Shown here: positions 1-64,000 of the stretch, in pieces
Numbering within the stretch: position 1 is the stretch's first letter
How the letters are laid out: each line of letters begins with the position of its first letter
Origin: Chrysomallon squamiferum
Lineage: Eukaryota; Animalia; Mollusca
NCBI GenBank assembly: GCA_012295275.1
Contig: CM022678.1
Location: 6,634,001-6,698,000, forward strand
Direction: 5' to 3'
DNA: 64,000 nucleotides
Made by a program: the position numbers and the translations under genes
The notes under the pieces: generated by a model
The model's input: the letters and a program-made list of their open reading frames with translations, nothing else
Told to the model about the DNA's origin: nothing
Database searches by the model: none

Positions 1-241
1 ATTCTCCTAACATCCAAGATTTTACATTATATCACATTTCACTAATCTCATATCATTTCTTTATTCAACCAAAATCTTCGGATCTCTTCCATCTTACCAG
101 ATTTAAGTCGTCTATTCCGCGATGTATTAATTTAACACACCTGCCAACATAATTCCGCCAAAAAGATTTAATTTAACGAAGGCGGCCATGAAAAGAAGGA
201 TAGGGCTAAAATCCGGACATAACATCGTACATCGATTTTAT

Positions 242-300
<59 letters not shown>

Positions 301-705
301 TGGCACCGGTATTTTCTTCTTCATATAGAATATTCTGGGGTTTTTTTGTGTGTGTGTGTGTGTGTGTGTTTTTCTTTTTCTTTATCTAAAGATCAATTTT
401 GCAATTTTGACGTCTGGTTCTTCAATCGATATATCATGTTTTGCTTTACCTATCTGAATTAGATTCTATTTGTTCTGTGTCTTGGTGGTATTTTTGGTTT
501 TAGATCTGGCGGAGTGTATTTTTTTCTTTCATATTTTTTTTTTTTTTTTTTTTTTTTTAATTCTTTTGTCTGAATGTAGTTTTGATGTTTTGTTTTGAGG
601 AAGTGAATATATATTTATATCATTTTTATATACTTTTATTGTCTGGTTTGTTTGTTCGTTGTTGTTGTGTTTTATTTATTTATTTATTTATTTATTGTTA
701 TCTAT

Positions 706-736
<31 letters not shown>

Positions 737-812
737 CTTATTTATTATGGTTTTTTTTGTAGATTTTTTCTTCTGTTTTCTCTTTCTCTTCAAAAAACGA
801 ACATTCCTTATA

Positions 813-908
<96 letters not shown>

Positions 909-1072
909 CACATACACATCACACACTGTTATACACATACACACACAAGTGAGAATATTGGTTCGTATTAATATATATATATATATATAATTGTAGATAT
1001 GTAAATAGTTGTACCTATTTAAGTAGAACATGTAAAATGTTGTGGCTATGTGTGAATGTTTGTTTGTGATTG

Positions 1073-1187
<115 letters not shown>

Positions 1188-1669
1188 ACCGATTTAATTT
1201 TCTTCTTCATTTCCTTCTTTTGAGAATATTGTCAGCGCGCAGTCTTAGTCTGAAACGTAAATTAAACCTTCTCTAATTCCACGCTGATCTGTGACGGACG
1301 GTTCTCGCTACCTACCCTCCGGACACAGACGGTCATTTATCACGTGGCGTGATCTGTCCATTCGGTCAGTGAAATGAATTACATGGAAACACACACAGAC
1401 ATCAAAACAATCTTTAATCTTCGGTCTTCTTTTGGAATGACCACTGCCAGAAATTGACCCTTTGAAAAAAAAAAAAAAAAAAAAAATAGTATCACGTATC
1501 CAGTCGGCTTCGTATTTTTTCAAGATTATAAACATGTTATTTTCGTCTTCTATTTTTTTTTTTTTCTCGACAGATTATTTAAAGAACCAAGATCTGTTCT
1601 ACTAATTAAAAAGCGGATGACAAAAATATGGGGAATGGAAAAATAAGGTTAATTTAGGCAGAGGACAAT

Positions 1670-1709
<40 letters not shown>

Positions 1710-2202
1710 AAAGGTTGATGTACGAATTCATGAAGCTACATTTAATTTCTTTTTTTTTTTTTTTTTGTTGTTTTTTTTCGTCCGCATGATAGTGTTTCAA
1801 AGGTCCTTGCCTGCTATATAAAAAATAAATAAAATAAAATACTATAACAAATGAATATATAAGACTGTAATATATTAAATGTAAATTAATAAATTAAAAA
1901 GGTAGATAACAACCAAACAGGCATATAGGTGAATATTCAGTTAGACACACAGATGGATGGATTGATGTATGGACAGGATGGAGAGAAGATAAGTAGACAG
2001 ACAGACAGACAGACTGACTGACAAAAGACAGAGGTAGACCGACAAACACATAGACAAACATTTAGATGGAGAAAGAAAACGGGGAGGAACCATTGTTGGT
2101 AACCATAGTGACAGGCGCAGATAACTGAACAGACAGGCATATATATAGCATCATCATCATCATACACGCACACACACACACAAACACACATACACACACA
2201 TA

Positions 2203-2264
<62 letters not shown>

Positions 2265-2276
2265 TACACACACACA

Positions 2277-2324
<48 letters not shown>

Positions 2325-2483
2325 ACTATATATACATATAGATATATATATATACACACACATACTGCAAATAAATCATTTTCGTTTCTTTTCCATTTTT
2401 CTTTCTTTTCTTTTCTTTCTTTCTTTCTTTCTTCGTATTATAGTTTATTATTATCATCATCATCATCATCATTATTATTATTA

Positions 2484-2514
<31 letters not shown>

Positions 2515-2952
2515 CATCATAATCATCATCATTATTAGAATTATTATTATTACTATTATTATTATTATCATTATCATTATTATTATTAATATTATTGTTA
2601 TTAGCCAACATAAATCGCCTTTTCCTTAACGCTCCACTTTTTATTATTTTTTTATAACACAATAATTTCTAATTATTACATTTGAAAATGTCAGAGTTTA
2701 GAAGGAAGTAAAATTGAGTACAAATCCCAGGATATATCAACTGATTTTTGATTGTTTCAAATCTCTCTTATTTTCTTTTTTTTTCGGATATTTAAATTTT
2801 TTTCTTATTTTTTTTTTTTTTTTTTTATTTGTTTTTTTTTTTTAAATTTATTTATTTATTATTTTTTTTGGGGGATAATAGATTGCAAACTGGTTATAAG
2901 GAATGTTTTAAATCACAAATATATATTTATATCTGGAATCAATCAATCAATC

Positions 2953-2991
<39 letters not shown>

Positions 2992-3570
2992 TATGAAGAT
3001 GATACTAAAATAATAACGATAATAATAACAAATGTAATAGTAGTAGTAGTAGTAGCAGCAGTAGTAGTAGGAATACTAAATGATAATGATGATGATGATA
3101 AAAAAACGGCTTACCAGTTTGTAATGTGAACACACACACACGCACACACACACACACACACACATATGCCGTACTCACACGTAAATACGAACACGCTAAT
3201 TAATTTATCAATTTATTTTACCACAGTGTGTTAAGAACCGCAAAAACAATTATCACTTTCACCTGGTCAGATTACTCTTACATCAATACGTTTAATTAAT
3301 AACACTCTCTTCATAAAGATATATATATATATATATATATATATAAAGATATATATATATATATATATATATAATATCTTTAAGAAAATGACGAATTAAA
3401 AAAGAGTGTTATTAATGTATTTATATATATAATTTTTAAAAGTGTCACCGGTTTCAAATAGCGCAGATATTTCTTGTTAAACAGTTTGCGTCTGCTGCCG
3501 TTTTGACCTACTTAACGGCCATGTGACAAATAGCACGTAATCCCTAGTGTGTTATTCTAGTTTGTAACTC

Positions 3571-3583
3571 GTTGCTAGGTAAC
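3571..3583. promoter_or_regulatory. RFX X-box-like palindrome GTTGCTAGGTAAC upstream of the LRR gene
   Basis: Motif match only; 2.8 kb upstream of the LRR ATG, which is preceded by an intron. Confidence 0.3.
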
Positions 3584-3591
3584 CCGCTGGC

Positions 3592-3652
<61 letters not shown>

Positions 3653-3953
3653 TGTATTATATAATATATAATATATATATATAATACTGTGTGGTTATTG
3701 TGTGTGTGTGTGTTGTAAGAATATTATTGTTTTATTTGTGAATACAAATTATGTTGAAAGATAAATGCTTGATAATTACTTTTATATCCATAACAAAAAA
3801 AATATTAATAATAAAAATAATAATAATAAAATTATGACGATAACGATGATAATGTAGATAAGCATAGTAATAATAATAAATGATAGTATGAAAACAATAA
3901 AAAGAACAGCAACAACAACAACAAACAACAATACTACTAATTAAAATTATAGC

Positions 3954-3986
<33 letters not shown>

Positions 3987-5316
3987 CATAACAACAACAA
4001 TAATAACAAATCATAATAAAACTAATAACAGCATAAAACAGCATAAAAATATCAAACCAAAAGACAACAAAGAAAAACAAAAAAAAATAAAAAAAAACGA
4101 ACGAAAAAACACATCTAATGAATGAAAACGGAAATTAAAGTTTGTACACTTAGGAACCTGATTCGCTCAATTAATTATGTTTACTTAACTGTGTACTGGG
4201 AAGCATGAACTTTCCTTTTACATTTTCGAGATCATTAATTTTTCAGTCGGATTAACCGCTAACTGTAAGTTCAGTGCTTCGAGAAAAACTGACGTGTCGT
4301 TTGACATGCGCAGGAGCAGTTCCGTTAAGTTTTGTTAGGGTGTTTCAGGCAAACCCGTAGGTTTGTTGAAAAACAAAAAAAAAACGAAGCGAGTTTGATG
4401 AATTAATGCGCCTGCACGTGCGTGTGTGTTGTTTCAAAAACACAACAGTCAGAGGAAAGGCGCGGTTACTTAGACAGACATACACACAAACGCACAGACA
4501 CACACACAGACACGTGTGTATACAATAAATAGATATGTGCGCCTATAATTAATACACATACAAACTGATACATATCCATGCATACAACAAAATCACATAA
4601 CTGTAGATATGCCCATCTAAATGACATACATAGAAAGAAAAATAAATACCAAAAAAGAAAGTAGGTAAGTAAGTAAGAATAAGAAAATATAAGGAAAGTG
4701 GAAAAAAAACACCCATACATATGTATGTATTTATTTACTACTTCTACTATTACTACTACTACTACTACCACTACTATTGCTACTAATACTACTACTACTG
4801 TTACTACAACTACTCCTACTACTACTACTGCTACTACTACTACTACTATTACTACAACTACAACAACAACTACTGCTACTACTACTACTGTATTTTGGTT
4901 ATGTACAAATGTTTTATTCATTCATTCATTTATTATTACTGCTACTACCACTTCTACTACATTTTGGTCATATTCGAAAAAGAAAAGTTTCAAAACCCCC
5001 CCATCACCACATCACCTCATCCCCACATCACCCCCCACCCCCCGACGGGCCCGCGCCTCTTTTGCACTGACTTACAAACAACCTACGTACAAAACAGAGA
5101 CACGTCACAATACAATGTTAATCAGCCAGAAACGATTTCTTTGATGTATGGCTTTGGTATCTACGGCTAACATAAAATCTAATAGTTTTCCTTGCATTTA
5201 TAAGGTCACTGAATATCGACAGTGCTAATGCTAAGTAATCACCTCAACATGGCCAGATTATAGCCGTGGGTTCGACTAACTAGTGCTCCAATTATGATGG
5301 AGGAGATGTAGAAAAG

Positions 5317-5351
<35 letters not shown>

Positions 5352-5984
5352 AAAAGAAAAACAAATATGGCTGAAATGTGACAGACGAACAAAAGCATTA
5401 ATGCCCATCTTATATTTAGCTGTCGAACTTGAGTTTAATTAGTAAAATTTCTTCTGAATATTGTAAGGAAGGAAAAAGAAAAGAAAAAAAAAAAAAAAAA
5501 AAAAAAAAGAAATAAAAACACGAGAGAGAAACAAAAATGTAAATCGTAATAGAAACATTAAAAATAGGCCTTATAAAGACGAGATGCGTTCAATAGACTT
5601 GCAGATGAACGGCGGAAAGTATAGCGTGACTTACTCGCAACAAGTTAATTACTTAAAATTTTAATTTAAAACTTGCTTCTGTGTCCAGTCTGGTTCCCTA
5701 CAGCTTGGCTGGCATGCAATTACATGGCATCCAGTGAACGGGAGTTCAAACCAGTGTTATGCGTTTGTTTATGATGAAGTGTGTCGTATCAGTCTTAATT
5801 TCTTTAGAAAAGTCACACCTCTTGGACTTAGAAATTGATTAATTTGTAAAATATTCTGTTAATTTTTCCTTTTCCAAACAAGATCTGTTTCGTTCCTCTT
5901 CTTAAATATGTTTTGTTTTTTGTATTAATATTTTAAATCAGAAGGAACAGAAATTTTTCCAATGAATATGAGATCGTTTTAAAT

Positions 5985-6039
<55 letters not shown>

Positions 6040-6217
6040 TCACAAACACATACACTCTCACACTATCTCTTTCTGATTTTCTCATTCTTTTATTATCGTT
6101 TTAAATTATTTTCTCACACTATCTCCTGATTTCCTCATTCTTTCATTAGTTCTCTCTCTCTCTCTCTCTCTCACATACACTCTCTCTTTCCTCATTCTTT
6201 CATTAGTTCTCTCACTC

Positions 6218-6283
<66 letters not shown>

Positions 6284-6390
6284 TCTCTCCCCTCTCTCTC
6301 CCTCCCTCCCTCTCTCCCCCTCCCCTCACACAGATTCTGTATTTATTTAAATTTCTTTCTATCATAAATTTTTTTCAGCATCTCCTCACC

Positions 6391-8756
6391 ATGAGCAAAG
6401 GGAAGAAGGACGAAGGTCCCCCTCCATCGGCGGGACCAGGCAGCAAGATCATAGCCCTGGCTCCCACCCTGAGGAAACTAATACTACGAGAAGGCAACGA
6501 CGTCATTCTCAACTTCTCAACCCTGGGCATGAAGCAGCTGCCGCCGGAGATATGGAAGAACGAGGAGATCATGGTCAACGCAAAACGCTTCCAGGCGGAA
6601 AACAATCGCCTGAAAAAATTCCCCAAGATGGTTTCCGATTTCAGTAACCTCGTGATACTGGACCTGAGGAACAACCTCTTGTCGGCTCTTCCAGGAACGA
6701 TAGCGAAGCTGAAGCACCTGGAGAGAATCGAGGTGTCGAACAACACGTTGAAAAGCTTGCCCAACACCATCAACAAGGCGCCCGTCCTCGCACACATCGA
6801 CGCCTCCAACAACCGCATCAAGTCACTGCCAAAGACAATCAACAAGTGTCCCTCGCTGGTCCACCTGGACGTCAGCAACAACCTCATCAAGTCTCTGAAA
6901 AAGAACATTTACGAGCTGGGCGCGACGGTCGTAGTGTCGAACAACAAGCTCACCGAGCTCCCGGACGCCTCCATCAAAAACTCCGCGCTGAAGTCGCTGG
7001 ACGTCTCGCACAACCAGATCGCCTACGTCCCCGACGACATCCACAAGGTGACGACGCTGACGAGTCTGGACCTGTCGTTTAACGAACTGCAGGAGTTGCC
7101 GAGGGAGCTGGGTTTCCTGAAGTACCTGCACACGCTGAACGTGTCCCACAACCAGATCACGACTCTGCCGGACGAAATCTGCGCTCTGCAGTTCTCTTTG
7201 ATCACTCTTCAAGCCTCGGACAACAAGATCAAGACGCTGCCGAAAGACGTGAGCAAAATGCACGTGCTGAAGACGCTCAACCTGGCCAACAACGAAATAG
7301 AGATTCTAACCAAGGACTTCCACCAGATGAAGTCCCTGGCCGACCTCGACCTTTCGGGCAACAAGTTCACGTCCGCGGACGGGATTAGTCGACTGCGCAG
7401 CCTCGAGGTTCTGTCCGTGGCCAGGAACGCGCTGTCCACGTTGCCAGACGAAATGGACCAGCTCAAGTCGCTGGTGTCCATCGACATCTCCGGCAACCAC
7501 ATCAAAGAGCTGCCGCCCTCGCTGAGCAGGATCACGACCCTGAAGAGGATAATCGCCGCCGACAACAACCTGACGGTGATTCCAGACTCGTTAGGCGAGC
7601 ATCAGCTCATCACCTGCATAGACGTTGGACAGAACCGAGTCACGGGGTTTCCCCAGGACCTGAGGCGACTCCGGACGATAGAGATTCTCAAGATTAGGAC
7701 GAAACCAGCTGGCTTCTTTGCCCAAAGCTCTCGAGACCCTGGAGTTTCTCAAGGAGCTCGACGTCAGTGGAAATTCTCTCACGGACATGATTCTTCCGAG
7801 GACCCTCACCTCTCTCAGTCTGTCAGGCAATCCTCTGTTCCTGCCGTCCCAGGACCCCAAGTCTATACTCAACACACTGGGAGAGAGGGAGTTCGCCAAC
7901 AAGATTTCGTACTTGGACATTTCCAGCATCAGACTGGACAGGGTCCCCGCGTCCGTCTGCGGGATGAAGGTGCTGAGAGTCCTGAAGCTGGCTCACAACC
8001 AGCTGAAGAGGTTGCCAGACGAGCTCTGCAGGCTGAGGATGCTGACGGAGCTCGACGTGAGCGACAACGAGCTGCTGACGATCCCCGAGGACATCCACTG
8101 CATGCACGGCCTGAAGAAGCTGGACGCGTCTCAGAACAGAATCGGGGAGTTCGCCGGACGGGCTGAAGTACCTGCACCAGCTGGAGGAGCTCAACCTGTC
8201 GTTCAACAACATAGACAAGCTGCCCGGGCACTTCGGCGAGCTGCACAAGCTGCTCCACCTCGACCTCTCCAACAACGAGCTGTCGCAGCTGCCCGAGGAG
8301 AACATCGACATCCTCGCCTCGCTGCTCACCCTGAACGTCTCCAAGAACCACATCAACGCCATCCCCGCCGACATGCCTTACCTCTACCGCATCAAAGTCC
8401 TCAACGCGGCCTCCAACGACCTCACCGCCGTGCCGCACGACGTCGCGAAGATGCAGTCGCTGGAGGTGTTCAACCTCAGCGACAACCTGCTGGAGTCTCT
8501 GCCGGAGGGAATCTGCAAGCTTCCCGCCCTCGTGGAGCTCGACGTGTCGGACAATAAGCTGAGGGGATTCCCCTCGAAGATGGAGCAGCTCAAGGGACGC
8601 TGCAAGGTGAACGTTGACAAACAGTCGAGTTACAAAACGAGAGATCTGGAAGAAGGCCCAGCCCCCGGGGAGGTGCAAACGGACAGTCCCGATGCCAGCC
8701 CGACCCCTTCCAGATCGAAAACGCCCACGACAAAGATGGAAGAAAATGGATATTAA
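6391..8756 (+). CDS. Leucine-rich-repeat-only protein (about 30 tandem ~23-aa LxxLxLxxNxLxxLP repeats; about 787 aa after correcting two +1 insertions); single coding exon
   Basis: ATG in CTCACCATG context, 12 nt after a pyrimidine-tract acceptor (ttttttcag, AG 6377-6378). LRR periodicity runs through three frames: 6391-~7693, ~7694-~8152 and ~8154-8756 (TAA). Removing one base at 7693-7696 gives EILKLGRNQLASLPKAL. Removing one at 8152-8153 gives NRIGE(L/F)PDGLKYLHQLEELNLSFN. Strong GC3 codon bias against AT-rich flanks. No other domain recognisable, so no orthology assigned. Confidence 0.88.
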
Positions 8757-8823
8757 TGTGATGGATGGTGTGTGTTTTTTTTTTTTTTTTTTTTATTTTT
8801 ATTATTTTTTTTTTTTTTTTTTT

Positions 8824-8856
<33 letters not shown>

Positions 8857-9062
8857 TTATTTATTTATTTTTTTTTTTATTTTTTTTTATTTTTTATTTA
8901 TTTATTTATTTATTTTTTTTTTTTTTTGTGTTTGACGGTGAGAAAGGTGGTTAATAAAAAAAATAATAAAAAAAAAAAATCATGTTACAGTTCAGTTTTA
9001 AAAATCGTCCAGATTTCTCTGTGATCTGTTTTCAGCTGTCATCATAATAGAATGACAGTGGT

Positions 9063-9093
<31 letters not shown>

Positions 9094-10623
9094 TTTGTTT
9101 GAGAAGTTATTTTGGGGGTGGGGTGTTTTGTTTATTCATCCTAATCTCATTTTATCTTGTTTGTAAGTGTTTTCTGTTTATATATTTTTGTTTTTTTTAA
9201 AAAGATTTATTTTATTTTGTTTTATTTTGTTTTATTTTACGTGTTCTGTTCATTTGTTTTTAAAAAGCATTTATTCTATTTTACTTTGTTTTTAAATGTG
9301 TTCTTTTTATCTGTTTTCAAAATACAGTATTTTATTTTATTTTATTTTATTTTTGTTTTTGTATTTGTAACAAAAGGTGAAGTGTTGAAAAAGGCATAAA
9401 ACTAAACACAATCATATATCGAGGAATGAAAAAAAGAGATTAAACTGGAAAAGAAATCTTTTGGAGAAATGTTTTTTTTTTTTAAATTTGTTTCCTTTGT
9501 TTAGCACACGAATTTTTCGTACAACGACGGCATAGTGGGAGGGCAGGCGATGGAATATGTATTCTTCTGTGTGATGAACGAATGAATAAATGAATAAATG
9601 AATAAACAAGCAAACAAGCAAACAAACAAACAAACAAACAAACAAACATAGAAAAAAATCAGGAAAACCTAGGCAAGCAAATAAAATAAAGCATCCCGCA
9701 CAAGATACTACTACTACTACTACTACTACTACTACACTAATAATAATAATAACAACAACAGCAACGACAACGACAAACATAAATTAGACTGTTTTACAGG
9801 ACGGGTCGTGCATTTCAGTATGAAGTTAAGGCGCTAGTCATTATGAACATAATAAAACGGTATGGATTTCTTCATACCGGATAAATTACATCGATCAGTG
9901 ATGTAACAACGACGACGACAACAACAACAACAGCATTAAAATAGCAATAAAAGAAGCAATTGCTGCCTGTTGTATCCGTCATAGATTTTTAATGTTATTG
10001 ATTTTTTCCTTCTTCTTCTGCTTTTTATTTAATTTTTTTTTAAAGTTTCTTATCGTGTCAGTTGACATGCTTTAACCATTTTAACTAGCTGACGAAATAT
10101 CTCTTAAAATAGATGATAATAATAATAATAATAATAATGATAATAATAATAATAATAATCATAATGATAATAATAATAATAATAATCATAATAATAATAA
10201 CTGATTATTTTTACAGTACACACCTTAAGGTTGTCACCTTTCTGGAACGATGTTGTTGTTGTTGTTGTTGTTGTTACATTATTTTATGTTATTATTACTG
10301 TTACATTTAATAATTAAAAATATATATATATATATTATTATATTTAATTAAAATTTACAAAATGGGTAAAACCGTTTTACGTAAGCCAAACAAAAGTATA
10401 TATATACTATATATATCTTTATTTTATTATTATTATTATTATTTTTTTAATTTTAATTTTTTTATTTATTATTATTATTATTTTTTTTTTTTTTTTTTTT
10501 TTTTCAATAATTGTCATTGTTACTACCATAATTATTTCTTCCACTTTCATATTTTAAAATACAGAGTTAAATCCTGGATTCGCTTCAGCATTATTCCCTC
10601 TACATAAAACACACAAAAAAAAA

Positions 10624-10668
<45 letters not shown>

Positions 10669-11520
10669 TACTTACAGTATTCTTATAAATCAACGAATAA
10701 TGTTTCTTTCCTACAGTCCAGCTTTCTTTTTTACATTTCCTTATTTTATGTTTTTGTTCTGTTTCTGTTTTAATATTTACGTGCATTTAATAGCATTTGT
10801 TTTGAAGCTTGTCTATGACGTAATTTATAGTTCAGCTATTATGACGTCACAAGAGTTTTACGTATACATGGGGGACAAAGGTCGGTTTGTGTTTGATTTT
10901 CTACACAAACTAATAGTGTGTAAATAATTCAGATTTGTAAATTTTTGTTTATATTCATTTTGTACATAATTTACTGTTGCCTTTATGAGACATTATTTTA
11001 AAAATAATTGACAAAGCTGTACATAAAATTACTTCAATGTTGATGACGATAAATAAAAATTATTTATGTAGTTGAGACTTAGTTTTAATTGTTTATATTA
11101 CCTGTGTGTGAAAATGTGAATTCGTCTATTACTAATATACTACAACTACTGCAACCGCTACTATTACCACTGCTGCCACTGTTACTACAACTACTTCTAC
11201 TACTGCTAATACTGCTACTGCTGTTACTACTACAATCTCTCTCTGTCTGTCTATCTGTGTGTCTGCTGTCTTGTGTATGTCTGTATATCCATCCATCTAT
11301 CTGTCTTCTGTTTGTGCATCCGGTCGTCTGTCTGTGTGTCTCTCTATCTATCCATCCATTCATCCATCTGTCTATCTGTCTTTTTATCTATCTACCAATC
11401 TATCTATTGATCTATCAGTCTCTATCTATCTGTCTGTCTGTCTGCCTGTCTATCTATCTGTCTGTCTGTCTGTCTGTCTCTCTGAATGTCTGCCTGACTG
11501 TCTGGCTATCTATCTATCTA

Positions 11521-11559
<39 letters not shown>

Positions 11560-11600
11560 GTCTGTCTATCTATCTATATGTCTGTCTGTCTATCTATCTA

Positions 11601-11640
<40 letters not shown>

Positions 11641-12288
11641 TCTATCTATCGCATTCACAAGTGTAATTATCAGTTTAAAAAAATAAAATACCCATAAATA
11701 CCAGTTTTAATATAATTTTTTTTATTGTAATAATAATAAAATAATAATAATAATAAATTAAATATAAACAAATAAATAAATTAAATATAAACAAATAAAT
11801 AAATAAATAAATAATATTTCGAGGTTTATATTTGCCATATTTGCCATATTTATAATATTTATAATACTAACACATTTAAAACAGAAACTAAAAATCAAGC
11901 TACAGCCAGACAAACAGACAGATAGACAAAAACGAAGGAAATAAAAGAGTATGAAAGAAAATGCGTCTGTATGTGCATAAACTTTGGCTAGCCAAATAGA
12001 TAAATATAAGTGCATATGTACGCTTTTGTAAGTATTTTATGTTTGTCTGTGTGTGTGTATGGCAGACAAAAACACAAAGACATTTTAACCTAGTTTTATT
12101 TTTTCAAATTCATTTTCTATTCTTTTTTTTTTTTTTTTTTTTTTTTTTGTGTTTCTTTATTTTATCTGTAAAACCTAATCATACTGTTTCCCGTGGAATC
12201 GAACACATGCTTCTACTCTTTATCTTTTAAAAGCTGTTAAGTAAGAAGATAATTCGGAAGTGCTAGTAGACTAGCAGACACTTGAAAC

Positions 12289-12379
12289 ATGTTTTCTCTT
12301 TTATGTCTGACGTTTTGTTTCGCTTCTGTGTTTTCCGAGCGAAAAGTTAAACCCGAGCAAATACATCTCTCTTATGGAC
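12289..12379 (+). CDS. ACP7: ACP7 exon 1 (MFSLLCLTFCFASVFSERKVKPEQIHLSYG)
   Basis: ATG at 12289; donor gtaagt at 12380; phase 1. Confidence 0.88.
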
Positions 12380-12404
12380 GTAAGTATTAATTATTTAATT
12401 AATT

Positions 12405-12441
<37 letters not shown>

Positions 12442-12519
12442 TTGATTAATCGATTGTCTGATTGATTGATTGATTAATATATGTATTTATACTCTGTCAT
12501 TCGTTCTTCCCTAGTTGTT

Positions 12520-12591
<72 letters not shown>

Positions 12592-14270
12592 GTATACACA
12601 AAAAAAAAAAAAAAAAAATCGGAAACAAGTAAAATACAATGTCTTACATTTTGAAACCTCTAGACGATTTCGAATTAACGTATAGCTGGAGTTACTACTA
12701 CTAATACTACTATTATTATTATATTAATATCGTCACTATAATAATAATAATTATTATTATTACCTCTTCATGATATCTGAATGCAAATTAGCAGCAGCTG
12801 TGGTAGCAGTAGGGGTAGTAACAGTCGCGGTGGTATCTCTAACAGGCATAGTAGTAGAAGTAGGGGTGGTAGTAGTAATAGTAGTAGTCGTTGTAGTCGT
12901 AGTAGTAGTAGTAATAGTACTGGTAGAAGTATTAGTACTTATGGTATAATACTATTTATAATAGTTCAGAGACACACAGACATACACATAGTCAGACACA
13001 CAGACATACACATAGACACACATACATACACATAGTCAGACACACAGACATACACATATCAGACACACAGACATACACATAGACACGCAGACATACACAT
13101 AGACACACAGACATACACATAGACACACAGACGTACACATAGTCAGACACACAGACATACACATAGACACGCAGTCATACACATAGACAGACACACAGAC
13201 AGACACACAGACATACTAATAGACAGACACACATACACATAGACAGACACACAGACATACACATAGACAGACACACAGACATACACATAGACAGACACAC
13301 ATACACATAGACAGACACACAGACAGAGACATAGACAGACACACAGACATACACACAGACATACACATAGACAGACACACAGACATACACATAGACAGAC
13401 ACACATACATACACATAGACAGACACACATACACATAGACAGACACACAGACATACACATACACAGACACACAGACATACACATAGACAGACACACAGAC
13501 ATACACATAGACAGGCACACATACACATAGACAGACACACAGACATACACATAGACAGGCACGCAGACATACACATAGACACACAGACACACAGACATAC
13601 ACATAGACAGACACACAGACAGAGACATAGACAGACATAGACAGACACACAGACATACACATAGACAGACATATACATACACATTGACAGACACACAGAC
13701 ATACACATAGACAGACACACAGACATACACATAGACACGGAGACACACATAGACACACAGACATACACATAGACACGCAGACATACACATAGACACACAG
13801 ACATACACATAGACAGACACACAGATATACACATAGACAGACACACAGACATACACATAGACACACACACAGACATACACATAGACAGACACACAGACAT
13901 ACACATAGACAGACACACATACACATTGACAGACACACAGCCATACACATATACAGACATAGACAGACACACAGACATACACATAGACAGACATAGACAG
14001 ACAGACACACAGACAGTAAGGACTGGAAGGAATCCGGTTTTACTGACTGTTTAAATTTCTTTGTTTTTGTTTGGTTATCTCTTTGTTTATTTGTTTGCTT
14101 ATTTATTTATTTAGTTGTTTGTTTGTTTGTTTGTTTGTTTATTTAATTGTTTGTTTGTTTGTTTGTTTATTTATTTATTCATTCATTCATTTATTTATTT
14201 ATTTATGTAGTTATTTAACTATTTATTTATGTAGTTATTTTTTTATTTTTTTTATTTATATATATTTTTC

Positions 14271-14307
<37 letters not shown>

Positions 14308-16130
14308 TTTATTTATGTATTTATTTATTTATTTATTTATGTATTTATTTATTTACTTATTTATTTATGTATTTATTTATTTATTCATTCATTTATTTAT
14401 GTATTTATTTATTTATTTATTTATTTATTTTTTTTTTTTTTTTATTTTTATTTTTTTTTATTTATGTATGTATTTATTTATTTATTTGTTTGTTTATTTA
14501 TTTATTCATTCATTCATCTATTTACTTATTTATTTATTTGTTTATTTATGTATTTATTTGTTGATTTATTTAGTTACTTATTTATTATTTATTTGTTTAT
14601 TTATCTATCTACCTACCTGCCTACCTACCTACCTACCTACCTACCTACCTATCTATCTATCTATCTAACTATCTATCTATCAATTTATGTATGTATGTAT
14701 GTATGTATTTGTGTGTTTCTCTGTCAGGTGAGCCCAGTGAGATGATGGTCACGTGGAGTACGATGGAGGAGGTCAGCACGACTCAGGTTATGGTCAGTGA
14801 CAACCGCTGGTTTCAAAACCCAAATCTGTACTCGGGAACAAGCAAGAAATTTGTGGACGGAGGGATTCTGCACCACACCCAGTACATCCACACGACTTTG
14901 CTTGTAGAACTAACCCCCGGGAAAAAGTACTGTGAGTAAAAAAACAAAACAAAAAAAAAGAGTTATGGTAGACTTAAAAATAAATAAATAATTAAATAAA
15001 TAAATAAACAAAATAATAATAATCATAACTCTATTTCTTGTCTAGTGCTGAAATATATACAGACAGACAGTCAGACAAACAGGCAATGAGACAGATAGTC
15101 AGATAGTCAGACTGACAGAAAGACACTCAGACAGACAGACAGATAGTCAAACAGTCAGACAGACAGACAGACAGTGAGACAGACAATCAGTCACTCAGAC
15201 AGGCAGGCCTGGCATACAGACAGTCAGACAGACAATGAGACAGATAATCAGACAGTCAGACAGACAGAAAGACAGGCAATGAGACAGATAGTCAATCAAA
15301 CAGTCAGACAGACAGACAGACAGACAGACAGGCAGGCTTGGCATACAGACAGTCAGACAGACAATGAGACAGATAATCAGACAGTCAGACAGACAGACAT
15401 TCAGACACAGAGACAGACAGTCAGTCATTCAGACATACAGACAGAGGGACATTCAGACAGACGGACAAAGAGTCACTCAGACAGACAGACCTATACTGTT
15501 TCACTTTAACTCTTAGATTACAAGTGTTCAGGCTCTGCTGGGGTGTGGAGCGCGATGATGTGGTTCACGACGATGCAGTCGGGCAGCGACTGGAGCCCCA
15601 GACTCGTCCTGTTCGGTGACCTGGGCAAGATCAACGCCCAGTCCCTACCCCGCCTCGAGAAAGAGGTTGACATGTATGATGCGGTGCTGCACATAGGTGT
15701 GTGTCGTCGTGTTAGGTTTGTTGTTGTAGTTGTCGTTGTTGTCGTCGTCGTTTTCTTTTTATTATTATTATTGTTGTTGTTGTTGTTGTTGTTCTTCTTC
15801 TTATTATTGTTGTTGTTGTTGTTCTTCTTATTATTATTGTTGTTGTTGTTGTTGTTGTTCTTCTTCTTCTTATTATTATTATTGTTGTTGTTCTTCTTCT
15901 TCTTCTTATTATTATTATTGTTGTTGTTGTTGTTGTTCTTATTATTATTATTGTTGTTGTTGTTCTTCTTCTTCTTATTATTATTGTTGTTGTTGTTGTT
16001 GTTCTTGTTATTATTGTTGTTGTTGTTGTTCTTCTTCTTCTTCTTATTATTATTATTAGTGTTGTTGTTGTTCTTCTTCTTTTATTATCATTATTATTGT
16101 TGTTGTTGTTGTTGTTCTTATTATTATTAG

Positions 16131-16161
<31 letters not shown>

Positions 16162-16256
16162 GCTGTGGTCGTCATCGTCGTCGTCGTCACCATCTGAATA
16201 TATTTTGTAACAATAATAATAATAATAATAACAACAACAATATTAATAATAATAAC

Positions 16257-16298
<42 letters not shown>

Positions 16299-16738
16299 TA
16301 TCATCATCATCATCATCATCATTATTATTATTATCATCATCATTGTTGTGGTCGTTGTCTTTTAATATACATGTATTTCAAGTTGTAATTTTCTTTCAGG
16401 CGATTTTGCCTATGACTTAATGTCTGTAAGTATTACTAGAATAGTAATACAGTTAAAATATTGATTAAAACCTAGCGATTAATAAGTTAATAAATATATC
16501 TAAATAAATAAATAATCGATAAACAAAATATATAAAGAACTGAACAAGCAAATGAGTAAAATGCAATATATACAATAAATATATAAATAAAATTATTAAA
16601 CGAAACCTTTAATAAATGTTACTGAATGTTAGTTTTTAAGTAAATTATTATTCTGATCTGTTTTATTTTTAAATATTATGATTATGATTATACATACATA
16701 CATACATACATACATACATACATACATACATACATACA

Positions 16739-16786
<48 letters not shown>

Positions 16787-17904
16787 AAATTCACTTAAAT
16801 TCACATAGACCTTTTTTTTTAATGATTACTTTTTAAAGAACAGAAATTAATCACTTCCAAAGTGTTTATTTTTTTCACTTTTCAGGAAAATCGGTTCGTA
16901 TGGCGATGAATTTATGCGTGCAATGCAGCCGGTGGTTGGCTATCTGCCTTACATGACGTGTCCTGGAAACCACGAACATTCATAGTAAGTTACACTGGAA
17001 GCTTTCTCATTGGTTGCTGAGAAATAAGGTGGCGGGGAGGCGGGACTAAATATGTAAATAGGCGATACAGAGGAAAGTATGGTTTGAATAGAGAATAAAT
17101 ATTTCCTGTTTTCAGTCTAACAGATTTTACAAAATGAGGTATTACTTTATTATTTTGAAAGATTGGTTATGCGTAATTATAATTCTTTTAAAAGAAGACG
17201 TTATTGTATTCGATTCAAATTTTCGTAACGATGGTGTCTGTGTGTGTGTGTGTGTGTGTGTTTATTTATTTATTTATTTTATATTATTTATTTATTTATT
17301 TATTCATTCATTCATTCATTTCATTTCATTTCTTTTTTCTTTTCTCTTTTTTTTTCACCTCATAAACACTATACATATTATAATATATTAAAAGTTAGTT
17401 TGAATATCATATATAAACCAAGACCATTACAAATTTGTATTTACATGAATGTTTACTAAATTGCTATAATCCCGTATCTGTTTTATCAAATGCTGTGGTA
17501 TGTACTGCACTGTCTAAGGCAAAACAAGACACATTCGGACTAATTAGTAAAATATGCCCATCATGTTGCGACAGCGGGTTTTCTGTTTGATATTATAATA
17601 ATAAAAAAAGTCGTATGTTTAACACCTAGAGAATATTTTGAAATGTTAATTTATTCATATATTCGTTCAGTTTTTAATTCACTTGTAGCAACTTCTCTAA
17701 CTACAAGAACAGATTCGTAATGCCTACAGATGAAGACAGTGTAAATATGTATTACAGGTAATTCATATATATATATATACACACCCACCCACCCACCCAC
17801 ACACATATATGTACATACGCAAAGAAGAACGCATAAACGCACACCACAAATGTATACTCATCCACTCAAATCATTCGTAAGGCAATATATATATCAGTAA
17901 TTAA

Positions 17905-17940
<36 letters not shown>

Positions 17941-18303
17941 CATAATAATAAACCACAAAATCTTTACATAAGTATTCGGTTCTATAATGATCTACCTCTG
18001 TACACATCACATCTATCTGTCTATCTACTCTATACACCCACATATATACGTATATATACATATATATTTCTGTTTTATATATATTTTAATATATATATAT
18101 ATATATATCATTTCATTTATATATATATATATACTATTACTACATAAACTACGGACTGAGCCAGATACTGGAACAATACACACACACACAAGAAGATTTA
18201 TGCTCGTTTTGTTTTCTTTTTTAATATAGACAGTTGTTAATATTTCCTTTCTGTTGGAACAATAACAGAACAATTACTAATAGTTCCTTTCGTTGTAACA
18301 GAG

Positions 18304-18379
<76 letters not shown>

Positions 18380-18714
18380 TGACAGAGAGAAAGAAAGACA
18401 AAGAGCACTGTAATCAAAGAAAAATGAAAAACCTGAAAACAATTTCTCAAACGATTTAAGAACAAGAATAAAAAGAATTTAAAAAAACGATCGGGTTAAA
18501 ACGGGAACAATAATAACGATAATAAACGCTCAAGGTGTGTAATATCGTGAAAACAGTATGCAGTATTACGTCACAAGATGACGTCATTTTTTCCAGAATG
18601 CTAATTTACCGGAGAACAGAGCTAAACAGCCTTGGGTCATAACAATGGGTCACAGACCGATGTATTGTTCCAACAGTGACCATGACGACTGCACGAAAGA
18701 GCGGGACAAGGTGA

Positions 18715-18775
<61 letters not shown>

Positions 18776-19479
18776 GTGTTGTTGTTGTTGTTGTTATTGT
18801 TATTGCTGTCATCATCATCATCATCATCATCATTATTATATCATTATTATTATTGTTATTGTTTTTGTTATTGTTGTCGTTATTGTTATCATCATTATGA
18901 TTATTATTATTATTGTTGTTGTTGTTGTCGTCGTCGTCTTAATCATCATCATCATCATCATTATTATTATTGTTGTTACTGTTATTGTTGCTGTTGTTGT
19001 CGTTGTCATCTGTTTACGTCTGTTGTTGTCGTCGTCGTTGTTGTTGTTGTCATCTGTTTACGTCTGTTGTTGTCGTTGTTGTTGTTGTTGTCGTTGTCAT
19101 CTGTTTACGCCTGTTGTTGTCGTTGTTGTTGTTGTTATCATCATCATCATCATCTGTATACGTCTGTTGTTGTTTGTTGTTTTGTTGTTGTCGTCATCTA
19201 ATTACGTCTGTTGTTGTCGTTGTCGTTGTTGTTGTCATCTGTTTACGTCTGTTGTCGTCGTTGTTGTTGTTGTCATCTGTTTACGTCTGTTGTCGTCGTT
19301 GTTGTTGTTGTTGTTGTTGCTGTCTGTTGTAGGTACGAGTTGGTATCCTCGAGGTGGACGGACTGGAGAAGCTGTTTGAGAAATATGGAGTCGACATCGA
19401 GCTGTGGGCGCATGAACATTCATACGAGAGATTCTGGCCTGTTTATGACAATAAGGTGAACAATAACAATAACAATAAC

Positions 19480-19562
<83 letters not shown>

Positions 19563-20675
19563 TAATAATAATAATAATAATAACAACAATAATAATAATA
19601 ATAGTAGTAGTAGTAGTAGTAGTAACGGTAGTAGTAGTTGAGTAATAGTAGCAGTAGTTATAGAAGCAGTAGTAGTAATACCAGTATAATAATAATATAG
19701 TAGTGGTAGTAGTAATAGTAGTAGCTGTTGTTGCTGTTTTAATAATATATATATATATATTGATTATGCAATGTAAAAAAAAATTATAATGTTAGGGAAA
19801 AACAGTTTGAAATATATCTTTTGTGTGTGCTTATATGCACAGGCTGTGCGTTTGTGCGTGTATATGTATGTGTGTGTGTGTGTTTTATTGTGCGTGTTTC
19901 AGAGTATACAGCTGACTGTAGAAAAGCTGTTGTTTCTGTTTATTTATTTATTGACTGTTTCTTGGTAAACTTACAAACGCAATGTTGAAAGTGGTATTTA
20001 AGTAATCAGTGCTTGTTAACTCGTTTATTTGTTTTTTTCTGTTATTTTTAGTGTTTGTCTCTCTGTTTCCCAGGTTTACAACGGCAGTTACGACGAACCA
20101 TACACAAATCCGAGAGCCCCAGTTCACGTCACAAGCGGTTCTGCGGTAGTAGTAGTATTACACACACGCACACGCACAAACGCACACACACGCGCAAAAA
20201 AAGGACAAGCACGGAAAACCCATATTCACACGCACACCTGCACTTATTACAGATGCAAACAGGAAAACGAACACATAAATACAAACGCAAAATGAACGCA
20301 CAAACATACGCGCACGCGCATACATTCATACACGCACACTGAATGAAATGAATGAATGAATAAATGAATGGAAGTTATTAAGGTAATGGATTAATTTCAG
20401 GGATGTCAGGAATTTATTGACCACTTTATCAAAAACCCTCCTTCGTGGTCGGCTGTTAGGATTTCTGACTACGGCTACGCCCGAATGTACATCTACAACA
20501 GCACGCACGTGCACATAGAACAGGTGTCGGATGATAAGGTAAGTTTTGTTAACGTTCTTGTAATGATTTGTTACATTTTCCACTTCGGGAATATTCGCGT
20601 GTTTCCGTATATAGTCGTTTAATTCGTTTAAAAAAAATGAAATAAAATAAAAAGATAATAATAATAATAATAGTA

Positions 20676-20715
<40 letters not shown>

Positions 20716-20724
20716 TAACAATAA

Positions 20725-20778
<54 letters not shown>

Positions 20779-21227
20779 AATAAATATATAAAGAGGCTAC
20801 TTAATACAGCAAACAATTTTGAAAAGTTATTTTACTTACGAGAGTATCAAAGTCATTAATCCATTGTAGTGACGTCATACAATTGCCTGGTTACAAAGAC
20901 TCTCTTTGCGCATGTTACTTATTAATAAACATGTTTTTATCGAGATTTACGTTGACGGGATGTATTTATTTATTTATTTTTTTTATTATTAATATTTATT
21001 TTTGTTTATAATATCTAACAAATGTAACTAAATGCCTACCGAATGATGAAACATAAAATATATTTAGTGAATAATCGATTTAATTTTAAAAGATGTTTGC
21101 ATTTACATTTTAATTTTTTTTTTTAGTATAATTTTGTTCTATCTGTTTTCAGGATGGAGCCATTGTCGACAGCATAACGGTAATTAAAGATCACCATGGA
21201 CCTTACGGATTTCAGAACTCGTCATAA
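12289..21227 (+). CDS. ACP7: Acid phosphatase type 7 / purple acid phosphatase long form (secreted metallophosphoesterase), 12 exons, about 435 aa
   Basis: Exons assembled by hand. Signal-peptide-like N-terminus (MFSLLCLTFCFASVFS), PEQIHLSYG, VTWST, FVDGG...YIH. All five purple acid phosphatase metal-ligand blocks are present: GDLG, GDFAY, GNHE, TMGH, AHEH. The C-terminal YTNPRAPVHVTSGSAGC...YGY...QVSDD.DG is collinear with human ACP7 as recalled. Exon 5 has a +1 insertion and exon 7 is corrupted. Confidence 0.92.
12967..14014. repeat. ~1-kb minisatellite, 20-24-bp unit (acacacagacatacacatagacag), in ACP7 intron 1
   Basis: Directly visible tandem units. Confidence 0.95.
14728..14931 (+). CDS. 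ACP7: ACP7 exon 2 (EPSEMMVTWST...FVDGGILHHTQYIH...LTPGKKY)
   Basis: Acceptor ctgtcag ends 14727; donor gtgagt at 14932; phase 1 to 1. Confidence 0.92.
15057..15490. repeat. Degenerate (GACA)n/cagtcaga repeat with an internal duplication, filling ACP7 intron 2
   Basis: ggcatacagacagtcagacagacaatgagacagataatcagacagtcagacagacaga occurs twice (about 15211 and 15340). Confidence 0.9.
15517..15696 (+). CDS. ACP7: ACP7 exon 3 (YKCSGS...WSPRLVLFGDLG...MYDAVLHIG)
   Basis: Acceptor tcttag ends 15516; donor gtgtgt at 15697; contains the DxG motif. Confidence 0.92.
16400..16425 (+). CDS. ACP7: ACP7 exon 4, 26-nt microexon (GDFAYDLMS)
   Basis: Acceptor ttctttcag ends 16399; donor gtaagt at 16426; encodes the GDxxY metal motif. 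Confidence 0.9.
16886..16984 (+). CDS. ACP7: ACP7 exon 5 (ENGSYGDEFMR...YMTCPGNHEHS), carries a +1 insertion at about 16887-16892
   Basis: Acceptor ttttcag ends 16885; donor gtaagt at 16985. The GNHE motif is in frame only after one base is removed near the exon start. Confidence 0.88.
17689..17757 (+). CDS. ACP7: ACP7 exon 6 (YNFSNYKNRFVMPTDEDSVNMYYS)
   Basis: Acceptor ttgtag ends 17688; donor gtaatt at 17758; phase 2 to 2. Confidence 0.9.
18084..18203 (+). other. ACP7: ACP7 exon 7 remnant, partly overwritten by (AT)n and (CA)n; splice sites not recognisable
   Basis: Fragments FN...IISF...YYYYINYGLSQILEQY....EDL lie in the order and near the spacing expected for ACP7 (WDLGPAHIISFSTEVYFFLHYG...QFRWLESDL), between exons 6 and 8. 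Confidence 0.75.
18597..18710 (+). CDS. ACP7: ACP7 exon 8 (NANLPENRAKQPWVITMGHRPMYCSNSDHDDCTKERDK)
   Basis: Acceptor ttttccag ends 18596; donor gtgaat at 18711. Confidence 0.92.
19003..19330. repeat. About 7 copies of gtcatctgtttacgtctgttgt embedded in (GTT)n, in ACP7 intron 8
   Basis: Copies at about 19005, 19049, 19096, 19150, 19194, 19234 and 19272. Confidence 0.88.
19333..19455 (+). CDS. ACP7: ACP7 exon 9 (VRVG...GLEKLFEKYGVDIELWAHEHSYERFWPVYDNK)
   Basis: Acceptor ttgtag ends 19332; donor gtgaac at 19456; HxH motif. Confidence 0.92.
20074..20145 (+). CDS. ACP7: ACP7 exon 10 (VYNGSYDEPYTNPRAPVHVTSGSA)
   Basis: Acceptor tttcccag ends 20073; donor gtagta at 20146. Confidence 0.9.
20401..20538 (+). 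CDS. ACP7: ACP7 exon 11 (GCQEFIDHF...WSAVRISDYGYARM...EQVSDDK)
   Basis: Acceptor tttcag ends 20400; donor gtaagt at 20539. Confidence 0.92.
21153..21227 (+). CDS. ACP7: ACP7 exon 12, terminal (DGAIVDSITVIKDHHGPYGFQNSS*)
   Basis: Acceptor ttttcag ends 21152; TAA at 21225-21227; AATAAA at 21263-21268. Confidence 0.9.
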   Translation, partial: DGAIVDSITVIKDHHGPYGFQNSS

Positions 21228-21525
21228 ATCATCTACTCCGTAAAAACATAAATACTACCACTAATAAAATCAGTCATTCACTTTACTTTCATCTCTTTCC
21301 ATATTTATTTAATTTTTAACTGATTGCCTTTATATACCAACGACTGAATGTACCAAAGATTGAATGTGGCTATTTCTTGAGGTCTGAAAGCATTTTAGTA
21401 TGCTCGGTTAATATCTGTTATTGTTTCTAAATTTGTTTTTTTTTTTTTTGTTTGTTTGTTGTTGTTTTTGTTTTGCATTTTTTTTATTTGTTTATTTTTT
21501 TTTCTCTCTCTCTCTTGTTTATATA

Positions 21526-21668
<143 letters not shown>

Positions 21669-21761
21669 TTAGGTTTAACTTACAATTATGTATATTCTGT
21701 TTCTTATCTTTCTTTTCGTTTTATAAAACATTTATTATAGTAATTTTTATATAAATACAAC

Positions 21762-21795
<34 letters not shown>

Positions 21796-22425
21796 GCACA
21801 CACACACACACTGGCTTGTCATAGTGACACAATGATAACCTATTTTCAAACTAGTGTTTAATAGATGTCTGCAGACAGATAAATATACATTGTTTTTTTT
21901 CTATCTTCTTCTTTTTTTAAGTTGATTCTATTTTTGGTCAGGGTAAAGGTCACACATTTGACCACCTGTCTTTTCGCTCCCAGTCGCATGATATGAGTTG
22001 TCACGTTTCATCAAAGTGCAGATACGTAAACGTGAATGCGTGTGCGTTTGTGTTTGTGTGTGGTGTGTGTGTGTAAATATATATATTGTTTGAGTGTATG
22101 TGTATAATTATGTAATGATAATATGCATGTATGTATGAATATATGGATGGATGGATGAACTGATGCATGCATGTATGTATGCATGTAATGATTATATATG
22201 TATGTATGTATGTAATGATGTATGTATGTTGTATATATGTAATGATTATGTGTGTGTGTTTATTATATATATATATATACAAATGAACGCATATATTCAC
22301 ACAAACACATTTTACAAGCTTCAGTCTATAATACGTAACTGAAATAGATTCCCAGACATCAAATCAATACTAGCAGATATACTCTATCGCAGATGGCCAG
22401 ACTCTTACCAGTTACTGTATCTCAG

Positions 22426-22463
<38 letters not shown>

Positions 22464-22676
22464 GGCACTCACACACACACATATAAATAAATAAATAAAT
22501 AAAATTAAATATATATATATAAAATAAATAAAAATACGAAAAGAAAAGGAAAAATAAATAAACAAAATGAAAAACAAGACAAGAAAAATCATTTTAACGA
22601 TCTCATTGGTTACGTCAAAGACAGAAGACAAAAGTCTGATAATTTGACCTAAATGCTCTTCCGTAGCGAGCGAGCG

Positions 22677-22750
<74 letters not shown>

Positions 22751-23164
22751 AACTTGAAATGATCCGAGCCTAGGTCACTCGGTGTTTGTTATTGATGTTT
22801 TTAACAAAACAACACATCCGGGCTAACGAACTTCCACCGCCATTTATAGAAGACAGCGTGGTGCATCTTTGTCGAGGTTTCAGATAATGCCTGAACTATT
22901 TCGATGCCGTATATTTCGAGATTATGGTTTCTTTTTGTACGAACAGAACTGATATAAAAAGATTGACAGATAGATGTGTTGAAAAGAGCTATGAACCTTG
23001 CGTTCTCAGATAATGTTTTCTGGGTTGGGTTTTTGTCAGTATTTTTTTTTTCTTTTTTTTCTTTTTTTTTGTTTTCTCACGATATATTTTTTTCTCTGTC
23101 TTATACTCATTGATTGTTCTTGTTGTTGCTGCTATTATTATTATTATTGCTGTGCTGTTGAGTA

Positions 23165-23230
<66 letters not shown>

Positions 23231-23737
23231 CGTTTTTTTGTTCGCTAGAAAAATCGAATCTGCGATGTATTTTATTTTTATGTTGTCATTTAAAATAACA
23301 AAGTGAATAAGGCATTAAGAAAATGATATTATTATCGAGAAATTTAATATCTACAGGGTTTTCTTTTTCGAGGTGTTACATTGTGTGTGTGTTGTTTATC
23401 TACCTTAATCGCGTTTTACAATCAATTGTTTCATTGCAACTGTTGACTCTTTAGAAACAGTTCTGTGAGAATAAAAGATGACAGTAAGCTTTAATGAAGA
23501 CCAGTGTCTCATAATTTGATCGTTGTGCATCTTAAATCAAGTCTGTTAAAAGTCTTTTTGTACATAATTATTTCATATTTCCCTTTTGGTAACAGGCACA
23601 AGAATAACATCCATAAGAAACGTGAATTCTTTTTTACACGTACCTTCTTGTTGATAGATAATCACGTAACGATGACGTAATAAATATTTAAATAAATAAC
23701 AAGGAGTGAATACCGGTTAAAAACAACAAACAAACGT

Positions 23738-25200
23738 AAATGGCTGAGTAACTTTATTTGTTACCTAATGAACTACTACGATTAACAAAGTAAATACCAG
23801 ATGAGGTAAAATGCACATGTATTTATCATAGTTAACAATATTGAACAACAAATTATCTGATCCCTATGATTAATTGCAATATTTTTTTTTTATACAGCTA
23901 AATGAATTAAAGAAATAAACACTGACCTGCAACGATTTTTTTTTTTTTTTTTTTTTCAAAAGAAATATTTATTTTCACAAAACTGGCACACGGTGGTGCC
24001 TAAACAAAAAAAGGAGGAAAAACGATTCAAAAAAGAAAGCGTGAAGGAAAAGAAAGGGAAAAAAAAAAAAAAAAAAAAAAAAACGAAGAGAAAATACAGT
24101 GGTTGTCATTACTATTCCCTGAATTGTAATGTTTGAGAAAAATGAGATTTTGAGCAAACGATTTGATGATATCGATGATTTTATTAAACATGCTGTTGTA
24201 AGTTAAAACACCAGTCCTTTCTGAATTTTCGTAAAATTAGTCTCGATTTAACTCCGACTTGTATGCCTCTACGTAAACTACAAAGAGGTCGATAGTACAA
24301 ATATTTTCTTATTTACGTCTGGCTAATTTTCAAAATTGATTTATATGATGCCAAATAAAACTGTTTAAGATAACTAATGTTACACATAATCAACTGGTTT
24401 TATAAGCAGTAATTTGTCATTGTTTTGGGTATATCGTTTGTTTTTTTACAGTTCGCCATTTAATTATTGTTTTCTATAAAATATAAAACGTCACCATTTG
24501 CTCAAAATCTCTCATCCCAAATGAGGTAGTCTCCAAGTATTCGCAGACGTACAGTCCGCAATTTTGAAACAGAATTGAACGAAACCGTGTATCCACGAAT
24601 ACACCACAAAAAAAAAAAAAAAAAAAATGGCCGATGATTCAGCCAACCAAAAAAGTATACAAATCTGTACAAATATATGGTGAATATACACCCATATATT
24701 GCAAATCATCGAAGGCAGCCATATTGTATACAGAATTGTATACGTACATCACAATACACTGCAAAGATTAAATAATAAATGTACATGAAGGCTGCATACC
24801 TGTTTCATTCGAGTATCCTACAGAGTTAGTTGTTGTCGATGCACCAGTAGTAACCGTCGTAGTAGTAGTAGTAGTAACAGTAGTAACAGTAACAAATAAA
24901 ACTGTGACAGGATATTTAGTTATTGCAATTTTGAATGATTTAAAAATAATAATATTAAGAAGGCTGATTCAGAACAACAGAAAAACAAAAAAAAATAAAT
25001 AAATAAATAAATAAATAAAATAAAATAAAATAAAATACAATAAAATAATTTGATAATAAATAACAAATTAATAATATGGTCCAACAACAAACTGCATGGA
25101 TCCTGTTTGTGTAATGATAGGATACTCTTATAAAAAACAGGTAAGTGATCTTCAAAGGTGAACATGGTTTTCATTATGAAATATCAATTATAAATCAGAA

Positions 25201-25233
<33 letters not shown>

Positions 25234-27523
25234 TTAAAAGCAGTCTGTACTTTTATGAGTATTCTGTTCTTAATGTTTCCTCTATTTATGCTTTTAACTG
25301 ACTCAATCATCCAGAGGAACTTAAAATAAATGAATGGCCTTCCCATAATCATCTAAAAAAAAAAAAAAAAAAAAAAGGAGAATATTTCTGTAACAATCAG
25401 TATCTCATTCATTATAATTATTGACTAATTTCAAATTTATAGCTTTTGTTCATTTATGACAAAGAAATAACAACTGCACCTTCTGTGACCATCTCAAAAT
25501 GAATAAGTATGTATATCAGTTTTTATTATAGATATTTCATTAAGATTTCCGTTTATTTTAATGTGAATCAGTTCAGAAACTATCAAAGCCTTACGTAATT
25601 AAATTTTTTAAAAAGATTAAATGTGAAGTTAGCCGAGAGAGAAATTTGTTTAAAAAATAATATCTGCAGCTGTTAATTCACATTGTGACAATATTGAAGT
25701 ACATAAACATTTTCAGTTACTGATTTTGAGCTATTTATAGGAACCAATCACATATTTGTTATTATTCTGACCATCCAGGAAACAACCCAATCAACAAACA
25801 GTAAATATTAACTGCGATAATCAATCCAGCAGTGTTCTCAGTACCAATCACCGAAGAGGAAATATAAACTTCCTAAACTATATTCTATTTTTTTTTTAAT
25901 CATCCACAAATGAGCAATCAACAAACAAAAAAATATTAACTGCCAAAGACCACCAAGAAAAAAATGTTGAATAATTTCATCTTTTTTAAATAACAAATCA
26001 ACAAACAGAAAATATTAACTGTCAAAAAAAAAAAAAAAAAAATTAAAATTAAACAAAATAATAATAAAAATGAAAAAAGAAAACTACAAATAATGATAGA
26101 AAATAAAAACAACACAAAAACCTATCAAGTAAAATGAACTTTTGGCAAGAATGCGTAGTTTGTAATTCTATATCACATTTACTTTTTGAAGAAACTGAAC
26201 ACAAATTATTGCCCTTTGGGGAAAATGCCAAAGTATGAAACATATTAATTCACCAGGAATTTGTAACTGAAAAAAATAATCTCAAATTTCACCGGGATTA
26301 ATATTTTTCACTTCATCAACATGTCATAGCCTGTGATACTCCAGAAGGAAAAAAACTAACCTAAATTGTGTTTAAACAAAAAACATTTAAATTTTTTTTT
26401 TTTTAATGTTAATAAAGAAGAAATAATTAATGGATACGGAAATAAAAAAAAAATGTGCCTGTTTGTCAAAATCAAACGTTATATAAATTTGAAAAATAGA
26501 TTTTAATTTTTTTTAAATAACTAAAAAAAAAAAAAAAATTAAAAAATATTATTAACTGATATCTTTCATAATTTTATTAATTTTTAATATATTTTTTTTT
26601 TATTATAAAATTACAAATATTGCTTTGAAAACAGCCAAAAACATTTTGCTAATTTTAACTCTTTTTTGACACTTTATTTCTGAATACACTTCTTCAAACC
26701 TTTCAGTGCAACAACACCATTTGGTCATTATCATTCTCTTGACCATCTGACCATCACTTTTTCAAAATAACAACTCTGTTTGGTCATTACCAATCACTTG
26801 ACCAACTAACCATCACCTGTGTCCAGTGACTGTCCAGAATCTACTTTCAGCACACTAACCAGATATTATAGAAAAACTGTCCACATTCAGAAAAAAAAAA
26901 AAAAAAATGTTTCACCTGAATTATCTTCTTACATATAAACTATTAGTATTACATATTTCAAAACGATGCTAACTTCACATTTAACTTTTTAACAAGACTG
27001 AAAGTAATTTATAAAACTGACTTCAATATAATCTTAATTTTTGAAATTAAGGTGCAGAGCTATAGAATAATTTTGTTGAAAAAAAGGACCCAGCTGTGAC
27101 ATATAAACTCGTCATTGTTATAGAAAAATTCTTAAAAATTATTTTCGCACAGTAAAAACATCATTACCCTCCTTCAGTATTCCAGTTGACTGAAAACCTA
27201 AAGAGTTTTATTTAATTTCTTATTTTCATAATCCTAAAGAAATTTTTTCTTATTTATTTTAAAAAAGCACACGATTCATCTGAGCTGCCATATTTCATTT
27301 TACTCAAGTCCTCTGGATTAATGATCCGATATGGCCAAAAATCTTGCTTGAACGCAGTAGAAGAATAAGAACAAATTTTTAATTTAAAACCTTCAATTCC
27401 TATCTCAAGTTTCATTCAATCGTACTCTTCCAAAGTTTTTTCTGGACAGATATAATTTTCTTATTTTATAACATACTTGACAATGATCACCATGTTCATT
27501 GTGAAAATTCTGTGTGTACAGTT

Positions 27524-27578
<55 letters not shown>

Positions 27579-27900
27579 AAAACAAAGAAGAATAAAAAAA
27601 GCAATGTACAGTTTTCATATATGCACATACAAGCATTTATATATATGTAAAAAGAAGGAAAGAAAAAAATATGAATATTCATGGCAGTTCTCCACCAATC
27701 AAAAATAAGCTGCCTGTGCATGACCTGTGACCCCTATCTGCTCCTGAGTGCATTGAAGTACATGAAATCTTGAAAGCTTTGCATAATTCAGTCTAGTGAA
27801 CTTGTAGTAACATGTCAGCCCTTTTAGTGCCAGGTGTCAGATACGTTACAGTGTTAATTTAGTGATTTAATAACTGTTTGTACTTATTATGTCAATTGAC

Positions 27901-27941
<41 letters not shown>

Positions 27942-28150
27942 CAAGTGGAGAATTATTACTTGAATTCTGTATTATACATATCTTTATTTTCATCATCATC
28001 ATCATCTTAATTAATCAGCTGATATTTTTCCATAATCTGAGTTCCTTGCATATGAACAGAGACAAGAAAAGTTTGAGTAGAAAACAAATATCCCTAGCCA
28101 TCAAAAAAAAAAAAATAATAATAATAAATAAAAATAAAAAAAAAAATAAA

Positions 28151-28194
<44 letters not shown>

Positions 28195-28491
28195 TAAGTA
28201 AATAAATAAACATAAAATAAATAAAAAATAGTCACATTATGACGATTATGATTCTGATTCAAGCTTCAAGTGTTTTGATGACACTAAAAGGGTTAACTCA
28301 AATTAATATCAGAATTTCACAGATAACAACAAATCAGCAATGCTAATATACAAACTTGTAGTAAGAGGTAGAATTAAATGAACCTGTAAAAGGTAAAGAT
28401 GAGATGGGGGGGAGCAGTATATTAATAAACATTATTTATATTGATAAATTTCCTTTTTTATTATTAGAGAGGTAGAGACGAATAAAATTTA

Positions 28492-28530
<39 letters not shown>

Positions 28531-28844
28531 GAAATGTAAAATTGGTCTAACTGTAAGTGCTTTATAATAAATATAAAATTTATTTTGTCAAAATAATTTA
28601 CCTTCTGTAAACTTCTTACAGTTTGACCAACCAAAATATTATAAAGGATAAAAAAAAAAAAAATAAAAATAAAACAATTAAACTCATCATAATTTGACCA
28701 GAGGTATGTTTATGTTTAAAAGGAGCAATGTTAAATATATACATAACTTTACCGACACAGAATGAACCCTTGCAAGATTCTAGCAAAAATATAAATGCAT
28801 CAAGTAATCGCATACATCTTTATCACATCTCACTACAAAAGTGG

Positions 28845-28880
<36 letters not shown>

Positions 28881-31660
28881 ATATGAGCAGAGGTTACAGG
28901 GTAACAATCATACACAAATATAATAAAAGGCCTCCAATAAAACTCATTTTTATATCCCGTTTTATTATCAATGACTGCTCCCTTGTTATTACTTCCTTTG
29001 CCCACTCTAAGACATACTTGGAAACTGAAAACGTCTATTCAGTTTTATATTTTATTTTCAGGTCTTATTTTTTTCAAAAGTAATAGTTATTATTATAGTT
29101 TTTTTAACTTTTTTTTTTTTTTAATTGTTATTACTTTGAATATATAATGATGTCATGATTCATAAACGGCTTTTAAAACAGCAAATCAGTGAAAACAAGG
29201 GAACAGTCAAAAATCAATTCACTGCCTGGTGTCACGTGATCAATATAGAAAGCCATTATGGCGCTAGTCTACTATATTTAAAAATAATAATAATAAAACA
29301 AAATAAAATAAACGTTTCCACAAGTATATACGACAGTAGTAACATGAAGATACATAAAGGTCACACACAACAGTAACACAAGAAATAAAATCTCAGCTAA
29401 ATAGGGTCGAGACAATTATATTCTTTCAGTGAATTTAACAAAGTTAATTAACTATGTAACAGTGGTAAAAATTAGAACATTAAGAACACGTTACCATGAG
29501 AACAATACAAAATGTACTCAAACGAAGAACATTCTCTTTAGATAATCTCAAGTGTTAACAAAATATATTCTGATTATAATATAGTAACGTACTAACCTCA
29601 TTAATATCTTGATGGCAGGGTTATCTTCCTTCCATTATAATGATATGAATATCATACAGAATTATCCTCCTTTAATTACAGTTAATTTACAAATGTATTT
29701 AAAATGAATTAATTGCTGGAAAAAAAAAAAAAAATCTAATTAAAATAAAATAAAGCAAAACGATTATTAATCATAAAATTTAAAGATTTAAATAATTAAA
29801 AGTAAATAAAGTTATCTCCCTTCGATTACAAGGATTATAATTATCGAAAATGTATACATATTAAAAAGAAATAAATTGCCAAAACAATAAATTTTTGCTT
29901 TATTCACTGAAAGAATAAAACTGCCACAAAAATACTAATAGAAAATGCAAGAAGCCAAAAATATAATAATAATAAAAAAAAGTGTTATTTATATTACATC
30001 AAGACATCGAAAAACCACCATTAATCTGTTTTTGCTTGTAATTTCCTCCAACAAACATTGAGCAACAAGTTTATTTTTTCTTTCTTACTACTGCACCTTA
30101 CACCGGTCACTGAGTAATCGTAACTTGTTCGTAAATGTATCAACAACGTTAACAGATAATTTGTAACAGAACATGCGCCATTTTCAGTTAATCATTATTT
30201 TGATTTGGGTTAATGTAACACACATATTAGTACAACGAAATTAAGCTGTTAGAATTAAGCATAAATGATGATAATAATAATCATAAAGGGCAAAATTGTA
30301 GCATGATCGTAGCGAATAATTATTACAATAATATTTAATTATTTGCGTAAGTTTTTCTTAATAATAATAATAATAATAAATGAAGAAAAAATGAAAAAAA
30401 TGGTTAGAACGCTGATGATCTAACCATTATCCTGAATACACGATCATTATTTAAAGAAAAATAATAATTCCTCATTTATAAATGTCTTTAGACGAGAAAA
30501 CTATATTAAGCTCTGTCCACTAACATTACCACAAAATCAGTGATTCTGTTATTTTAATTGAAAAAAAACAACAACAACAACAAAATGCCAACCAGTAATA
30601 CACAATATACAGGACCATGCCACAGTAAAAAATTTAGCCAATAAAAGAAATGAAAATATATAAGTGATACACCTAACAATGAAATGAGACAAATTTAACA
30701 ATTTATGGAGAATGTGATTATACACGGAAACTACAAAACAACAATGTTAATTCAAAATCAGCACTATTATGTGTGAGATATATATATGTATAATATGTAA
30801 AAGAATTTTAAAAAAATGAAGATTACCCTAAAAAAAAAAGCATTCTGATACAAAAACAAATTCTATTTCTGTATCGCTGACTTGCATTTCTTAATCTGCC
30901 CTTTCATTCATTTAATTTGCTATGATTTTTGCTTTGAATTTTTTTTTTTTTTAATGGGATCTGGTATTTTCTGGACATTAATAAAATATACAAATTGTCA
31001 AAAATTCAAATATATGATTACAATAAACTGTAAAACCATTGCTGTCACTTTTAAAACTGAAATATCCCAAACAAAGTAAAATGATATCAAAACATGAAAC
31101 AAATATTCACCTTCATAATAGTCTGTTTAGTCTGACTGATATTAATTCTTAGAATCGTAGTAAATAATGATTCTACTTTTATAAAATTAAAGAAACAACA
31201 AAATATATATATATATATTTCCATCCTATTATCTAACCAACAACTCCTGACATGAATATTAGGACTTCAACGACAACAGAACAAACTATACACCAATGTA
31301 TATATCCTTTAGCCTTATATTTCCATAGCAAACCCAGTGTATATTTATAATGATTAAACTAAAATACATGGAAGAAGACCAAAAAAAAAAAAAAAAATGT
31401 GCAGAAGTAAAATGAAAAATAAAAGCTACATTATGACAGTGATAAAGGGACACAAACGTGGTGGGTGTGGCAAAAAGCGCCCTCTTGTTAAAACAAGGCC
31501 CACTACTGGAAATACTCGGAAACTACTGCCATTTCACCGGTTGCTATTCAACTCCATGACAACCAGATCTGAACGCTCTGCTGTGAACAGCTGTGGTCAT
31601 CTCAGAACCAGAGACATTAAGTTGATTAATAATAATAATAATAATAATATTAATAATAAT

Positions 31661-31758
<98 letters not shown>

Positions 31759-32816
31759 TAATAATAATCATAATAATAATAATATTAATAATAATAATGA
31801 TAATAATAACAATAATAATAATCATAATAATAATAATAATAATAATAAAAAAACAAACCAAAAAAAAAAAAGTAAAAAAACAACAACAGAAAACAGAAAA
31901 AATAAGAAAAACAAATAAGGTAATAAACACCAATATCTTTAATGGAGATAAAAAAAAATAAAAAAAGTAAAAATTATATTACTAATAATGTATTTTCTTA
32001 AATTTCATATACTTTCATATTTAGTTTATTATTGTATTTCAAATTTTTTTCACACACACACAAACAAACAAAAATAGTAATAATAAAACAATTAAAAAAA
32101 TTAATAATAAAATAATAAATAAATAAATAATAAAAATAAAATAAAGAAAAGGAAAACAGTCTTAATGCCACTGGTTTCTGAGAGAGAGCTGCATGCTGTA
32201 ATGAACTAGTTGTCATGGTAACACAGACAGACAAAACCACTCCATAACTCTAAAAGAAAACGTAAGCAAGAATATAAATAACTGTTAATGGACAGAAAAT
32301 CAAAATGTTTGACAGTTGTATGGTTAGTAGTTTTTGTTTCAGATTATTTATTACAGTGACAATAATTAAAAAAAAAAAAAAAATCAGAAGTAATATTTAA
32401 CCTGTATTTATTTTTGAAAATTTAATTTTAGCTATAAAGCTTTAATATGAAGTAAATAACCTTTATTATTTTAGTATTTCTTTTATTTATTTCTTTATTT
32501 ATTTAGCTGTAGTGGTATTTTTAGTTTTATTTTTGTAACACTAAGAAAAGCAGAAAAGTAACTATGCCAAAGAAATGTAACAAAGCTATCAAAATAAATC
32601 AGCCTGTCTTTGGTGCATTTAAAAATATTTAAAAACCCAGTAATAATAGTCGTAACAATATTCAAAATATAATGTAACAATTTCTGAAAACAATTTAACC
32701 TTGAGCTTCTAAAAAACAAAAAACAAAAACATTTGAAAAACAGATCTGGGGTAACAAAACACTTAAAATTAGAAGATTTTTTTACTCTGTTTTAAATGTA
32801 CAATTATAAATTTAAA

Positions 32817-32850
<34 letters not shown>

Positions 32851-34252
32851 CATTAAAACCACTAACTACTTCCTTTTAAAAAGAAAAAAAAAATTATCCT
32901 TGTTAAATTTTTTTTCAGTTAATTATTATAAAAGTATTATAAAAAAAAGAAAGAAAAAAAAATCTTAACATTAAATTTTTTATTTTTTTTAGAAGAAACT
33001 TCACAAAAAATGGAAACAGAAGACAGCTAATTTGAATCAATTCCAAAATGCCATTTAATTTTTATTTTATTAACAATTAACAAACATTTATTTTTTTTCG
33101 TAATGCTAATGTTTGAGAAAATAAAAAATAATATTACTTCCGCTAACCATTAAAATATTTTGCAATTATCAGCAAGTCCAAAATCACAGACATAACGACC
33201 GAAATATCAAATTAACACAACTTTAACCCCCTGGTGGCAAGTCAAGGTAGATAATCAAGACCAGTTCTTAATAATGCTTTGTTCAAAAAGTGCTTCCATG
33301 ATATACAAGCTGTATAATGTGTCTCTATGGTTGTTACCACACAAATGGAAACAGAAAAAAAAAAAATATATATATATATATATATATTAAAATCCCTGCC
33401 TTGGAGAAAATTTAAGATCCTTTTGATAAAAAGTGTCTTGTAAAAGTGTAAGAAGATTCGTGCATATGTGAATATTTATGACCAGGACGAACAACTTGTA
33501 AGGAGGTAGTGAAGATCTGACTTCAAGACAGTTATTTCAAAAAAAAATAATAATAATAATAAATTATTTTATATTTGTAGATTTTAAAATATCTAAATAT
33601 TGTTCTTTTTTTTCCCTGAATTCTGTTATATAAAAAAAAAAAAAAACCTGAGTTTTTACAAGAACAAATTTAAAAAAAAAATAAAACTAAAAAAAAAATT
33701 AAATTAAATAAAATAAAAATGTCAACTAATGATGTTAGTTGGACTTTTTTTTTTTACAGTGAAACCTGCCTAAACGAGACATCATGAAACGATTGTTATA
33801 TTTCAGTTTAGAAGAGAGATCCAAATATCGAGGGTTAAAATACAGAGTTATTTCCCTTGGTGGAGTAACTCTGAAACCACAAAAGATGTTATGAAAATTG
33901 TTAAGTTTAAGCAAGTTTTTGTTTAAATCAGGGTTCAGTTTAGGCAGTTTTTCACTGTGCATGTATATCTATATAATAATTACAGTCTAAATTTAACAAT
34001 TATTAGTTACAGAACATTAGCCAATCAAAGCAGAGTACAAGTGTTATTTAAAGTTGTTATGTGTGAACAAACCTTTAGATGATTAACACACTAAATATCT
34101 GAATGGTGAAAATGTTTGTTAACAGCCATAATTAATTATGTGAGATATAATAATTTTAATAAAGAAGGAAGAAAATAACAGATAAATAAATGTATTGTTA
34201 CTATATTTATCAGTTCAAAACTTGGTAAAAATGAGGTAGTAGGGTATAAAAA

Positions 34253-34291
<39 letters not shown>

Positions 34292-35490
34292 TGTTACAAT
34301 TTTCTAAAACTGTCAGAATATTTATTAGTAGATGAAAAACATTAAAAAAAAAAATAAATACCCTGATTATTTTTGTAATGGTAAAAAAAAAAATAATATG
34401 CTTGATGTCGCAGAGTATACCCGATTATTCTTGATTTTAAAAAGAATAAAAAATAAAATAAAATAAAATACAAAATAAATAACAAATTCTGAAGGAATAT
34501 TTCAGGTTTTTTGAGACCTTGTTACTGTGCATATTTCATTCTGACAGGTTTAAATATATATATTTATATTTTATTTTTTTTAACATATGGAAAAAAAATA
34601 AAATAAAAACTGAATATAATATTTAGTTTTTCTTATTTTCCTATTTTTGTTTTTTATGTTTTTAATATATTTGTTTTCTCTCCATTTTTCATTAAATATT
34701 TACTTTTTTCACTCCTTCAAATAAACATTTTAAGTTTTTCACATTATAATTGTTTTGTTTTCCATTCTAATAAATATTTATTTTTTCCTTCAACATGTTT
34801 TTTTTTTTTTTTTTTTTAACTTTTGCAATATCAGAACTTCCTGGTTTCAAATTTTTATAATTTAAAATTGTTTTTATATCTCTTTAGTTCCTGAATCAAT
34901 AACTAACCAAGAATTAAAAAAATCAGTTTCACAAACTGAATAGTAATAAAAAAAAAATACATTACTTTATTATTTTCTCAAGTGTCTAGATTTTAAAAGA
35001 TTTTTGATGAAAATCACACAAATAATGGCTGGATGAGCCTATGCACAGTAACAAAAGATATTTTCAAAACAAAAAAAAAATAAATAAAAAAAAATAATAA
35101 TAATAAAGGAAAGAAATGTTAGTGGATATGAAAAACAAATGTATAATTTGCATTTTCAGTGCTTTTAAAAGTTCCTGAGAATTTAGGTTACCTGAAGGAC
35201 AAGAAAATCTTTGTTTTTTTATAACTGTTAAACAGATGGACAGACAGACAGACAGATAAACTGTCCACTGAAATTATTTAGCAGTACAGAAGTAGAAACA
35301 ATCAGAATAAAAGGATTAAAAAAAAAAAAAAAAAAAAAAATTAAAATTTTGAAAAGAAAACAAAAATTATTAAAAAAATAAAACATCTGTTTATTTTTAT
35401 AGTAAAAGAATTCTCAAAATATTTAGATATAAACATGTATGTATATATATAAAACTTAACTTTCTGTTGTATATAATTGGGTCTTTTGCT

Positions 35491-35531
<41 letters not shown>

Positions 35532-36123
35532 GGTATCATTGAACTGTCTCTCTCATTTCCTTTCATTTTATATTCAAATATAATGTTTGAAACTATTTAT
35601 TTTTGGAAAAAAAAAAAAAAATCCACCAAAATGCAAAGAGTAAAATGTAAAGAAATATAGGTTAACTGGTACTCAAGATATGCTTAGTCAAAAGTGGAAG
35701 CAAAAATAAGGACCAGTAGATGATTTTGGCCTTTTGTTAATAATAAAAAAAAAAAAAATATGAAAACATTCCTGTTGTCATGACAACCAAGACAGAACCA
35801 TTACCTCACCATAATGCAACAAAACATATAAAGCTAATAAACCAAGTAGGAACTACACTGACTAAAACAGATAGGTACAATATATTCTTAAAAAAATAAA
35901 ACAATGAAATTCAACATAATGTACATGTATGAACAAAAACAATGAATGAGAGCAATAATAAAGATAATATATTCTACACAACAGTATTTCATAATGAGGT
36001 AGCTTTAATTGAAGACTGTATCATACAAAAACAAAAGTAGTTGTTTAGAAAAAATTCTCTTGAGTAGCATAGGTAGGTTTTACTAAAATAGTCACATGAA
36101 AGAGTTTAGTTTTTCTTAAATTA

Positions 36124-36163
<40 letters not shown>

Positions 36164-37334
36164 CATTATTAACGCAAAAAATCCACTCTTTTGGCTTTTT
36201 AAAAAGAAATTAATTACATTTATTAATTATAATTTAATTAATAAATTTAAAGAAAATATTTTCGGAAAATGGCAGACCACGATGGTACCAATATTAAAGT
36301 TTCTCGTCCCTCAACCAAAACCGATATAACTTAATCTTTAAAATTGTGAAACAAAATGGCTGCCTGTCTTACAACTCTTTCATGCGACTCATTTATAAGT
36401 ATTTACCAGTAATCATTAACTCTGCTTATGACTCAAGATAAAATCATCAACAATACATCATCATCCACAAAATAGTAAAAGAAATTTAAAAAAACAAACA
36501 AACATGGTTAATAAACAGATTATTAATAACAGCACAGTATGAAATAAATCTTTGTAATACATTGGACTCTGTTATGGCTTTAAGCTAGACACATTGTTAG
36601 TTGAAACTAAAACAGAAATTCTGTACAAAAATCGATGACAATATCTATAATAATATTATACACATTAACTACAAGTATGCAATGACAAACAGGAATAATA
36701 TAAAAAAAATGAAATACGTTATGTATTGAACTAACTATAAAAAGTTAAAAGAAGAAAATACAAAGAAAAAAGAAAAAAAAAAATAAAAAAATAAAAATAA
36801 AATAAAAATATTGACACCGGTTTGTATATTTGATGTTATTGTGATGTCTGCACAATAAAATATCAAATAACGAATGGGTTGTGCAAAACGGCTGCACATG
36901 AAATTACACTGGATTAAGGAATGAAACAAAAATATTTTTAAAATTAAATTAAAATGACAAATGAAACATTATAAACAAGAAAGCTGCATATGAAATAAAA
37001 CTGTTTGTTATTGAAAAAAAAAAACCCAATAAAATGATGTAATGAAATATCATATACAAGAAAACTGCGTATGAAATTTAAACTAGATATGATGGAAAAA
37101 ATGTGATAATAATAATAATAATAATAACATTAATACTAATAAAGTGACTCATGAAATACTAAATATAAGAAAAACTCGAAAAACTATGCTGACATATGGG
37201 AAAAATTATTAATAAGAAAAGTAATAATAATGAAAAATGATATTATATATATCGTACAGTAAAGATGTAATTAGTTATTCTTTTTGAAACAGAACAGTAA
37301 AGATTTTTAAGAGGAAGGTAAATAATTATAATCT

Positions 37335-37375
<41 letters not shown>

Positions 37376-37969
37376 TTGAATCTAATCAAATGAAACCAGT
37401 CAGATGATATTAAACTAAAACTGTTAAAGTTTATTAACACTTCTTCTAAGTAACCAATCAGAACAGAGAACAGAATGAACCAATGGAAACAAACGATACA
37501 GTTTAGTAACGAAACAAACCTCCATTAAAATGTCATGTCTCATATGCTCCATATCAAAGAAAAGGAAATTAAAAAAGAAAAAAAAAAAGGAGAATATATA
37601 TATATATCTATAAATTATTTTTCTCCTTTTTTTTTTTTTTAACAAGTGAATTGAAGAGCTTACATTTATAAACAGAGTTATGTAACTTGAATAAGTAATG
37701 TGACTTGAATGATAAACATATTATATATATAATTTTTATCATATTTTCTGATATAAGAATTCAAGGTACATAACTCCTGAACCTGATTTTAAAGCCCTGA
37801 GATTATCAATAATATACTGCTGTTTATTTTATTATATAAGAAATGTTATTAATATTAATATTATTATTTTTTATTTTTTATTATTTTTTTTTTTCGGCTT
37901 TTAAAAATAATAACAATAAAGAAACCCTAAAAGTCATTCATGAAATATATGTAAATTAATAAATTAACG

Positions 37970-38003
<34 letters not shown>

Positions 38004-38758
38004 AAATTTCACTTAATACTTTTTATAACTATCCACACTTTCCTTTCTTTAACGATAAGAAAAGAGTCATTTATCATAATAAAATAATAATACACTTTTC
38101 TTGTAGATTTAAAATTTAAAACAAAAACATTTAACAAAACACATTCTTAAAAATCAAACAAAACATCTATCAACATTTATATTTTCAATCCATTAACTCT
38201 AACAATAGTAAATTTAATTAAAACAGTAATAAAAAATAAAATGATAATGAGACTTTTCATACCTAAAAATCCAACAATGGACTGATCCAGCAATTAAAAT
38301 CGGGGCGTCTTATGAGAAATGAAGGGGTGGAAGGGTTGTAAAAACATAACAGCACTACGAATATGATTGTAAATGTTTACAATAATGAATTTCTCTCACC
38401 GGATGTTATCAGAATGTTTGATCAGCCGCACAAACTTATCAGTAATATTTTCTTACAGATCTACGTTTGTAAATTAAAAACAAAAAGAAATGGCAATGAA
38501 ATCAATCTAAATTAAAAAGGACATTTTTGTTAGAAACCATTTCAAGAATTTCATCCCTCTCAGAATTCTTGTAATAGCAAGTCCAAGATTTACTTTATAT
38601 ATTTATTTATTTTTGAACCATTTTGAAGAATGTATTATATTTATACCTATATCTAGCTATCTATATATAGATAAATATAGATATAAATATATATATATAT
38701 ACATAAAAATACACACATCTGGTTTGAAAATGTTATTTTTCCTAGACTAAATTCAGGA

Positions 38759-38806
<48 letters not shown>

Positions 38807-39536
38807 TTAATGTTACTTAATTAATTATCCTTGAAATGGCTTCCACTAACTTCTTAACCCAAAAGAGCAACATTTGTTAGCTCTTCATCATTAATATCAT
38901 TATTATCTCTGTAATATTAATTTAATATTAAAAATCTTCAACCACAAAATCTCAAAAATAAGTCAGAGAAAACTAAAACACCCATATGATCATTATAAAA
39001 ACAAAGTCATTAATTAAAGTCATTAAGCATTAATTAACAAAGAGAGAAAACAAAAACGGTAAAAAAAACCCATAAGTCTGTTATATCAAAAAAAACAAAA
39101 AACAAATCTCAATTAAAAACATTAACATGATTAATTGAGATGGATAATTAAGAGTATTAATTAATTAAAAAAAAAAAAAAAAGTTAATTAACCGTAGAGT
39201 CTGATTATAAAATATATATTTTCTTACAGCACTTTATAAAATGTTAACACAAAAAGCGACTTTTTCTAAAAAATACATCTAAAGCTTATGACCTTCTGTC
39301 AATAAAAATTAATTAACACCAACTATAACTGCAGACAACAACAATAAAAACAATTTTAAAACACAAAGTTAAGATATATATATATATATGTAATATTTTT
39401 TTTTTTTCTAAAACAATTTTGCATAACAAAAATACAGCTTAAGATAATCAATAATCAGGTGCATAATAACAGACATATGGCAAGTTTGAAATATTTTCGT
39501 GTATGGTAAATTATTTTTTGTTTTAATAATTTTTAT

Positions 39537-39586
<50 letters not shown>

Positions 39587-40043
39587 CTTGACTAGATTGT
39601 TCTAATCAAGTCACACACACAGACGTACAGACAAAGACAGCGTCACCTGATTGACAACAGTCACTGTGTTGTTTCAAGATGGCCGCCACCATCGAGCAGA
39701 GCAGACGTGAATTTTTCTCTCCTCCAAAAGTAGAAGATTATGCTTCTCCCAGTTCAAAATCTTGAAGAGTTATCTACTCCTAAGTTTAAAAAAAAATAAT
39801 AATAATAAAAAAAAAAAAAGAAGCCTGAGGCATGTAGTTTCTCCCTGATGTGATATAGCGTCAACAATCTGAAAAAAAAAAATAAATTAAAAAAAAAAAA
39901 AATTAAATAAAACAGATTAAAGTATAAATATTATAGTAGTCAACTTTAAAAAATTTAAAAATTTTAAAAATTTAAATTTGAGTAGTTCTGAAAAGTGTTC
40001 AATATTTGAAGCAGTTCTTTTTATATTATTTATTATTTATTTT

Positions 40044-40135
<92 letters not shown>

Positions 40136-41008
40136 CTCTCTCTGTGTCTCTCTCTCTCATATATTCCACACAAACTCAAACATGTAACTAATAACTGACT
40201 AAATAAATATAAATAAACAATTTAAAAATGCCTGTTATCACCTGTCATTTTTTTCAGGTAGATAAGTAATGAGTGATAGACAGGTAAAAAGTTATATATA
40301 TATATATATATCATACATTCCACACAATCTCCAACACTTAACTAATAACTATCTATATAAATAAATACACAAAAATACCTGTTTTTTCAGGTATACAGGT
40401 AAACTTTCCCTCATCAAGGGAGTGTTAGGTATAATGGGTTTTTTTTTTCTCTCTCTCTCACATTCCACATTGACTCAAATCCATAACTATCTTTTTATTG
40501 AAATAAGAACCCCAAAATACCTGGTCTCACCTGTATAATTTCAGACACACAGGTAAAACTATCCCTGAATGAGGGACAGTTGGTTATAAAGTTTAACTAC
40601 CTATAAATAATAACTATCTATATAATAATAATAATAATAATAAAATAATAAACAAATAAAAAAAAATACCTGTTCTCACCTGTGTAGTTTCAGGTACACA
40701 GGTAAAACCATCCCTGAACGAGGGGTAGTTAGGTATAAAGTTTAACTATCTCTATAACAACAACAATAATAATAATAATAATAAAATATTAATAAATAAA
40801 AAAAATAAAAAAATGACCTGTTCTCATCTTGTGTAGTTTCAGGTACACAGGTAAAACCATCCCTGAACGAGGGGTAGTTAGGTATAAAGTTTAACTATCT
40901 ATATAACAACAATAATAATAATAAAATAATATCTATCTATCTATCTATCCATCCAAATAAGAACACCAAATAAAAAAAATGACCTGTTCTCACCTTGTGT
41001 AGTTAGTT
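23738..41008 (-). other. Putative very long 3' UTR / 3' flank of the zinc-finger gene
   Basis: No credible ORF. U-rich on the minus strand. Long (CA)n/(GA)n tracts are largely absent between about 24 and 40 kb, unlike nearby introns. Strand-specific let-7 and miR-125 seed matches. Candidate AATAAA (minus, 23758-23753) followed by a GU-rich element (23735-23719). The 3' end is inferred. Confidence 0.4.
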
Positions 41009-42440
<1,432 letters not shown>

Positions 42441-42485
42441 TTATTTAGTGTGTGTCTGCCTGTGTGTGTGTCTGTGTGTGTGTGT

Positions 42486-42519
<34 letters not shown>

Positions 42520-42683
42520 CTGTGTGTGTGTGTGTCTGTGTGTGTGTGTCTGTTTTAGAAGGAAATTATTTATCATATGTGTGTGTGTCTGTGTGTCTGT
42601 GTTTATCTGTTTGTTTGTGATAAAAAAAGTCTGTGTGAGTGTCAGGGTGTCTGACTGTGTGTGAGAAAGACAGATAAAGTGAT

Positions 42684-42748
<65 letters not shown>

Positions 42749-43016
42749 TCTGTGTGTGTGTGTGTGTTTGTAAAAGAGAGATAGATTTTAAAAAGATATT
42801 TATTGTGTGTGTGTGTGTTTTGTAAAAATATAGATTTTAAAAAACATATTATTTATATTGAGAGAGTATGAGTCTGTGTGTGTGAAAATATTATATAGAT
42901 TTTAAAAGAGAAAGATTTATCATATGTCAGTGTATGTTTCTTTGGATAAAAAAAGAGAGAGAGAGAGACAGACAGACTGAGTGAGAAAGAGAGAAAAAGA
43001 GATAGTGAGAGAGACT

Positions 43017-43056
<40 letters not shown>

Positions 43057-43263
43057 ACAGACACAGACACAAAGGTAGACACGAGAGAGAAAACTGAACA
43101 CAAACCTTCAGATTGATTGAGAGACAGAGAGAAAGACTTTCCAGAGAGAGAAAGAAGACAGAGAGAGAGAGAGATCTCTGAGATAGAGAGTTCATGTTTT
43201 CTCAGATAGAGAGACCACCTCAGAAAACAGACAGACATGTTTTATTCAAAACTGAACACAAAC

Positions 43264-43334
43264 CTTCAGGTTGGATTCACTGGAATGACTTTTATGTTGG
43301 GGAAGCCATTGCAGATTCGAAGGGTCTTCCATAG
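43264..43334 (-). CDS. Upstream coding exon of the zinc-finger gene (MEDPSNLQWLPQHKSHSSESNLK), possible start ATG at 43332
   Basis: On the minus strand: acceptor tttcag, 71-nt exon, donor AAG|gtttgt. Phase-0 splicing to the terminal exon gives SNLK|[11 protein letters not shown], a typical C2H2 recognition helix. Confidence 0.72.
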
Positions 43335-43349
43335 CTGAAATGAAAAAAT

Positions 43350-43670
43350 TTAAATTTTAAAAATTTAAATCTCAGAAATTTGACAATTATGTAAAAAAAA
43401 AATATAATAAATTTTAAATTTAAAAAAAATTAAAATCACAGAGTTGACAATTATGTAAAAAAAAATATAATAAAATTTAAAAAATTAAAATCACAGAGTT
43501 GACAATTATGTAAAAAAAAATATAATAAAATTTTAAATTTAAAAAATTTAAATCACAGAGATTTGACAATTATGTAAAGGAAAATATAATAAAATTTTAA
43601 ATTTAAAAAATTAAAAATCACAGAAATATGACAATTATGTAAAAAAAAAATATAATAAAATTTAAAAAAA
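43350..43670. repeat. Five-copy ~60-bp AT-rich tandem repeat (aaatcacagagttgacaattatgtaaaa...)
   Basis: gacaattatgtaaa at about 43382, 43446, 43501, 43565 and 43630. Confidence 0.92.
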
Positions 43671-43997
43671 AGAAATTAAATCTATCTGAAGCAATTGTTA
43701 TTTAATATAGACAAAATTACTGGCAGCACTCTGATCAGTTTTCTAGTTTTCCAGAAAATGGTGATTACTAGACAAATGACTTTTAAGAAGTGTATGAATT
43801 TGTGTCTGCTAAATATGGGTTTTATTATTCGTTTTTTCATTTGTTTGTTTCAACCACAGTTAACAGAAAACCAGATGTAAAAATGTTTAATAAATTTTAT
43901 CTGCTAAATACAGTTTCCTTATTTATTTTCACTGTCTATTTTATATATATATATTTTTTTTTTTTTTTTAAATAGATTATACACTGTTGTGAAAACC

Positions 43998-44012
43998 AGA
44001 AACTTCTAGAAA
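43998..44012. promoter_or_regulatory. Perfect three-unit heat-shock element (aGAAacTTCtaGAAa)
   Basis: Exact nGAAnnTTCnnGAAn match inside the inverted repeat aaccaga...tctggtt; motif match only. Confidence 0.35.
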
Positions 44013-44205
44013 TCTGGTTCCAGTCTGCCAGGACAAAATGTCTGGTAATCTGTAGAGTTATTATTTTTAATTAATTCTTCTTTCTTAAGGTGGGTATAGT
44101 CAGTCATCTAACAGCAAGAATTAGCGGAAGCAAATGGCACCCAGGCACTGCACTTTACTGACACGAGTTTCTGATGTAACTCAGTGTATTCTGATCACTA
44201 ATGAG

Positions 44206-44219
44206 GTTGCTATAGAAAC
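44206..44219. promoter_or_regulatory. RFX X-box GTTGCTATAGAAAC
   Basis: Exact match to GTHNYY-AT-RRNAAC in a non-repetitive island 5' of the first recognised zinc-finger exon. Confidence 0.35.
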
Positions 44220-44440
44220 AGGGGAGATCAAAATCAACACAAACTTCAGAGGTGACTGAAGATTTAAAAAAAAAAATTGATTGACCTCGATTTTTGTAAA
44301 ATAAAATAAAATAAAAATAACAGTTATGATTATTACTGAAATAATGGCATTTGGAAGAATAACAATAATGATGATGATGATGATAGTAGTAGTAGTAGTA
44401 GTAATAATAATAATAATAATGATGATGATGATGATGATAA

Positions 44441-44489
<49 letters not shown>

Positions 44490-46743
44490 TAAAACTGAAA
44501 AAAGTTAATACAAAATATACACTAAAAAAACCCAACAACTTTATTTTAAATGAAAATCATTTGATTTAAAATTTCAAAATACAGTGCTCAGTGTAATTAT
44601 GAATATATATTTTAAAAGAAGAAAATAAAATAAAATAAAAACTTTTACTGTCAGTCACAGAAATTTAACATGACATGAAACTGGAATGTGGTTTAATATT
44701 AAAATTATATACTGTGATATGCATGGCTAAAATTACACAATAAAATATTTTAAAATGTTTGATAAATAAAGACATCTTCTAAAATTACAATAATATTTTA
44801 GAAATGATAATATTTAAAATTCTGATACAAGATAACTAAAATTACAATAAATTATTTACAAAAATGTTTGATGTACAAACATGTATATGAAATTTAAAAA
44901 AATAATAATAAAAATGAAATAAAAAAATAATTTAGAATGTGAAACAAATTTAAAATTAAAATTAAATGAAATTTTAAAACTGAATTACGTTTAAATATAA
45001 AATTACAATTTAAAAATCAGAACAGTTTTAACTAAAATTAGCAAAAATATTAAAAAATCGGAAACAAACAGAAAAACCTAGAATCACGTTTAAAAACTAA
45101 AGTCACAAAATATTTTAGATTTTATCTGAACCAGTTTTAACTAAAATTACAAAAATATTTTTTTTTTAAAAATCTGAAACAGATTGAAAAGCTAAAATTA
45201 CAATCGATCCCAGAATTATGAACAAATACAAAACTTTGAAAGTCATTTTTCAACTCCATTATCAAAGGGACTCTACTCTAACAAGTGAGCTGGAAATTTA
45301 AATTGAAAAAAAAAAAATGGCAGAAACATGATTGCTTTGTATCATTTTTTTTCATTCCAATATGACTTTCTGCCACAAAGACAATATTCGAGTATTAATG
45401 AAATAAATTTATTATTTCCCAGAGGCAAAGGATCCTATTTAGAGATTATTTTTTTTTTTTTTTTTTTTTTCTGCTTTAAAAACTATCTTTAATTCGTAAT
45501 GTGAAAATCAATAAAATGAGTTGCATTACATTAAAAAAAAAAAATAAAAAAAATAAATAAAAAATTTAAAAATAAAATGGAAGATGAAAAAACTAAAAAC
45601 ACTGCTTTATTGGATAAAATTTAAAAAAAACAAAAATATCTTGTTTCTGATTTTTTTGTTTTTTAATTACAAAAAGAAAATAATAATTTAAAATGAAAAA
45701 ATAATGATGAATTTGTTCATTTCACTTTGACTTAAAAAAAAATTAAATAAAATAGTAAAATAAAAATTAAAACTATAGCATTATTAATTCTGTTTGGCTT
45801 TTTTTGTGAGGTTTTTGGGGAAAATTTTTTTTTGTTCTTTAACACAAATTAATGTGATTTTTTTATTCTTTTAAAATAAATTTGAATTACAACAACGAAA
45901 CTAGGAACCTATCTGTTTTAAATTTTATATATTTCAAATTGTATATTTTATATTTTTATTCTTTTTGGTTTATTTTATACATTTTGTATTATATTTAAAA
46001 TAAAAGATACAGAAACTGAAAAACACAAGCCAGTGTGTTATTAATTTATTATTTGTGAAACAAAATCAAAAATGAAAAATAATGACAGTAATAGAAAAAA
46101 AAAATAATAATAATAATAGGAAGAGAAAAGATAATAAAAAAATTTCGGTTCTGAAATCAAAAAAAAAAAAAAAAACATAAGAAAATTAAAAAAATAAAAG
46201 ATATTTGGATCTGAAATCAAATAATAAAATAAAATAAAAAAAAAATATTTTTTAGCATCTCAAATCAATAAATTGTACAAATTTCTTTCTTCTTCAGGAA
46301 AGGTCTCACGCCAGAGTTTGAATTTCAAAAATCTCCATTCATCGTCAAATCGGATAACCGCGTTTTGAAAAAGAACAGACATCAAATTCCGTCCATTCTC
46401 TTTCTGATTTCATTTTCGTCCAGTCGAAATAAAATCATCAAAATGCTTCTTTGACTCTTTGCATTCGCATTAACCCACGCGCCTCTCGTCGGAATTTGTC
46501 CAAAGACGTGGAGGAGATAAGAAAGAGAAAAAAAAAAAAAAAAAAATCAATAATGCAAGCAGAGTGCCATGTATTTAGAAGCTGACTGACCACAAGTAGA
46601 CTGGTCATCACTCTGGCCAGACATTTGACCACAGCGGGTGAAGTGTGACCCAGTTTTCGCCTGCATGGACAGGAAAACTGGGACAGACTGAGGAGAAAGG
46701 TTCCAATCGATCGATCAGGAATGGCAAACAGGAATCTCAATTA

Positions 46744-46779
<36 letters not shown>

Positions 46780-47154
46780 CTGGACTGGTCATTGATTTAA
46801 TGCGCTGCAGTATGGGATGCAAGTGAATGTTTGTGTGTTTGTCTGTCTGTTGTTTGTGTGTCTGGATGTGTGGGTGGGGGTTGAGATGACTACAGTGGGC
46901 AGAATGGGGGGTAATGGATGCAAGGGTGGGTGGGAGTGTTTGTTTTGTGCATGTGTGTATTGGTTTTATGTGTATTTGCCGATGTTTCTATAATTATGTT
47001 GGTACATTTTTTGTGTGTGTTAATTGTTAGTTTTATTCTTTGCTTGTGTATGTGTGTTTGTAAAGAAAAAGAAAAAAAAAAAAAAAAAAAAAAAATACAT
47101 AACTAAAAACAAAACCTGATTATAATCCATTCATATTTCAAAAGTTTTACTTAT

Positions 47155-47210
<56 letters not shown>

Positions 47211-47271
47211 ATAAAAAAACAAATATTAAAGCTAGAAGTATTTATTTAATGAGATAAAAAAAAAAAGAGTC

Positions 47272-47302
<31 letters not shown>

Positions 47303-47376
47303 ATTTAATGAGTAAGAGAGAGAAAACACAAAAACAAGCATCAGAACTACTAGTTCTTATTTAATGAATAAAACGG

Positions 47377-47448
<72 letters not shown>

Positions 47449-47941
47449 CAAAAAAAACATACTTCAAAACAAGTATTTTACAAGATCAAAATGCACTTAC
47501 AGACACACAATCTACAAGTTTTAATTAATGACAGAAAAAGGAGAGAGAGAAAAGAGAGAGAAAAGACTCAGAGAAATAAACAGACCATAAAAAAAAAAAA
47601 ATAAAAATAATATAAAAATTAAAAATAAAATAAAATAAGAACAGTACACTGAAAAACGTTAACTAAACACACAAACAAAGTAATGTATTTTTTTAAACTA
47701 CCAGTGCTGGCTGTATGTGTATCTGACGTCAAGTGTTAAGATACTGAACAGGTTTCTCTGTTACCAGCGCAATACACCAAGTATCTACATAACCATCTTA
47801 CATATATACATACATACACACACGTGTGACCTCCTGTTCTACTTATACACCAGGCTGATGGAAAGGTTTGCCAGAGAGCAACAACCTTCAGACAGAAATA
47901 GCTTGACCGCAAGTTTAGGGATAACAGCTAGGCTTTGATAT

Positions 47942-47944
<3 letters not shown>

Positions 47945-47998
<54 letters not shown>

Positions 47999-48194
47999 GT
48001 ATGTGAATGTAACAGTGTGTGTGAGTACGATTTTTTTAATGGGTGTGTGTGTCTGTGTGTGTGTGTGTGTGTGTTGTATGTGAATGTAACAGTGTGTGTG
48101 AGTACGATTTTGTAATGTGTCTGTGTGTCTCTGTGTCTGTGTGTGTGTGTGTGTTGTATGTGAATGTAACTGTGTGTGCGAGTACGATTTTTTA

Positions 48195-48229
<35 letters not shown>

Positions 48230-48770
48230 GTATGTGAATGTAACAGTGTGTGTGAGTACGATTTTGTAATGTGTGTGTGTGTGTCTGTGTGTGTGTGTGT
48301 GTTGTATGTGAATGTAACAGTGTGTGTGAGTACGATTTTTTTAATGTGTGTGTGTGTCTGTGTGTGTGTGTGTGTTGTATGTGAATGTAACTGTGTGTGA
48401 GTACAATTTTTTTAATGTGTGTGTGTGCTTTGAGTGTGTGTGTGTGTGTGTTGTATGTGAATGTAACTGTGTGTGCGAGTACGATTTTGTAATGTGTGTG
48501 TGTGTCTGTGTGTGTGTGTGTGTGTGTTGTATGTGAATGTAACAGTGTGTGAATAATGTGTGTGTGTGTCTGTGTGTATGTGAATGTAACAGTGTGTGTG
48601 AGTAATTTTGTAATGTGTGTGTGTGTCTGTGTGTGTGTGTGTGTGTGTGTGTTGTATGTGATGTGTGTGTGTGAGTATGATTTTGTAATGTGTGTGTGTG
48701 TGTTGTATGTGAATGTAACTGTGTGTGTGTAGATTTTTTAATGTGTGTGTGTGTTGTGTGTGTGTGCTTG
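47945..48770. repeat. ~75-bp satellite, about 10 copies: (TG)n plus gttgtatgtgaatgtaacagtgtgtgtgagtacgatttt
   Basis: Core recurs at about 47996, 48073, 48153, 48227, 48301, 48374, 48450 and 48526, then degenerately to about 48720. Confidence 0.93.
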
Positions 48771-49669
48771 AGTGTGTGTAAGGGTGAGTGTGAATATATA
48801 TATGAGTGTGTGTATGTGTGTATGTGTGTTGTGTTAATACATGTATATTTGTGTATGCAAGGGTGAGTGTGTGTGTGTATGTTTCTGCATGTGTATGTAT
48901 GTGTGTTTTGTGTGTATAGTAAACACATCTATGCATACAAGAAGATGAATGTAATAAAATATTAGTATAATAACATTTAAAAAGAAACCATCAATGTAAA
49001 TGAAGGTATGAAAAGAGTTCTATTTTAACAAGAAATCACATTAAAAATCAGTCAACCGAAACTGTACATAATCATCAAAGGAACATTTCAAAACCATCAT
49101 AATCTAAATTTAAAAAAAAAAAAAATTATATGTTTTGATTATCAGTTCACAAATGTGAAATTCAAAACTGCTTATTCACGTTACAACTAAAGATTACATT
49201 CCAACTGGAGTGAAAAGACAAGAAAATAAATATTTTATTCAGGTAAATATAATTTATATATGATTTATAAGGTCTCATTATTAAAATATATTACAAACCA
49301 TATTATATTTGTGACATGAAAAAAAAAAAATTTAATTTGGAGACAAAAAAAAAAGAAAAAAAAAAGTTTTATCTCACTTTGTTACAAAATATCTATGCAT
49401 GTTTTATGAAAACCAAATAATTAAAAACCCCACAAAGTTATTATTATTAACTAAATATGTTTGTCACATGAAACAGAAATTTTTGGTTTTGAAAAAAAAA
49501 AACGTTTTTCCATACATATTTTAAACTTTTAAGAAATAAAAAAATACAAATTTATTTCCATTTAAAACAATGACACATCATGATCACAGTAAGTAAACAC
49601 ATTATTAGCTAGATGTGCCTGAGGGACAAAAAAACAACAAAACAAAAAACTTTAATTAGAACGAAAAAA

Positions 49670-49970
49670 ACATTCACAATATTTTCCACACATATTTAAA
49701 AAATTTTACGAGATCAAAAACAAACTTCAATTCACAATGTTTTCCATACAAATTTAATTTTTTTTTAATGAAATCAAAAATTAAACTTCAATTCACAATG
49801 TTTTCCATACAAATTTTTTTTTTTTTTAATGAAATCAAAAATTAAATTTCAATTCACAATGTTTTCCATACAAATTTAAAAACATTTTTACGAAATAAAA
49901 AACAAACTTCAATTCACAATGTTTTCCATACAAATTTTAAACCAATTTTACGAAATCAAAAACAAACTTA
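49670..49970. repeat. Five-copy ~60-bp tandem repeat (ttcaattcacaatgttttccatacaaattt...)
   Basis: Core at about 49672, 49731, 49792, 49853 and 49913. Confidence 0.92.
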
Positions 49971-51413
49971 TTTCATAAAACGTTACCAAAACCATGAGCC
50001 ACACATGCCTGCTACTAAACACATGAAATTTTTTTCTTTTTTTATTTCGACAGAAATATTTACGACTCTTTTCTGGTAACAAAACAAAACAAATCGGCAT
50101 ACATTTGAGAAGTTACAAGCAAGCTGTCTGAACACGAACCTATCCCAGAAAGAAAGAAAATTCCTGGGAGATCTTCATGAATGCAGCATGTTCACAATGA
50201 GTGTGTCACTTTGGATTAATATTTGTCAAAGCAAACAAACTTGAGTGTAGAGAATACTTGGCTGTATGTAACATGACAAAGTCATAGACTTGTTTGCTAA
50301 GGAATATATTTATAAAAATACCAAAAAAAAAAAAAAAAAAAAAGGCTGCCATCTTGTTTTCACAAAAAAATCAGCAGTACTGTTGTTGTTGTTTGTTTGT
50401 TTGTTTGTAAAAAGAATTTAGTTAGGTAAAATACAAAAGGAAGCCATGTTGGTTTTGTTTATTTGCTTAAAATGTGTGTGTTTAATGATGTCAAAACATT
50501 TTTTAAAAAAAAAAATGTCTTCTTCTTTTTATCTTCCTCTTCTTATAATTATTATTAACTTTTTTTTTAAATTTTTGTATGTGTGTTTGTGTGTGTGTGT
50601 GTGTTTGTGTGTTTGTATGTATGTGTGTGTTTGTGTATTTGTATGTGTGTGGTCTATTTTCTGTTATAATTGAATATGAGCGCAAATATGCATTTGATTA
50701 ATGCATGTATGTGTGTATATGTATGTGTGTATGTATACATATATATACACACATATATGAATGTGTGATGTGAGTTTAGGTAGGTTAAGTATTTAAATCT
50801 TTGTAGTGTTATTAATGGCTTGACAATGTAAAATGTCTGTCTATTTGAAAAATTAACTTGCTCATACTATTTCTATCTAAAAACACAATTAACCAAACAT
50901 AAAATTATACTTTCTAAACCCCTCTCTCCATAAACAATCATTTTTACACCATTAAAAATACTTACTAACAAAACACACCTGTATTTACTAACGAGATATC
51001 CAAAAACATTTACTTACCTTTCCAGCCAGGTGAATAATTACTATCAATATATTTGCAACAAATTAAATCCTGCACACACACATATATATATATATACTTG
51101 AATAAATGGAAAAATATGAAAACAATGATTTATATATTACACGGTCAATACTATATGCATATTTATTATTTTTACAATGGTACCTGTTTACATGCATGTA
51201 TTAATATTTGATGCTGAATTTAAATATTTTATGTACTAGGGTACTGTTACATGTAAATAAGTTTTGTACATGTATACTGTCGTATGTAATGGATGCTTTG
51301 ACATACTGTCAGAGTAAATCAGTCAAAAATGATAATTTTGTTATTAATGCTTTTGTAAAGTAATTTTGAACTTGAAGATAAAATGAGATTGTGTGTGGTT
51401 GTTTCTTCTCAGT

Positions 51414-51452
<39 letters not shown>

Positions 51453-52427
51453 AAATTTCTTTATGAACTTCTCATCATTAGCCTTTCATTAATATTATTT
51501 TCTAATTAAAACAAGTCAAAAATAATTTTTAAAATTTGTTAATAAAAAACCCAAATAATAATAATAATCATAAAAGAGTTTTACTATTCTCACAAACATA
51601 TTCATTAATAAAGAAAATTAAGAAAACCTTCCAAAAATAATAATAAAAAAAAAAATAATAAAAAAAATAAGGTAGACAAATAAATAAATATATAAATAAA
51701 TAAATAAACAAGCAAACAAACAATATAAATATCATAAACAAATAAATAATATAAATAAATAAACTAATAAATGAAATAAATAAATAAATAAACTAATAAA
51801 TAAAAAAAAAAAATAAATAAACAAATAAACAAAATAAACTAATAAACTAATAAATAAAATAAATAAAATAAACAAACAAACAAATAAATAAATAAAGTAC
51901 TGATAATAAACCCTATTCATCTTTAACAAAAGAAAGAAAGAAAGAAAAAAACAAACAAACAAACAAACACCAGAATTATCTATTCAAACATTTTTCTTCC
52001 TAAGCCTTTTTTTTTTTTTTGCCTTTTGGCATAGCATACATACAATATGGATTTTCTTTCAACACTGGACCGTTCCCAGAAAGCAGTGCATTCTGGGTAA
52101 GGAATGAAAATGAACATGCTGTTGTTATGTGATGGTGTGTATATTAGTCCTGCTCTGCCATATCTAGGTCACCTGCTTTGCTCTGCAGGCCAAATGCATG
52201 GAGGGTACACATGACCTTGTTTGACCTATGTAAGCAACATTTTGGTTTTCTATGTCAGCTGGTTATTATCAATAGTAGTTGTATAGAGAATATCATCATG
52301 CTGGATAAAAAAAAAAAAAAAAAATTTTTTTTTTTTTGCTTTTGCTGTGTTTACTGTTTGGCAGCTTTGAAGTGTGTGTATGTATGTGTGTGTGTGTGTG
52401 TGTGTGTGTATTTATATATATATACAA

Positions 52428-52485
<58 letters not shown>

Positions 52486-52954
52486 CTGTATCTGTATGTA
52501 TGTATCTGTATGTGTGGGTTTCTGTGTATGTTTGTTTGTATGTATGTGGGTTTCTGTGTGTGTGTAAGTTTGTTTGTGTGTATGTATGAATGAATGTATG
52601 GATGTATGTATGTATGCATGTGTGTGCGTATAAGTGTACGTAGGAGTGTGTGTGTGTGTATTGTGTGTGTGTAAGTTTGTTTGTATATGTATGTGGATGT
52701 ATGTATGTATGTTTGTATGTATGCATGTGTGTGTGTGTCTGTGTGTGTGTGGGTGTATATTTGTGTGTGAGTGTGTATCTGTGTGTGAAATATTTCTACG
52801 AAATGACTTAAATGCACTTGTTATTTATTAATTAAGTAACATTAATGATCGCTATCAACGTGTACATTAATATACACATCCATAATTCACAAAAGCTGAA
52901 TATGTGAGATTACTGAAGCCTGTCGTAAATTCGCTGAAGCATACAAAATATATA

Positions 52955-52993
<39 letters not shown>

Positions 52994-53114
52994 ACACTGT
53001 AAATGCAATGAAGCGTGAAAATAATAATAATAAAAAAAAACATTAAAAATAGATACGAAGTAAAACAATCTTGTTACATTTTTTTTTTTTTTTTTACACT
53101 AGTTAATACTTATA

Positions 53115-53154
<40 letters not shown>

Positions 53155-53734
53155 CATGCACTTTCTGTACTTGTTTTGTAACCAGATGTATAAAACAAAT
53201 CTCAGCAAAATGAACAAAAAAAAAAAAAAAAAAAAAAAAAAAAGAAATAAATGAAAATGAAAATACAAATGAAATAAAAAAGAAAAAAAAAAAAAAAAAA
53301 AAAAGAGATAATGACAAAGGAGCTGTCAATCTTTGAACACGCAATAATAATAAAAAAATTAAAAAAAAAATAAAAAAATTTAAAAATCCTGAGATTTAAT
53401 ATTTATTGCAACAATCCCAAAGGCTGAATACATTTTTTTTTGTGAGTTTATTTTTTATTTTTATTTTTTAAATTCTTTTTATATTATTTTTTAAATTCTG
53501 CTGCATGGTTTTAGAGTGGACAGAAATACAGAACTGATGACTCATGGGTAAAACTGCCATTCCTGGATAAGTTTTACTAAAAGGGTCATCATGTAGTAAT
53601 GTTTGTTTTCTTTCTCTTGTGTTTTTTTTTATTACTTGTACATCATCTGATGACAGGATTTGTCAAATGATACAGTATTGTTTTTAAACTCTAGTTTTGT
53701 TATTTCTGTTGGTGTGTATGTGTATTTTACACAA

Positions 53735-53769
<35 letters not shown>

Positions 53770-53890
53770 CATGTATATATGTATATGTACGTGTGTGTGT
53801 GTATGTGTAAAATAAAAATTATATGTTTGATGTTAAAGTTTTAAAATGATATTTTATTGTTTCAAGTTTTTCTGCCTGTCTGTTTCTATT

Positions 53891-53939
<49 letters not shown>

Positions 53940-54455
53940 TTAAAATTAATTGTTTTGAATACAAGTTGATTATAAAATGTTGTTTTGACTTATCTTTGAA
54001 AAAAAAGGAATTAAGTAATTAAAAATTATGAATTTAAATATGTAAATGTATGTATGTGTATTTCTCTGTATTTGTACATATGAGTTTCCACATAAAAAAA
54101 AACCCCACCAAAACCACCAATAAAAAACAAAACACATAACAGTGCACAATTTTTTTTTTAAAGGTACATTAGAATTAAGTAACTTAACAGAAAAATAAAG
54201 ACAAAACAAAAGATAATTTTGTTTTTGAAGTTTCAATTAAAAATAATGCAGAAACAAAAATGTGTCAGAAGAATTTAATTAGAATTTTAAAAACCGTTAC
54301 ATTATAACTAATTTATAAAAGAAAAAGAAAAGAAGTCATCTTTCATAAAACTGACATAAGATCTAGAAATGTGTGTGTGTATGTGTGTGTATGTGTGTAT
54401 GTAGGTATGTAGGTATGTATGTGTGTGTGTGTGTATGTGTGTATGTAAGTTTCTC

Positions 54456-54486
<31 letters not shown>

Positions 54487-54572
54487 AAGTGTGTATGTAT
54501 GTATGTATGTGTGTATGTAGGTATGTATGTGTGTATGTATGGTATGTATGTGTGTGTGTATGTATGTATGTA

Positions 54573-54605
<33 letters not shown>

Positions 54606-55411
54606 ATGTAAATCTGTGTGTGTGTCTGTTACTGATCAACAGAAAAATAAATGAAACCCCCACCCACATAAAAATCTTTTTAAGAACCATAAATAAATCA
54701 ATCAATCAATCAATCAATAAATAATAAACAAACAAAACCTAAATAAATTAGTTAACCATCACAAACAAACTTATAAAACAACAACAACAACAACAAACAA
54801 CAACAACAACACTGTACATACATACCCTGTAATCCTAACACCATTTTCGAACCAACTCCAAAGATCATGGGAAACACAAAAGTTCCTGCGTTAGCCATGC
54901 GCGCACCCCCGACAACATCTACATCGTCATCAAACAGGCGATACGTAATTATTATTCTTTATATATATGTACACGACCACATCCACATCGCTCTCCTCTT
55001 AAAATCAATACGACAGATTATCACGTTTTTGACTATTAACCTGCTTTTCAGATAAGTACCAAAGACATTTAATAAAAAAAATAATAATAATAAAAGAAAT
55101 TAATTATACATCCTTTGATAAATGATTTTGTACGATATGGATTGCTTGTCTTGTGCCGAGAGAGTGCTTTTTCGACTCCTAATTACCTTGGAATAAAGAA
55201 CCCTTAGTGAAAATATATATATATATACAGAGAGAGAGAGGAATATGAATAGGAAATCTGTTTTTTTTTATTTATTTTAATTTTACTTTCGTCATTTGCT
55301 TACGTGTATTAATTGTGAGTACCAGGCCCACCTACGGGATCAAATCAACTTGACCGAGATTGAATTCGGAAAATGCATCGTGGTAATTTCAGAAAATAGG
55401 TTTCGGTGACC

Positions 55412-55442
<31 letters not shown>

Positions 55443-55889
55443 CTTTGTATACCGAGATCAATATGAGTATGCTGTGATGGCAGAAACCTAGATTAGACTG
55501 CAGGTTGCATATATTGCCGACTTAGGCAGTCAGTAGAGAGGAGAAGAAAAAAAAAAAATCAATAAAACTACTGGACAGAAGTGGTCAGTTCGACTGGTTT
55601 CGAAGATTTTCTGTAAAAGTCGTCACTAATGCGTACGTACGGAAAAATCGACTGGTTTGGTAAATATCAGTCTAATGCTTTGAAGTTATTCATATTCAAC
55701 AACTTCCATTTTGGATTTTAAATAATTGAGTAGTAGTAGTAGTTGTTGTTGTTGTTGCTGCTGCTGTTGTTATGCGAATCTTGCCTACTTTCCACCTGAT
55801 ATTTATTAAAATAAATATTGATTAGATATGATGTTGTTTGTGAATGTGTGTGTGTGTGTGTGTGTGTCTGGGTGTGTGTGTGTGTGTCT

Positions 55890-55978
<89 letters not shown>

Positions 55979-56101
55979 TGTGAGTGTGAGTGTGTGTGTG
56001 TGTGTGTTGTGTGTGTGTACGTACTTTGTTGTGTGTGTGTGTATTGAGAGAGAGTCTGAATATTGGTATAATGAGATGTTTTTAAAGAGAGAGAGGGACA
56101 G

Positions 56102-56267
<166 letters not shown>

Positions 56268-58345
56268 ACTAATAAGAGTATGTTTTAAGGAGAGTGAGTG
56301 AACTGTAGAGCTAGACAGAAAGAAAGAGAGACAGAGAAGATAGAAAAAAATAAAAACATTAAACTGATAATGATTACAGAAAACACAAAAACACTGAAAA
56401 GAAAGGGAAGAAAAAGAAACCCCAAAAAGACAAAAAGAAAATGACTTCATTCATTGTCACAGTCATGCAAAACAAAATGTCCACCTTAAAACGTAAACCC
56501 ATTTAAAACATTCAATCTAAACAAATAAATAAAAACTCAAATCTCTCTCTTTCCATGACTGATTTAACACACAAGCTTCACGTCTGACAAACATAAAGGA
56601 GGTTGACTCATACAAGATGGATGGATGGACGGATGGATGGATCAGTGGACAGATATTTTGGATGGATGGATACACATCACTGCTCATGCTAAGAAGAAGA
56701 AAATAAAAAAAAACCTGACACTCAACATGGCAGACAAAAAACCCACCCCACCCCCTCCCACCCAACAACCATTAAGTCATTCGTTCAAGTAAACAAAACA
56801 AAAAAAGATTTTTTTTATCTTTCTTTTCTTTTATTTTATATAAAACAGAAATCTTGTTATGCAACTTCAAACAATTGATGTGTAATCGCCACAGCAAAAA
56901 TGTTCCATTCCGCCGTTGTTGTTGCATTAACAACAACAGCAGCAGCTACGTAATCGATGACGATGTAAGGTTTTGCAAACTTTCCATCCCTGCGGACTTA
57001 AAGCTTATGGAAGCTTTTTCTCTCCCCCATTCAGTCTATAGAAAACAACATGTCTGACAAACAGGTCTGTCTCTTTGTGACCTGCTGACCTGCCAGTCTT
57101 CGTCTGCTGTAACGTTACAGCACGCCCTTAGAATACTACCAGGTTTTAATGACCATTCACTGCATGAAGCTTGCTGTGTGTTTGCTGCTGCTGCTGTTGC
57201 TGCTGTTGTTGCTGCTGGCCACATGGGGGGGAAAGCCTGTAGGCTTAATAAGTCAGTGAACTCTTCTAAGTGCAGTTAGCACAACGATTATGATGACTGA
57301 TGGAGAAAAAAAAAAACAATGTTGTGGCTATTGTAGACTTTTTTTTTTTTTTTTTACAGAGAGGATTGGCAGACAGTTTTTGGGAATTTGAGTTAAATTT
57401 TGCAGAAATGAATTAAGTGATTTTAAGATTATGAGTTAATGAATGAATGAATGAATGAATGAATAAATGTATGAATGAATGAATGAATGAATAAATGTAC
57501 GAATGAATGAATGAATGAATAAATGAATCTGCATGTGTGTGTTTGTGTGAGTGGGCGTATCCACCACCACATCATTACCATTACCACATAACAGCTACTA
57601 CAACCACAACCACAACCACAAAAAAAACTAGTACTACAAATATAAATACTATAAAAAAAACAAAAAAATAACAATAGCAATAATAAGCTCTAATAATTAG
57701 TAAACATTCTAATCAGAAGATTATATCATTTATATCGAGAGCTAATCCATTCCAAAGGATAATGATGATAATCAGGAGATAATCCATTTTACCATTTAAT
57801 CCATTCCATTCTCCTCAACAATCAGATTAAACCCTCTCCCATGGAAATATGTCCCACCCACATATCCTGATTACTATTATTATTAACAATGACTTCCAGA
57901 ATACTGGTAAAAAAAAAAAAAAAAAAAAAAAAATAATAATAATAATTTTTTTCTTAGGCCTGGAGACATGGAAAAACATTATTGTTTGTCACAGTAATTA
58001 GGACATGATATTTTGGGGTTGGGGGGGAGGTTTGAGGGGGGTGTTTTTTTTTTCTCGTTAAATTCACCTGTTGTTCCGGAGTTTTCTGACCTTTTATCAG
58101 TTTATTGTGAATCGTAGAAAAATGGTTTTGTAGTTTTTTTTTTTATATATATTTATATATCCATCTTTCTAGCTATATTTGTTTGTGTGTGTGTGTGTGT
58201 ATGTGTGAGAGAGAGAGAGTATTGAATATCACAGTGGATATAATCAAATTGTTTTATAGCTGTAAAATAAAAAATTCCTTCTTTCTCATTTTAAATATTT
58301 TTATTTACTCTGTTGGCAAACTTTATGTGTATGTGTGATAGAGAA

Positions 58346-58434
<89 letters not shown>

Positions 58435-59361
58435 CAACAAGATGAAATGAGATGAAAAGGGAGAAACACTTAATTATAAAATACAGATTTTACAAGTGAC
58501 TACATTTAAATTGTTTCCATTTTATCCTCAATTCTCTCTCTCTCTCTCTCTCTCCACACAAAACAATGAAAAATTTAAAAATTTAAAAAAACAAACAAAA
58601 AAAACCCACTAAAATCTTTTCACTTCTAAATTAAATTTTTCCAAAGCACTCAATTTTAAAATCCATCAATTTCTTCTTTTTTTTTCACCAAAACAACAAC
58701 AAAAAAGCATTAACAATTTTTCTCTAATACTTTCGAAGTAAGACAACACTTAGGTCATTGAGTGTGTACTTTCGTTCTAATTTTTTTTAATTACCTTCTT
58801 TTTTTTTTTTACCTTAACATCCTACTTATATTTTTCACCATCATTACCTGGTAAATCAGAACTCAAAGGCTAATCAGCTAATGGAATTGATTATACATAT
58901 GGACAGTGCTTATTTAAACCAATTGATTTTTTTTCAGGTAATAATAATAAAAAAAACGTACCTGCAGACCACACCTGTAATCACGGTTAACGAGTTAATA
59001 CAACAAAAAAAAAAAAAAAAGTGCCAGGTGAAACAAGTATTTTTTTAGTGTATGAACTTTAAATAATGGTCAATCTTCTTTTGTTCCTAGTTTTTTATTG
59101 TTGTTGTTGCTGCTGCTGTTGTGGTGGTTGTTGTTGTTGTTGGAGTTGATGTGAGTGATGACAATGATGATAATGATGATTATTAGTACTTTTAAAAGAC
59201 ATCATTATCATTATTTCTGTTATTATTACCATAATCTTTTATCGTCATCATCATCATCATCATCATAATTATCATTATCATTATTATTATTGCTATTATT
59301 ATAATTATTATTATTACTACTATTATTATTGTTGTTGTTGTTGTTATTGTTGCTATTATTA

Positions 59362-59418
<57 letters not shown>

Positions 59419-59428
59419 CATCATCATT

Positions 59429-59585
59429 TTCAGGATAAAAGCAACCACTGTTGATAATGTTTGTTATTTGGTAAAAAAACAATTTAATAATTATCATTAT
59501 AATTATCATCATAATCATCATCATCATCATCATCATCTTCAGGATAAAAGCAACCACTGTTGATAATGTTTGGTAAAAAAACAAC
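59429..59585. repeat. Two-copy local duplication (ttcaggataaaagcaaccactgttgataatgtttg) within an (ATC/ATT)n tract
   Basis: 35-bp identical copies at about 59429 and 59538. Confidence 0.88.
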
Positions 59586-59746
59586 TTAATAATTAATATT
59601 TAATCTCATGTTGTGTTAATTGTTACACTTGCTGGCTTACTCCTGTTTAATTCATAAACCATTGTTTTTTATTCACGCTTCTCTGATGTCAACAACACAT
59701 GTTATAGAGGATGTCACACACACACACACACAGACAGACACATACA

Positions 59747-59787
<41 letters not shown>

Positions 59788-59929
59788 ACACACACATAGA
59801 CAAACACACACACACACACACACACAAACATACAGACATGCACAGACACACACACACATGCACACACAGACACACATATAGACACACACATACAGACATG
59901 CACAGACACACACATACAGACATGCACAA

Positions 59930-59960
<31 letters not shown>

Positions 59961-60072
59961 CACATCACACATCTGTGTCCAACTATATACATATATACAC
60001 ACACATCTGTCTATCTTTGTAAAACTGTATCTGTGTCCAACTATATACATATATACATATCTGTCTATCTAC

Positions 60073-60132
<60 letters not shown>

Positions 60133-60938
60133 TAGATAGACAGATTGACAGATAGATGTGTGTATATATTTATGAATATTTATACATGCATGTGTGTGTG
60201 TGTGTGTGTGTGTGTTACTAAATGTACATCAGAAAAATTAATCATCAAAAAGATCAATGTAAGTATAAGCCAAACAGGAATACAGACATAGAGAGAGAGA
60301 ATATAAAATAAAAAGAAAGACAAATACATGTGTGTGTATATGTGAATAAACACACACACACACACACACACACACAAAGGAAAAAACAAATTATCAAGAA
60401 CAGTGAGAGTAAGGAAAAAGATTTAAAAAAAGAAGAAAAAAAAAAAGAAAAAAAAAAAAAAATAGTATTCAAAAATTTATTTATGAGTGGAACTGAAAAC
60501 CAGACAACCTAGCTATATAGTAAATTTATTAAAGTACACACAAATTTCTATTTTAGTTTCAGGTGATGATAAAAGTGCAAATATCTTCTTTTTTTTCCTT
60601 TTTTTTTTTTTTTTTTTTACAGATAAAGTACAGACAGTTGTGAAAACAGCTGACACAGAACTACTGATAAAGATTTATTTAATGACCAACAACTAAAAAA
60701 AAAGAAAAAAAAAACATAATTCATCTTCCTTGTTTATATTGCATGTCTGTTTCTTCTTTCATATTCTTTTACTTTTTTCTTTTTTTTATAGATTTTTTTT
60801 TTTATATAAAATTATTTCCCTCTTTGTATAAGGTTAGATTATTATCATTATTCTTATTAATACCGTAATTTGTAATATTCTGGTTGTTATTTTGGGCGTT
60901 TTTGTTTTTGTTAATAGTAGAAGTTGTTGTAGTAGTAA

Positions 60939-60970
<32 letters not shown>

Positions 60971-61058
60971 ATAATTTTAATACTATGGTTGTTATTTTGG
61001 TTGTTTTTGTTATTAATAGAAGTAGTAATAGTAGTAGTAGTAGTAATTGTAGTAGTAC

Positions 61059-61102
<44 letters not shown>

Positions 61103-62240
61103 ATTGTAGTAGTAGTAGTAGTAGTAGTAGTAGTAAGTATATTATTAGCCATTTCGATCTTTCTTAATACTTATGGATTAACTACTAAGCTAAATAACAA
61201 ATGTATTTATATAAAAAAAATAATAATAATAAAAAAATAAAAAAATAAAAATAGAAGGGAACAAAACAAAACAAAAACAAAGGACAATACAAAATAGAAA
61301 AAAAGAAGAAAAATAATAATAAAGTTAAAGGTCAAAGGTCACACACTGGCTTGTAACTCAATACAATCCATTTATACTTTAGATTCTGTGAATAATACTG
61401 ATTAAAAGAAAAGAGAGAGAGAGAGAGAAAAAAATGAAGAAGAAGAAGAGGAAACAGCATGAGAGAGAGAGAGCAAAAAATAGAAGAGGAAGAAGAAAAT
61501 AAAAAAATGAATAAAAGATGAAAAGTGAAATGAGATTCAGAAGAAAAAAACAATTTTGAAGAAGGAAGTAAATTCCATAAATAAAATTAAAAAAAATATT
61601 AAAAAAAAAAGAAAGGGTGAAAGAAAGAAAGAAAGAAAAGAAAAGTACACCAAAAATAATTAAATAAATAAATAATAACAGTAACAACAACAAAAACAAC
61701 AACAACATCATCATCAGTCATCACCATCATAACACAAAAAAATTAAATTACAAATTTCCGAAATTTAATCAACCTTTACTCAGCTGTAGTAAAAAAAAGC
61801 ACAAAAAAAAACACACAAACATTACATTAATAAAAAAATTAAAAAATGTAAAAATTCTATTAAAAATCGATTCTAAAATTCACCTGGGTGCCGAAACGCA
61901 ATTTTTATTTCACATCGAGCTTAAATAATTCACACGTACCTATACAATATTTATGTTAATGCAGTTCCACATTTCAGGACCGGTAACTGTTTACTGGCTG
62001 CACTTATAAATCATTTGTATTCAGTGAATGAATGTTGGTTTAATGACATGTAAGCACATTTGGTGTCAGTTGTTATTATAATTCGTGTCACATGGTTTTC
62101 TGTAATGGCGGTGTAAGAGATCACCCCCTACAGCCATTATTAATGGGATTATTCTTGTTATCTGCGTATGTGTGTGTGTATTTGTATAATCTGTATTATG
62201 TAGATGAAGAGGGTGTGTGTGTGTATAATGTGTGTGGTCA

Positions 62241-62277
<37 letters not shown>

Positions 62278-62517
62278 TTTAAGCACGTTTTTCTGTATGT
62301 TTCTACACACACACACACCACACACACATCTGTATGAGTGTGTGTGTTCTGTGTACATATATATGTGTGTGTATGTATGTATGTATGTATGTAGGCATAT
62401 ATATATATATATATATGTATGTATATGTATGTATATGTATGTATGTATGTATGTATGTATATATGTATGTATATATGTATGTATATATACATGTATGTAT
62501 GTATGTATGTATGTATG

Positions 62518-62554
<37 letters not shown>

Positions 62555-62900
62555 ATGTATAAAGATATAGATACACACAAACACACACACACACACACAC
62601 ACACAAACGTATATCTTTAACATCTGTGCATGCATGGTGTGTGCATGTGTGTTTATGTAAAATATGAATATACATACACATGTGTTGCATGCTTGTTTAA
62701 CATCATCCACATCAGCTACACAAAACCTACACAACAAATTGCTACAATTATAAACTCGCAAAAAGAATAATCACACATCTCTGTTAATCAATTTGCGACA
62801 ATCAAATTACATTTCCCCCCTGCCATAATAATCAATTTACCTAATATTCGACGGCAAACAAGCAATTAAAAGAAACAAAATTGGTTATTAATATAATATA

Positions 62901-62936
<36 letters not shown>

Positions 62937-63406
62937 GATGCTGGGGTTTTGTTATTTTACAGACAAGGCAATCAATAAGTAATTAGCCAAATTATAGCAG
63001 TATTTGTCAGCTAACTGTTTACATTCAGTGTGGAATAGCAATTGCTGGCTAAGCTTCCGTCGGATAACTGTTGAAGTACGCCTGTTCTGGACATGACCTT
63101 TGACCTCCCTAGACAGTTCTGGCAATCCTTTTCTTATAATGGTAGACGTTATCATTTTATTATTTTTATTTTATTTTTTATTTTGTTTAAATTATTTAAC
63201 TTTTTTATGTTTATTTTTGCTCGCTCTCTCTCTCCAATAACTTCTCCTATTAAACTCAAATTTACAGGCTATTCTGTTTATCTTTCAATTCTATTGTATG
63301 CAGATATAGATACAGATATACAGACACAGGGGAAGAAAGAGAAAAAGAAGAGAGAAGAAAGAATGACAGGAATAGAGACAGAAAAGTGATAAAGAAAGAC
63401 AGATAA

Positions 63407-63477
<71 letters not shown>

Positions 63478-64000
63478 ACATATGGATATTTAGACAAAGA
63501 ATAAAACACAATATTTAACAAATCTTTAGATACTGTAGACACACACACACACACACACACACACATTCTTTTCACTCCCTCAAAACCATCCCCCAAAAAC
63601 CACTTTCCCCCCATCTCCTCTTACACCTCTAATCCACAACCCTCCCCCCCCACACACACACACACATACACTTTTCTTTCACGATCTGAAGAAAAGATAA
63701 ACTAAATCCACAGAAGTCAAAAATCTGGATCAGACCAGACAAATTATCGTCCATATTTATTGATCTGCGAGTGTGTCCGAGAGTGACTTATTTTTCTTCC
63801 AGTTCGCCAATGAAAGCAGTGAGATGCATTCTGCTCCCGGACTGGCGAATGAGTTCCCTGATGCATCATTGTCTGATCGAGAGAAACTAATCAGAGGGAA
63901 AGAAAACCCTGCTGGACAATGACAAGGAGAAGAAGAAGAAGAAGAAGAAGAAGAAGAAGAGCAGTGAAAAATACTGCGTTCTTTTTTACTTTGATCCGAC

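What the first reader, a model, noticed from the sequence alone, without database searches (positions are those of the whole stretch)
23802..36002. Strand-specific cluster of let-7 target sites downstream of an Ikaros/Hunchback-like gene: candidate heterochronic module
Seen: the + strand repeatedly spells the 5' end of let-7 (UGAGGUAGUAGG...), so a minus-strand transcript would carry complementary sites. 8mers TGAGGTAG are at 24522, 34232 and 35995; the 34232 site extends to TGAGGTAGTAGG (let-7 nt 1-12). 7mer-m8 GAGGTAG is at 28365, 28469 and 33503, a 7mer-A1 at 23802 and a 6mer at 28701. Outside the zinc-finger gene I found by eye only one other GAGGTAG (2031) and one reverse complement (about 17992). 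A rough hand estimate for G-poor DNA (about 12% G) gives well under one GAGGTAG per 17 kb, against six seen. Known: C. elegans hbl-1 (hunchback-like) is repressed by let-7-family miRNAs via its 3' UTR, and Hunchback and Ikaros act as early temporal-identity factors in neural progenitors. Inference: this gene is a let-7-timed temporal factor controlled through a giant 3' UTR.
Basis: partly seen in the sequence, partly recalled or inferred. Interest (0 to 1): 0.85.

Follow-up and report, generated by a model that had tools for sequence, protein, structure and literature searches.

The report
Mollusc-wide let-7 target zinc-finger gene
A snail gene for a Hunchback/Ikaros-type zinc-finger protein carries twelve matches to the let-7 microRNA seed on its sense strand, as does its counterpart in a bivalve (nine), so it is likely a major let-7 target in molluscs that would be switched down as let-7 rises after the larval stages.

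Summary
All eight listed sites are real. Seven are 7/8-mers, against 0.61 in shuffles (0 of 1000). After repeat masking, CTACCTC ranks 1 to 4 of 16,384 7-mers. Four more sites lie in the last coding exon (4 vs 0.5).

An orthologous bivalve locus (L002) repeats the pattern independently: seven sense matches within 3.1 kb of the stop, none antisense. The let-7 hexamer ranks 1 of 4096 jointly. One coding site has the same spelling in both species.

The gene belongs to a mollusc-wide family with three N-terminal fingers and a Hunchback/Ikaros-type C-terminal pair. It is not orthologous to either by finger sequence.

A 17.3-kb 3' UTR is likely but not shown. No gene intervenes, U-skew runs to 24 kb and the best poly(A) signal follows the last site. 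Unstranded RNA contigs cover half of the one 2.5-kb stretch laid. Oyster let-7 rises about 70-fold from trochophore to juvenile.

The timing role is untested. As assembled, the gene is broken twice, probably by assembly error. Verdict: likely a conserved let-7 target and a new member of a known kind.

The parts
43264..43334 (-). First coding exon as assembled (ATG at 43332). It matches both ends of the Gigantopelta N-terminal segment (residues 1-68) but lacks the coding sequence of fingers 1-2
   Evidence: Sequence read; tblastn of P0001 finds residues 8-19 here and no match to residues 20-67 except a weak cross-match to the C-terminal fingers
41009..42419 (-). Last coding exon: end of finger 2, finger 3, linker with KLEQ and VMDLS peptides, C-terminal Hunchback/Ikaros-type finger pair, stop at 41009-41011; frameshift near 41700 as assembled
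   Evidence: ORFs, Pfam zf-C2H2, 80% and 71% identity to P0001 in two frames
42090..42097 (-). Coding let-7 8mer spelling V-S-T-S; the same 11 letters occur at the V-S-T-S of bivalve L002
41934..41956 (-). Two adjacent coding sites: 7mer-m8 (41950, duplex -22.5 kcal/mol) and 7mer-A1 (41934)
41261..41268 (-). Coding 8mer in the T-T-T-S peptide; the peptide is conserved but is not spelled as a site in the two bivalve loci
23740..41008 (-). Inferred 3' UTR, up to about 17.3 kb
   Evidence: No other gene; U-rich on the minus strand in 16 of 17 1-kb bins; RNA contigs on part of 31950-34420
35995..36002 (-). let-7 8mer site
34232..34243 (-). let-7 8mer extended to 12 contiguous pairs plus four 3' pairs (-22.6 kcal/mol; 1.4% of 3000 random-flank 8mers reach -22)
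33503..33509 (-). let-7 7mer-m8 site
28365..28706 (-). Cluster of two 7mer-m8 sites (28365, 28469) and one 6mer (28701)
24522..24529 (-). let-7 8mer site
23802..23808 (-). Most distal site, 7mer-A1
23700..23758 (-). Candidate distal poly(A) signal (AATAAA at 23758) with a GU/U-rich downstream element, 44 nt after the last site
   Evidence: Highest ad hoc downstream-element score of 48 AATAAA in 21.3-41 kb
14574..21270 (+). Convergent neighbour: purple acid phosphatase gene, last exon 21132-21227, AATAAA at 21263; it bounds the UTR on the left
   Evidence: Pfam PF16656, last exons read, poly(A) signal

Best explanation
This mollusc-wide zinc-finger gene carries a strand-specific excess of let-7 seed matches in its last exon and downstream, in both a snail and a bivalve, and is therefore likely a direct multi-site let-7 target whose output would fall as let-7 rises from larva to juvenile. 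Shown: the sites, their excess, their strand, their recurrence in an ortholog, and the protein architecture. Inferred: the mRNA runs from the stop at 41009 to a poly(A) signal near 23758, probably with shorter alternative ends; let-7-loaded Argonaute binds the eight UTR and four coding sites; repression is additive and strong once let-7 becomes abundant. Predicted by analogy only: the protein binds DNA through its N-terminal fingers, pairs through its C-terminal fingers, and holds cells in a larval or early state, as C. elegans hbl-1 does.
For: Window statistics. The bivalve locus L002 was fetched after the hypothesis was fixed. It has 2 8mers, 4 7mer-A1 and 1 6mer within 3.1 kb of the stop, none antisense, vs 0.38 7/8-mers in shuffles (0 of 1000). 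TACCTC ranks 1 of 4096 hexamers jointly in both species under both Markov orders. Coding sites exceed synonymous-codon shuffles: window 4 vs 0.51 (p 1e-4); L002 7mer-m8 2 vs 0.29 (p 0.03); L001 2 vs 0.16 (p 0.006). The V-S-T-S site is spelled GTG TCT ACC TCN in both species; the chance of the S-T-S spelling is 0.018 and 0.030. VSTS persists in 17 of 40 family sequences in a variable linker. The A opposite let-7 nucleotide 1 is favoured (6 of 7 sites in L002), as microRNA targeting predicts (established knowledge). UTR extent. Oyster let-7: 5,600 RPM in trochophore, 43,000-46,000 in pediveliger, 386,000 in juvenile (PMC4138081 supplement row). A Biomphalaria prediction table lists let-7 against a 'protein hunchback-like' gene (PMC7328434 supplement), the name RefSeq also gives this family's Biomphalaria member; that the two are the same gene was not established.
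Against: No contig bridges the coding exon to the UTR. The RNA contigs are unstranded, shallow (depth 3-9), from one study and without a silent control, and none of the listed pieces from the three RNA runs covers the 33503 site. 41 other AATAAA lie between the stop and 23758. No alignable UTR block is shared with L002, so individual UTR sites cannot be called conserved. L001 has no site in its 600 nt after the stop. The near-invariant T-T-T-S peptide is not spelled as a site in either bivalve. Coding excess in L002 is weak (6mer p 0.08). C. elegans ztf-16, of the same protein family, has a predicted let-7 site whose mutation had no effect (bioRxiv 10.1101/2022.06.20.496913, passages). Oyster eggs already show 56,000 RPM let-7. 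The gene as assembled lacks fingers 1-2 and has a frameshift.
Confidence: 0.7

Rival explanations
1. The gene is a true let-7 target but not a developmental timer: let-7, abundant in all adult organs, simply caps its level or confines it to let-7-poor cells such as germ line or stem cells.
For: let-7 is 230,000-444,000 RPM in all eight adult oyster organs sampled. The gene's downstream region is present in RNA contigs. No expression series for the gene was seen.
Against: let-7 rises about 70-fold from trochophore to juvenile, so a 12-site target would be repressed in a stage-dependent way. The known multi-site zinc-finger targets hbl-1 and chinmo are timers (PMC10139094 passages).
Confidence: 0.13
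2. The gene is decaying in this species (real loss of fingers 1-2 plus a real frameshift before the C-terminal pair), and the sites are relics of ancestral control or now act on a non-coding transcript.
For: The first exon lacks about 135 nt relative to Gigantopelta yet stays in frame from ATG to the donor. The frameshift near 41700 cannot be removed by a small intron I could find.
Against: The C-terminal pair is 97% identical to Gigantopelta. The unrelated LRR gene in the window also needs two frame changes, and contigs show indels against the window, so indel errors look common in this assembly. The sites are intact and in excess.
Confidence: 0.08
3. The word is kept for another reason: a site for an RNA-binding protein, a DNA-binding factor, or + strand splice donors (AG|GTA) of an antisense RNA, and it only coincides with the let-7 seed.
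For: GAGGTA resembles a donor. CAGGTA is mildly raised (10 vs 4.1, partly from the 149-nt tandem duplication).
Against: Canonical donor words are not raised (AGGTAAG 1 vs 0.58, GTAAGT 4 vs 3.4, GTGAGT 0 vs 1.9). The enriched variants are exactly 8mer, 7mer-m8 and 7mer-A1. One site pairs 12 nt contiguously. DNA motifs would not be confined to one strand in two species.
Confidence: 0.06
4. Chance, repeats or let-7 gene copies: a post hoc pick, a dispersed repeat carrying the word, or degenerate let-7 hairpins on the + strand.
For: The 34232 site resembles mature let-7 over 17 nt.
Against: p 3e-8 survives correction for all 16,384 7-mers, and the excess recurs in L002. Site flanks are no more alike than random (18.0 vs 18.4). 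Rfam finds no let-7 family match at gathering or at E up to 5. No hairpin forms at the four + strand stretches folded (z 1.27, -0.05, 1.27, -1.75).
Confidence: 0.02

Closest known systems
C. elegans hbl-1 (hunchback-like), repressed by let-7-family microRNAs
   Same: C2H2 factor with an N-terminal finger cluster and a C-terminal finger pair; let-7 acts through its 3' UTR (PMC4973599 and PMC10139094, passages).
   Different: This gene is not a hunchback ortholog by finger sequence (24-27% identity to a hunchback-type protein). It also has coding-exon sites. No genetics exist for it.
Drosophila chinmo, let-7-Complex target
   Same: Zinc-finger factor down-regulated by let-7 through 3' UTR sites at the larva-to-pupa transition (PMC10139094, passage).
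   Different: Chinmo is a BTB-zinc-finger protein; no BTB domain is listed for this family. miR-125-type matches are raised in the window (TCAGGGA 6, three in a tandem duplication) but not in L002.
C. elegans ztf-16 (hunchback/Ikaros-like family)
   Same: Same family architecture; heterochronic and downstream of let-7 (bioRxiv 10.1101/2022.06.20.496913, passages).
   Different: It has one predicted site, shown to be dispensable, so regulation there is indirect. This gene has twelve sites.
Ikaros family (IKZF1-5; Pegasus has the same 3+2 finger count, recalled)
   Same: C-terminal pair 39% identical to an Ikaros-type protein (P0188). Some database entries name family members Ikaros-like, Pegasus-like or hunchback-like.
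   Different: N-terminal fingers lack the Ikaros signature (recalled motif). Unnamed paralog-like families are closer over the C-terminal pair (45-49%).

Membership tests
Hunchback/Ikaros-like (HIL) zinc-finger family | N-terminal or central finger cluster plus a separate C-terminal finger pair (definition as in the ztf-16 preprint) | tested here: met
   3+2 fingers in P0001 and orthologs; in the window's assembly fingers 1-2 are missing
Hunchback/Ikaros-like (HIL) zinc-finger family | C-terminal pair homologous to the Hunchback/Ikaros pair | tested here: met
   44% to P0067 (hunchback-type) and 39% to P0188 (Ikaros-type), pairwise E 7e-14 and 4e-12; both types recognised by recalled motifs
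Hunchback/Ikaros-like (HIL) zinc-finger family | C-terminal pair mediates dimerisation | not tested
   No complex prediction was run
hunchback orthologs | Hunchback-type central DNA-binding fingers | tested here: not met
   24-27% identity of P0001 residues 21-105 to P0067, one comparison only; the tree did not include P0067
Ikaros/Pegasus orthologs | Ikaros-type N-terminal finger signature | tested here: not met
   Recalled Ikaros/Pegasus motifs matched only P0188 among the proteins then held; no Ikaros chain among the best 60 of 233 PDB hits of P0001
Direct let-7 targets | Canonical seed sites on the sense strand above background | tested here: met
Direct let-7 targets | Sites or site density conserved in orthologs | tested here: met
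   Density in L002 and one coding site in both species; only two orthologous DNA loci were available; positional conservation of UTR sites could not be assessed
Direct let-7 targets | Sites lie in the mature mRNA | tested here: inconclusive
   Met for the four coding sites; for the UTR only unstranded contigs on one 2.5-kb stretch
Direct let-7 targets | Argonaute binding and seed-dependent repression | not testable with these tools
   Needs CLIP or reporters
Heterochronic / temporal identity factors | Stage-graded expression and stage-shift phenotype | not testable with these tools
   Only let-7's own rise in oyster was seen

The most novel reading that the evidence does not exclude
Molluscs have their own heterochronic switch: let-7 represses this mollusc-specific Hunchback/Ikaros-like factor through coding and 3' UTR sites kept since gastropods and bivalves split, ending larval programmes at metamorphosis. 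It parallels nematode hbl-1 but uses a different family member, implying either an ancient let-7 link to this finger family or its convergent recruitment.
Probability: 0.35. Interest if true: 0.85.

Novelty: new member of a known kind. Interest (0 to 1): 0.63.

Why it matters
let-7 is among the most abundant and most stage-graded microRNAs in molluscs, yet my searches found no paper that names a principal developmental target for it in this phylum. This gene gives a specific candidate with a clear test in oysters, abalone or pond snails: measure it across metamorphosis and mutate its sites. If it holds, the let-7 / zinc-finger timing logic known from worms and flies extends to Spiralia, which bears on whether heterochronic circuits are ancestral or re-invented.

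Tried and rejected
No whole genome is held for this window, so there is no genome-wide background; controls are the rest of the window, shuffles and all-k-mer ranks.

I first read the near-invariant K-R-x-V-T-T-T-S peptide (64 of 66 family proteins) as a conserved coding let-7 site. Rejected: both bivalve loci spell it ACA ACG ACG TCA.

Co-targeting by miR-125 or miR-100 (seeds recalled): TCAGGGA is raised in the window (6 vs 0.3-0.6) but partly through a tandem duplication and not in L002. TACGGGT occurs 2 times in L002 and 0 times in the window. Not supported as conserved.

let-7 gene copies, repeats and splice donors were rejected. A small intron as the fix for the frameshift near 41700 was tried by eye; none restores the frame.

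blastn of the window's downstream region against L002 and L001 gave only low-complexity or short matches. Scans of genome contigs and viral contigs gave no ortholog.

The tree of C-terminal finger pairs was a quick, poorly resolved tree of 118 rows and 51 columns, and my pattern dropped the hunchback- and Ikaros-type rows. It shows only that 13 of 14 family rows group together (support 82).

The L002 synonymous test used wrong frames and is void; it was redone.

The word shares (RNA runs 0.22-0.31 of a stretch that is 14.5% coding) are not used as evidence beyond the part laid.

Earlier findings of this scan: three look-ups returned nothing. Accession searches found no paper.
Full report
Observation. 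Read on the minus strand, 23.7-41.0 kb holds three 8mers, three 7mer-m8, one 7mer-A1 and one 6mer for let-7, and one 7mer-A1 on the opposite strand (35802). All 5 of 5 8mers and 9 of 10 CTACCTC of the window lie in the 29% occupied by the last exon and the downstream region.

Is it more than chance? Markov models of order 0-2 expect 0.13-0.17 CTACCTC against 6 seen; orders 3 and 4 give p 4.7e-5 and 7.7e-3. Block-wise dinucleotide shuffles give 0.61 7/8-mers against 7, with 0 of 1000 shuffles reaching it. To remove the post hoc choice of let-7, I ranked all 16,384 7-mers after masking simple repeats: CTACCTC is rank 1 (order 2) or 4 (order 1). The flanks of the sites are unrelated to each other. 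Rfam finds no let-7 gene, four + strand stretches form no precursor hairpin, and canonical splice-donor words are not raised. The coding sites also exceed synonymous-codon shuffles (4 vs 0.51, p 1e-4).

The gene. The C-terminal finger region is 97% identical to a Gigantopelta aegis protein (P0001), so the window is from a closely related gastropod. Relatives at 70-83% occur in other gastropods, bivalves and a cephalopod, and a chiton member appears in the cluster of P0063. The family has three N-terminal fingers, a variable linker with conserved short peptides, and a C-terminal finger pair. That is the Hunchback/Ikaros-like arrangement as defined in the ztf-16 preprint (10.1101/2022.06.20.496913, passages). 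The pair is 44% identical to a hunchback-type and 39% to an Ikaros-type protein, and 45-49% to unnamed paralog-like families; the two types were recognised by recalled motifs. The N-terminal fingers are only 24-27% identical to the hunchback-type protein. No non-mollusc ortholog was named among 68 hits or the best 120 of 486, which is weak evidence of absence. So it works like, and has the architecture of, a HIL factor, but should not be filed as hunchback or Ikaros.

A caveat on the assembly. The first coding exon (43264-43334) keeps both ends of the Gigantopelta segment but lacks fingers 1-2, and the last exon changes frame near 41700. The LRR gene at 6-9 kb also needs two frame changes, and the separated parts are highly conserved, so assembly error is more likely. 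No reads were laid on these places, so this is open.

Independent test in orthologs. A metagenome scan gave two orthologous loci out of 45 pattern matches; both resemble heterodont bivalve proteins such as P0030. L002 holds the whole gene and 6.3 kb after the stop. It has 2 8mers, 4 7mer-A1 and 1 6mer, all within 3.1 kb of the stop, and none on the antisense strand there. Shuffles give 0.38 7/8-mers, 0 of 1000. Taking both species together, TACCTC is rank 1 of 4096 hexamers under both models. L002 also has two coding sites (p 0.03 for the 7mer-m8, 0.08 for the 6mer). One of them, at V-S-T-S, shares eleven letters with the window's 42090 site; codon usage gives 0.018 and 0.030 for that spelling. 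VSTS is present in 17 of 40 family sequences (isoforms included) whose linker could be delimited. L001 has two coding sites (p 0.006) and none in its 600 nt after the stop. Against a blanket reading, the near-invariant T-T-T-S peptide is not spelled as a site in either bivalve, and no UTR block aligns between species.

A possible third species. A genome-wide prediction table in PMC7328434 (supplement rows) pairs Biomphalaria let-7 with BGLB004730 'protein hunchback-like', using 3' UTRs and strict seed pairing (methods passage). RefSeq gives that name to this family's Biomphalaria member. I could not show that the two are the same gene. It is one row among 182 let-7 occurrences in a file that was cut when stored, and the main text never mentions hunchback.

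Is the region a 3' UTR? The neighbour is a convergent purple acid phosphatase gene whose last exon ends near 21227, with AATAAA at 21263. No other gene is evident between it and 41009. After masking, the minus strand is U-rich in 16 of 17 1-kb bins from 24 to 41 kb, against 4 of 9 bins from 15 to 24 kb. Of 48 minus-strand AATAAA in 21.3-41 kb, the one at 23758, 44 nt past the last site, scores highest on an ad hoc GU/U-rich downstream measure; 41 others precede it, so shorter ends are possible.

RNA evidence. Reads were laid only on 31950-34420, 6.6-9 kb past the stop. Three of the four RNA runs listed, all of one study, cover 655, 909 and 636 nt with their listed long pieces (union 1243 of 2471). 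Run X5, of unrecorded type and with even depth near 50, covers 1503. The RNA-to-X5 ratio here is 0.42-0.60, while their total contig letters stand at 0.10-0.18, which argues against mere DNA carry-over. However, the runs were chosen for holding this region, contigs are unstranded, none bridges to the coding exon, and no silent control was laid. I put the full 17-kb UTR at about 60%.

Mechanism. Shown: sites, excess, strand, recurrence and architecture. Inferred: let-7-loaded Argonaute represses the mRNA through up to twelve sites, the strongest at 34232 with 12 contiguous pairs (-22.6 kcal/mol with Biomphalaria let-7 from PMC7328434). In oyster, let-7 is about 5,600 RPM in trochophores, 43,000-46,000 in pediveligers and 386,000 in juveniles, though 56,000 in eggs (PMC4138081, supplement row). 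A multi-site target would therefore be expressed in larvae and damped afterwards. That the protein sets larval or early cell states is analogy with hbl-1, chinmo and Ikzf1 (PMC10139094 and PMC4973599, passages). ztf-16 warns that a predicted site can be dispensable, but there it was a single site.

Novelty. Searches for let-7 with Ikaros or hunchback and molluscs gave one unrelated paper each (listings only). Related searches (listings only, except passages of PMC4138081 and PMC13544226) and accession searches found no study of this gene. The library lacks most subscription papers, and bioRxiv supplements are closed. The supplements of PMC12261956 showed no match to the gene's identifiers. The kind of system is known; this member, and its apparent conservation across gastropods and bivalves, was not found described. 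Verdict: observation confirmed, interpretation partly supported, new member of a known kind, interest 0.63.

Noticed in passing
window 43264-43334 (-): The first coding exon lacks fingers 1-2 yet is in frame from ATG to the splice donor (23 codons). If real, the species would make a short-finger form resembling dominant-negative Ikaros isoforms (recalled). A partial copy of the exon end lies near 43110.
   Followed up: partly
window 40532-41050: A 149-nt tandem duplication (three full copies plus the original) of the last codons and stop region. Each copy carries TCAGGGA, a miR-125-type 7mer-A1 (seed recalled); further TCAGGG at 39848, 37800, 34366, 33619 and 24122.
   Followed up: partly
window 6391-8756 (+): Apparently intronless leucine-rich-repeat gene spread over three reading frames (two frameshifts), probably assembly indels.
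   Followed up: partly
window 14574-21270 (+): Purple acid phosphatase gene with small exons among long microsatellites, convergent with the zinc-finger gene.
   Followed up: partly
window 46300-46800: A non-repetitive, GC-richer block upstream of the zinc-finger gene with several TGACCAG words; possible promoter, 5' exon or enhancer.
   Followed up: no
L002 5734 and 6500; L001 882 and 1480: Coding let-7 sites in the bivalve orthologs; the L002 8mer at 5734 spells the L-P-A-T-S peptide that recurs in bivalve family members.
   Followed up: partly
L002 9977 and 10192 (approximate): Two TACGGGT words (miR-100-type seed, recalled) downstream of the bivalve stop; none in the window's region.
   Followed up: partly
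proteins P0074-P0191: At least four further unnamed families with the same C-terminal finger pair and different N-terminal fingers: a probable unreported expansion of Hunchback/Ikaros-like genes. Whether they also carry let-7 sites is unknown.
   Followed up: partly
window 23741-41008 and L002 7714-14051: TGATTGG (CCAAT-box complement) is raised on the sense strand in both species (7 and 4; joint rank 1 of 7-mers under order 2); unexplained.
   Followed up: no
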